A DNA stretch of 32,000 bases, from positions 2,231 through 34,230 of the forward strand of contig CAZKSE010000001.1 in NCBI GenBank assembly GCA_964555305.1, in the 5' to 3' direction. The notes beneath the pieces were generated by a model. It saw only the letters and a program-made list of their open reading frames with translations, ran no database searches and had not been told where the DNA came from. Source of the stretch: an uncultured Rhodobacter sp. GTDB taxonomy: Bacteria; Pseudomonadota; Alphaproteobacteria; Rhodobacterales; Rhodobacteraceae. Shown here piece by piece: positions 1-32,000 of the stretch. Each line of letters opens with the position of its first letter. The stretch's first letter is position 1. Both the position numbers and the translations under genes were made by a program.

Positions 1-1
1 C

Positions 2-1411
2 AATATCTTGGCCCTTGGCACGTGGCTCAGAGATGCGTTGCCAGATCTCGAAATCATATGTCGAGATGGTGGGATTTGCGGAACGGAGCTAATCTTGGAA
101 GAAATAGAGGCAATTCGTCCTTGGTTGGTTGGCATTGGGACGCTCTGCACATCCTATCATACCGCTCTAAACATCGCGAAAGTCTCAAAATCAATCGGCG
201 CCTACACGGTTTTGGGGAACGATCACGCTGCACATCTCTCCCGACAGATTATCAGGAACCGTCCAACTGTCGATTTTGTGATTGCAGCGGAATACGGTGA
301 ATACGCGCTTGAAATTTTAATCAAAGAGCTTCTCGACGGCGTTGGTGATTTTGGAAGTATTCCGTCACTAACTTATCGCTCAGCAGGTGGGGAGGCAGCA
401 GGGTTTGATTACGCAACACAGAAGAACAAGCTCGCTATCGCAAATCTACCCTTCGAGGCCGCGAAGCGCAGAAAAGGCGCTTTGGATATATTTCCGACAG
501 TCGATCGAACACTTTATCCGAGATTCATGTGGGAAGGTTACCTAGAGAATTATCTATCCGCCTTCGGCCATCTGCACGGCAATCTCGCACCAACTGGTAT
601 TACGACGATGAACCGGGCCCGTGGTTGCTCCCGAGCCAATGAAAACATCAAATGCAAACACTGCGACATGTTATTGGATGTTGCATTTTCTTCCGGGCAA
701 CGATTTTGGGATGAGGTGCGCGCCGCGCATGCCCAGGTTCAGTCTGAAGTGTTCTACGAAGTTTGTGATAGTCTGACCAGTTTTCCCCGATTCATTCGGG
801 AAGTTTGCCGGACTAGGCCGAAAGACCTCGGATTTGATCCCTCGTTTTTCATCTACGGCCAAGCGCTTGACATCGTTCGGAATGACGATCTGGGTGACCT
901 TCTAGCGGAGCTCAATGTCTTCAAGCTGAACATCGGCTTGGAATCTGGGTGCGATCAAACCCTCCGACACATGAAGGGGCCGAAGGACTCCGTTGAAATT
1001 AATGAGGCGGCCCTACGAGTACTCAAGCAGCGTGGGATAAATGTTTACGGATCTTTTGTTCTCGGCACCGAGCCTGAAACCCAGGAGACCCTGCGGACTA
1101 CGGTAGACTGGATAAGGCGTATCATCGACGAGGGCCTGATCAGCGACGTTGAAGCTCAGCCGATCCTCCCACTACACAACAATCACTATGGTAGGAAGTT
1201 ATTTTCATCTTACCGCCCAAGTACCGAAGAGGATTGGCCAATAGATATAGATGAGGTTTCACGAGAATTCATCACACGATATTCGGGTGTTTCATATGAA
1301 GACTGCATCGCCGCAGCGAACGAAATTCGCCAGCACGCCAGTCAGGCGCGTATCAACTTCGGAAGCGGTCTCTCTAAGAAGGAGAATTATGACGTGATGA
1401 CAGCGAACTGA
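2..1411 (+). CDS. Radical SAM superfamily protein with an N-terminal B12-binding-like domain; 5' end probably cut by the window edge
   Basis: ORF track 8..1411 (TTG at 8). The same frame has no stop back to nt 2. The segments [17 protein letters not shown] and [10 protein letters not shown] look like radical SAM core strands. The first ~130 aa resemble the Rossmann-like B12-binding domain. The Cys cluster is C207-x8-C216-x2-C219 (nt 626-664), not the canonical CxxxCxxC. A 17-nt gap to the next gene suggests an operon. Confidence 0.6.
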
Positions 1412-1428
1412 GTATCTGGATCCAGCCG

Positions 1429-2358
1429 ATGCCAATTGCTTTGGATGAGAAGCTGCCTGCCTTTCAGGTTTTGTCTGGTGAGGGCGTGCTGGTTATGAAG
1501 TCAAGTCGAGCCGTTGCCCAAGACATCAGGCCACTTCGGATCGGGTTGCTGAACCTAATGCCCCAAAAGATTGAAACAGAAATACAGTTTGCCCGCCTTG
1601 TTGGTGCAACGCCGTTGCAGATAGACTTGCGCATTATTCGAATGTCCAGTTACTCTTTCCGCAGCACCTCAAGCGTTCACATGGACAGCTTCTGCCAGTC
1701 CTTCGATGATATCTATCACTCGGGTGAGAAATTTGACGGGCTTATTGTTACTGGTACCCCGATTGAACACCTTCCTTTTGAAGCAGTTATCTATTGGGAT
1801 GAACTGCGTAGGATATTAGACTGGGCGCAAAGGAATGTTCACTCGACCATCGGTGTTTGTTGGGGCGGCATGGCGATGGTCAAACATTTTCATGGCCTTG
1901 AGAAGCACGATCTATCGGAGAAAGCGTTTGGCTGTTTCTTGCACCGCATCCATGATCAATTATCACCGTTGCTACGTGGGTTTTCAGATGAGATATTCAT
2001 ACCTGTAAGTCGGTGGGCGGAGATTCATCAACGGGACATCGATGCAGATTCAGAACTCAAAACCCTCCTATCTAGCGACGAAACAGGCCCGTGTCTTGTT
2101 GAGGCCAAGCCTTACCGAACTGTATACTTTTTTAATAATCTAGAGTATGAGAGATTGTCTCTGAAAGAAGATTATGACTGTGATGTAAAAAATGGACGAA
2201 AAATAGACCTGCCTTGCAACTATTACCCTGATGACAACCCTGCCGCTCAACCCGAGAACCGATGGCGCAGCCATGCACATCTTTTTTTGGGAAATTGGAT
2301 AAATGAAATTTATCAGAACACATGGTATGACATGAATAGCATCGGAGCGACCTCTTAG
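1429..2358 (+). CDS. MetA-family (homoserine O-acyltransferase-like) protein, a divergent paralog
   Basis: The 309-aa protein is collinear by eye with E. coli MetA: MPI..LP...L......[34 protein letters not shown], and VCW (Cys144, the nucleophile position). The GHPEY motif reads NNLEY (nt 2134-2148). Confidence 0.85.
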
Positions 2359-2551
2359 ATTGTGAAGTTCATGATATAAATTAGGCTATGGATAGCCGTG
2401 AAGGACAGGTTTCACGGATTAATCAGTGGGTGCGGGCTTGGATCGGGGCCGTTTTGACCGACGTGTGCGGCTGGCCAAATGGACCTTCAGATAAAACTCT
2501 ACGATATAGGTCGACGGCGTTTAAGCCCCCCGAATCGGGACGATCCCACCG

Positions 2552-3466
2552 CTACCGCGGTCGAATTTTGCGCCGCCGCTTGTATACGTTACGGGCCATG
2601 CCGAGAAGCCGCAGGGCGGCGCGCTTGGGATTCGACTCGAGCCAAACGGCCTGGACGTGGCCAAGGCTGCCGGGGCCGACAATCGGCCGCCAGACAGTAT
2701 CCACGAGTTTGACGCCCTTGGCGAAGCTCTCACCAGCGATCGTGAATCCCTTGCCGATCTGCACCTTGAGAAGGACTGTCGCTTGGCAGGCGCAGCACTG
2801 TTCGATGATGGGGGCGCGGTCGTTCGCAACGATCTGGTGCATGAGGCTAGGTTCGAGCAGCGGGCCATCAACGCCTTGGGGCACAAGCAGGCGTTCGTCG
2901 GCTAAGTCGCCCCAAGTCAGCGCCGCATTTCCGGAAAGCGGATGGTTGGCGGCGAGTAAAGCGGCAATGCCTTCCTGCCAGATCGTCTCGGCCTGGCAGC
3001 CCCGCGTGTCGTAGCCGCCGCACATAAAGGCGATATCGATCTCCCGGCGACGGATGGCATTTGCCTGTTTGCGGCAAGAACCATCCTGGATGTTGACCTC
3101 AATCTCTGGGCAGGTCTTCTCAAAGCGGTCAACGAGGCGAACCAGGAATTCGCGGCCGAACGGTGTGCTGATGCCGATGCGGAGCCTGTCGTTTTCCTTG
3201 TTTCGCCGCGCGGCGCACGTCAGGGCTTCTTCGAGACCATCATAGTGGCTACGAACGCTTTCGATCCAGTCCAGGCCTTCCGCGGTCAGCCGGACACCAG
3301 TGTTGTCGCGATGGAAAATCTGGATATCGAGTTGCTGCTCGATGGCAACTATGTTCCGGCTGACGGTCGATTCGTGCACCCCAAAAGCCCGCGCCACGCT
3401 GCGCATGCTGCTCACCTCCGCGACCGCCAGCACATATTTGAGATGACGAAGTGAACTTTCTGTCAC
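2552..3466 (-). CDS. LysR-family transcriptional regulator
   Basis: 304 aa with a GTG start. The N-terminal wHTH reads LRHLKYVLAVAEVSSMRSVARAFGVHESTVSRNIVAIEQQLDIQIFHR, followed by a typical LysR substrate-binding domain length. Confidence 0.9.
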   Translation of the reverse strand: MTESSLRHLKYVLAVAEVSSMRSVARAFGVHESTVSRNIVAIEQQLDIQIFHRDNTGVRLTAEGLDWIESVRSHYDGLEEALTCAARRNKENDRLRIGISTPFGREFLVRLVDRFEKTCPEIEVNIQDGSCRKQANAIRRREIDIAFMCGGYDTRGCQAETIWQEGIAALLAANHPLSGNAALTWGDLADERLLVPQGVDGPLLEPSLMHQIVANDRAPIIEQCCACQATVLLKVQIGKGFTIAGESFAKGVKLVDTVWRPIVGPGSLGHVQAVWLESNPKRAALRLLGMARNVYKRRRKIRPR

Positions 3467-3573
3467 ATGCCCCCCGCAATTTTTCCCGCACTATGTGGCC
3501 GTGAAGGTGGAGCCAGAAAATGACCAGTTGGCTGCTCGCCCCTCCGGGTGGGGTTTCTCGCGGCAGGGTTCTG

Positions 3574-4033
3574 TTACCAGCTTCCAGTATTCGACATACT
3601 CACCCAAGGCTCTCGGGATGGAAGCGGCTGCCCCCTTTGCAGGAGTTCGAGCGAGATCCCGTCCGGCGACTTGACGAACGCCATGTGGCCGTCGCGCGGA
3701 GGGCGGTTGATGTTGACGCCCGCTGCCTGAAGCCGCGCGCAGGTCGCATAGATGTCGTCCACGACGAAGGCGAGATGGCCGAAATTGCGCGCCCCCCTGA
3801 CTGATGTCTTCGGTTTCGCCATTCTGACCGGGCCAGTTGTAGGTGAGTTCGAGAAGTGGCGCCTTGCTGGCGCGTCCCGCGGTCTCGTCTTCGTCCGCCG
3901 CCAGGAAGATGAGGGTGAAGCGACCGGACGGGTTCTCGATGCGGTTCACTTCCACCATGCCGAGCAGATCACAATAGAAATGAAGGGACGTTTCGATGTC
4001 CGAGACGCGAACCATCGTGTGCAGGTATTTCAT
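3574..4033 (-). pseudogene. gloA: Lactoylglutathione lyase (glyoxalase I), disrupted by a +1 frameshift in a homopolymer run
   Basis: The N-terminal half (MKYLHTMVRVSDIETSLHFYCDLLGM...[20 protein letters not shown]) is in the frame of ORF 3491..4243, starting at the ATG at 4033. The C-terminal half ([52 protein letters not shown]) is in the frame of ORF 3574..3822. The switch falls at the C6 run 3792-3797 (G6 on the coding strand). The span is 460 nt, which is 3n+1. Confidence 0.8.
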
Positions 4034-4104
4034 TGGGATTCTCCCGGTTGGTGATTGAGGTCGCGCCCTGGCGGACGCGACGGGGAAAGGCGCGGGCCAA
4101 ACGG

Positions 4105-4130
4105 TCATCCCGGCCCCAAGGCCGGGATGA
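4105..4130 (-). terminator. Strong GC-rich hairpin between the DJ-1-like gene and gloA (terminator-like)
   Basis: The sequence tcatcccggcc-ccaa-ggccgggatga forms an 11-bp perfect stem with a 4-nt loop. It lies 58 nt downstream of the 4188 stop on the minus strand. The trailing sequence CCGTTTGG gives only a weak U-tract. Confidence 0.35.
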
Positions 4131-4187
4131 GGCGTTCGGTGGCGGTGGGATGAGGAAGACGGCGCGGTTTCATGGCCATCGCGTATG

Positions 4188-4898
4188 TCACGCAGTAGCC
4201 GTTTGCTCTTTCTGGGCGAGGGCTTCGAGCATCTTCTCTGCAACCAGCGCGGCCGAGGCCGGGTTCTGGCCGGTGATCAGTTTGCCATCGCGCACTGCAT
4301 GTCCCTTGAAGTTGTCCGTGCCCTCGAACTTGGCGCCGAGCTCGCGCAGCCGGGATTCGAGCAGGAACGGCATCACCTCAACAAGCCCAACCGCTTGTTC
4401 CTCTGCATCGGTGAAGGCATTGACGCGAAGGCCTTCGACAACAGGCCGACCGTCGGCCCGCCTGGCTGCGACGAGACCGGCGGGGCCGTGGCACACCGCG
4501 CCGATAATTCCGCCCGCGTCGAAGATCTTGCCGACCAGGGTCGCCAGAGCATCGCTCTTGGGGAAATCGAACATCGTTCCGTGGCCGCCGGCAAGGAAGA
4601 TGCCGTCGAAATCGGCCGGAGACACATCGTCGATCCGCGCCGTTTTCGAAAGCAGCGCCATCGCATGACTGTCGACCAGGAAGCGCGCGACGGGCTCAGG
4701 GCGCTCCGATGGATCGTCCTTGACGCTGGAGGGATCGTATTCGGGGTGTCCGCCCTCGATCGAGGCGATCGTGATCTCGTGACCGGCATCGACCAGTGCC
4801 CAATAGGGCGTTGCCATTTCGTCGAAATAGAAGCCGGTCTTCTTTTCGGTGCTGCCGACCTTGGTATGGGACGTCAACACGATCAGAATTCTTGCCAT
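4188..4898 (-). CDS. DJ-1/PfpI-superfamily (class I glutamine amidotransferase-like) protein, possibly a glyoxalase III-type enzyme
   Basis: 236 aa from the ATG at 4898, with an AGAGGA SD upstream. The ORF-track N-terminal extension is not protein-like. It has the nucleophile elbow GAVCHGPAG, IFLAGGHG, and C-terminal LITGQNPAS. Confidence 0.85.
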   Translation of the reverse strand: MARILIVLTSHTKVGSTEKKTGFYFDEMATPYWALVDAGHEITIASIEGGHPEYDPSSVKDDPSERPEPVARFLVDSHAMALLSKTARIDDVSPADFDGIFLAGGHGTMFDFPKSDALATLVGKIFDAGGIIGAVCHGPAGLVAARRADGRPVVEGLRVNAFTDAEEQAVGLVEVMPFLLESRLRELGAKFEGTDNFKGHAVRDGKLITGQNPASAALVAEKMLEALAQKEQTATA

Positions 4899-4955
4899 TG
4901 TGTTATCCTCTGTTTGAGACAGAGGAACAATGCTTGACTTTGGGCCCGTGCGGAA

Positions 4956-4979
4956 ATTGGAAGTCCCGATAGTTCCAAT
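4956..4979. promoter_or_regulatory. Dyad-symmetric candidate operator upstream of the DJ-1-like gene
   Basis: ATTGGAA-N10-TTCCAAT has perfect 7-bp inverted arms. It lies in the 95-nt gap between the stop of the LysR gene (4994) and the start of the DJ-1-like gene (4898). Confidence 0.25.
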
Positions 4980-4993
4980 CGCGCAGACAATGC

Positions 4994-5914
4994 CTATTGC
5001 GACGAGGCGGCAAAGGCCTTGGAAACCTGGGTGCGGAACCATTGCTGTGCAGGATCGCTATCGGCGACCACGCTCCAGGTCATCAGATTCCTGACCGGCG
5101 GAATGTCGACTGGGCATGGATCGATCTCCAGTTGGCCGATGGCCGCCAGTTTCTCGGCGATGAAATCCGGTATCGTCGCTATCATGTCGTTGTCGGGCAG
5201 AACCGCCAGAAGCAACGCGAAGTTGGAAAGACCGATGGCGACGCGTCTGCTCCGGCCCAGGGCCTGCAACTGATCGTCCACAAAGCCGCAGAGGTCCCCC
5301 CTTGGGGTGACGATGGCATGCGGCCGCACGCAGAAGTCGTCGAGATCGGTGACCGGCGGCTGTCGCGCGTCGCGCAGCACAACCCAGCCCGCATTGCGCA
5401 GCACTTTCATCTTGGCGGTGGCCGGAAGGTTCTCCCGCATATACCCTATCGCGGTCGTGATCTGCCCTGCAGCGAGCATATCCGGGAGCGTGCGATAGTC
5501 ACCGATCCGCACAATGAGATCGCAGCCCGGGGCATGTGCCCTCAAGGTTTGCGTCAGGCTTGGCAGGATCGAGAAAGCGACCGCATCCGTGCATCCGAGA
5601 TGGAATTCGCGGGTGTGCAGGGCAGGATCGAAGTCCAGTGTGGTTCCGACGGCGGCCGAGAGCGCCTCGAGATGAGGTTTGGTGAGCCTGACCAGTTCGA
5701 GCGCCTTCGTGGTCGGCTCCAGGGCGCGGCCATTGCGCACCAACAGTTCATCGCCCAGTGTCTCGCGGAGCTTGGCAAGAACACCCGAGACCGTCGATTG
5801 GGCCAGATGTAACCGTCTGGCGGCGCGGACGGTGCTTTTTTCCTCGACCAGAACCACCAGCGCCGACAAGAGGTTCAGATCGAGATTGCCAAGACTTGTA
5901 CGACTGAATGACAT
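4994..5914 (-). CDS. LysR-family transcriptional regulator
   Basis: 306 aa from the ATG at 5914. The wHTH reads LDLNLLSALVVLVEEKSTVRAARRLHLAQSTVSGVLAKLRETLGDELLVR. Confidence 0.9.
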   Translation of the reverse strand: MSFSRTSLGNLDLNLLSALVVLVEEKSTVRAARRLHLAQSTVSGVLAKLRETLGDELLVRNGRALEPTTKALELVRLTKPHLEALSAAVGTTLDFDPALHTREFHLGCTDAVAFSILPSLTQTLRAHAPGCDLIVRIGDYRTLPDMLAAGQITTAIGYMRENLPATAKMKVLRNAGWVVLRDARQPPVTDLDDFCVRPHAIVTPRGDLCGFVDDQLQALGRSRRVAIGLSNFALLLAVLPDNDMIATIPDFIAEKLAAIGQLEIDPCPVDIPPVRNLMTWSVVADSDPAQQWFRTQVSKAFAASSQ

Positions 5915-5940
5915 GGCTTTCCTTGAAGACGAAAGAATGC

Positions 5941-5957
5941 CGGGGATGACATCCCCG
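5941..5957 (-). terminator. Hairpin plus T-rich tail downstream of the cupin-PfpI-HAD operon
   Basis: The sequence cggggat-gac-atccccg forms a 7-bp stem. On the minus strand it is followed by GCATTCTTTCGTCTTC. It lies 77 nt after the HAD stop (6034). Confidence 0.35.
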
Positions 5958-6033
5958 TCTCCAAGTAATAGCACATTGGATTGCAATCAGAATCCCCTTC
6001 GCGGCGTTGTTCTTGCGTCATCGCGGCGGCGGA

Positions 6034-6777
6034 TCAGGAACTGCCAGCCGCCGTCAACTTCGCGACTTCGGAGAGATGGAGCATGCGCACATCGTGCTCC
6101 GCGGCGACCGCAAGGTCCTCCGGACCGTGGTATCCCCATCCCGCCCATTCGACCCGAACGGGAAGATCGCGGGCATCGAGGATGTTCTCGATGCTGTCGT
6201 CGACGAAAATAATGCCTCCGCCGGCCATGTCCGGGTCATGGTTGACGAGGGCCTGAAGGACATGACGCTTGTTCTTGCACGCCCCTTCGATCCTTGAGAC
6301 CTTTTCGTCCAATCCATGAAGCTTCAGGACCGCCTTGATCGACTCGGCATCCTTTGCAGAGACGATCACGATGTCCTGGCCGGCATTGGTGATCAGTTCG
6401 GCGACCTCGGGATGTACGGTGTGCAGCCCGGTCCACTGGTCATATTGCTGGTCACGCCAGTTGCCCCTGACGCGCTCGGCAACCGCTGCCTGGTCCGCGA
6501 GATCGCGCCTGTGCAGATCGCGGGTGCTCTGGAAGAGCGGCCGGTCGATGCTACCGGGGCGTTCATGGAGAAAGTTGGTGACCATGAAATCATCGAGCGT
6601 GCGGCTGTAAGCGCGAACCTGTCTGAAGGTTTCGATGAACGAATGAGGCACCTCGTCGATCGCATCGGGAAGACGGGGTGCTGCCGCACCCCGTCCGAAT
6701 GGTCCCGCATGCCAGGTTACCGCCGCGCATTCCTGCAACGCGTCGGCAACCACGCCGTCGAAATCAAGCGCGAGCAT
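6034..6777 (-). CDS. HAD-superfamily hydrolase
   Basis: 247 aa from the ATG at 6777. HAD motif I is LALDFDGVVAD (DxDxV). The late motif is IIFVDDSIENI (acidic DD). It overlaps the preceding gene by 14 nt. Confidence 0.75.
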   Translation of the reverse strand: MLALDFDGVVADALQECAAVTWHAGPFGRGAAAPRLPDAIDEVPHSFIETFRQVRAYSRTLDDFMVTNFLHERPGSIDRPLFQSTRDLHRRDLADQAAVAERVRGNWRDQQYDQWTGLHTVHPEVAELITNAGQDIVIVSAKDAESIKAVLKLHGLDEKVSRIEGACKNKRHVLQALVNHDPDMAGGGIIFVDDSIENILDARDLPVRVEWAGWGYHGPEDLAVAAEHDVRMLHLSEVAKLTAAGSS

Positions 6778-7336
6778 ATTGCTTCTCCGAGCTGGCCTCG
6801 GCCGCCCTCGCTTCAACGACCTCGAACATCGTCCGCATGAACTTGCCGACATAGGCGTAATAGGAGCAGGTGATGATGTTGCCATCCGTGACGACATCGC
6901 CATCGATGACATTCGCGCCGGCGTTGATCACATCATCGCGCAGGCCGATATAGGCGCAGGCAGTCTTGTCCCGAAGAACACCGGCGCTGACCATAATCCA
7001 GGGGCCATGGCACAGTCCGGCCACCACTTTTCCGGCGGCGTCCATGCCGCGCACGAAATCCAGAACGGGCTTGACCTGGCGAACGCGGTCGGGGGCTTCG
7101 TGACCGCCGGTGAGCACCACGGCGTCGTAGTCGTCAACGGCCAGATCGTCATAGGAGATCAGGGGTTGGGCGGTCTTGTCCATGGGAAGGGGAACCCCGT
7201 ATTTCCCGATGGTTTCACGGCCGTCCTTGGTGGCGACGTCGACCTCCCAGCCCTCTTCGATGAGGCGGTAATAGGTGTAGATGACGTCGTGGTCCTGGAA
7301 GCCTTGCCCGGTGATGATTGCTGCGCGTCTCGACAT
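6764..7336 (-). CDS. DJ-1/PfpI-family protein (PfpI-type intracellular protease/amidase-like)
   Basis: 190 aa from the ATG at 7336. Motifs are VVLTGGHEAP and the nucleophile elbow AGLCHGPW. The length is typical for this family. Confidence 0.85.
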   Translation of the reverse strand: MSRRAAIITGQGFQDHDVIYTYYRLIEEGWEVDVATKDGRETIGKYGVPLPMDKTAQPLISYDDLAVDDYDAVVLTGGHEAPDRVRQVKPVLDFVRGMDAAGKVVAGLCHGPWIMVSAGVLRDKTACAYIGLRDDVINAGANVIDGDVVTDGNIITCSYYAYVGKFMRTMFEVVEARAAEASSEKQYARA

Positions 7337-7370
7337 GAATTTACCTTTCGTCTTTTGAGGGAGGGGAGGA

Positions 7371-8153
7371 TCAGGCGCCGACAGCTTCGACGCAGAGGTA
7401 GTGCGCATCGGTGTCGACGTTCTCTTTCTCGCGCGCCTGATCGCTCAGGATGATCATGTCGTCGGAGAGCAGAGCGTCGATGCCGAGTTTGATCAGGAAC
7501 GCGCCGTCGGCGATGCTGCGATAAAAGACATCCATTCCAGTCCGGATCGAGAACCTGAACTTCCCGCAAGGGGAGACGGGGCAGAAGCTGGCATTGGGAA
7601 ACTGCGGATGGCGCCGACGACCGGCGGGCAACGGAGTGCCCTCGGGCTCGTACTGCTTTGCAGCGCGATCATAGTTGTCGGCCAGCCGCACAAGATCGAA
7701 TTTGTTCCTCGGCGTTTCCACCTCGATCAGCATCAGCGGCTCGGTGCCGTCATCGCATTTCGTCGCGTGAAAGGCGCCTCGGCCGATGCGCAGGATCGTG
7801 CCCTGGCTGATCGGGACCGAATTCTTGAGGTTGGTGCTGACCCCGGAGCCGGAAAGGCACAGGAGATAAGTGGTCTTGCGGGGATGCGCGTGTACGGAGG
7901 TGGACTGCCCCGGATTGATCTGGAGGTGCCAGATGTCGAGGAAGTCGTCCACAAAGGCGCGATATTCCTGCCCCCAGGGCTTGGTGATCAGCCCATTGAG
8001 ATATTCGTCGCGATCCTGCTGCTCGTTTTCGATGCGGATTCCGCTTTTGAGCAGATCGTTCAAGGCGGAGATGTCCTGTCTGGTGGCATCGATACGAATA
8101 GCGGGATCGATGGGGACGGAGGTGGTGTGTCGCGGGGATATTGCCTCAAGCAT
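7371..8153 (-). CDS. Cupin-domain protein
   Basis: 260 aa with an ATG at 8153 and a TGGAG SD. The KPWGQEY motif is followed by PGQSTSVHAHPRKTTYLLCLSG (cupin motif 1, HxH) and GTILRIGRGAFHATK (motif 2). It is the first gene of a three-gene minus-strand operon. Confidence 0.7.
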   Translation of the reverse strand: MLEAISPRHTTSVPIDPAIRIDATRQDISALNDLLKSGIRIENEQQDRDEYLNGLITKPWGQEYRAFVDDFLDIWHLQINPGQSTSVHAHPRKTTYLLCLSGSGVSTNLKNSVPISQGTILRIGRGAFHATKCDDGTEPLMLIEVETPRNKFDLVRLADNYDRAAKQYEPEGTPLPAGRRRHPQFPNASFCPVSPCGKFRFSIRTGMDVFYRSIADGAFLIKLGIDALLSDDMIILSDQAREKENVDTDAHYLCVEAVGA

Positions 8154-8415
8154 TTGAAACTCCAGTGGTGGTGACAGTCATACTTTTCGAATGCGAAACT
8201 GTGGGCCTCGCCCCTCCCTGCGCCGTCTCGTGGATGTCTACTTGTTCTTTTTCCTCGGTTCTTGGCTCTTCAAGTAAAAGGTATGGCGGATGGTCTTGAC
8301 GGCGGGAAATCGGAAAAGCCGATAGGAATAATTGTGAAACACTGCTTTCCCTCGTGCGCGTGAAGCATTTGTATTGATCGGTATGGCATCGAGTCCTGGG
8401 GCGTTGTTGGACACA

Positions 8416-8441
8416 AGCGCGGCGCGCTGCGACGCCGCGCT
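8416..8441 (-). terminator. GC hairpin overlapping the DUF2274 stop codon (candidate end of the trb operon)
   Basis: The sequence a-gcgcggcg-cgctgcga-cgccgcgc-t forms a 9-bp stem with an 8-nt loop. There is no clear U-tract (TTGTGTCC follows on the minus strand). Confidence 0.3.
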
Positions 8442-8670
8442 ACCGCTGGGTCGCAGTGTTTCTTTTCGCTTTCGAGAACTCGCGATCGGTGGCGATGAAC
8501 CGTTCGAGCATCGGCACGATCAAGCGGCCCGGCTCGATGTCGGGTTGACCTGATTGCCGGGCGAGGATCGCGGCATAGGAAACAAGATCGCGGTGAAGGG
8601 ACGCTGGCAGTTCCACCGTTACCTTTACGGGCTTGTCGTCGGGGAGCGGCCCCAGTTTCAGTTTCGCCAT
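8440..8670 (-). CDS. DUF2274-like small protein that terminates Trb-type T4SS clusters
   Basis: 76 aa from the ATG at 8670, with a GGAGG SD inside the trbI 3' end. The sequence is MAKLKLGPLPDDKPVKVTVELPASLHRDLVSYAAILARQSG. The position immediately after trbI is characteristic. Confidence 0.8.
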   Translation of the reverse strand: MAKLKLGPLPDDKPVKVTVELPASLHRDLVSYAAILARQSGQPDIEPGRLIVPMLERFIATDREFSKAKRNTATQR

Positions 8671-8671
8671 A

Positions 8672-9805
8672 TCAGCCTCCTGTCGGCTCGAACACAAGGT
8701 CACGGGTCACGATGATCCTGACAGGGAAGCCGGGCCGGATGGTCAGCGTCGGCGCGACCTGCAACTGGCGCTGGATGATCTGCTGGCCCGCCTGGTTGAT
8801 GGTGTCCTGCGCCCCGTCGCGGATGGCGCGGATCAGGCGGTCCTCGTCGCTGGTGGCCAGTTCCGCGCCGACCGAAAGCAGGGTCGAGAGGCCGGCGACC
8901 TTCATCAGATCCCACCAGTGATAATCGACGCCATCCTCGAGCCCGGCAAAGCCCGACGCATCCGCGCCCGGCAGGCGCTCTAGGACGATGGAGCGGCCAT
9001 CGGGCAGGATCAGGCGATTCCACACCAGCAACACGCGGCGCTGACCGAAGGTCACGCCGTCATCATATTGCCCGATGATGCGCGTGCCCTGCGGGATCAG
9101 GAGCAGCGAGCCAGTCGGGCTGTCATAGACATTCTCCGTCACCTGCGCGGTGATCTGTCCGGGCAGATCGGAACGGATGCCGGTAATCATCGCGGCCGGG
9201 ATCACGGACCCGGCCTGAAGGATATAGGGCGAGGCCGGCGGCATGACGCGGTCAGGGGCGACGGGCTGCCGGTCGACCGGTCCGTTGAAGAAGGTGGTGT
9301 GCCGATCCTGTGCGCCGACCTGTCCACCAAGTTCAAGACCGGAGAGGCCCGGCATCGTAGTGGCGGCTGTCTGAGGACGCGGCCCGGTCTGGAAGAACAC
9401 GTTGCTCAGACGCGCCGCTTCTTCCTCGGCACGGCGGCGTTCCTCTTCCGGATCGACAGCAGGCGTTGCGATGGCGGGTGGCGCGACCGGCTGTCCGCGC
9501 TCCTGAGCGCTGAGAATCGGACGTCCGAGATCGCCGGGCAGCGCCGGTCCCAGGACGGGGCCGGTATAGTCGCGCGGCAGGCCGGACAGGCCGTCCGCCG
9601 TGGGCCGGTTCTCGGTCGAATAGAGTTCTCCGCCTCCCGGTCCCGCTTCGCGGGTCTGGAGGGCGTAGATCAGTGCCCCGCCGATGCCGAGAAGTGCCAC
9701 TGCGCCCACGCCCGCCAATACCTTGCGGGACAGGCGGGTGACGCGGGGCGGCTCGGCGCGCAGGCGCATGGGCGCGGCGGTGTCGGTGATCGGGTTGTCT
9801 GTCAT
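8672..9805 (-). CDS. trbI: Conjugal transfer protein TrbI (VirB10 family)
   Basis: 377 aa with an N-terminal TM segment (VLAGVGAVALLGIGGALIYAL), a Pro-rich linker and a C-terminal beta-barrel region. ATGA overlap with trbG. Confidence 0.9.
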   Translation of the reverse strand: MTDNPITDTAAPMRLRAEPPRVTRLSRKVLAGVGAVALLGIGGALIYALQTREAGPGGGELYSTENRPTADGLSGLPRDYTGPVLGPALPGDLGRPILSAQERGQPVAPPAIATPAVDPEEERRRAEEEAARLSNVFFQTGPRPQTAATTMPGLSGLELGGQVGAQDRHTTFFNGPVDRQPVAPDRVMPPASPYILQAGSVIPAAMITGIRSDLPGQITAQVTENVYDSPTGSLLLIPQGTRIIGQYDDGVTFGQRRVLLVWNRLILPDGRSIVLERLPGADASGFAGLEDGVDYHWWDLMKVAGLSTLLSVGAELATSDEDRLIRAIRDGAQDTINQAGQQIIQRQLQVAPTLTIRPGFPVRIIVTRDLVFEPTGG

Positions 9806-10848
9806 GACGGGGAGTCTCCGGTGGCTGCGGGCTGAGCGGCGGCCTGCCTTTGCTCGATGCGAACGATCCTCACCACCTGCTGGCGGTTTCCACTGCCAAG
9901 GCGCAGTTCCGCCGCGCCGAACAGGCGATCCACGATCAGGATGTTCTGGTGGATGCGGCTATTGACGATCTGCGGCTCGCCGTCCGAGCCCAGGACGAAC
10001 AGAGGCGGCATCTCGCCCTGCACGATGCCGCGCGGGAAGACGACATAGACGCGGCGGCCGTCGTCGAAGACCGAGATCGGGCGCCATGGCGGATTGTCAC
10101 CTTGCACCTGCAACCCATAGCGATGATTGCGCGCCGAAGGTGCCGGGATGACCGGCGCGGCCGGAGCGGTCTGGCGTTGACTTGCAGGTGGTGTGGGATA
10201 GGCCCAGGCGACGGCAAGCATGTACGGCTCCTCCCGCGCATGCAACTCCATCATGTAGAGGCGGCGATCGGTGGTAACGACGAGGTTGGTCGAAATGTCC
10301 GGTCGGGTCGGCTTGACGAGGATATGGACGCGGGCGTTCGCGCCAGATCCGCTCTCCGTATCGCCGATGATCCAGCGGGCGGTATCGCCAGCGGCGATCG
10401 GCCCCGCGCCGGTCAGGCTTTCGCCGGGCTCCAGCGCAATATTGGTGATCTGCCCCGGCGCGGCATAGACCTGATAGAGCGCGCCCTCCGACCAGGGATA
10501 GATCTGGATGGCGTTGTAATAGCCCTCGCGGCGCGGCTCGACGCGGGCCGCGGCATTGGCGTTTTCGACGCGGGCGGTCGGCGTACCGGCCGCATCGCCG
10601 CCGCGCGCCACGGTCCAGGCCGGGGGCGTGTGCAGCGGCCGGGGACGATCCTCAGTCGAAGCCGCGGGCGGGGCCGGCAGCGGCGGCACAGAGTCGTCAT
10701 AGCTGAACTGCGGAACCCGGTTCGTGGCGCAGCCTGCGAGCATGGTCGCTGACAACACCAAAACCGGAAGGCCGAGTTTGCGTAAATCCGACAAGACGGG
10801 TCCACGGAAAGCCGGAAGCACGGCTTTACGGAAAATCGTGCGGGTCAT
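9802..10848 (-). CDS. trbG: Conjugal transfer protein TrbG (VirB9 family)
   Basis: 348 aa with a lipoprotein-like signal (LSATMLAGC). It sits between trbF and trbI, with ATGA overlaps on both sides. Confidence 0.88.
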   Translation of the reverse strand: MTRTIFRKAVLPAFRGPVLSDLRKLGLPVLVLSATMLAGCATNRVPQFSYDDSVPPLPAPPAASTEDRPRPLHTPPAWTVARGGDAAGTPTARVENANAAARVEPRREGYYNAIQIYPWSEGALYQVYAAPGQITNIALEPGESLTGAGPIAAGDTARWIIGDTESGSGANARVHILVKPTRPDISTNLVVTTDRRLYMMELHAREEPYMLAVAWAYPTPPASQRQTAPAAPVIPAPSARNHRYGLQVQGDNPPWRPISVFDDGRRVYVVFPRGIVQGEMPPLFVLGSDGEPQIVNSRIHQNILIVDRLFGAAELRLGSGNRQQVVRIVRIEQRQAAAQPAATGDSPS

Positions 10849-11534
10849 TGGCTCATCTCCCGCGACCAGGAGATCGCGTTGACATAGATTCCAAGGGGGT
10901 TGGCGCGCAGGCGCTCGGCGTTGCGCGGAGTCTGGACTACGATGGTCAGGATCGCCGTCCAGCGCTCGGTGGTGGAGAGCTGGCCGTTCTCATAGTGGCG
11001 CTCGATCCAGGCGATGCGGAAGCTATCCGGCGATGCCCGGATGACTGATGAGACCTCAACCGCCACCTGTTGGCGGCCGACGCGGGTGAAGGGATCATTG
11101 GCGCGGGCGTAGTCATTGAGCGCCGCCGCGCCCCGGTCGGTGGTGAACTCATAGGCGCGCAGCCAGTTCTGGCGTACGATGATCGCATCGGCGGGGATCG
11201 CGCGGACCTGCTCGATGAACCGGCCGAGATGGAATGCGATCTGCGGATCGGTCGGGCGATAGTCGGTAACGGCCGGCGCGACGGTTTGCGCCTGGCCGAG
11301 ATTGTCGACCTGCACCACCCAGGGCACGACAGTGCCACGCGCCGATTGCCAGACAAGGGCGGCAGCGAAACCGGCCGACAGGATCAGCGAGCCGAAGGCC
11401 ATATAGCGCCAGTTTCTCGCCTGCACGCGGGCGGAACCGATGCGCTCGTCCCAGACTTGCGCGGCCTTCTGGTAAGGTGTCTCGGGTTCCGGCGACTTGC
11501 CGTAATGGGTTGCGGGTCGTCTAAAAAGGTTCAT
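10845..11534 (-). CDS. trbF: Conjugal transfer protein TrbF (VirB8 family)
   Basis: 229 aa. The sequence YQKAAQVWDERIGSARVQARNWRYMAFG is followed by a single TM helix. ATGA overlaps with trbL and trbG. Confidence 0.9.
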   Translation of the reverse strand: MNLFRRPATHYGKSPEPETPYQKAAQVWDERIGSARVQARNWRYMAFGSLILSAGFAAALVWQSARGTVVPWVVQVDNLGQAQTVAPAVTDYRPTDPQIAFHLGRFIEQVRAIPADAIIVRQNWLRAYEFTTDRGAAALNDYARANDPFTRVGRQQVAVEVSSVIRASPDSFRIAWIERHYENGQLSTTERWTAILTIVVQTPRNAERLRANPLGIYVNAISWSREMSQ

Positions 11535-12889
11535 GAGCGGTCACTTTCAGAAAGGCTGACGGAGGAACCACCACCATGGCTGTCACCGGAGCGGACGGCA
11601 TGGGCGGCGGCGGTGACGCCGTGACCCATGGCCCGGCCGCGCTGCATCCGTTGTGCCCAGGCTGGTGGGCCATCGGTGGAGGAGGAATTGGAGGATACGG
11701 GGGTTGCGTTTCCGCCGACTGTCCCCTTCGAGGAGCGACCGCCGGAGGCTTCAAACCCGCCATTGATGCCATCCGAGTAGCTGGATTTCAGGCTGTCGGC
11801 GGCGCGGGAGGCGGCGCGCTTGAGGGGCGAGGCGGTTGCAGCCGCACCCGCGCGGGCAACACCGCCAAGGCCGGAAGGGACACCGGCCGCGCCCGACTGG
11901 CCCATCGAGCCAAGGGTGTAGGCCGACGAGGCAGCGCCGGCGGCAAAGGCCCCGCCACGCGCAAGAGCGGCACCGCCCGAAAGTGCGGCAGCGCCGCCCT
12001 TTGCTGCGAGCATGGTCGCGCCTCCGGCAGCGATTGCCGCTCCGCCTACGGCAAGACCCGTTCCGACGGCTGCGCCGGCGCTGAGTTGCGGACCACCGGA
12101 GACGAGGCCGGTGGCGATGCCGGGGCCGAAGATGCCGAGGCCGAGAAGAGAAAGTGCCGCCAGCACGATCGCCATGGCGTCGTCGATGGTCGGGGTTGCG
12201 CCGCCGAAGCCAGCGGTGAACTGGCCGAAAAGTGTTGAGCCGATGCCGATGATGACGGCGAGGACCAGCACCTTGATGCCGGAGGAAATGACGTTCCCCA
12301 GGACCCGTTCCGCCATGAAGGCTGTCTTGCCGAACAGGCCGAAGGGAATGAGCACGAAGCCCGCCAGCGTGGTCAGCTTGAACTCGATCAGGGTGACGAA
12401 AAGTTGCACGGCCAGGATGAAGAAGGCGAGGATGACCAGCACCCAGGCGAAGAACAGGCAGGCGATCTGGATGAAGTTCTCGAAAAAGGCGATCCAGCCC
12501 ATCAGGTCCGAGATGGAGTCGAGCATCGGGCGGCCAGCGTCGAGACCGGTCTGCGCCACATGGCCGGGCCGCATGAGATCGGCAGCCGAAAAGCCGGTGC
12601 CGGACGCCATCAGCCCGAGGCCGGCAAAGCTGTCGAAGACGATCTGCGCGAGGCTGTTCCAGTTGGAGATGATGTACGCAAAGACGCCGACGAACAGCGT
12701 CTTCTTCACCAGCCGGGCGATGATGTCGTCATCGGCACCCCAGGCCCAGAACAGGGCGGCGAGCGTCACATCGATCACGATCAGCGTGGTGGCAATGAAC
12801 GCCACTTCCCCGCCGAGCAGGCCGAAGCCGCTATCGATATAGCTGGTGAATATGCCAAGGAAGTTGTCGATGACCCCCGTTCCGCCCAT
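11531..12889 (-). CDS. trbL: Conjugal transfer protein TrbL (VirB6 family)
   Basis: 452 aa, polytopic membrane protein with a Gly/Ala-rich C-terminal low-complexity tail. Canonical position. Confidence 0.9.
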   Translation of the reverse strand: MGGTGVIDNFLGIFTSYIDSGFGLLGGEVAFIATTLIVIDVTLAALFWAWGADDDIIARLVKKTLFVGVFAYIISNWNSLAQIVFDSFAGLGLMASGTGFSAADLMRPGHVAQTGLDAGRPMLDSISDLMGWIAFFENFIQIACLFFAWVLVILAFFILAVQLFVTLIEFKLTTLAGFVLIPFGLFGKTAFMAERVLGNVISSGIKVLVLAVIIGIGSTLFGQFTAGFGGATPTIDDAMAIVLAALSLLGLGIFGPGIATGLVSGGPQLSAGAAVGTGLAVGGAAIAAGGATMLAAKGGAAALSGGAALARGGAFAAGAASSAYTLGSMGQSGAAGVPSGLGGVARAGAAATASPLKRAASRAADSLKSSYSDGINGGFEASGGRSSKGTVGGNATPVSSNSSSTDGPPAWAQRMQRGRAMGHGVTAAAHAVRSGDSHGGGSSVSLSESDRS

Positions 12890-12892
12890 GAC

Positions 12893-13174
12893 TCACTGCC
12901 CTCCGTTCGGAGCGGCGGGCACCGGTGTCCGGCCGAGGAAGCGGTCGCGGTTTTCGGCCCAGGCGGCGAGGCAGTCGGCATCGCTGGCCGCGACCTCCCC
13001 AAGTTGCTGGCAGTGGCGGAGGATTGCACGCAATGGATCGGCCGGAGGTTGAAGCGAGGGAGCGGTGCTGACCGGCGCGGGAAGATCTTCGCGGGTCATC
13101 TCGATCATCGTCACGGTGATCGCAATCGCGACAAACACGATCGCCCCAATCCGGGCCAGCACCTTCCCTTCCAT
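12893..13174 (-). CDS. trbK: Putative entry-exclusion protein TrbK-alt
   Basis: 93 aa with one N-terminal TM helix and a strong GGGAGGGAAG SD. It sits between trbJ and trbL. Confidence 0.7.
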   Translation of the reverse strand: MEGKVLARIGAIVFVAIAITVTMIEMTREDLPAPVSTAPSLQPPADPLRAILRHCQQLGEVAASDADCLAAWAENRDRFLGRTPVPAAPNGGQ

Positions 13175-13191
13175 GGTCTTCCCTCCCGGCC

Positions 13192-13971
13192 TCAGTTGAA
13201 CATCTGCGCGTTGCCGGGCTGGTAGCCCGACCCCGGTGTCAGGAAGCGTTCACGCTGGATGCGCCCCTGTTCGGCGGCCGTGGCGCGCTCCGCCTCCAGC
13301 AAGGCTTCCGCCCGGCCATTGGCCGAGATGACCGCGATCAGGTCGGACAGTTGCTGCGACTGAAGGGCGAGAAGCTGGTTGCCGGCCTGCGTCGCCTGAA
13401 GCGCGCCGACAGCATTCTGGCTCTGGCCGACCAGCGCGGACATCTCGGCGCGGTTGGCGTCGATATTGCCGACGACGCCGGCCTGGACACGCATCGCATC
13501 CTGCAAGCCTCCGACCGTATTCTCCCAGCGGCTGCGTGCATCGGCGATCATCTGGGCGTCGGTGCCGCTCAGGGACAGGTTGCCGTAGTCCTGTTGGAAC
13601 ATCCGGTCGATATTCTGCACGTCGAAAGCGATGTTCTGGGCCTGCCCGAGAAGCTGCTGGGTCCGCTGGACATTCTGTTGGAGCTGCTGAAGCGAGGAAT
13701 GGGGCAGGCTCGCCAGATTACGGGCCTGGTTGATCAGCATCTGCGCCTCGTTCTGAAGTGAGGCGATCTGGTTGTTGATCTGCTCCAGCGTGCGGGCGGC
13801 GGTCAGCAGGTTTTCCGCGTGGTTGGTCGGATCATAGACAATGCCGCCGAAGCCGAAGAAGGCATGGGCCGGTGTGGTGAACACCGGGGCCAGGGCCAGT
13901 GGAGCGGCGAGCGCGAGGGCCAGTGCCGAAGCGTTGGCCATGTGGGTGAGCCGGGGCATTTTGCGCGTCAT
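13192..13971 (-). CDS. trbJ: Conjugal transfer protein TrbJ (VirB5 family)
   Basis: 259 aa with a signal peptide (ALALALAAPLALAPVFTTPAHA) and a Q/L/N-rich coiled-coil body. ATGA overlap with trbE. Confidence 0.9.
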   Translation of the reverse strand: MTRKMPRLTHMANASALALALAAPLALAPVFTTPAHAFFGFGGIVYDPTNHAENLLTAARTLEQINNQIASLQNEAQMLINQARNLASLPHSSLQQLQQNVQRTQQLLGQAQNIAFDVQNIDRMFQQDYGNLSLSGTDAQMIADARSRWENTVGGLQDAMRVQAGVVGNIDANRAEMSALVGQSQNAVGALQATQAGNQLLALQSQQLSDLIAVISANGRAEALLEAERATAAEQGRIQRERFLTPGSGYQPGNAQMFN

Positions 13972-16478
13972 GGGGTAATCTCCTCTTCTTCCAGGGTGAA
14001 TTCGGACGCGTCGTCATCGGGGGTGACGGGCGAGTGGTTCTCGCTTTCGGTCGCGAGATTGGTGAGGTCCGGGATCAGGTCGGCGGCCCATTCCACGCCG
14101 CGATGGCGCAACCACGCCGCAAGGAAGCCATTGCCTCCATGCTCGGCATGGATGCGGGCGATATCAGCCTGATCGGATTTCGAGGAAGCCGCGCAGAGCG
14201 CGAGACCAACTTCGGACAGGCCCAGCTCGAACAGGCGATTGCCGCGCCGGGACTGGCAGTAGTAGTCGCGCTTGGGCGTCGCCCGCGCCAGGATCTCGAT
14301 CTGCCGGTCATTGAGGCCGAAGCGGCGATAGATCGCGGTAATCTGCGGCTCGATCGCGCGCTCGTTCGGGAGCAAGAGCCGCGTGGGGCAGCTCTCGATG
14401 ATCGCAGGCGCGATCGCGGAATTGTCGATATCCGACAGCGACTGGGTGGCGAAAATAACGGAAGCGTTCTTCTTCCTCAGGGTCTTCAGCCATTCGCGGA
14501 GTTGGCCGGCGAACCCCTCGTCGTCCAGCGCCAGCCAGCCCTCGTCGATGATGAGCAGCGTCGGGCGGCCGTCGAGCCGGTCACCGATGCGATGGAACAG
14601 GTAGCTGAGCACGGCCGGGGCCGCGCCCGTGCCGACCAAGCCCTCGATCTCGAAGGCCTGGACGTCCGCCGAGCCGAGATGCTCGCTTTCGGCGTCGAGC
14701 AGCCGACCATAGGCCCCGCCGACACAATAGGGCCGAAGGGCTTGCTTCAAGTCGTTGGACTGGAGCAGCACGGCGAGGCCGGTGATCGTCCTTTCCTCGA
14801 CAGGCGCGGAAGCCAGCGAAGTCAGCGCCGTCCAGAGATGCTCCTTCACCTCGGGCGTGATGGCGATACCTTCACGCATGAGAATCGCAACAACCCAGTC
14901 AGCCGCCCATGCGCGTTCATATGTGTCGTGGATGCGGGCAAGTGGCTGGAGCGAAACAGAAGCCTCGTTCTCTTCCGTGAGGCCGCCGCCCAAATCGTGC
15001 CAGTCGCCGCCCATGGCGAGCGAAGCGGCGCGGATCGAGCCGCCGAAATCGAAGGCGAAGACCTGCGAAAGCGGGTAGCGCCGGAACTGCAAGGCCATGA
15101 GCGCGAGCAGCACCGATTTGCCCGCGCCGGTCGGTCCGACGACAAGCGTGTGGCCCACATCGCCAACATGAAGAGAAAACCGGAACGGGGTCGATCCTTC
15201 GGTCCTGCCATAGAGCAGCGGGGGTGCGCCGAAGTGATCGTCCCGTTCCGGCCCCGCCCACACCGCCGAAAGCGGGATCATGTGGGCAAGGTTGAGCGTC
15301 GAGACCGGCGGCTGCCGGACATTGGCGTAGGCATGTCCGGGCAGCGAACCGAGCCAGGCATCGACGGCATTGACGGACTCAGGCATGGCCGTGAAGTCGC
15401 GGCCCTGAACGATTTTCTCGACCAGCCGCAGCTTTTCGTCAGCGCGGCGCGGATCGGCGTCCCAGACCGTGACGGTTGCCGTGACATAGGCCATACCCGC
15501 GACATCGGCGCCCAACTCCTGCAACGCCATATCGGCGTCGAGCGCCTTGTTGGCCGCGTCGGTGTCCACGAGCGCGGATTGCTCGTTGGTCATCACCTCC
15601 TTGAGGATCGCGGCAATCGACTTGCGCTTGGCGAACCATTGCCGCCTGATCCGGGTCAGCAACCGGGTCGCGTCAGACTTGTCCATGAGGATGGCGCGTG
15701 TGCTCCAGCGATACGGGAACGGGAGACGGTTCATCTCATCGAGAAGGCCCGGCGTCGTCGCAGAGGGAAATCCGGTGAGGGTCAGCACTCGAAGGTGCTG
15801 ATCGCCAAGGCGCGGCTCGAGCCCGCCGGTCAGCGGCTGATCGGCCAGCAGCGCATCGAGATAGATCGGGGTTTCCGGCACGCGCACGCGATGCCGGTTG
15901 GTCGAGATTGTCGAATGGAGATAGGTCAGGGTCTCGGCATCATCGAGCCAGCGGCACTCAGGCATGAACCCGTCGAGCAGCGCCAGCACGCGATCGGTGC
16001 GATCCGCAAAACCGCGCACCTGTTCCCAGGGGTTCACGCCCGACGTTTCACGCCCCTCATAGAGCCAGGATTCGGACCGGGCGGCGTCCTCGGCCGGAGG
16101 GAGCCACAGAAAGGTCAGGTAATAGCCCGACACGAAATGGCTGCTTTCCTCCTCGAAGTCGGCCTTGCGTTCGGCATCGACCAGTGCCGAGGCCGGATCG
16201 GGGAAGCGGCTTGCGGGATAGGTCCCGGCTTCCGACCGCTGCGCTTCGACGAAGATGGCCCAGCCCGAGCCGAGGCGACGGAAGGCGTTGTTCAACCGTC
16301 CGGCGACCGCGACCAACTCGGCGGCGACGGCGGAATCGAGATCCGGCCCGCGAAACTTCGCGCTACGCTGGAAACTGCCATCCTTGTTCAGAACGATGCC
16401 ATCGCCGACCAGCGCCACCCAGGGCAAATAGTCGGCAAGGCGGGCGGCGGTGCGGCGGTATTCGGTGAGATTCATCAT
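13968..16478 (-). CDS. trbE: Conjugal transfer ATPase TrbE (VirB4 family)
   Basis: 836 aa. N-terminus is MMNLTEYRRTAARLADYLPW. Walker A is VGPTGAGKSVLL and Walker B is LLIIDEGW. Confidence 0.95.
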   Translation of the reverse strand: MMNLTEYRRTAARLADYLPWVALVGDGIVLNKDGSFQRSAKFRGPDLDSAVAAELVAVAGRLNNAFRRLGSGWAIFVEAQRSEAGTYPASRFPDPASALVDAERKADFEEESSHFVSGYYLTFLWLPPAEDAARSESWLYEGRETSGVNPWEQVRGFADRTDRVLALLDGFMPECRWLDDAETLTYLHSTISTNRHRVRVPETPIYLDALLADQPLTGGLEPRLGDQHLRVLTLTGFPSATTPGLLDEMNRLPFPYRWSTRAILMDKSDATRLLTRIRRQWFAKRKSIAAILKEVMTNEQSALVDTDAANKALDADMALQELGADVAGMAYVTATVTVWDADPRRADEKLRLVEKIVQGRDFTAMPESVNAVDAWLGSLPGHAYANVRQPPVSTLNLAHMIPLSAVWAGPERDDHFGAPPLLYGRTEGSTPFRFSLHVGDVGHTLVVGPTGAGKSVLLALMALQFRRYPLSQVFAFDFGGSIRAASLAMGGDWHDLGGGLTEENEASVSLQPLARIHDTYERAWAADWVVAILMREGIAITPEVKEHLWTALTSLASAPVEERTITGLAVLLQSNDLKQALRPYCVGGAYGRLLDAESEHLGSADVQAFEIEGLVGTGAAPAVLSYLFHRIGDRLDGRPTLLIIDEGWLALDDEGFAGQLREWLKTLRKKNASVIFATQSLSDIDNSAIAPAIIESCPTRLLLPNERAIEPQITAIYRRFGLNDRQIEILARATPKRDYYCQSRRGNRLFELGLSEVGLALCAASSKSDQADIARIHAEHGGNGFLAAWLRHRGVEWAADLIPDLTNLATESENHSPVTPDDDASEFTLEEEEITP

Positions 16479-16543
16479 GGCGCACCGCCTTCCGCCGTTG
16501 TAAAGGAAGCACGAAATGAACCGAAATAATCTAGGAGATTCAG

Positions 16544-16858
16544 ATGATTACGTGCCAGGTCAAATATGTGATCGACGCCGACAAGATCGCGGAGTTCGAA
16601 GAGTATTCCAGAATGTGGCTCAAGCTCGTGCCGCGTTTCGGCGGGACGCATCACGGCTATTTCCTGCCGTCGGAAGGCGCGAGCGATATCGCGCTCGCGA
16701 TCTTCAGCTTTCCGAGTTTTGCCGCCTATGAGCAGTACCGAATGGATGCGGCCAGCGATCCCGACGTGCAGAAGGCGGTTGCGTTCGCCAAGGAGACGCG
16801 TTGCTTCCTGCGCTATGATCGGTCGTTCTTCCGACCGCTTCTGTCCGACGCGGCCTGA
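16544..16858 (+). CDS. NIPSNAP-like dimeric alpha/beta-barrel protein (antisense insertion inside the trb cluster)
   Basis: 104 aa, with an AGGAGA SD 7 nt upstream of the ATG. The sequences KIAEFEEYSRMWLKLVPRFGGTHHGYFLPSEG and FPSFAAYEQYR are typical of the NIPSNAP/ABM-like fold. Confidence 0.7.
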   Translation: MITCQVKYVIDADKIAEFEEYSRMWLKLVPRFGGTHHGYFLPSEGASDIALAIFSFPSFAAYEQYRMDAASDPDVQKAVAFAKETRCFLRYDRSFFRPLLSDAA

Positions 16859-16885
16859 TTGAGCGTTTCGCTTGACGTCCATCGC

Positions 16886-17167
16886 TCAGACCTCCAGCCG
16901 CGCCGGGATGCGCAGGTGCTGGCGCGCGACCTCGACGAAAAGCGGATCGCGTTTCGCCGCCCAGACGGCCATGAGGTGGCCGACCGCCCAGATCAGGATG
17001 CCGGCAAGCCAGAGTTGCAGCCCGAGGCCTATGGCTCCGGCCAGTGTGCCGTTCAGGATGGCGACGGAGCGCGGCGCCCCACCAAGCAGGATCGGCTCGG
17101 TCAGGGCGCGGTGGACCGGGACGCTGAATCCCGGCACCGTGTCGAGTGCCTCGAAACTCACCCCCAT
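16886..17167 (-). CDS. trbD: Conjugal transfer protein TrbD (VirB3 family)
   Basis: 93 aa. The sequence VPVHRALTEPILLGGAPRSVAILNGTLAGAIGLG is present. TGATG junction with trbC. Confidence 0.9.
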   Translation of the reverse strand: MGVSFEALDTVPGFSVPVHRALTEPILLGGAPRSVAILNGTLAGAIGLGLQLWLAGILIWAVGHLMAVWAAKRDPLFVEVARQHLRIPARLEV

Positions 17168-17496
17168 CAGACCAGCGCCCCGCCGCCGAAGCTGAAGAAG
17201 GACAGGAAGAAGGACGACGCCGCGAAGGCGATGGAGATGCCGAAGACGATCTGGATCAGACGGCGGAAGCCACCGCCAGTATCGCCAAAGGCGAGCGTCA
17301 GGCCGGTGACGATGATGATGATCACCGCGACGATCTTGGCCACAGGCCCTTCGACGGATTCGAGGATGGATTGCAGCGGTGCTTCCCAGGGCATGGAGGA
17401 ACCGGAGGCGAAAGCGGGCGCGGTCATCAGGCTTGCCCAGGTGAATGCGGCGGCGGTTGCCACATGATGGCGGATACGGAAGGCGCGACGGATCAT
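17167..17496 (-). CDS. trbC: Pilin precursor TrbC (VirB2 family)
   Basis: 109 aa with a long signal peptide, two hydrophobic helices and a Gly-rich C-terminus. ATGA overlap with trbB. Confidence 0.9.
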   Translation of the reverse strand: MIRRAFRIRHHVATAAAFTWASLMTAPAFASGSSMPWEAPLQSILESVEGPVAKIVAVIIIIVTGLTLAFGDTGGGFRRLIQIVFGISIAFAASSFFLSFFSFGGGALV

Positions 17497-18491
17497 GCAG
17501 AATCTCCTGAGTCGTGAGTGGTGGTCAGTTCTGAAAAGGCAGGGAAAATCCGGTAATCGCCGTCCGGGCCAAGCCCTTCGACACGGGCGAGTTCGGTGAG
17601 ACGCCGGGCGGAACCGCGGCCGGTGAGGACGGCCACGAGGTCGATGGTCTCCGCGATCATGGCGCGCGGGACGGTGACGACGGCTTCCTGGATGAGTTGT
17701 TCAAGGCGGCGCAGCGCGCCGATAGCGGAACCGGCATGGATCGTGCCGATGCCGCCCGGATGGCCGGTGCCCCAGGCTTTCAGAAGGTCGAGGGCTTCCG
17801 CGCCGCGCACCTCACCGATGGGGATGCGGTCTGGGCGCAAGCGCAGCGACGACCGCACCAGCTCCGACAAGGTGGCGACACCGTCCTTGGTCCGCATGGC
17901 GACGAGGTTGGGCGCGGCGCATTGCAGTTCGCGCGTGTCCTCGATGATGACGACGCGATCGGAGGTCTTCGCCACCTCGGCGAGCAGTGCGTTGGTAAGC
18001 GTTGTCTTGTCGGTCGACGTGCCACCGGCAACAAGGATGTTGGCACGGGCTTGGACGGCCGCGCGCAGCGTTTCCGCTTGGTCGGCGGTCATGATGCCGG
18101 TCGTTACATAGTCGTCGAGCGTGAACACCGCGACGGCGGGCTTGCGGATGGCGAAGGCCGGTGCCGCGACCACCGGAGGCAACAACCCCTCGAACCGCTC
18201 GCCGGTTTCCGGCAATTCCGCCGAAACGCGGGGGCTGCGGGCATGGACCTCGACACCGACATGGTGGGCAACCAACCGCACAATGCGTTCGCCATCGGCG
18301 ACGGACAGGCGTTCGCCCGTATCGGCCAGACCTTCGGACAGCCGATCCACCCAGATACGGCCGTCCGGGTTCAACATCACCTCGACCACCGCCGGGTCTT
18401 CCAGCAAATGCGCGATAGCGGCGCCGAGTGCGGTGCGCAGCATGCGCGCGCCGCGGTCCACATTTGCCTGTTTGTGGTTGATGCCTGCCAT
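17493..18491 (-). CDS. trbB: P-type conjugative transfer ATPase TrbB (VirB11 family), with an atypical Walker A
   Basis: 332 aa. Motifs are [30 protein letters not shown] (Walker B), [17 protein letters not shown] and [11 protein letters not shown]. Walker A reads GGTSTDKTT, with Asp161 (GAC, 18009-18011) where Gly is expected. Confidence 0.92.
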
Positions 18492-18984
18492 CTCGTCCCC
18501 GTTCCACCGGGGAGGCGAGAGAAAAACCCCGGATGGGGATGACTAAAAGAGACCCAAAAGGGGCCGATTCAACAAGTTTCGGTCGTAGTAGTAGTGTGGC
18601 GTGCAAATACAGGAGAACGGCGGGGACCATGTCCCGCCTCCAAGGTTTGAGCGCCCCTGCGCAACCACTCGTTGATTCGATTGGCCCGCTGGACTGACAA
18701 CTTTCGGGATACGCCGGAGACTGGCTACGCATGCGCGACCTGCGTTTGCAACTGCAGCTACCCCGACGTGGAGGCAAGGAAGGGTCGTTCGCGGCGACCA
18801 CAAAGACATTCAACTGCCTTCGGTTGAGTGGTCCTTGAAGCATAGAGCTGCCCCGAGCTTCGACCAGACGCCGTAATCGCGAAAGCGCGGTAGAGCAGAA
18901 CGTCGGTCTTGAACGTGCGATCACACAAGGGCAATCTCGTCGCGATCGAGAGCATGAGAGCAAGTATTCGGGGGTTATTTTTTC

Positions 18985-21003
18985 ATGACTTCGCTACGCC
19001 CAAACCTTGTAAAGCGAATTGAACGCCTGCCCAAACCGACAAATGTAGCTGGAGCCATGCAGCCACTTTTTGAAGCGGTGAGCAATGCCATCCATTCGAC
19101 ACAGTCGCGGTATGGCGATCGTGTGGCGAGCGAAGGGCGTGTCATCGTCACTGTCAACACCAGCAGAAACAAGCAGGACGTCTGGGCAACCGTGGAAGAT
19201 AATGGCGTAGGTCTTGATGATGACAATTGGGATGCGTTCACGACCACGGACACCGACAACAAGATTCAGATCGGCGGCAAGGGTGTCGGCAGGCTAATGT
19301 GGCTGGACTGTTTCGAGGAGATAAGCGTCAACTCAGTTTTCAGGAACAAAGACGGCGGACTTCAGGGGCGGAAGTTTAAGTTCAAGCTTGCGCTGGAAGA
19401 TCAGATTCAGGACCTTGAAGAAGGTGCAGCACCGGATGCTTCCGACAGCGTTTTCCACGTCCGGCTATCAGGCCTCCGCGACAATGGATACCGCGCCAAA
19501 TTTCCCGGTCGCGACAGCTTTGTTTTTCAACACCTCACTTCACACTTCCTGCCAACCTTCATCGGAGGCCGGAGCCCGCAAGTGAGCGTTCATGTGCGTG
19601 ACGAGACTCGCGAGTATCCGAACGCCATCTCTGACATTGTTCACAGGCAGGACAAAGCGATGGCCATCCAAACAGAGGAGTACGGCGATCTGAACCTGAC
19701 CCTGATGGAGTGCGACAAGGTTGCGAGCGCTGACCTCAAAGGGAGGCATTTCGTCCACTTCATTGCGCATGACAGGACGGTCCATTCGCAGAGCATCGAC
19801 GGCAAACTTGGCCTTAGCTATTTCGGCGAAAATAACGACAGGGTGTTCCACGCCATCGTAACCGGTGAGTTCCTGGACACTAATGTCAACCAGGAGCGAA
19901 CGGCATTCATTTTTGAGGACGCTGTGATTGAAAGGATCATCAATGACGTCTGCTCCGAGAGAATTGAAGCGTTCCTATCGGTGCCACTAGCCCTTCTGAA
20001 AGGTGAGCAGCGTGGAACCATAGAGACGATCACTGCAACATATCCTTCTGTTGCGTTTGGGGATGTGGACGAGCTGCAAAAACGCGTCCCTTCAGGGGAA
20101 CTGAAAGCAGATGCGATCTATGGGCATCTCTCCCGTGAACGCTTCCGCCGTGACGAACGACAGGCTGAAAAAATCAGGAGCGTCCTGAATAGGCTCAAAG
20201 AGGGTGTCGCAGACATTAGCACGTTCAGCGCGGCAATCGCCGACGCCAGCACAGCAATAGAAGAGGCGGAGCAGAGGAGTCTTGCTGAGTATATTGTCCG
20301 CCGCAAGGTCGTGCTGGATTTCATCGAAGTCCTTCTTGAGAAGGTCCGTGACGACACCCGCGACAGCTCCTACCAGCGGGAGGACATACTGCACTCGTTC
20401 ATCTGCCCGCTTCGCGTCAGGACCATCGATGGAGGCGGCAGCAAGGTAGAACCTGCAGCGTCACATGACCTATGGATAGTCGATGAGAGGCTGACATTCG
20501 CACAGTACTTCAGCTCTGATGTTGAGTTCCGGAAGCTGTCGGAGGCCGTTGAAAGCGATGAGCGCCCGGATGTCCTGATCTTCGACTATGTGCACGGCCT
20601 GCGGCAGACCGATGAGCCGTCAAAAGTCCTTCTCATTGAATTCAAGCGCCCAGGGCGAACGAATTATACAGAGGAAGAGAACCCGCAATTTCAGGTGGAG
20701 CGTTACGTCAAGCGTCTCCAGAGCGGCGAGCTCTCGGACGTTCGGGGGCGCCCAATAGCGCTGGACCGCAACACGATATTCTACTGCTACATTGTTGCTG
20801 ACATTGTTGGGAAGATGGACACGTGGACGTTCTCGTGGCAGCGAACGGCAGATGGCCGGGGAAGGGTCTACCGGCCCAACAGCGGGTTCCATGGCTCAAT
20901 TGAACTGCTCGGGTGGGATCAACTCATTGGAGATGCCAGAGCACGGAACCAAGCATTCTTCGACCGCGCCGGAATTTCCGGGAACAGCTTCTTCACAACC
21001 TGA
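18985..21003 (+). CDS. Fusion protein: GHKL (Bergerat-fold) ATPase plus a C-terminal RecB-like PD-(D/E)xK nuclease
   Basis: 672 aa. N box is E30-AVS-N34-A (19072-19089). G1 box is D72-N-G-V-G (19198-19212). G2 box is G97-G-K-G-V-G102. The C-terminus has RPD529VLIF, LLIE552-F-K554 and Q570-VER-Y574 (QxxxY), spanning nt 20569-20706. Confidence 0.75.
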   Translation: MTSLRPNLVKRIERLPKPTNVAGAMQPLFEAVSNAIHSTQSRYGDRVASEGRVIVTVNTSRNKQDVWATVEDNGVGLDDDNWDAFTTTDTDNKIQIGGKGVGRLMWLDCFEEISVNSVFRNKDGGLQGRKFKFKLALEDQIQDLEEGAAPDASDSVFHVRLSGLRDNGYRAKFPGRDSFVFQHLTSHFLPTFIGGRSPQVSVHVRDETREYPNAISDIVHRQDKAMAIQTEEYGDLNLTLMECDKVASADLKGRHFVHFIAHDRTVHSQSIDGKLGLSYFGENNDRVFHAIVTGEFLDTNVNQERTAFIFEDAVIERIINDVCSERIEAFLSVPLALLKGEQRGTIETITATYPSVAFGDVDELQKRVPSGELKADAIYGHLSRERFRRDERQAEKIRSVLNRLKEGVADISTFSAAIADASTAIEEAEQRSLAEYIVRRKVVLDFIEVLLEKVRDDTRDSSYQREDILHSFICPLRVRTIDGGGSKVEPAASHDLWIVDERLTFAQYFSSDVEFRKLSEAVESDERPDVLIFDYVHGLRQTDEPSKVLLIEFKRPGRTNYTEEENPQFQVERYVKRLQSGELSDVRGRPIALDRNTIFYCYIVADIVGKMDTWTFSWQRTADGRGRVYRPNSGFHGSIELLGWDQLIGDARARNQAFFDRAGISGNSFFTT

Positions 21004-21044
21004 GTGGCGTCGATAACTCGTCAATATTATGCGCAGGACGATTG

Positions 21045-22400
21045 CTACCAGTATATGGCCACGACCTCCACATCCAAGAGGCTGACATCATCCTCACTGA
21101 TATGGGCGGCGGTGGGCACTGATGCGGAAGGTGCTCCATGCTCCGGTGCAGGCAGATAAGCCAGATCGCTCAAAGAGCGCGCCCGATTGCGGAATTCCAG
21201 ATCCTTCTCCGCACCTATTCTGAATCGCCCGAAGCGCCTTACCTTTTTACCCACCATGTCAAACGCATTCCTCTGGCCCTGTGGGGACGCCATCAGAGGT
21301 GCCGCGCCAAGTATCTCGGCTTCGATCTCCAAGTCCTGGTCTGGCGTAAGGGCCTTCCCAGAATGAGCCAGCAAAAGCTGGCGGTACGTTCGCAGGGCTC
21401 TTGTCAACGCGTTTTCCAGTTGGAGGTGCGATTGAGGCACCGGCTTGGCGCTGAGCGCATATGTTCCCGCAAGGTTTATCTGGTGCAGAAGGTCCGGGGC
21501 GACATCGCGGAACAGGTCCGCCAGCTTCACGGGTGTCCAAGTCTGTTGTAGGCCGTCGCGGGAAACCCTGCAAAGGATGGTGAACTCCGCCTCAGAGAAC
21601 AGGACTCTACGAATGTCCTTCCAATAGGCGAGGTGTTCGGTGACGCCCACGATCGTCAAAGGGCGAACAGGGAGATCGGCGTCTCGAACTGCGTCCTTGT
21701 GCACCACGAAGTCCTCGCCATCCAGGTTGACGACAACCCGATCCACTGCTTCGGCCCGGATAGGAATGAGACCGGCGAGCAGGCGGGTGAGTATCTTGTT
21801 CATCGGCTCTGCGTTCTCGAGCGCGCCGGACCATCCATCGGGGGAGTATTTGTTCGGGAAGTCTTCCGCGATGCTCATGAATTCTGAAAGCATAGTGCCC
21901 ATGTGGAATACCGGGTCGGCCGCCAATCGCACCTTCAGTTCAATCAGTTTCCCGCGCAGGAGGTTCGAAGCCGGAGTTGCCATAGACGGATCCTGAGACC
22001 GCCTGATCGACGCGGCGTCCATAGCGGCAACATCGGTCACGACGCTGATAAGACGAAGGTTCGCTTTACCGTGTAGCTCGCGGAACCAGGACTGCACCGT
22101 GGCCTTGCGCGAGGTCTGGAAAGTACTGCTGTTGGCCGTTTGAAAGCGAGAGGCGAGTTCCGCCTTGCCTATCAAGGCATTTTCGATGCCGGCGACGGTA
22201 CTGGTCTCGACTTCATACCCGTCAATGGACTGGTGCGAAGTGCCTTCGGTCATACCATCGGCCTGCGAAGAGAGCAGGCTTCGAAGACTGACCTCGTCCA
22301 AGTAAACGAACTCACGGAGCGGTCCCCCACTGTTCGGCTTCCGAGGCGCAGGCTTCGGCGCTTTCCTGAACCAGCGCTTCACCCATCCCACGATGCTCAT
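21045..22400 (-). CDS. Hypothetical 451-aa protein, translationally coupled to the upstream AAA+ ATPase
   Basis: The ATG at 22400 overlaps the AAA+ stop as ATGA, and an AGGAGG SD lies 8 nt upstream. It has a basic N-terminus (WVKRWFRKAPKPAPRKP) followed by REFVYLDEVSLRSLLSSQ. I could identify no catalytic motif. Confidence 0.7.
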   Translation of the reverse strand: MSIVGWVKRWFRKAPKPAPRKPNSGGPLREFVYLDEVSLRSLLSSQADGMTEGTSHQSIDGYEVETSTVAGIENALIGKAELASRFQTANSSTFQTSRKATVQSWFRELHGKANLRLISVVTDVAAMDAASIRRSQDPSMATPASNLLRGKLIELKVRLAADPVFHMGTMLSEFMSIAEDFPNKYSPDGWSGALENAEPMNKILTRLLAGLIPIRAEAVDRVVVNLDGEDFVVHKDAVRDADLPVRPLTIVGVTEHLAYWKDIRRVLFSEAEFTILCRVSRDGLQQTWTPVKLADLFRDVAPDLLHQINLAGTYALSAKPVPQSHLQLENALTRALRTYRQLLLAHSGKALTPDQDLEIEAEILGAAPLMASPQGQRNAFDMVGKKVRRFGRFRIGAEKDLEFRNRARSLSDLAYLPAPEHGAPSASVPTAAHISEDDVSLLDVEVVAIYW

Positions 22401-23635
22401 TCGTGCGCCTCCTGGGAACTCCGACTGGGTCGGCTGGATACCCGCTCAAATGCTTGCGCCAAGTCTTCGCCCTCTATCTTGCCCCGGCGATCACCTGCCG
22501 CAACCAATGCGGCCTCCGCCCACAGGGCCCCTAGTTGAGCCGCGGACCAACCCTCGGTTGCTTGAGCCACCTCGCTCAGGGGCAGATCGACGGCCACGTT
22601 GAGGCCTCGCGTCGCTACTTTCAAGATTGCCAGTCGATCGGAAACGTCAGGCATGCCGAATTCGATCTCCCAATCGAAACGCCCGGGACGCGTCAGGGCC
22701 GGGTCCAACGCCTCAACTCGATTGGTGGCCGCGATGACGACTACCGATCTACCCTGGTCATCAAAACCATCCATGAGCGTGAGCAGCTGCGCCACTAGCC
22801 GCTTGGAGGCTTCGTGGGTGTCGCCTGTACGCCGCTCCGCAATGCTGTCTATCTCGTCGAAGAAAACGATCGCGCGACCCGAACGACTTTCTCGTGCGGC
22901 ATCGAATATGCGGCGCAGGATGTCTTCTGTCTCCCCCAGCCACTTGCTGACCACGGAGGGCCCGCTCACGAGGTAGAAATCGGCCTTCGACTCGTGCGCG
23001 ATAATCCTCGCCAAGTGCGTTTTCCCCGTACCGGGCGGGCCGCTGAAGAGCACGCCCTTGACTGGACGCGCCTTAATCTGGTCGAGGTGTCGGCGTCGCT
23101 TGAACTGGGTCTCGATGAGTTCTCGCGCTCGTTTAATCACGTCGGGGTACCCGCCGAAATCAGCAAATGTCGGCCCATCGGACGCTGCGGCAACGAAATA
23201 GTCGTCCGGTCCCTGATCGCTATCTTGGGAGAAACGGCGACTGCGCAGCGGCGTCTGGGACAGGACGCGAATAACCCCCTCCGCGTCGTTGTATTCTATT
23301 GCGTTGTCGGTCTCGACCTTGACCTTCCCGGGGTTCCGAAGAGTCCGGATCCCAAATCCGTCGTCGATGAGCACGGTTCCACCTTCGATCACCTGCCGCA
23401 CGGTTGCGACCGAATTGCTGGCGGCCCAGACCTCTGCAGGAGCAATTTGCCAACCGCCATTGCCCACCAGAATGACATCACCTCGCTCGGGGAGATCATG
23501 GCGAAAGCCGGAGACGCGCAATACTCGGCCGTCCAGCGATCGCGCGTGCAGGACGCCGTTGTCTTCATCGACATGCAACACCTTGAGCAGCATGCCCGCC
23601 ATGGCTTCCAAATCGTCGTCAGCACCTATGCTCAT
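22397..23635 (-). CDS. Classic-clade AAA+ ATPase (Cdc48/FtsH-like single AAA module) with a ~190-aa N-terminal domain
   Basis: 412 aa from the ATG at 23635. Walker A is GPPGTGKT (23018-23041). The pore loop is K-W-L-G. Walker B is IVFFDEID. Sensor 1 is IAATN. The second region of homology is ALDPALTRPGRFD. The 72-aa upstream GTG extension in the ORF track is W/R-rich and was rejected. Confidence 0.85.
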   Translation of the reverse strand: MSIGADDDLEAMAGMLLKVLHVDEDNGVLHARSLDGRVLRVSGFRHDLPERGDVILVGNGGWQIAPAEVWAASNSVATVRQVIEGGTVLIDDGFGIRTLRNPGKVKVETDNAIEYNDAEGVIRVLSQTPLRSRRFSQDSDQGPDDYFVAAASDGPTFADFGGYPDVIKRARELIETQFKRRRHLDQIKARPVKGVLFSGPPGTGKTHLARIIAHESKADFYLVSGPSVVSKWLGETEDILRRIFDAARESRSGRAIVFFDEIDSIAERRTGDTHEASKRLVAQLLTLMDGFDDQGRSVVVIAATNRVEALDPALTRPGRFDWEIEFGMPDVSDRLAILKVATRGLNVAVDLPLSEVAQATEGWSAAQLGALWAEAALVAAGDRRGKIEGEDLAQAFERVSSRPSRSSQEAHE

Positions 23636-23813
23636 CGCGTACCGTCCAAAACAACGGTGTCGATTCCCTGATACACGCTGAACGCACTGGTGGACCTGTC
23701 CGACACTGTCGAGCTTCCGTTTCCAGGAGGTGCCTTCCGCAACAAAAAGGCGGAGTCCGTCTCGCAAGTCTCGCCGAAAATGGTACCATATCTGAACACC
23801 GCCATGTAGAAGA

Positions 23814-24293
23814 TCACGTTCCCTCCACCGTCGGACGATCCATAGCCTCACAGCCTCTTGGCGAAGCGATCCGTGTACCGTGCATGCATAACGCTATCGC
23901 TGCCGCGGATCGGAGACCAACGTGTGAACCGCCGCGGCACTGCGATGGCAACATCGCTCGATCGCTTGACACGGCACATCTCTGCGGCGTTTGCGTCGAA
24001 CTCGAAGTAGGTCGCTGGATTTTTGCAATCTTCCGATTCTCATCGGGCATTGTATTCGGCGCCCCCCTATAGTCTTCACTATATGCATGCGCCAAACCGG
24101 GCGCACTAGATCGAAGCAAGCGCACCACCGATGCGTGCTTTTCCGCCGGGGTAGTTTGAGCTTGAATCTCAGCAATTCGATCTTTCAGGCTACAGTGGTC
24201 CAATAGAACATCAAGATCAACTTTCGACAAGTCATTCAATGCCTTGTGGATTTCTCGAGCCGTCCTGATTGAATTGCGCTCAAACTGCGCCAA
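23814..24293 (-). CDS. Doubtful small ORF (helical N-terminal ~80 aa, low-quality C-terminal half)
   Basis: It has only a TTG start, 3 nt after and in frame with the copG stop, and a weak SD. The first ~80 aa (AQFERNSIRTAREIHKALNDLSKVDLDVLLDHCSLKDRIAEIQAQTTPAEKHASVVRLLRSS) look like a real helical domain. The remainder is Ser/Arg/Cys-rich. Confidence 0.3.
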   Translation of the reverse strand: MAQFERNSIRTAREIHKALNDLSKVDLDVLLDHCSLKDRIAEIQAQTTPAEKHASVVRLLRSSAPGLAHAYSEDYRGAPNTMPDENRKIAKIQRPTSSSTQTPQRCAVSSDRAMLPSQCRGGSHVGLRSAAAIALCMHGTRIASPRGCEAMDRPTVEGT

Positions 24294-24296
24294 TGT

Positions 24297-24725
24297 TCAT
24301 TGGCCCGCGCCCTCCACATCCTCCGAGACTTCCTGCCGAAGCTTCGGCCCCTGCGCAAGGCGTCGGCCGAGCGCGGCGATGAAGGCTTCGTAGCGCTCGC
24401 CGGCTTTGGCGCGCGCAGCCTGAGCGGTGGGCTCGGGCAAGGCCGGCGTGGTCGTGAGCCAGAAGCGGATGAACACAGCGAGGCTTTCGACGGCGATGCC
24501 GAGATCGCGCTCCAGGCGCGTCATGCGGCGATCAATTTGGTCGAGACGTCTGCCAATAACCGCCTCCCGGCGCTCCGCATCGTCGGGCGACAGGAACGAG
24601 GCGATGGCGGCTTCCACGATCATCGATTGCGACTGATCCCGGCGCGCCGCGAACTCCGCCAGTGCTTTCTCGACGTCCGGGTCCAGATAGGCCGTCACTT
24701 TTTTCTTCTTACGAGGATTGGTCAT
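24297..24725 (-). CDS. Ribbon-helix-helix (CopG-family) regulator of the transfer region
   Basis: 142 aa from the ATG at 24725. The RHH signature is KKKVTAYLDPDVEKALAEFAARRDQSQSMIVEAAIASFL. It starts 4 nt after the traG stop. Confidence 0.8.
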   Translation of the reverse strand: MTNPRKKKKVTAYLDPDVEKALAEFAARRDQSQSMIVEAAIASFLSPDDAERREAVIGRRLDQIDRRMTRLERDLGIAVESLAVFIRFWLTTTPALPEPTAQAARAKAGERYEAFIAALGRRLAQGPKLRQEVSEDVEGAGQ

Positions 24726-24729
24726 GACG

Positions 24730-26715
24730 CTACAGGTCCATGCCGTCATTGGGGTCCATCGCAACCTGACGCGCGATGCCCTGGGCGTGGCGGATCATGC
24801 GGCGATTTCGGATGGCGTCCTCGTCGGCGTCGTCCGGCAGCCCGGCCTCGAACTCGTTTTCGATGGGCATCTTCTTCTCCACCGGCTTCGCGCGGCTGAG
24901 TTCGGGTTGCAGCCGGCGCTCGGATTCGGTTGGATCTTCATCTTCGATCGGATGTTCGGGCGATGCTTCGGAGCGCTCCGGCCGTGCCGGGATCGGGAGC
25001 GCTGTCCAGTCATCGGGTCGGCCTTTATCTGGTTGCTTTAACTCCGGTGGCGGCATCAGGCGCTCGGTGAAACGCCCATCCTCATAGTAGCGCGCCTTTT
25101 TCGCCCGGATCGGCGGGATACCGGCGACCATGACGATCTCGTCGTCGGGGGGAAGCTGCATGATCTCGCCCGGTGTGAGCAATTGGCGGGCGGTTTCCGA
25201 ACGCGACACCATGAGATGCCCAAGCCAGGGCGACAGCCGGTGCCCGGCATAGTTCTTCATCGCCTTCATCTCGGTTGCTGTGCCGAGGGCGTCGGAGACG
25301 CGCTTGGCGGTGCGCTCGTCATTGGTGGCAAAGCTCACCCGGACATGGCAATTGTCGAGGATCGAATTGTTCGGTCCGTAAGCTTTCTCGATCTGGTTCA
25401 GCGACTGCGCGATCAGGAAGCTCTTGAGGCCATAGCCCGCCATGAAGGCCAAGGCTGTCTCGAAGAAATCCAGCCGCCCGAGCGCGGGGAACTCGTCCAG
25501 CATCAACAGCAGCCGATGCCGGTCGGTCTTGGCCTGAAGATCCTCGGTCAGGCGACGGCCGACCTGATTGAGCAGCAATCGCATCAATGGCTTGGTTCGG
25601 TTGATGTCGGATGGCGGCACGACGAGGTAGAGCGTGGTCGGCTGATCACCCCCCACGATGTCGCTGATGCGCCAGTCGCAGCGACGTGTCACCTCGGCGA
25701 CCACCGGGTCACGATAGAGGCCGAGGAACGACATGGCTGTCGACAACACGCCGGAACGTTCATTGTCGGACTTGTTGCGCAGCTCGCGCGCCGCGCTGGC
25801 GACGACAGGATGCGGCCCCGCTTCGCCCAGATGCGGGGTTTTCATCATGGCGCGCAGGGTGGATTCGACAGGGCGCCTGGGATCGGAAAGGAACTTGGCG
25901 ACGCCCGCCAGCGTCTTGTCCGGTTCGGCGTAGAGCACATGCAGGATCGCGCCGACGAGAAGCGCGTGAGAGGTCTTTTCCCAGTGATTGCGCTTGTCGA
26001 GGCTCCCTTCGGGATCGACGAGGATATCGGCAATGTTCTGAACGTCGCGCACCTCCCATTCGCCACGCCGCACCTCGAGCAGCGGATTGTAGGCCGAGGA
26101 GTTCGGGTTGGTCGGATCGAAGAGCAGCACCCGGCCATGGCGGGACCGGAAGCCGGAGGTGAGCTGCCAGTTCTCGCCCTTGATGTCATGGACGATGGCC
26201 GAGCCCGGCCAGGTCAGAAGCGAGGGGACAACAAGGCCGACCCCTTTGCCGGATCGCGTCGGCGCGAAGCACAGCACATGCTCCGGCCCATCGTGGCGAA
26301 GGTACTCCTGCTCGTAGCGGCCGAGCACCACGCCGTCGGGATCGAGCAGGCCCGCGGCCTTGATTTCGGGTTTTTCCGCCCACCGCGCCGAGCCATAGGT
26401 GGCGACGTTCTTCGCCTCGCGCGCCCGCCAGACCGACATGCCGATGGCCACGGCAATAGCAATGAAGCCGCCCGACGCCGCGATGATCCCGCCTGTGGCG
26501 AAGATCGGCGGCGCATAGGCTTCATAGAAATACCACCACCAGAAGATCGCGGGTGGGTAATAGACCGGAATGCCGAGGAGTTCGAACCAGGGCGGCCCGA
26601 GCTGCGCCTGAAACCCGAGGCTCCAGGCGACATATTGTGTCGCCCCCCAGGTGGTGGCGAGGATGATGAGAAAGACGATGGTGATCTGGCCCCAGAGGAT
26701 CTTGGTCGCGGACAT
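24730..26715 (-). CDS. traG: Type IV coupling protein TraG (VirD4 family)
   Basis: 661 aa from the ATG at 26715, with an AAAGGAAC SD. It has two N-terminal TM helices. Walker A-like is FAPTRSGKGVGLVVPSLL and Walker B-like is LLMLDEFPALG. Confidence 0.93.
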   Translation of the reverse strand: MSATKILWGQITIVFLIILATTWGATQYVAWSLGFQAQLGPPWFELLGIPVYYPPAIFWWWYFYEAYAPPIFATGGIIAASGGFIAIAVAIGMSVWRAREAKNVATYGSARWAEKPEIKAAGLLDPDGVVLGRYEQEYLRHDGPEHVLCFAPTRSGKGVGLVVPSLLTWPGSAIVHDIKGENWQLTSGFRSRHGRVLLFDPTNPNSSAYNPLLEVRRGEWEVRDVQNIADILVDPEGSLDKRNHWEKTSHALLVGAILHVLYAEPDKTLAGVAKFLSDPRRPVESTLRAMMKTPHLGEAGPHPVVASAARELRNKSDNERSGVLSTAMSFLGLYRDPVVAEVTRRCDWRISDIVGGDQPTTLYLVVPPSDINRTKPLMRLLLNQVGRRLTEDLQAKTDRHRLLLMLDEFPALGRLDFFETALAFMAGYGLKSFLIAQSLNQIEKAYGPNNSILDNCHVRVSFATNDERTAKRVSDALGTATEMKAMKNYAGHRLSPWLGHLMVSRSETARQLLTPGEIMQLPPDDEIVMVAGIPPIRAKKARYYEDGRFTERLMPPPELKQPDKGRPDDWTALPIPARPERSEASPEHPIEDEDPTESERRLQPELSRAKPVEKKMPIENEFEAGLPDDADEDAIRNRRMIRHAQGIARQVAMDPNDGMDL

Positions 26716-26740
26716 GGGCGGTGTTCCTTTCCGGTTGAGG

Positions 26741-28480
26741 CTAGAGGCCGAGGCCGCGCTTGCGCCCGAAACCCCAATCGACACCGCCATCGTCGCGGGC
26801 GACGCCGGAGACGTGGCGGCCGATCTGTTTCTCGAGTGAGGGCGACCAGGGCACGAGCTGGAAGCCGAGCCCGTCGTCGATCATGGCGAAGCGCCCCGAG
26901 GCGAGCCCGAGGCGCTGGCGATAGGTGCCGGAAACATAGTCGCCGCCGCCGGCGCGGTTGAACGGCAGGCCGGTCTCAGTGGCCAGCTTCTCGCCGAGGG
27001 CATTGACCTCGCGATCGCGCAGTGTGTTGAGCAACCGGCGCGCGAAGACGACGCGCCCACCCTGGCGTTCGGCGAGACCCTCGCCAATGAGATGCTCCGC
27101 GCGCTGATCCAGCGCCTGACGGACCTCGGCGCCGAAGCCGCTGTCTGACAGCGCAATGGACTCGCGGGCGATGGCCTGCCGGTCGAGCCAGGTCGCGCCT
27201 GTGGCGCCCACCTGTGCGCCAAGATCGAGATCGGAGCGGACGGCGAGTGCGACGCGGCGCGCACCCCGTGCGTCCTCATAGGCGCGCAGCTCGACGATCG
27301 AACCCGGCGGGCTGTCTCCGGCGGCATCGAGATGCGGCAGCTTGATGTGATGGGTGCGGCCATCGACACCATCGACGACCGCATAGGCGGTGCCTTTCAG
27401 CTCATCATCGAGGCCGCGCTCCATCAGGCGGCCAATGACGGGCACCTCGAGGCTTTCACTGGCCAGGACATAGCTCGCCGAGCCGCGCTCGATGCCGCGT
27501 TCGGTCAAGGCGCGGTGCATGCGCTTGATAATGTCGCCGCGCTCGCCCAACTCGCGCAGGACCGTTTCCGCCTCGGGCTTGATGAACCATTGGGATTGGC
27601 CGATCTGTCCGGCGAGGCCGAGGATCTCCAGTTTGCGCAGTCGGCCGACTTTCAGCGTATGGAACGCGTCCGGCTGGTGGTCGGCGAGTGGTGCCAGATC
27701 GAGGATGCCGGATTTGCCGGCATCACGAACGAGCTGCCGGTCGAGCTGGGTCCAGCGTTCGGCGTCGATCTGGGCCTCGATGGCGCGGTGGATATCGAGA
27801 TCGGTGCGTGGCCCCAGCTCCAGGGTGACGAGATCGCGCGCCCGGTCGCGCATCCCCTCCTTGATGTAGTCGCGGGAGATCACGAGGTCCTGGCCATCGT
27901 CGCGCGCACCGCGCAGGATCAGATGGACATGGGGATGCGCGGTGTTCCAGTGATCGACCGCGACCCAGTCGAGCCGGGTGCCGAGATCCTTCTCCATCTG
28001 CCCGACCAGATCGCGGGTGAAGGATCGCAGGTCGGACATTTCTGGCGCGTCGTCCGGGGAAACGATAAATCGGAAATGATGCCGGTCGTCACCGCAGCGC
28101 TCGGCGAAGGCTCGGCCATCCACATCCTCCGTTCCCGGTCCGAACAGCCGCGCCTTCTCCCCGTCACGGGTCACGCCCTCGCGGCGCAGATAGTCGAGAT
28201 GGGTTCGAAGCGGTGCGGAGCGCGCGCTGTGGCGGACCACGCGCGCCTTGACGACGGCGCCGCGCGTACGGGAGGTGATGAAGCGATTGGCCTGGATGCT
28301 GGCCCGCTGGCCGCGCCCGAAGCGGGATCGGTTGCCGGAGGCGACGCGGCCGGATCGCGAGACGCCGCCGCCTGCCTTCTTCGCCGCGGCGAGCGCCTGC
28401 GCGATGAAGGGACGGGCAGCCTGCGCGCGGGTCGAACGGATGCGCCCCGGACGGATGCGGAACTCGTGCTCATAGGACAT
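26741..28480 (-). CDS. Relaxase/mobilisation nuclease (VirD2-like, with a long C-terminal DUF3363-type extension)
   Basis: 579 aa from the ATG at 28480. The histidine-triad motif is VAVDHWNTAHPHVHLILRG. Its position upstream of traG fits. Confidence 0.88.
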   Translation of the reverse strand: MSYEHEFRIRPGRIRSTRAQAARPFIAQALAAAKKAGGGVSRSGRVASGNRSRFGRGQRASIQANRFITSRTRGAVVKARVVRHSARSAPLRTHLDYLRREGVTRDGEKARLFGPGTEDVDGRAFAERCGDDRHHFRFIVSPDDAPEMSDLRSFTRDLVGQMEKDLGTRLDWVAVDHWNTAHPHVHLILRGARDDGQDLVISRDYIKEGMRDRARDLVTLELGPRTDLDIHRAIEAQIDAERWTQLDRQLVRDAGKSGILDLAPLADHQPDAFHTLKVGRLRKLEILGLAGQIGQSQWFIKPEAETVLRELGERGDIIKRMHRALTERGIERGSASYVLASESLEVPVIGRLMERGLDDELKGTAYAVVDGVDGRTHHIKLPHLDAAGDSPPGSIVELRAYEDARGARRVALAVRSDLDLGAQVGATGATWLDRQAIARESIALSDSGFGAEVRQALDQRAEHLIGEGLAERQGGRVVFARRLLNTLRDREVNALGEKLATETGLPFNRAGGGDYVSGTYRQRLGLASGRFAMIDDGLGFQLVPWSPSLEKQIGRHVSGVARDDGGVDWGFGRKRGLGL

Positions 28481-28491
28481 GGCGCGGCCTC

Positions 28492-28620
28492 GCACGGTGC
28501 AAAATAGTATGGGAATTCAGAGGGATGGGCGTGGAGCGCACGGTGCGCGTAGGCGCTGCACGGTGCGGAACGCGCCAGAAACATGAACAAAAACAACCGC
28601 CCGCCCGAGCCGCACCGTGC
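28492..28620. promoter_or_regulatory. Four GCACNGTGC boxes: candidate oriT or relaxosome/operator sites upstream of the relaxase gene
   Basis: GCACGGTGC occurs at 28492-28500, 28538-28546 (embedded in GCGCACGGTGCGC) and 28558-28566. The inverted form GCACCGTGC occurs at 28612-28620. An A-rich tract (gaaacatgaacaaaaacaacc) lies between boxes 3 and 4. Confidence 0.5.
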
Positions 28621-28723
28621 GCCCTTTTATCCTGCCATCCTTCGGTCGTGGCGCCCGCCACCACCCTTGGCGCTCTCCATGTCGCGCCAGCGCACGATGC
28701 CATGCGAATTGCGTTGCCGCCGG

Positions 28724-29488
28724 TCATGGCCGGTCCACAGCGGAATTGCGGGCAACGAAGAGGCCTTCCGGCGGCAAGGCCGTGAGCCTGTCCGATGCTG
28801 CCGGGAAGAGCGAAGGGGCCTCGTCAGACGCGCGATCGTGCACCGCTGGATCAGGGGGCAAAGCGCCATCTTCGCGCGCAACGAAGATCGCCGCCTCGCG
28901 CCAGTCGAGCGGCCGGGCGCCAGTGGAAGTGGCGCCTGAGGGTTGCTCCCCAAGCAGAATGGGCGCAAGCGAAGCGACATAGGCGCGCGTCTCGGCGGGC
29001 AGCGGACGATCCGTCGAGCGGTATTCGTCGTAGCGGCCGGGACCGGCATTGTAGGCCGCGAGCATCGCGCCGACATTGCCGTAGCGATCCCACATCTCGC
29101 GCAGGTAAGCCGTGCCTGCGAGGATGTTGTCGCGCGGATCATACGGATCGTGGCCGAGACGGTAGCGGATGTGCAGCTCTGCCCAGGTGTCGGGCATGAC
29201 CTGCATCAGCCCCATTGCGCCCGCCGACGAGATGGCGCTGACAACGCCCCCGCTTTCCGCGCGCATGACGGCGATGATCCACGCCGCTGGGATGCCGAAG
29301 CGTTGCGATGCCTCGGTGATATATGCGTCATGCGGATGCGCGGCGACGGCGCGATCCGACACGGCAATCTGCGCCAGAACCGGCGGTGTTGCGATTGCGG
29401 AGACGAACAGGCCGGAAAGAAGAAAGAGGGCGATGCGGCGGGGTGCGCCGCATCTCCCAGTGGCGGGACGAATGCAGGAGATGATCAT
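28724..29488 (-). CDS. Lytic transglycosylase (SLT domain; VirB1-like)
   Basis: 254 aa from the ATG at 29488, with a CAGGAGTG SD. It has a signal peptide. The catalytic region is AVMRAESGG, with GLMQVMPDTW and AYNAGPGRY. Confidence 0.9.
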   Translation of the reverse strand: MIISCIRPATGRCGAPRRIALFLLSGLFVSAIATPPVLAQIAVSDRAVAAHPHDAYITEASQRFGIPAAWIIAVMRAESGGVVSAISSAGAMGLMQVMPDTWAELHIRYRLGHDPYDPRDNILAGTAYLREMWDRYGNVGAMLAAYNAGPGRYDEYRSTDRPLPAETRAYVASLAPILLGEQPSGATSTGARPLDWREAAIFVAREDGALPPDPAVHDRASDEAPSLFPAASDRLTALPPEGLFVARNSAVDRP

Positions 29489-29490
29489 GA

Positions 29491-29826
29491 TCACTCCTGC
29501 AAGCCGCGCTTCTTCTGGCGGGTCCAGTGCAGGCCCCACTCGCAGCCGGTCTCATTCGACTGGAACAGGCGGGCGCGGATCGGATGCTGAAAGACGGGAT
29601 CATCGAGCAGGACCGAGATGAACGTCCCGGCGCGTTCGCCGGAGTGTTTCCAGCCTGCGCCGACTTCCGGCCCGTCCTCGTCGCCAAGGTGAATGCGATA
29701 GGCGGGCGCGTTCTCTGACTCGGTACTGTCCGTCGGAACGAAGGTCAGCTCGACGTCGAGCGATAGAGTGCGGACCTGCCCGGAATAGCCGGACGGGGTA
29801 CGCGTGAATTGACCGATCTGTGCCAC
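29491..29826 (-). CDS. DUF736-family protein
   Basis: 111 aa with a GTG start and an AAGGAG SD. The sequence MAQIGQFTRTPSGYSGQVRTLSLDVEL...YRIHLGDEDGPEVGAGW is characteristic of this family. Confidence 0.85.
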   Translation of the reverse strand: MAQIGQFTRTPSGYSGQVRTLSLDVELTFVPTDSTESENAPAYRIHLGDEDGPEVGAGWKHSGERAGTFISVLLDDPVFQHPIRARLFQSNETGCEWGLHWTRQKKRGLQE

Positions 29827-29895
29827 TGAAGGCTCCTTTCCTATTGCGGTGGAACAGGGGCGAGGCAGTTCGTACGCCCCGCTGTTGGCGCAGCG

Positions 29896-30441
29896 TCACC
29901 GCATCGACGCGCGCCAAACAAAGAGGCCATCGCCGTCCTCGTCGGTGAAAAGCGGGATGGCCCGGCCGATCACCGCTGATGCGGGGAGCGGGCCGAAGTA
30001 GCGGCCGTCGAGGCTGTCACCGACATCCGGGTTCATCAGGAAAACCTCGCCATCGGCGATGAGGCGGCAGCCCTGCCAGACCGGCAGGTCGCGGCCCCGG
30101 CTGTCGTGGTCGCGGGCCTCTCCAAGCGGAACGGAGTCAATGGCGATTGCACGACCGTCGCGGCATACGCGCTGCCCCGGCAGGCCGATCACCCGCTTGA
30201 GAAGCGGCACGCCGCGTCCGATGTAGCCGCGTTCGACCATGAAGGAAGCGACGGGTTCAGGTGGCATGACAGCAACGAGATCGGACACCTCGATCCGCTC
30301 GGCCGGCGCGATGGTATAGAAGCCGATCGGCACGCTGGCCGATGCGTTCCAGACCAGCCAGGGTGATGTCGGAGTGAGGCTGGCGATGACGATGGCGAAC
30401 GCAGCCACAGCCGTCACCATCACATAGGTTGCGCGGGTCAT
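29896..30441 (-). CDS. traF: S26-family signal peptidase (TraF-like pilin-processing peptidase)
   Basis: 181 aa from the ATG at 30441. Motifs are NASASVPIG (Ser nucleophile region), LKRVIGLPGQ (Lys region) and SLDGRYFG. ATGA overlap with the upstream gene. Confidence 0.85.
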   Translation of the reverse strand: MTRATYVMVTAVAAFAIVIASLTPTSPWLVWNASASVPIGFYTIAPAERIEVSDLVAVMPPEPVASFMVERGYIGRGVPLLKRVIGLPGQRVCRDGRAIAIDSVPLGEARDHDSRGRDLPVWQGCRLIADGEVFLMNPDVGDSLDGRYFGPLPASAVIGRAIPLFTDEDGDGLFVWRASMR

Positions 30442-30923
30442 CTTCCGACCTCCCGGCGCCGGAGCCATGCCCGGTGGCGGGCCTCGGTATAGGGACGCGG
30501 CGCTTCGCCCGCGCGCATCCAGTGGGCGACATGCCGCCAGTGATCGGGATCGACCTCGGCGGGATCGATGCCGAGCGCCTCGACGGTATCGACATGGCGA
30601 AGGACATCCTCGACGTGCCGCCAGCCTTCGATCTTCAGAAGGATTTCGCCTCCCGGACGGACGAAGGGCAGTGTCTGATAGGCATTGCCGGGTGCCACGG
30701 CGCGCACGATGTCGATGCGCGAGATGATGGTGCCGTAGTCGTTCGCGGCCCAGCGGACGAAGGCGAAAATGGCACCGGGACGGAAACAGACGACACGGCG
30801 GTTGCGGTCGAGGAGCTGCGTTTCGGCCTCATGACCGAACCTGATCCAGTATTCGATCCGTTTCTCCACCCACGTCAATTCCACGCGGGTCAGATCATCC
30901 TGGTGTGCGGCGGCGCCGATCAT
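30438..30923 (-). CDS. DUF2840-family protein
   Basis: 161 aa. The sequence is LTRVELTWVEKRIEYWIRFGHE. The position between the RHH gene and the S26 peptidase gene is typical. ATGA overlaps on both sides. Confidence 0.8.
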   Translation of the reverse strand: MIGAAAHQDDLTRVELTWVEKRIEYWIRFGHEAETQLLDRNRRVVCFRPGAIFAFVRWAANDYGTIISRIDIVRAVAPGNAYQTLPFVRPGGEILLKIEGWRHVEDVLRHVDTVEALGIDPAEVDPDHWRHVAHWMRAGEAPRPYTEARHRAWLRRREVGR

Positions 30924-31174
30924 GAGCGATCTCCTGATGGGTCGGGAAACTCGCGCGCGAGCAACTCGCGCAGCATGTCCGCGACAGTGATGCCGCGGCT
31001 GAATGCGGCGACCTTGATGCGGCCGCGCATCGCGGGCGTGACATCGATGGTCAGCCGGGCAGAATTGGCAGCCGTAGCGCTGTCGCGCACCGGCGGCGTG
31101 TCGCCAGCCTTGATCCAGCCGTCGGGATCGACCGGGCGGGCTGCAAAGCCTCGGCGGGTCGCGCGCTCACTCAT
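30920..31174 (-). CDS. Small ribbon-helix-helix-like partition/centromere-binding protein (ParG-like)
   Basis: 84 aa from the ATG at 31174, which forms an ATGA overlap with the parA stop. The C-terminal sequence RLTIDVTPAMRGRIKVAAFSRGITVADMLRELLAREF fits an RHH. Confidence 0.65.
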   Translation of the reverse strand: MSERATRRGFAARPVDPDGWIKAGDTPPVRDSATAANSARLTIDVTPAMRGRIKVAAFSRGITVADMLRELLAREFPDPSGDRS

Positions 31175-31824
31175 GACGCAACGCTCCCGATGCAAAGCCT
31201 GCCGATCTCGGTGGCAAGCGCGGCGATCTCGCGGGCCGCGGGGGAACGTCCGTCCATCTCGCTGGCCAGCCGCCCGGATTGCGCCGCGTCGGCGAAAACG
31301 ACGCGCTGGCCAATGGTGCTGGCGAGCACCGGAGGATCATGGTCGGCCAGCGTTTCGGCCGTTTCGCGGGCGATAATGGTGCGCGCGCCGCAGCGGTTGA
31401 GCACGAAACGTGCGGCGAGCTGAGGCCGATAGATACGGGCTTCCGCTAGGAGGGACAGCATTTCGGCCGAGGCCCAGCCATCGAGTGGTGATGGTTGCAC
31501 CGGGATCAGCGCGAGGTCGGCGGCGAGCAGCGCGGAGCGCATGAGGCTGGCGACACGCGGCGGGCCGTCGATGATGATCGTATCGGCGTCACGGGCGAAT
31601 TCGGGGGCCTCGCGATGCAGCGTGTCGCGCGCCAGGCCGACGACGCCGAACAGGCGTGGAAGACCCTCGTGGGCGCGTTGCTGGGACCAGTCGAGTGCCG
31701 AGCCTTGCGGGTCGGCGTCGATCAGCGTGACGCGCTTTCCCCGGCTCGCCAGTTCACCGGCGAGATGCAGCGCCAGCGTCGTCTTGCCGACGCCGCCTTT
31801 CTGGTTGAGGAGCGCGATGATCAT
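31171..31824 (-). CDS. parA: ParA-family partition ATPase
   Basis: 217 aa with the deviant Walker A NQKGGVGKTT and LIDADPQGS. Confidence 0.93.
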   Translation of the reverse strand: MIIALLNQKGGVGKTTLALHLAGELASRGKRVTLIDADPQGSALDWSQQRAHEGLPRLFGVVGLARDTLHREAPEFARDADTIIIDGPPRVASLMRSALLAADLALIPVQPSPLDGWASAEMLSLLAEARIYRPQLAARFVLNRCGARTIIARETAETLADHDPPVLASTIGQRVVFADAAQSGRLASEMDGRSPAAREIAALATEIGRLCIGSVAS

Positions 31825-32000
31825 CGGCGTCCTCCCGGCAGATTGCTGGAAAGGCGGGGCGTGTCGGGACTGCTAGATGGTGTTTCTTCGTCTTGATCGG
31901 ATGCCGATCGGGACGAGGATGGGGCGACAGATGCCCTCTTCTTCGCCGCCATGCTGAGGCTTCTGGCGGTGTCGCGGATGAGGTTTTCCACATCGCGCGC
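31821..32000 (-). CDS. 3' end of an upstream gene cut by the window (possibly the replication-initiator-like gene of this backbone family)
   Basis: My own translation of the minus strand from nt 32000 gives ARDVENLIRDTARSLSMAAKKRASVAPSSSRSASDQDEETPSSSPDTPRLSSNLPGGRR-stop. It has no internal stop, and its TGA overlaps the parA ATG as ATGA. The function is inferred from gene order only. Confidence 0.5.
   Translation of the reverse strand, partial: ARDVENLIRDTARSLSMAAKKRASVAPSSSRSASDQDEETPSSSPDTPRLSSNLPGGRR

Follow-up and report, generated by a model that had tools for sequence, protein, structure and literature searches.

What a block of comparatively AT-rich DNA does in the middle of a conjugation operon, and whether it is one functional unit, is the question raised by this stretch of 32,000 nucleotides from an uncultured Rhodobacter sp. 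(hereafter the window). The backbone is a P-type (Trb) conjugative element, with the order traI(DUF3363)-traG-copG-trbB-trbC-trbD-trbE supported by Pfam matches and gene calls, and its DNA is 77-85% identical to that of Paracoccus, Agrobacterium and Rhodopseudomonas elements. An initial annotation had delimited an island at 18492-24296, inserted between copG and trbB, and had read it as a candidate uncharacterised defence or conflict locus; defence or conflict is still the best reading of the island, while several of the accompanying claims had to be amended (Table 1).

Along the backbones of five related elements, blastn homology stops at window position 18622-18623 each time and restarts at 24314-24319, within the final copG codons, so that the right edge coincides with the copG stop, give or take about 20 nt, as first proposed. 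The left edge had to be moved from 18492 to 18624; conservation of the backbone extends over the 132 bp in front of trbB (18492-18623), which probably hold the trb promoter or operator. The composition of the DNA agrees with these limits, with a GC content of 0.571 in the island (18624-24296) versus 0.656 from trbI to trbB and 0.660 from copG to the end of the window, and a GC3 of 0.64-0.69 for the island genes versus 0.77-0.80 for trbB, copG, traG and trbE. The sharp AT-rich turn reported at 24296 was confirmed (GC of 0.45 in the 100 bp to the left, 0.69 in the 100 bp to the right). The same island, identical, is found on four metagenome contigs.

Table 1. Features of the island and its flanks (positions in the window).
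Feature	Coordinates	Strand	Evidence or remarks
trbB (T2SSE ATPase), backbone, left flank	17493..18491	-	Pfam T2SSE 5e-35
Conserved trbB-upstream backbone segment	18492..18623	-	homology with all five relatives reaches 18622-18623
Cargo island	18624..24296	none	5,673 bp; blastn breakpoints versus five related elements, and composition
672-aa paraMORC3-type protein	18985..21003	+	Pfam HATPase_c, invariant motifs, AlphaFold model, Foldseek
C-terminal nuclease domain of the GHKL protein (aa 458-672)	20356..21000	+	motifs on modelled fold
451-aa DUF6414 protein, presumed effector	21045..22400	-	Pfam PF19952, E 3.8e-50, full model
412-aa classical-clade AAA ATPase (predicted unfoldase)	22397..23635	-	Pfam AAA 7e-42 and AAA_lid_3
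AT-rich spacer, copG to AAA gene	23636..24296	-	661 bp; GC 0.543, last 100 bp 0.45
copG-like ribbon-helix-helix gene (142 aa), backbone, right flank	24297..24725	-	Pfam RHH_1 and Antitox_RHH; gene call on identical contig

Synteny breaks at the same nucleotides in the five relatives, two of which have an empty site (76 bp in P. versutus pBEN and 59 bp in Rhodopseudomonas pBAL398.1) and three of which carry different cargo, such as the LysR regulators and the Nuo51-like gene that fill the slot in Paracoccus aminovorans. Judged from these alignments, what the element carries here is accessory cargo, in a slot that is used recurrently. This slot follows directly on the copG stop and precedes the trbB control region, which is retained. 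The proposed hotspot in the transfer region is borne out by blastn synteny, and it is not specific to defence genes. At face value, the location between copG and trbB, with two genes on the same strand as tra and trb, might point to a part in the transfer machinery or in its regulation, but this is scarcely credible, as related elements do without these genes, some of them being typed as conjugative with 59-76 bp at the site, and no conjugation family was matched in the island, in line with what had been noticed at first. The empty sites in relatives led us to reject a transfer function.

As for the mode of insertion, we found no integrase or transposase in the island and no terminal direct or inverted repeats flanking it beyond chance-level short matches, which corroborates the initial annotation. 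With neither repeats nor such enzymes, and with homology around the GHKL gene ending at the ORF ends, a transposon or an integron-like cassette was also rejected. Rfam families gave no match in the island at E<=0.1, and sigma-70-type promoter matches are no commoner there than in shuffled sequence. The spacer, which any read-through from traI-traG-copG into the AAA gene would have to cross and in which no minus-strand terminator-like site was found, is probably the regulatory region of the AAA-DUF6414 module itself. Regarding gene content, the fusion of a GHKL ATPase with a RecB-like nuclease and the AAA ATPase coupled to a 451-aa protein were both recovered, whereas the fourth ORF (23814-24293; 159 aa, GC3 0.525) is doubtful as a gene, since it is left uncalled by gene callers on the four identical contigs, matches no family and finds no counterpart by tblastn in plasmids or at 80 related loci, which leaves three solid genes.

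Do these three genes belong together? They are adjacent in the island and on the four identical contigs, as expected if they made up one integrated three-component system, but such a system is extremely improbable: a GHKL gene is present at 0/80 AAA-DUF6414 loci, no AAA-DUF6414 pair was seen in the GHKL gene contexts examined, and the operon and the GHKL gene face each other in convergent orientation. The idea of one locus was thus abandoned on co-occurrence. We consider it probable, instead, that the island is cargo with two unrelated, self-contained conflict modules, i.e., a paraMORC3-type nuclease and an AAA-DUF6414 effector/controller operon. A terminator in the gap between the convergent genes was rejected, as the DNA there folds no better than shuffled sequence (z = -0.23).

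The first module is a 672-aa protein composed of a GHKL ATPase (about aa 1-200; Pfam HATPase_c 1.3e-6, above the family cut-off), a transducer domain (about 200-330), long coiled-coil helices (375-456) and a RecB-type PD-(D/E)xK nuclease (about 460-672). Among 55 aligned sequences of the family, down to 25% identity, N34, D72xGxG76 and G100xG102 are invariant, as are E466, D529, E552xK554 and Q570 of the nuclease motif, while Y574 is kept in 53. In the AlphaFold model (pLDDT 83.6), the E-D-ExK and QxxxY residues fall on a helix-strand-strand-strand-helix-strand order, which fits the PD-(D/E)xK core. Foldseek matched the model to Hsp90/TRAP1, the MutL N-terminal domain (LN40), SMCHD1 and GyrB 43K (E 1e-9 to 1e-12), with alignments of 360-450 columns spanning the ATPase and the S5-like transducer domain. 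For the nuclease domain, PDB sequences were searched by profile and gave no match.

This GHKL-nuclease architecture was described in 2008 as paraMORC3 by Iyer, Abhiman & Aravind (PMC2292703), and, by its domains and motifs, our protein fits that description point by point. VcSduA from Vibrio cholerae, a protein of the same architecture, was validated in 2025 as a nuclease that blocks phages, and defence is lost in the mutants E27A and K557A (PMC12137116). It has been placed in Shedu type I-D (Nat Microbiol 2025; Gu et al. 2025). A full-length homologue of our protein from Vibrio fluvialis (28% identity, E 3e-66) has E27 and K556 as the equivalent residues. The locus was called uncharacterised too broadly: a GHKL-nuclease family with a validated member and a DUF6414 family that includes DolA are on record. 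The Pfam model SduA_C (DUF4263) matched 0/55 members of the GHKL family at E<=1, nor did it match the V. fluvialis homologue, even though it does match the canonical Shedu gene adjoining the latter (1.3e-25); the PADLOC Shedu models likewise matched 0/55, and HSDR_N, HSDR_N_2 and Uma2 gave weak matches in three to five members. With these models blind to the family, the Shedu label draws on its architecture and on published claims that are based on structure.

In the proteobacterial contexts examined, the GHKL homologues are solitary genes without a conserved neighbourhood, and one phage-borne homologue was matched (22% identity). The degree of conservation within the clade is atypical of fast-evolving defence genes. 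Might the protein then be a housekeeping enzyme of DNA repair or chromosome maintenance, MutL-like or MORC-like, that the element carries by chance? Close homologues are single genes lying among housekeeping genes (e.g., near mutS, ilvBN and sarcosine oxidase genes) and 72-92% identical across alphaproteobacterial orders, and a possible R-M-independent role was raised for standalone paraMORC3 genes by Iyer et al. (PMC2292703). Nevertheless, the gene occupies a different location in every genome examined and DNA homology ends at the ORF ends, which indicates that it was acquired repeatedly by horizontal transfer and not inherited vertically. Moreover, it is carried by 55 plasmids, of which 29 are conjugative, homologues are found in a defence-like region of pTiA6 and, in Gammaproteobacteria, inside type I R-M loci, and VcSduA is a validated defence protein (PMC12137116). 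A housekeeping enzyme is therefore decidedly unlikely, and we favour a single-gene immune nuclease of the paraMORC3 or GHKL-Shedu type. Its ATPase and transducer domains would most likely form an ATP-driven dimeric clamp gating the C-terminal RecB-type nuclease, which would cut invading DNA; both the gating and the DNA target are suggested by analogy with VcSduA.

The second module is a minus-strand operon in which the AAA gene comes first, its stop overlapping the DUF6414 start by 4 nt. The start of the AAA gene is the ATG at 23635 (412 aa) and not that of the 484-aa maximal ORF. The best NCBIfam matches of the ATPase are CDC48, PAN and FtsH, and its best PADLOC match is IetA (1.5e-36), over the AAA module only (aa 171-399); against NCBIfam IteA, it scores 103 bits for a cut-off of 510, and the DolB models give no match even at E<=10. 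Conservation in 60 orthologues covers Walker A, Walker B, the pore loop (K-W-L-G), sensor 1 and the arginine fingers, while the N-domain is variable. For the 451-aa partner, the 283 positions of the Pfam DUF6414 model are spread over residues 28-450, and DUF6414 is the only family matched, with no match to peptidase families. None of the PADLOC models, including DolA, matches it, and among 32 diverse relatives the DolA model gives weak matches to 5 (best 5e-4). The structure model (pLDDT 72.8) has nothing below E 0.1 in Foldseek searches of PDB and BFVD, a profile search against PDB sequences gave no match, and no catalytic motif is recognisable; residues 84-107 form a segment that is invariant yet apparently disordered.

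The DUF6414 protein has 724 homologues, none of those found being phage-borne, and an AAA gene lies directly upstream on the same strand in 80/80 loci. The distribution of the family is patchy (Actinomycetota, Proteobacteria, Chloroflexota and haloarchaeal plasmids). Among the defence models matched (E<=1e-10) by the 119 ORFs that lie closest to these genes are those for GajB, type III REase, CBASS cyclase and effector, Old, AbiEi, HamB, AriA, type IV REase and MkoC, with HsdR plus AAA_13 and NTase-HEPN plus RelE/ParE as examples of neighbours, in what is a raw census that also shows many housekeeping genes. These comparisons suggest that the AAA-DUF6414 pair is a widespread candidate variant of a poorly understood system, distantly related to Dodola.

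Functionally, the operon would produce, through translational coupling, an AAA unfoldase and then a DUF6414 protein that may act as effector or toxin. The hexameric ATPase would be its ATP-dependent controller or sensor, the direction of control being presumed, and recognition could be the task of the variable N-domain; infection or loss of the element would release a growth-arresting activity. By analogy, the logic might be of the abortive-infection or toxin-antitoxin type, which has been reported in the case of IetAS and is assumed in that of Dodola. Along the same line, the pair could be mainly an addiction module, stabilising the element by post-segregational killing as IetAS does on pTiC58, and not primarily anti-phage. 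IetAS, which was initially reported to be a toxin-antitoxin pair that stabilises plasmids, the AAA ATPase IetA being the antitoxin to its partner (PMC13069673, citing Yamamoto 2009), offers a precedent, and the pair sits here on a mobile element and elsewhere on plasmids or beside integrases. Yet most of the 80 loci are chromosomal and several lie in clear defence islands beside R-M, Gabija, CBASS or Hachiman genes, making a mainly addictive role unlikely. Addiction and defence roles are compatible with each other. Returning to a conflict operon, we hold it quite possible, if short of probable, that classical-AAA plus long-DUF6414 pairs constitute a distinct bacterial and archaeal conflict system missed by defence-finding models, in which a PAN/Cdc48-like unfoldase controls an effector without solved or viral structural relative, possibly by threading residues 84-107, in a mode unlike any characterised.

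From a broader perspective, the copG-trbB slot is a site where conflict genes and other cargo get swapped in this family of alphaproteobacterial conjugative elements, which makes it useful as an anchor to find more cargo. To a family in which VcSduA is the one validated member, the GHKL-nuclease adds a very large, unusually conserved alphaproteobacterial clade that neither Pfam nor PADLOC labels as defence. As a lead, the AAA-DUF6414 operon is of more use, with hundreds of clusters in several phyla and on haloarchaeal plasmids, strict pairing, a DUF6414 protein that PADLOC does not match and a presumed effector fold without structural match; it could also shed light on the mechanism of Dodola.

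Compared with known systems, the 672-aa protein shares with paraMORC3 and VcSduA an N-terminal GHKL domain with all ATP-binding motifs, an S5-like or Hsp90-middle-like transducer domain and a C-terminal RecB-type E-D-ExK nuclease, in a stand-alone proteobacterial gene for about 670 aa, and the catalytic Glu and Lys are at near-identical positions (E30/K554 versus E27/K557 in VcSduA). The comparison with VcSduA is by description, the closest Vibrio homologue compared being about 28% identical, and, unlike canonical Shedu, the family has a nuclease domain unseen by the dedicated models. Dodola, which consists of the DUF6414 protein DolA (10.1101/2024.10.26.620412) and the ClpB-like ATPase DolB (Millman et al. 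2022) and protects B. subtilis from SPP1 (PMC11514479), resembles the second module in being a two-gene operon for one AAA+ ATPase (N-domain and single AAA module) and one DUF6414 protein, often in defence-rich neighbourhoods. It differs in that our DUF6414 protein is about 450 aa long and missed by the PADLOC DolA model, and that our ATPase is a classical-clade AAA (PAN/Cdc48/FtsH/IetA-like, with AAA_lid_3) and not ClpB-like. IetAS, the AAA ATPase IetA with the subtilisin-like protease IetS (Gao et al. 2020; Yamamoto et al. 2009), likewise has a classical AAA ATPase gene that precedes a single partner gene and is coupled to it, on alphaproteobacterial mobile elements, but the partner here is DUF6414 instead of a serine protease, and the likeness of the ATPases is confined to the generic AAA module. 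Finally, the slot itself is akin to other cargo hotspots of conjugative elements, in which variable accessory genes occupy one fixed intergenic site and leave the transfer region undisrupted, except that the site here lies between copG and trbB, in an alphaproteobacterial element of the traI-traG-copG-trbB type, and that the cargo of its relatives goes beyond defence genes.

Family matches and gene calls show that the minus strand of the window carries the backbone of a P-type conjugative element (see table), and megablast against plasmids shows this backbone to be 77-85% identical to elements of Paracoccus, Agrobacterium, Shinella, Rhodopseudomonas and Mesorhizobium, none of which carries the island found here between copG and trbB. 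In this interval, GC falls to about 0.57 (vs. about 0.66 in the backbone) and GC3 to 0.64-0.69 (vs. 0.77-0.80), and the sharp shift that the initial annotation had noticed at position 24296 is indeed present (GC of 0.45 in the 100 bp to the left vs. 0.69 in the 100 bp to the right). When the region is aligned by blastn to five relatives, the left-side homology stops at 18622-18623 in all five and the right-side homology restarts at 24314-24319, within the final copG codons; these breakpoints define the island. Its right edge thus agrees to within about 20 nt with the one first proposed, while the left edge had been set 132 bp too far left: the 132 bp next to the trbB start (18492) are conserved backbone and probably hold the trbB control region. 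Several independent metagenome samples yielded contigs with the identical island in the same element. On re-examination, neither integrase, transposase nor meaningful flanking repeats were found at the island, as had been reported.

Features of the window, with coordinates and strand
Feature	Coordinates	Strand	Remarks
Radical-SAM/B12-binding protein	8-1411
Homoserine O-succinyltransferase	1429-2358
Further cargo beyond trbI	2552-8153	-	two LysR regulators, glyoxalase-fold, DJ-1/PfpI, HAD hydrolase, cupin proteins
NIPSNAP-family gene (104 aa)	16544-16858	+	alone on opposite strand between trbD and trbE
trbB	17493-18491	-	backbone; then trbC, trbD, trbE onwards
Cargo island	18624-24296		5,673 bp; blastn breakpoints
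GHKL-nuclease (672 aa)	18985-21003	+	module 1
DUF6414 protein (451 aa)	21045-22400	-	module 2
DUF6414 residues 84-107	22082-22151	-	conserved segment
AAA ATPase (412 aa)	22397-23635	-	module 2; stop overlaps start of 451-aa gene by 4 nt
AT-rich spacer	23636-24296		661 bp, copG to AAA operon; treated as non-coding
Fourth ORF	23814-24293		low GC3; uncalled by gene callers on identical contigs
copG-like ribbon-helix-helix gene	24297-24725	-	backbone
traG	24730-26715	-	backbone
traI, DUF3363 relaxase	26741-28480	-	backbone

The synteny comparison suggested at the outset also uncovered other cargo at these breakpoints in three of the five relatives: a Fic gene with a UPF0149/SEC-C gene in P. saliphilus, a single 428-aa protein without Pfam match in A. 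vitis, and 4.8 kb encoding two LysR regulators, a Nuo51-like protein and an unknown protein in P. aminovorans. In P. versutus pBEN and Rhodopseudomonas pBAL398.1, only 76 and 59 bp, respectively, separate the two homology blocks. Because the relatives show either varied cargo or such short gaps, the copG-trbB slot is a general cargo hotspot, not one reserved for defence. Elsewhere in the window, the NIPSNAP-family gene, which lies in a local GC dip to 0.59 and also occurs on an identical metagenome contig (L004), looks like a second small insert within the trb operon. The first 2400 nt have a GC of 0.485, vs. 0.58-0.69 from about 2500 onward, and are probably host DNA or another island, in which case one end of the element would lie near 2400-2500. 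The window contains no tRNA gene.

Three of the four ORFs initially attributed to the island are solid, whereas the fourth has neither a family match nor a homologue in 80 related loci or plasmids. A 484-aa maximal ORF for the ATPase corresponds to an upstream extension unused by gene callers. Within the island, searches matched no Rfam family and revealed neither a convincing terminator between the convergent genes nor an enrichment of promoter-like sites.

The island had been read as a candidate uncharacterised defence or conflict locus, taken as a single one. As stated there, the AAA gene is coupled to the 451-aa gene: a scan with a DUF6414 alignment, limited to a single genome per species, yielded 80 loci, spanning Alpha- and Betaproteobacteria, Actinomycetota, Chloroflexota, Ignavibacteria and Terriglobia, and an AAA homologue lies directly upstream of the DUF6414 gene, on the same strand, in every one of them. 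However, homologues of the GHKL protein and of the small ORF are found in none of the 80, and GHKL homologues are solitary in every context examined (seven loci). That the GHKL gene points towards the operon in the window is in keeping with two independent units. The island cargo is best read as conflict cargo, as proposed, but in the form of two separate modules, the first of which belongs to a family already described.

Regarding module 1, the 672-aa protein carries a HATPase_c domain at residues 25-105 (Pfam). An exhaustive search of cluster representatives recovered 2,316 clusters at E<=1e-3 (709 at E<=1e-30), and since most of the best 150 listed are about 650-700 aa long and align along the entire query, the architecture is fixed. 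Across 55 sequences, down to 25% identity, the GHKL motifs (N34, D72xGxG76, G100xG102) are invariant, and so are E466, H470, D529, E552xK554 and Q570, while Y574 is kept in 53. In the AlphaFold model (pLDDT 83.6), a GHKL fold is followed by a second alpha/beta domain, a pair of very long helices (375-456) and, at the C-terminus, an alpha-beta-beta-beta-alpha-beta unit. The acidic and lysine residues lie on those strands of this unit where they are expected, and QxxxY lies on the helix that follows. In Foldseek, the first 360-450 residues align with Hsp90/TRAP1, the MutL N-terminal domain, GyrB 43K and the SMCHD1 ATPase module (E 1e-9 to 1e-12). Motifs, model and structural matches thus agree with the GHKL ATPase-RecB-like nuclease fusion first recognised.

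The wider family is found on 55 plasmids, 29 of them conjugative; on pTiA6, its homologue sits among VapBC, PIN, TIR and peptidase genes, and in Vibrio, type I R-M loci enclose homologues both on an IncC plasmid and on a mobilisable island at trmE. These settings support a role in conflict for the family at large. The pTiA6 region (L101 3301-16010) appears to be a defence island not yet annotated on this classical plasmid. The gene orders are hsdM-hsdS-canonical Shedu-GHKL on the V. fluvialis IncC plasmid (L097 2625-6019) and hsdR-AAA_15-hsdM-hsdS-GHKL-RhuM, plus MobI and integrase, on the trmE island of V. cholerae (L106 119-10071). In the alphaproteobacterial clade, however, more than 120 clusters from several orders are 72-92% identical to the window protein, and the gene is usually alone among housekeeping genes, in a neighbourhood that differs each time, DNA homology ending exactly at the ORF ends. 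Such unusual conservation and housekeeping setting speak against a simple defence reading. A tblastn match to the GHKL protein (22% identity, 89% coverage) was also obtained in phage vB_RanS_PJN03 (ON245412.1 40028-41836), where the annotation is N-acetylmuramoyl-L-alanine amidase.

Regarding module 2, the 451-aa protein matches Pfam DUF6414 across the entire model (E 3.8e-50); NCBIfam, PADLOC and PDB sequences gave no further match. Its 724 detected homologues are patchily distributed across phyla, and because an overlapping AAA-DUF6414 pair also occurs beside an integrase on haloarchaeal plasmids (Halobacterium salinarum PHS3, L098 2125-4550), the pair spans the bacteria-archaea boundary. 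The predicted structure (pLDDT 72.8) combines an alpha/beta domain with a helical bundle and has no Foldseek relative in the PDB or viral models. Residues 84-107, predicted to be disordered (pLDDT below 50), hold 11 invariant positions (SRFQTxNSSTxQTSRKATVQSWF) and may be the segment that the AAA partner binds or threads. The ATPase carries Pfam AAA and AAA_lid_3, and its best matches are CDC48, PAN and FtsH in NCBIfam and, confined to the AAA module, IetA in PADLOC; against the NCBIfam IteA model it scores 103 bits, for a cut-off of 510. Walker A (GPPGTGKT), Walker B (FFDEID), the pore-loop K-W-L-G, sensor 1 (ATN) and two arginine fingers are kept in 60 orthologues, whose first ~150 residues are variable, a pattern characteristic of a hexameric, substrate-threading unfoldase whose recognition domain diversifies.

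Among the 119 ORFs closest to the pair in the 80 loci, raw matches to known defence models (E<=1e-10) include GajB, type III and type IV restriction enzymes, a CBASS cyclase and effector, Old, AbiEi, HamB, AriA and MkoC; neighbouring Pfam families comprise YgjP, Mrr_cat, integrases and HTH_3 regulators, plus ordinary genes. Among the clear cases, Mycobacteroides-type contigs show the order HsdR-AAA_13-AAA-DUF6414, and a Novosphingobium plasmid pair is adjoined by NTase-HEPN and RelE/ParE.

Mechanistically, the GHKL and transducer parts of module 1 would form an ATP-operated dimeric clamp licensing the RecB-type nuclease to cut foreign DNA; motifs and fold are observed here, while the gating and the DNA cut are inferred from VcSduA. 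The preferred reading of module 2 is an ATPase-controlled effector: DUF6414 would be the toxic or effector component and the AAA unfoldase its controller or sensor, with abortive infection or an arrest of toxin-antitoxin type as the outcome. Pairing, coupling and intact unfoldase motifs are established, whereas the direction of control and the effector chemistry are guesses. The closest parallel to this logic is IetAS, whose AAA ATPase acts as the antitoxin and could not be inactivated (PMC13069673). An element-stabilising (addiction) role for the pair is a live alternative, compatible with the effector reading.

Compared with known systems, the GHKL-nuclease exactly matches the paraMORC3 described in 2008 by Iyer, Abhiman and Aravind, with a GHKL domain, an S5 domain and a C-terminal RecB-family nuclease bearing an E-D-ExK motif (PMC2292703). 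In 2025, VcSduA of V. cholerae, in which a GHKL domain precedes a PD-(D/E)xK nuclease, a layout formerly annotated paraMORC3, was reported to block T1-like phages without host killing, to lose protection in the E27A and K557A mutants, and to belong to Shedu type I-D (PMC12137116; 10.1101/2023.08.10.552793). From the end-to-end alignment of a V. fluvialis homologue with the window protein (28% identity, E 3e-66) and the corresponding residues (E30/K554 in the window protein, E27/K556 in V. fluvialis, E27/K557 in VcSduA), we infer that VcSduA is a member of this family. Profiles do not confirm the Shedu label: Pfam SduA_C matches none of the 55 family members, nor the V. fluvialis homologue, although it matches the adjoining canonical Shedu gene (1.3e-25), and PADLOC returned no match for the family. 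The GHKL-nuclease is thus an ordinary new member of a described family with one validated member. Dodola, which protects B. subtilis against SPP1 by an unknown mechanism, pairs the DUF6414 protein DolA with the ClpB-like ATPase DolB (10.1101/2024.10.26.620412; PMC11514479). Because the PADLOC DolA model weakly matches 5 of 32 diverse family members (best E 5e-4) but misses the window protein, the kinship appears real but remote; the window ATPase, unmatched by DolB models even at E<=10, is not ClpB-like but of another class. Judged by sequence, the AAA-DUF6414 pair varies the Dodola theme by using another class of ATPase, goes undetected by PADLOC models, and is a reasonable experimental candidate, though one among many.

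Follow-up and report, generated by a model that had tools for sequence, protein, structure and literature searches.

The window considered here, that is, the whole analyzed stretch of 32,000 nucleotides from an uncultured Rhodobacter sp., contains an open reading frame (ORF) whose product appears to join a GHKL ATPase and a RecB-like nuclease in a single polypeptide, raising the questions of whether both halves are what their motifs suggest, to which family the protein belongs, and whether it functions in defense or in some other process. The ORF (18985..21003, + strand) is complete, starts with ATG and encodes 672 amino acids; it is a genuine gene, and the start is supported by the homologs, which open with the same MTSLRPNL consensus. 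The motifs E30xxxN34, D72-N-G-V-G76, G97-G-K-G-V-G102, D529, E552-F-K554 and Q570xxxY574 are all readable in the translation. The features of the protein and its locus are listed below, with counts from an alignment of 69 divergent full-length homologs (mean identity 30%).

18985..21003, + strand: GHKL ATPase with transducer, helical arm and PD-(D/E)xK nuclease, all on one polypeptide (ORF list)
18985..19509 (boundary approximate), + strand: GHKL (Bergerat-fold) ATPase domain, predicted from Pfam, the structural model and Foldseek, ~aa 1-175
19072..19086, + strand: GHKL motif I, E30-A-V-S-N34 (putative catalytic Glu, 68/69; Mg-binding Asn, 69/69)
19198..19212, + strand: GHKL motif II, D72-N-G-V-G76 (putative adenine-binding Asp, DxGxG; D72, G74 and G76, 69/69)
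19273..19290, + strand: GHKL motif III, G97-G-K-G-V-G102 (putative Gly-rich ATP lid), followed by R103; assigned by conservation
19510..19914, + strand: predicted transducer domain (compare the MutL S5-fold and the Hsp90 middle domain), ~aa 176-310, from Foldseek
19897-19899, + strand: invariant R305, in a low-confidence loop of the model; candidate sensor of the ATP gamma-phosphate
19915..20349, + strand: long charged helical arm in the AlphaFold2 model, ~aa 311-455
20350..21000, + strand: C-terminal PD-(D/E)xK nuclease domain, predicted from hhalign and Pfam, ~aa 456-672
20380..20394, + strand: E466...H470 in the first nuclease helix (both 69/69); E466 is the putative upstream E of E-D-ExK
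20569..20571, + strand: D529, putative catalytic Asp of PD-(D/E)xK (69/69), aligned with the canonical Shedu Asp
20638..20646, + strand: E552-F-K554, putative ExK catalytic motif (E 68/69, K 69/69), aligned with Shedu E-I-K
20692..20706, + strand: Q570-V-E-R-Y574, RecB-like QxxxY helix (Q 67/69, Y 64/69)
18492..24296, no strand: cargo island, low in GC, within a Trb-type conjugative element (GC content, Pfam matches of the neighboring genes)

Across the 69 homologs, N34, D72, G74, G76, G100, G102, D529 and K554 are invariant, and E30, E552 (one exception each), Q570 and Y574 are nearly so; in motif III, R103 is likewise present in all sequences, K99 in 67 and G97 in 66. All the motif boxes named in the preliminary description are present in the translation and most are conserved in the alignment, which adds further invariant residues beyond that list, namely E466, H470, W497, S511, D512, R305 and R440. 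Judged by this conservation among divergent homologs, the motif set is well beyond chance. The family comprises 2,702 clusters at 50% identity, of which 866 have E < 1e-30, and the full-length architecture is retained across hundreds of these clusters. Compared with its closest relative, the ORF has a dN/dS ratio of 0.028 (dS saturated), and across alphaproteobacterial orders the proteins remain 72-92% identical; the gene is under strong purifying selection.

The N-terminal half matches Pfam HATPase_c with 29.2 bits over aa 25-105 (cut-off 26.4), and HATPase_c and HATPase_c_3 are matched by 58 and 55 of the 69 divergent relatives, respectively. In the AlphaFold2 model, pLDDT is 80-93 across aa 10-300, and a Foldseek search with residues 1 to ~420 retrieved the N-terminal and middle domains of TRAP1/Hsp90, the MutL LN40 fragment, MLH1, TopoVI-B and SMCHD1 with E values from 1e-10 to 1e-9, in alignments of 370-425 columns that cover the entire LN40 fragment and the TRAP1 N-terminal and middle domains. 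These matches bear out the proposed GHKL half and support the prediction that residues 1 to ~420 comprise a GHKL ATPase followed by a transducer domain, the combination of a Bergerat fold and a transducer that is shared with MutL, MORC, Hsp90/TRAP1 and TopoVI-B, to which the window protein is 10-15% identical in the Foldseek alignments. Both R264 and R305 of the transducer domain are conserved in the 69-sequence alignment. ATP-driven dimerization through the N-terminal domains is a common mechanism of GHKL-transducer ATPases. A histidine kinase, which the HATPase_c match might also suggest, was rejected, since Hsp90, MutL and TopoVI-B head the structural matches and a transducer domain follows; Pfam scans of the protein and its 69 relatives detected no histidine-kinase dimerization domain.

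The preliminary description drew attention to the His of the NAIHS box as a deviation. The deviation is real, and it concerns the Asp that is usual in GHKL proteins three residues past the motif I Asn: at this position, the family has H in 34 sequences, Q in 20, D in 5, N in 3 and M in 2 (n=69), so that replacement of the Asp, mostly by His or Gln, is a family trait rather than a peculiarity of this copy.

The middle region of ~350 aa, left unclassified at first, is to a large extent the standard GHKL transducer domain, and what stands apart is the helical arm that follows it. The AlphaFold2 model places helices at residues 312-352, 375-405, 411-427 and 433-455, which confirms the helical segment (aa 380-460) anticipated from the sequence; L433, Y436 and R440 of the arm are conserved in the 69-sequence alignment. 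The arm is probably a lever or clamp that links the ATPase with the nuclease, and the middle region of the Vibrio cholerae homolog VcSduA (see below) has been predicted to be clamp-like as well (PMC12137116).

The C-terminal half required more sensitive comparisons. The nuclease domain of the window protein reached the threshold of no Pfam family, and its likeness to PD-(D/E)xK nucleases is at the superfamily level only; when the C-terminal portions of 34 family members were compared with Pfam, the recurrent matches were weak and almost exclusively to PD-(D/E)xK families (HSDR_N 8, PDDEXK_9 5, SduA_C 4, HSDR_N_2 3, NERD 2, Uma2 2), with SduA_C counted at E<=1 and its best match at 1e-4. Profile-profile alignment (hhalign) with a profile of 13 canonical Shedu sequences gave a probability of 78.6%, E of 1.7e-5 and a score of 43.5 over 146 columns, which is ~13 standard deviations above the shuffled controls (14.0 +/- 2.3, maximum 22.1, n=150; reversed template 13.8), and it placed D529, E552xK554 and Q570 in register with the D, EIK and conserved Gln of Shedu. 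An under-powered earlier comparison of the profile with a single canonical Shedu sequence (probability 0.15%) is superseded by this result. The affinity is nevertheless distant: neither the window C-terminal domain nor the Vibrio GHKL homolog matched SduA_C at E<=10, and none of the 24 PADLOC SduA models matched the 672-aa protein even at E<=10, whereas a canonical Shedu control scored 90.8 bits on SduA_C and up to 565 bits on the PADLOC models; membership in Shedu is therefore remote. A search for Shedu homologs among viral contigs yielded none.

Structure was less informative for this half. In the full-length model, which was built on a shallow alignment, residues 425-672 are unreliable, so the domain was remodeled alone from an alignment of 111 sequences (pLDDT 77.9, with the strand carrying D529 at low confidence). 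Foldseek with this domain returned nothing at E<=0.001; McrC (the best PDB match, E 0.02), SgrAI and Cas4 were among the top, non-significant matches, and the BFVD fold search gave no significant match. Sequence and profile searches against PDB retrieved only weak GHKL matches, both with the protein by itself and with the profile of its full length, and nothing with the C-terminal profile. Of the structural check proposed beforehand, the GHKL fold was thus recovered and the nuclease fold was without a significant match, and the assignment of the nuclease half accordingly rests on sequence profiles. These nonetheless agree with the original proposal: the conserved E-D-ExK-QxxxY set, an order of motifs (E...D...ExK...QxxxY) shared with the HsdR N-terminal domain, McrC and RecB/Cas4-type nucleases, the Pfam matches to PD-(D/E)xK families and the register with Shedu all support the prediction of a PD-(D/E)xK nuclease in the C-terminal ~215 aa, one distantly related to the Shedu (DUF4263) core.

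The architecture corresponds to a family that was delineated in 2008. As described by Iyer et al. (Biol Direct 3:8), paraMORC3 proteins consist of a GHKL domain, an S5 domain and a restriction endonuclease-fold domain with an E-D-ExK signature and RecB-like affinities; they are sporadic, laterally mobile and common in proteobacteria, the nuclease-bearing members are standalone genes without conserved neighbors, and the paraMORC families do not contain the MORC-specific motif (PMC2292703). The window protein shows the GHKL domain followed by an S5/transducer domain, the C-terminal E-D-ExK domain and the standalone, mobile gene, with no defining difference from the published description, on which this likening is based (PMC2292703); the comparison with paraMORC systems (Iyer, Abhiman and Aravind 2008) in the preliminary description had thus identified the correct family. 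It also displays the architecture of GHKL Shedu, defined as the type 1D class with a HATPase_c_3-type GHKL domain and an Hsp90/MORC-like middle domain, 'N24' (Gu et al., bioRxiv 10.1101/2023.08.10.552793), combined with the nuclease. The 672-aa protein is a member of the paraMORC3 family, now classed as type I-D Shedu, a kind of protein predicted in 2008 of which a member was validated in 2025.

With that member, VcSduA (A1552VC_00276) of Vibrio cholerae, the family has been put to experiment: VcSduA is anti-phage, and both activities are needed, given that E27A and K557A each abolish defense (Adams et al. 2025, PMC12137116). Its protection is non-abortive and robust at all MOIs, VcSduA by itself protects E. 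coli, and the protein is predicted to be a dimer rather than the Shedu tetramer (PMC12137116). The window protein resembles VcSduA in the GHKL domain, the Hsp90/MORC-like middle region and the PD-(D/E)xK domain, with E30 and K554 at nearly the positions of E27 and K557. The link between the two was made through published statements and a proxy, a full-length homolog from Vibrio fluvialis (tblastn 2e-57) that is plasmid-borne, lies within a defense island and has E27 and K556, compared with E27 and K557 in VcSduA; E30 of the window protein aligns with E27 of this homolog, and E552 and K554 with its E554 and K556. The window protein and the Vibrio homolog are ~28-30% identical, and the window copy resides on an alphaproteobacterial conjugative element. 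By analogy with the E27A mutant of VcSduA (PMC12137116), the 672-aa protein would bind and hydrolyze ATP. Canonical Shedu SduA, for example that of Bacillus cereus, is likewise a single-gene defense nuclease with an N-terminal regulatory region and a distantly homologous core, but its N-terminal region is a passive sensor whereas that of the window protein is a predicted ATPase. Nuclease-dependent activity against phages has been demonstrated for canonical Shedu as well as for VcSduA. MutL differs in the other half, its nuclease being a C-terminal metal-site endonuclease as opposed to the PD-(D/E)xK domain predicted for the window family.

The gene shares the low-GC cargo island, which is flanked by trbB on one side and the RHH/traG genes on the other, with a pair of genes for a DUF6414 and an AAA+ protein. 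The GC content of the island is 0.571 compared to 0.655 and 0.660 in the backbone, the identical arrangement of the island recurs in several metagenome samples, and in 46 of 48 genomes the GHKL-nuclease gene has a lower GC content than the sequence on either side; the gene is horizontally acquired. Of 185,579 species genomes, at least 590 contain a homolog, and ~1.2% of genomes were positive in the published survey (PMC12137116). Members of the family are found on plasmids, ICEs and in defense islands, with R-M genes of mobile elements as neighbors of distant members. That the gene works as a unit with the adjoining DUF6414 and AAA+ genes was considered and rejected, the pairing being confined to this element and absent in the 92%, 87% and ~75% relatives. 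A mobile cassette with terminal repeats was rejected as well: nucleotide similarity to the relatives starts at the ATG and stops before the end of the coding sequence, and repeats are absent from the flanks. A scan for promoters and terminators near the gene yielded nothing over the shuffle expectation.

The protein is likely an autonomous single-protein defense nuclease of the paraMORC3/type I-D Shedu family that travels as cargo of a conjugative element. Under the mechanism that we propose, binding of ATP would cause two copies to pair through their N-terminal GHKL domains, presumably in a dimeric clamp geometry, with E30 acting as the general base, N34 binding Mg, D72 binding adenine and G97-G102 forming the lid. 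The transducer would then read the nucleotide state, probably via R305, by analogy with R380 of Hsp90 and K307 of MutL, and the long helical arms might close on DNA as a clamp or lever. The ATPase cycle could thereby license the C-terminal nuclease (E466, D529, E552, K554, Q570, Y574), which would directly cleave foreign DNA, that of invading phages included, and spare the host, the sensed signal and the DNA substrate being conjectural parts of this scheme.

On a different reading, the protein could belong to an independent GHKL-nuclease lineage that is not true Shedu, in which a dimeric DNA clamp of the MutL/MORC kind, driven by ATP, carries an HsdR/RecB-like nuclease of its own. This is suggested by the failure of all Shedu HMMs, by the prevalence of HSDR_N over SduA_C among the matches of family members (8 and 4 of 34, respectively) and by the closest structural analogs of the N-terminal half, which are DNA clamps and chaperones; we regard such a separate lineage as unlikely. 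Were it real, one would expect ATP-gated entrapment of DNA, perhaps with sensing of ends or topology, unlike the tetramer-based activation of canonical Shedu, and the housekeeping-like selection in Alphaproteobacteria could mean that the protein surveys DNA more broadly than for phage defense. Much less plausible is a housekeeping, non-immune enzyme of repair or recombination that couples a MutL- or TopoVI-B-like ATPase to its own nuclease. The structural resemblance to MutL, MLH1 and TopoVI-B, the low dN/dS (with the saturated dS), the identity maintained across alphaproteobacterial orders and the solitary placement of some copies amid housekeeping genes are what such an enzyme would show, and the very strong purifying selection together with this placement is not typical of fast-evolving defense genes and counts against the defense reading. 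However, the patchy, accessory distribution, the foreign GC content, the presence of members on plasmids, ICEs and in defense islands and the experimentally demonstrated anti-phage activity of VcSduA (PMC12137116) render a housekeeping role the least probable of the alternatives.

Two further explanations concern whom the protein serves and with whom it works. It might serve the element itself, either in competition against plasmids or ICEs or by stabilizing the conjugative element as an addiction or abortive toxin, given that the gene occupies the cargo slot of a Trb-type conjugative element, that a related element carries a homolog in the same slot, and that 29 of the 55 plasmid records with a homolog are conjugative; among these are octopine Ti plasmids, on which the gene lies near those for VapC, PIN and TIR proteins. 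Many copies are nonetheless chromosomal, outside recognizable mobile elements, no antitoxin-like partner is conserved, and the protection by VcSduA is non-abortive (PMC12137116); moreover, defense cargo is common on mobile elements and helps both parties, so that this explanation, which we consider improbable, overlaps with that of a defense nuclease. A dependent ATPase-nuclease subunit of a multi-gene, R-M-like system, with the helicase, methylase and endonuclease partners encoded at other sites in the host, is slightly less probable still. A distant member, P0408, does reside in an operon with an SNF2 helicase, an N6/N4 methyltransferase and a ResIII/RE-endonuclease, another adjoins a Type ISP enzyme, and paraMORCs are mainly found in R-M contexts, with unlinked partners raised as a possibility by Iyer et al., who found no such partners in most of these genomes (PMC2292703). 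Against dependence on partners, the genes of the window clade and of its closest relatives stand alone, in unrelated contexts that include housekeeping genes and without a recurring neighbor, and E. coli is protected by VcSduA alone (PMC12137116).

The locus itself is no discovery; the family is large yet overlooked by annotation tools. The 672-aa protein has no match in PADLOC (PADLOC-DB v2) or NCBIfam, its Pfam matches are confined to the GHKL domain, and database records label the homologs merely 'ATP-binding protein'. Because the tools miss the GHKL-nuclease, censuses of defense systems under-count the family, in particular on conjugative elements and Ti plasmids. To our knowledge, neither the ATPase nor the nuclease of any GHKL-type Shedu has been assayed, nor has a structure been solved, and the gating of a nuclease by an Hsp90/MutL-like ATPase is the mechanistic question that the family poses. 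The conserved residues, including R305, E466 and H470, are concrete targets for mutagenesis, and the unusually conserved alphaproteobacterial clade is a good candidate for biochemistry.

The ATPase-nuclease fusion of the window is encoded by a complete gene in the ORF list:

18985..21003, forward strand, complete ORF of 672 aa

The motifs listed in the preliminary description can all be read in the translation (E30xxxN34, D72NGVG, G97GKGVG, D529, E552-F-K554 and Q570xxxY574), and the choice of start codon is supported because homologues have the same MTSLRPNL N-terminus. More than 700 relatives were retrieved by a word-indexed search; among the top 120, identity is 72-92% and no record name goes beyond 'ATP-binding protein'. 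When 1.84 billion cluster representatives were searched exhaustively with a profile, 2,702 clusters passed E<=1e-3 and 866 of them E<=1e-30. Almost all of these proteins measure 655-700 aa and align end to end, and therefore the architecture is fixed.

The suggested motifs hold up across the family: in 69 divergent members (mean identity 30%), their residues are invariant or at least 90% conserved. The invariant residues comprise N34, D72, G74, G76, G100, G102, R103 and R305 in the ATPase and transducer, and E466, H470, W497, S511, D512, D529 and K554 between aa 466 and 554, with E30, G97, G98, K99, D500, E552, Q570 and Y574 conserved in at least 90% of the members. The histidine of 'NAIHS' is indeed present but is not an oddity of this copy: the position is occupied by H in 34, Q in 20 and D in 5 of the 69 sequences, and the His is therefore a trait of the family.

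The GHKL ATPase half of the proposed fusion is borne out by profile and structure comparisons. Pfam HATPase_c matches the window protein above threshold (29.2 bits; threshold 26.4) and also hits 58 of the 69 divergent relatives, and the AlphaFold2 model, confident over residues ~10-420, is similar to Hsp90/MutL-type structures in Foldseek (TRAP1/Hsp90 N and middle domains, MutL LN40, MLH1, TopoVI-B and SMCHD1; E 1e-10 to 1e-9, about 370-425 columns). Thus, the N-terminal region is a GHKL ATPase with a transducer domain and, after it, an extended helical arm (helices 312-455 in the model). The arm bears out the predicted helical segment, and most of the supposedly unclassified middle region is explained by the transducer domain and the arm together. 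The invariant R305, located in a low-confidence transducer loop of the model, may be an ATP gamma-phosphate sensor by analogy with Hsp90 R380 and MutL K307, the comparison residues for this function.

The C-terminal third showed no direct match in any library searched. When residues 425-672 were modelled anew from a 111-sequence alignment (pLDDT 77.9, pTM 0.78), E552/K554 mapped to a strand, Q570/Y574 to the next helix and E466/H470 to the N-terminal helix, with poor quality around D529. Sequence profiles give a clearer nuclease signal than this model. The Pfam families matched by more than one of 34 C-terminal crops are almost all PD-(D/E)xK: HSDR_N (8 members), PDDEXK_9 (5), SduA_C (4, best 1e-4), HSDR_N_2 (3), NERD (2) and Uma2 (2), the sole multi-member exception being DUF6826 (two). 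Thirteen canonical Shedu nuclease domains from annotated plasmids were combined into a profile, which aligned with the C-terminal domain over 146 columns (probability 78.6%, E 1.7e-5), placing the Shedu Asp, E-I-K and Gln in register with D529, E552xK554 and Q570. The alignment scored 43.5, whereas 150 column shuffles gave 14.0 +/- 2.3 (maximum 22.1) and the reversed template 13.8. These recurrent superfamily matches and the aligned residues support the PD-(D/E)xK half of the fusion. Whereas a canonical Shedu protein strongly matches Pfam SduA_C and the PADLOC SduA models, the window protein matched neither SduA_C nor any of the 24 PADLOC models.

The comparison with paraMORC proteins in the preliminary description proved apt. 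The paraMORC3 proteins, which combine GHKL, S5 and a C-terminal RE-fold nuclease with an E-D-ExK motif and RecB-like affinities, are sporadically distributed in proteobacteria and Bacteroidetes, the nuclease-bearing members being standalone genes (Iyer, Abhiman and Aravind 2008, PMC2292703); the window protein agrees with this description on every point. Shedu type 1D takes in GHKL proteins with an Hsp90/MORC-like middle domain (Gu et al., bioRxiv 10.1101/2023.08.10.552793). The Vibrio cholerae member VcSduA, a GHKL-DUF4263 protein 'previously annotated as paraMORC3', defends against T1-like phages and vibriophage X29 at all MOIs and loses activity upon E27A or K557A substitution (Adams et al. 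2025, PMC12137116). On an IncC plasmid of Vibrio fluvialis, a 672-aa protein is homologous to the window protein over its full length (tblastn 2e-57) and has E27 and K556 at the corresponding positions, against E27 and K557 in VcSduA; its gene has type I R-M genes and canonical Shedu next to it. Our literature search found no biochemical or structural study of GHKL-type Shedu.

The best-supported interpretation is that the window protein is an autonomous, ATP-gated paraMORC3 / GHKL-type Shedu defense nuclease carried as cargo of a conjugative element. The observation in the preliminary description is confirmed and its interpretation supported. The present analysis establishes the domain identities, the conservation of the motifs, the family assignment, the horizontal origin and the selection on the gene. 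The requirement for both ATPase and nuclease, and non-abortive protection, were demonstrated for VcSduA only; in the proposed mechanism, the protein would clamp as a dimer, with R305 as the putative sensor, and would act on DNA. Three other readings are less likely: the protein may serve the mobile element as a competition or addiction factor, belong to an R-M-like system whose other components are encoded elsewhere, or be a housekeeping repair enzyme. The family is already known and gains a member; the assignment closes an annotation gap and marks the proposed mechanism of GHKL-type Shedu as a research target.

A conjugative element of the Trb type lies in the window, with TrbB-C-D-E and further trb genes downstream, TraG and a relaxase carrying DUF3363; several metagenome samples carry the same element with an identical protein. 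Around the gene, GC drops to 0.571 (vs 0.655-0.660) in an island bounded by trbB and by an RHH gene adjoining traG. Relatives sharing 92%, 87% and about 75% identity stand alone, in unrelated surroundings of housekeeping genes. DNA-level similarity to these relatives is limited to the ORF, and gene GC is below flank GC in 46 of 48 genomes, indicating horizontal acquisition. No terminal repeats were found around the gene. Compared with the closest relative (locus L098; 91-92% protein and 81% DNA identity), dN/dS is 0.028, with dS of 1.77 near saturation, indicative of purifying selection. Such selection is unusually strong for a presumed defense gene moving between unrelated sites without conserved flanking DNA.

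One distant member belongs to a four-gene operon (SNF2 helicase, N6/N4 methylase, GHKL-nuclease and ResIII/RE-endonuclease) in a related Trb/DUF3363-relaxase element (L102-L105, about 3000-13000), where it occupies the slot upstream of trbB that here holds the window gene, with ArdA upstream; others lie beside a Type ISP enzyme or amid HNH, KptA, NADAR and transposase genes. The slot by trbB looks like a defense-cargo hotspot in this element family.

Agrobacterium Ti plasmids of the octopine type (NC_002377.1, 117136-119166) carry a copy with 69% identity whose only annotation is 'ATP-binding protein' and which is flanked by VapC, ScpB-like, PIN, trypsin-like peptidase and TIR genes; the region looks like an unannotated defense island on a classic plasmid. 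In phage vB_RanS_PJN03 (ON245412.1, 40028-41836), a distantly homologous sequence with 22% identity (E 9e-23) over aa 70-664 is annotated, probably wrongly, as 'N-acetylmuramoyl-L-alanine amidase', and another member (P0382) comes from a Caudoviricetes-labelled contig; therefore, phages may also carry the family.

The island also holds a gene pair that overlaps by 4 bases, and three genes occupy the left end of the window:

21045-22400, reverse strand, DUF6414 protein (Pfam E 3.8e-50)
22397-23851, reverse strand, AAA+ ATPase (ORF list; other gene calls start later, 412 aa)
8-1411, B12-binding radical SAM protein
1429-2358, homoserine O-succinyltransferase
2388-3014, 208-aa protein with no family match

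DUF6414 and an AAA+ ATPase are the reported components of the Dodola defense system. The PADLOC Dodola models matched neither protein, and the AAA+ ATPase instead resembles IetA and CDC48/FtsH-type AAA+; the pair may be an undescribed Dodola-like variant. A 159-aa ORF (23814-24293, reverse strand) had no family match and was not called by gene callers on identical contigs; the ~660 bases that lie upstream of the AAA+ gene (23640-24296) are probably non-coding or regulatory. Outside the transfer genes, positions 1-3000 form a second low-GC stretch (0.49-0.54). Finally, a small gene between trbE and trbD (16544-16858, forward strand), called a NIPSNAP-family protein on identical contigs, runs opposite to the otherwise co-directional trb operon.

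Follow-up and report, generated by a model that had tools for sequence, protein, structure and literature searches.

Dodola (Millman et al. 2022) protects against a broad range of phages, as experiments have established, and the mechanism behind it is listed as unknown. Of its two gene products, DolA has been assigned in the literature to the DUF6414 family, and DolB is described in publications as ClpB/Clp-like. A survey preprint reports the system in Euryarchaeota, and in S. thermophilus a chromosomally integrated Dodola causes a growth delay; WP_084825723.1/WP_084825722.1 and WP_002948184.1/WP_002948183.1 are examples of canonical pairs from this species. AAA+ ATPases also feature in two other conflict systems: Ietswaart (IetA/IetS; Gao et al. 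2020), a two-gene cassette built around a classical-clade AAA ATPase, and the TRIP13/Pch2-HORMA pair of CBASS, where the gene for an AAA+ remodeler that has an N-domain sits next to that of a non-enzymatic partner; the remodeler regulates immunity by unfolding this partner, starting at a terminus. Here we describe a gene pair from a 32,000-nucleotide stretch of DNA of an uncultured Rhodobacter sp. (hereinafter the window) that joins a DUF6414 protein to a classical-clade AAA ATPase and, by its domain composition, looks like a sister architecture of Dodola as opposed to canonical Dodola.

The gene pair as cargo of a conjugative element

Both ORFs were found where the original prediction had placed them, on the minus strand, which it had left unstated. 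The first gene (22397..23635, minus strand) codes for a 412-aa AAA+ ATPase (Pfam AAA, E=7e-42, and AAA_lid_3; AF2 pLDDT 83.5), with a single classical-clade AAA module and AAA_lid_3 preceded by a β-rich N-domain and a disordered linker. The second (21045..22400, minus strand) codes for a 451-aa, long-form DUF6414 protein (Pfam PF19952, E=3.8e-50; AF2 pLDDT 76.6). A longer ATPase ORF is possible from a GTG at 23851; the ATG at 23635, which gives the 412-aa product, is the start chosen by independent gene callers on identical metagenome contigs and is compatible with the homologue alignments, which start at about residues 5–16.

The two genes overlap by an ATGA (22397..22400, minus strand), the ATG of the DUF6414 gene occupying 22400–22398 and the TGA of the ATPase gene 22399–22397. 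An AGGAGG Shine-Dalgarno sequence (22408..22413, minus strand) lies within the ATPase coding region, 7 nt 5′ of the DUF6414 ATG; overlap and ribosome-binding site can both be read in the sequence as had been proposed. Translational coupling of the two genes is beyond chance, since 44 of 80 independent related loci share this 4-nt overlap and, of the 79 junctions that could be scored, 73 have a spacing between -23 and +9 nt. Upstream of the ATPase gene is a leader of ~660 bp (23636..24296, minus strand) that presumably bears the promoter and belongs to the insert described below, being devoid of backbone homology. No convincing σ70 consensus was found in this leader, and a scan for promoters and terminators around the pair scored no higher than shuffled controls.

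The pair, along with an unrelated GHKL gene, is carried by a low-GC insert of ~5.7 kb (18624..24318, no strand assigned) lodged between trbB and copG. Backbone homology to pOT1-2 and p242883 ends at ~18,574–18,623 and restarts at ~24,319, with copG and trbB being adjacent in pOT1-2; in related elements this slot is either empty or holds a Fic gene instead. The GC content is 0.54–0.61 within the insert as against 0.62–0.69 in the backbone. The pair is thereby delimited as horizontally mobile cargo of an ICE-like conjugative element in the window. The GHKL gene (672 aa, 18985–21003, convergent) was considered as a third component and rejected, as none of the 80 related loci contains it and it accompanies the pair on identical contigs only.

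A single-module unfoldase-like ATPase and a long-form DUF6414 partner

All the motor motifs listed in the original prediction are present, and its numbering of E261 is correct. Sequence and homologue alignment place on the minus strand Walker A GPPGTGKT (residues 199–206; 23018..23041), the aromatic pore loop 1 KWLG (residues 231–234; 22934..22945), Walker B DEID (residues 260–263, E261 being the catalytic glutamate; 22847..22858), the sensor-1 asparagine N305 and an SRH with RPGRFD (residues 316–321, R316 and R319 being the arginine fingers; 22673..22690). Across 70 homologues these positions are nearly all invariant; conservation is 90% or higher at K231, W232 and on the N-terminal side of the sensor region, while the third pore-loop residue is L or V, giving the family form KW[LV]G. 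With its Walker A/B motifs, aromatic pore loop, sensor-1 Asn, two Arg fingers and AAA_lid_3, the protein is, by sequence, a classical-clade AAA ATPase of the PAN/Rpt/Cdc48 type. In the printed VAT alignment its identity to the AAA modules of VAT/p97 is ~45–50%, with E=1e-105 for the whole chain, and Foldseek matches its model best to proteasomal Rpt subunits (~345 columns, E=5e-27).

It fits neither the Cdc48/p97/VAT nor the proteasomal ATPases of this clade. The NCBIfam models for PAN, Cdc48 and FtsH give partial matches, all with scores far under the family cut-offs, and for TIGR01243 the 235 bits obtained compare with a cut-off of 803. Homologues carry source annotations such as ‘26S protease regulatory subunit’ or ‘transitional ER ATPase’. 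Cdc48/p97/VAT have tandem D1-D2 AAA modules and a CDC48_N double-psi-barrel N-domain; here, the 412 aa accommodate one AAA module, and CDC48_N is not matched. In structure the resemblance to PAN, Mpa/ARC and Rpt1-6 is closest, these having OB-like β domains before one AAA module and the same motor motifs. However, unlike the proteasomal ATPases, the AF2 model has no N-terminal helix or coiled coil, the models for PAN, Pan1/2 and Mpa stay far under their cut-offs, no OB family is detectable by sequence, and the gene is mobile and unlinked to proteasome genes. A C-terminal HbYX or GQYL docking motif is likewise missing, with the C-termini of homologues being variable and without a penultimate aromatic residue; the absence of the HbYX tail indicates that the ATPase is not a proteasome cap.

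The N-region of the ATPase (residues 1–155; 23171..23635, minus strand) is modeled by AF2 as two small β-rich, OB-like subdomains and a linker, with strands within residues 14–65 and 75–126 and disorder at 132–141. The earlier description of a β-rich N-domain that is not obviously Cdc48-N-like is borne out by the strands modeled over 14–126 and the want of a CDC48_N match. No Pfam or PDB sequence family was significantly matched by this region; its OB-like fold is suggested by Foldseek coverage and a sub-threshold Prot_ATP_ID_OB_C match in one of 17 family members. In 58 of 77 loci the tblastn alignments to the window ATPase begin within the first 20 residues, and the N-region sets the orthologues apart from generic Cdc48/VAT matches; in sequence comparisons it is specific to this AAA-DUF6414 ATPase family.

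The partner is a DUF6414 protein over the full length of that family's profile: tested against PF19952, it covers positions 1–283/283 and scores 171.6 bits, the cut-off being 25, and it extends ~170 residues beyond those 283 positions. It begins with a basic N-tail and an invariant N-motif, continues with a flexible linker of fixed length, a polar helix and an α/β core, and closes with a variable helical bundle and a last strand ending in YW. The basic character claimed for the N-terminus is plain from its first 27 residues, which contain 7 K/R and no D/E. The N-motif LREFVYLDEVSLRSLLSSQ (residues 28–46; 22263..22319, minus strand) shows the highest conservation of any segment in the family. 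The segment REFVYLDEVSLRSLLSSQ, earlier called merely conserved-looking, has the top conservation in the partner, with a mean column identity of 97% among 82 homologues. The invariant LREFVYLDE motif adjoins the linker (residues 47–83), which leads to a conserved S/T/Q/N-rich segment, SRFQTANSSTFQTSRKATVQSWFRELH (residues 84–110; 22071..22151, minus strand), modeled by AF2 as a helix with a polar face. The C-terminal strand LLDVEVVAIYW (residues 441–451; 21048..21080, minus strand) is confidently predicted by AF2 (pLDDT 85–93), and its terminal YW is near-invariant, haloarchaeal members included. Neither structural nor sequence relatives of the protein were detected in PDB or BFVD, and these comparisons revealed no recognizable catalytic or pore-forming fold; hence, an effector activity cannot be named.

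Distribution of the pair and its relation to Dodola

A survey of 185,579 species genomes yielded 164 confirmed loci, with 80 genomic loci being used for neighborhood analysis. The co-occurrence of the two families is complete among these: an orthologous ATPase lies directly upstream of the DUF6414 gene on the same strand in 80 of 80, in Alpha- and Betaproteobacteria, Actinomycetota, Chloroflexota, Ignavibacteria and Terriglobia. Three plasmid loci that were inspected, two of them haloarchaeal, show this arrangement as well (Halobacterium, Haloarcula and Corynebacterium), and Halobacterium salinarum R1 carries the pair on pHS3 as OE_RS13100/OE_RS13095. Reciprocally, DUF6414 lies downstream in 5 of 6 informative metagenome loci anchored on the ATPase, as against 0 of 71 generic Cdc48/VAT matches. 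A single solo ATPase was seen (L099), with no DUF6414 gene lacking the ATPase among the 80 loci. The two genes diverge in parallel, with a Spearman rho of 0.84 between their bit scores.

The long-form family amounts to ~460–730 clusters at 50% identity (727 among 1.84 billion representatives). The best 150 matches of a profile search were all long-form DUF6414 proteins, a homology search with a haloarchaeal DUF6414 protein returned 32 matches, all haloarchaeal, and tblastn of plasmids and phages with three family members did not reach the Firmicute Dodola. The distribution of the pair is thus rare, patchy and cross-domain. No phage or viral carriage was found in INPHARED or IMG/VR, which is neutral with regard to a defense role.

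Clustering of the three neighbors on either side in the 80 loci gave no third conserved gene, the biggest cluster being an HsdR-like one in 8 of 80. The neighborhoods are variable; defense or mobile genes are often present, and some neighborhoods are not defense-like. In some loci the neighbors are type I R-M systems with AAA_13 genes, and in one an IetA/IetS-like pair, ArdA and a serine recombinase adjoin the AAA-DUF6414 module. Others include Gabija, CBASS cyclases, type III REases, Old/AriA, DRT and integrases, and many copies are chromosomal, beside R-M, Gabija or CBASS genes.

As in Dodola, we observe a DUF6414 protein in a two-gene operon with a single-module AAA+ ATPase, predicted to form hexamers, that has an N-terminal domain; the genes are neighbors on one strand in all 80 loci, with the 4-nt overlap in the window. 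Both forms occur in defense islands and mobile elements and are without an identifiable nuclease, protease or NADase effector. Yet, the ATPase is a PF00004 and AAA_lid_3 protein with a KW[LV]G pore loop, whereas DolB is ClpB/Clp-like, the DUF6414 protein is of a ~450-aa long form, and the PADLOC profiles miss the pair. The DolA model PDLC03837 gives no match to the window protein at E<=10 and matches one of 79 diverse subfamily members (E=0.042). The DolB model PDLC03838 does not match the window ATPase even at E<=10; to haloarchaeal orthologues it shows P-loop-level matches (E=8.8e-5 and 0.018). In contrast, the best PADLOC profile for the ATPase is IetA (E=1.5e-36), with TRIP13 at E=4.5e-17. 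Accordingly, of the resemblance to DolA/DolB first suggested, the full-length DUF6414 membership stands, and the correspondence to DolB and to either PADLOC profile does not. An unrelated, new pairing, the alternative offered with it, does not describe the pair either, which shares a protein family with Dodola but cannot be placed with confidence in a described system. We consider it a probable sister architecture of Dodola, because DUF6414 is shared while the profiles miss and the clade of the ATPase differs from that described for DolB; this link draws on the Pfam family and published statements, with canonical DolA/DolB compared by description and profile. The AAA-DUF6414 form occurs in Actinomycetota, Alphaproteobacteria, Chloroflexota and Halobacteria, and we found no description of it in the literature on unfoldase-based defense systems.

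The likeness to IetA is confined to the generic AAA module (NCBIfam IteA NF042959, 103.7 bits against a cut-off of 510), and the partner is DUF6414, unlike the S8 protease (Peptidase_S8) of Ietswaart. With TRIP13-HORMA the similarity would be a functional analogy, since no HORMA fold was detected and the cyclase/effector operon of CBASS is lacking.

Competing readings and a proposed function

Based on the homology to DUF6414/Dodola and the genomic context, we posit that the pair is probably a self-contained, mobile, two-gene conflict cassette, most likely an anti-phage or anti-plasmid defense module and a sister form of Dodola. It is unlikely that it is instead a toxin-antidote addiction module stabilizing ICEs and plasmids, with a toxic DUF6414 protein continuously neutralized by the ATPase and no dedicated anti-phage role. 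The antidote-first, translationally coupled order, the carriage on such elements, the existence of a solo ATPase where DUF6414 was never found without one, and the growth delay from the integrated Dodola in S. thermophilus would all suit such a module. However, many copies are chromosomal, next to R-M, Gabija or CBASS genes, and a 412-aa ATP-driven motor would be an unusually costly antitoxin; moreover, this reading is compatible with abortive-infection defense.

That we are dealing with a divergent canonical Dodola, already known and callable as such by broader models like those of DefenseFinder, is quite unlikely. The strong, full-length DUF6414 match agrees with it, as does the P-loop near position 170 of 375 in the DolB profile, which implies a similar layout of an N-domain and one ATPase module, and the Euryarchaeota Dodola of the survey preprint could be haloarchaeal AAA-DUF6414 pairs. 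Nevertheless, the DolA profile never reaches the window protein, the DolB profile is silent on an ATPase matched by IetA at ~1e-36 and TRIP13 at ~5e-17, its clade (AAA_lid_3, ~45–50% identity to VAT/p97) is not that described for DolB, and the partner runs ~170 residues past the 283-position profile.

A housekeeping proteostasis pair of a proteasome- or Cdc48-type ATPase and a dedicated substrate adaptor is very improbable: the Rpt subunits are indeed the closest structural neighbors, and the partial PAN/Cdc48/FtsH matches and the annotations of homologues point the same way, but all NCBIfam scores are far under cut-off, the single-module ATPase has neither coiled coil nor HbYX tail, and the spread is rare, patchy and cross-domain, with variable neighborhoods and a low-GC cargo insert in the window. 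Least probable of all is an accessory role of the pair in conjugation by this ICE family, as the location between traG/copG and trbB is offset by related backbones with copG and trbB adjacent, or Fic in the slot, and no T4SS neighbors are shared among the 80 related loci.

For the favored defense cassette, we suggest, from its membership of the AAA+ family, that the ATPase would form a ring of six subunits and use ATP to pass polypeptide through the KW(L/V)G pore loops, the coupled long-form DUF6414 protein being the specificity and/or effector subunit. The ATPase-first coupled order, the absence of DUF6414 without the ATPase and the solo ATPase fit the latter as the controlling partner. In our working model, which is speculative, the ATPase acts directly on its partner, engaging either its basic N-tail (residues 1–27) or the 47–83 linker beside LREFVYLDE. 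Such remodeling might keep the DUF6414 protein inactive or reset it, comparable to the action of TRIP13 on HORMA proteins in CBASS, and infection might tip the balance, resulting in growth arrest or the neutralization of invader proteins. The substrate and the direction of regulation are matters of speculation here.

More generally, the sister family has DUF6414 with a proteasome-type unfoldase in place of a Clp-type one, which would single out the generic threading of polypeptides as the conserved activity that DUF6414 needs and narrow the mechanistic hypotheses for both Dodola and the AAA-DUF6414 form. A tentative and rather doubtful extension is that DUF6414 is an obligate partner of threading AAA+ motors, recruited independently from the ClpB/Clp-like and PAN/Cdc48-like clades, in a form of bacterial and archaeal immunity with mechanical unfolding as its core biochemical step, either arming a latent effector of novel fold or dismantling an invader protein without any nuclease, protease or NADase. 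As the PADLOC Dodola models miss the AAA-DUF6414 family, defensome surveys of Actinomycetota, Alphaproteobacteria and haloarchaea probably report too few of its members, and the pHS3 copy in the genetically tractable Halobacterium salinarum R1 would offer a native archaeal system in which to test it.

A coupled ATPase–DUF6414 gene pair and its distribution

Both ORFs of the pair lie on the minus strand: that of the 451-aa DUF6414 protein occupies 21045-22400, while the AAA ORF ends at 22397 and has a reading frame that is open as far back as a GTG at 23851. Gene callers place the ATPase start on identical metagenome contigs at the ATG at 23635, yielding 412 aa, and the alignments of its homologues start at residues ~5-16. 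The junction of the two genes reads ...CCAGGAGGCGCACGAATGAGC..., with the DUF6414 ATG (22400-22398) overlapping the ATPase TGA (22399-22397) and an AGGAGG (22413-22408) located 7 nt upstream of that ATG. Thus, the two ORFs and the coupled junction of the original prediction, which had been read from the sequence alone, are both found in the window. A further 61-aa ORF (23632-23817, minus strand) ends in a TGA that shares the sequence ATGA (23632-23635) with the ATPase start codon; one of the identical metagenome contigs (L003) has it called as a gene, the others do not.

Pattern scanning across species, each represented by one genome, with tblastn confirmation recovered 164 loci, of which the best 80 were kept; these span Alpha- and Betaproteobacteria, many Actinomycetota, Chloroflexota, Ignavibacteria and Terriglobia. 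The co-occurrence on which the original prediction turned is seen throughout: an orthologous ATPase, matching the window version over its full length at 40-61% identity, lies directly upstream on the same strand in 80/80 of these best loci. In 58 of 77 loci the tblastn alignment starts no further than residue 20 of the window ATPase, the genes overlap by 4 nt in 44 of the best 80, and the junction falls within -23 to +9 nt in 73 of 79 scorable cases. Moreover, the ATPase and DUF6414 bit scores co-vary across loci (Spearman 0.84). No third conserved gene was found, the largest neighbour cluster covering 8 of the best 80 loci.

In a tblastn search of plasmids, the family was detected in 24 records, mostly haloarchaeal, and the ATPase-then-DUF6414 order with the same Pfam domains was present on all three plasmids inspected (Halobacterium salinarum R1 pHS3, Corynebacterium marinum pCmarinum2 and Haloarcula pHsi139). 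The pair is conserved across domains of life. On pHS3 (NC_010368.1; L085 3625-6050) the AAA gene OE_RS13100 and the DUF6414 gene OE_RS13095 abut, with an integrase and a transposase next to them; a match of equal identity and extent (27.2%, query residues 28-304) is found on about eight Halobacterium plasmids. When 1.84 billion cluster representatives were searched exhaustively with HMMER, 727 clusters passed E<=1e-3 and 464 passed E<=1e-30; among the best 150 of the 727, almost all are ~420-480 aa, with about ten shorter fragments. The DUF6414 family of the pair is a coherent one of moderate size. No copies of the pair were found in phage genomes or viral contigs.

In the reciprocal test, a metagenome scan anchored on the ATPase, the matches split cleanly into nine full-length orthologues versus 71 generic Cdc48/VAT-type ATPases covering residues ~156-379 only. 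DUF6414 lies downstream of five of the nine orthologues and beside 0/71 of the generic matches; in another three the contig stops at the ATPase gene. The sole uncoupled case seen is a solo full-length orthologue (47% identity, including the N-domain) flanked by thiD and thiC on a contig from the human gut (L099 2944-4206), with no DUF6414 remnant in the ~1.2 kb after the ATPase, profile search included.

An unfoldase-like motor and its DUF6414 partner

The ATPase carries every motif cited in the original prediction: Walker A GPPGTGKT (residues 199-206), the pore loop KWLG (231-234), Walker B DEID (260-263), the sensor-1 N (305) and the SRH RPGRFD (316-321). Almost every one of these positions is invariant in the 70 homologues compared; K231, W232 and the sensor region on its N-terminal side reach a conservation of at least 90%, and position three of the pore loop alternates between L and V. 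Given the intact Walker motifs, aromatic pore loop and Arg fingers, it is expected to share the AAA family properties of hexamer formation and polypeptide translocation. Its Pfam domains are PF00004 and AAA_lid_3, and its closest solved relatives are VAT, to whose modules its AAA module is ~45-50% identical (whole-chain E about 1e-105), alongside p97. NCBIfam matches to Cdc48, PAN, FtsH, Mpa and IteA all fall far under the curated cut-offs. In the AF2 model (pLDDT 83.5), residues 14-65 and 75-126 contain the strands of two small, beta-rich subdomains; a disordered linker (132-141) and a single AAA module follow. Foldseek ranks proteasomal Rpt subunits highest, with ~345 aligned columns, so that the alignment reaches into the beta domain; p97 ND1 is also in the top 50. 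The N-domain alone retrieved no PDB-sequence or Pfam family, and the proteasomal-ATPase OB domain gave a sub-threshold match in 1 of 17 family members. The C-termini of the family vary and lack a penultimate aromatic residue of the HbYX type. Together, these matches and the missing HbYX-type tail establish a PAN/Rpt/Cdc48-like unfoldase rather than a proteasome cap.

The 451-aa protein is a full-length Pfam DUF6414 member (PF19952, E=3.8e-50; profile 1-283 onto residues 28-450), with no match in NCBIfam or PADLOC. Its AF2 model (pLDDT 76.6) begins with a basic N-tail (residues 1-27; mean column identity 0.30; net charge of at least +3 in 83% of members), followed by the N-motif LREFVYLDEVSLRSLLSSQ (28-46; 0.97), a strand and a helix. 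Thereafter come a low-confidence linker of fixed length (47-83; 0.51; 36-38 aa), a polar S/T/Q/N-rich segment (84-111; 0.86; predicted helix 90-111), an alpha/beta core (112-300; 0.61-0.75), a variable helical bundle (301-411; 0.47), a second, flexible linker (412-439; 0.36), and a confident C-terminal strand (440-451; 0.88; pLDDT 85-93) ending in YW. The model has no likeness in PDB or BFVD (best Foldseek E 0.17, TM about 0.1), and the protein profile found 0 matches among PDB sequences. Thus, the predicted fold is an orphan, and no catalytic activity can be named for it.

The cargo slot and neighbourhoods elsewhere

The exact window protein occurs on ten metagenome contigs representing an alphaproteobacterial conjugative element of the order parA, DUF2840, S26, DUF736, SLT, DUF3363, TraG, RHH/CopG, the AAA and DUF6414 genes, a GHKL gene on the opposite strand, and trbB-C-D-E-J-L. 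Homology of the window to the backbones of two related plasmids, Haematobacter pOT1-2 and Paracoccus saliphilus p242883, ends at ~18,574-18,623 and restarts at ~24,319, delimiting a 5.7-kb insert (~18,620-24,320) with a GC content of 0.54-0.61 versus 0.62-0.69 in the flanking backbone. The copG-trbB slot is empty in pOT1-2 (146 bp; L093 3592-3739) and houses Fic and UPF0149 genes in p242883 (L094 3073-5679). Because related backbones leave it empty or hold other genes there, this intergenic region of the Trb-type backbone is a cargo hotspot, here occupied by the GHKL gene and the AAA–DUF6414 pair.

The GHKL gene (18985-21003, plus strand) converges on the pair, the facing stop codons being 41 bp apart. 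Its 672-aa product combines a GHKL (HATPase_c) ATPase domain at the N-terminus with a D...ExK pattern towards the C-terminus (residues 525-554, ...VLIFDYV...LLIEFK) that resembles PD-(D/E)xK nucleases. It matched nothing in PADLOC or NCBIfam. Being absent from all of the best 80 of the 164 related loci, it is rejected as a third component; it may instead act alone, as an independent MORC-like conflict gene. Backbone homology is also briefly interrupted at ~16,482-16,904, between trbE and trbD/trbC, where a NIPSNAP-domain gene is called on the identical contig (L001 15543-15857); this looks like a second, small cargo insertion inside the T4SS operon. Positions 1-8,200 are lower in GC (0.49-0.61), and their genes are of ordinary metabolic or regulatory kinds (radical SAM, homoserine O-succinyltransferase, LysR, two DJ-1/PfpI, glyoxalase, cupin), and the T4SS genes start at trbI (8672-9805); hence, the element boundary is probably near 8.2-8.6 kb.

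Elsewhere, the pair directly follows a type I R-M operon that includes AAA_13 genes, or sits in an island with a DDE transposase. On a Mariprofundaceae contig (L092 6399-12564) the next genes after it are a second AAA gene and a Peptidase_S8 gene, an Ietswaart-like (IetA/IetS-like) combination; with a large serine recombinase, ArdA and KlcB on its flanks, this locus is a mobile defence islet. A bulk scan of 121 neighbours detected Gabija, CBASS cyclases, type III restriction enzymes, Old/AriA and DRT, along with YgjP-like proteins, XRE-type HTH proteins and integrases, and ordinary metabolic genes as well.

Proposed action and relationship to Dodola

We favor, with some reserve, the interpretation of the pair as a Dodola-related conflict or defence cassette. 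As an obligate and co-translated partner, the DUF6414 protein might be a substrate or regulatory target of the ATPase, or an adaptor-effector. More specifically, the ATPase would engage and remodel it, as TRIP13 does with HORMA or an antidote with its toxin, with the variable helical bundle as a candidate recognition surface. Four features fit this model: the N-tail is basic and accessible; the flexible linker is of fixed length and lies between the two motifs of highest conservation; the ATPase gene comes first, with translational coupling to its partner; and occurrence is asymmetric, in that DUF6414 is never seen alone while a solo ATPase exists. We hold this specific model tentatively, giving it roughly half the credence of the cassette reading.

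The likeness to Dodola lies in the DUF6414 component and the two-gene logic; however, the motor belongs to another AAA+ clade and the DUF6414 protein is a long form outside the curated profiles. The PADLOC-DB DolA profile (PDLC03837) does not match the window protein and matches 1 of 79 diverse subfamily members (E=0.042). That for DolB (PDLC03838) has no match to the window ATPase at E<=10 and reaches the haloarchaeal orthologues with P-loop-region matches only (8.8e-5 and 0.018); the IetA and TRIP13 profiles match the window ATPase at 1e-36 and 5e-17. Hence, the DUF6414/Dodola lead of the original prediction stands, whereas membership in DolA/DolB does not, and the link to DolA comes via the Pfam family and the literature rather than direct alignment. 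Among other readings, a pure addiction module and a plain member of Dodola are both unlikely and a housekeeping role in proteostasis is very improbable; an accessory function in conjugation, despite the Trb-type backbone housing the pair here, is the least probable of all.

The pair bears on Dodola, an unsolved defence system, and tractable hosts exist: the model archaeon Halobacterium salinarum R1 offers a native, genetically tractable system in which to test it.
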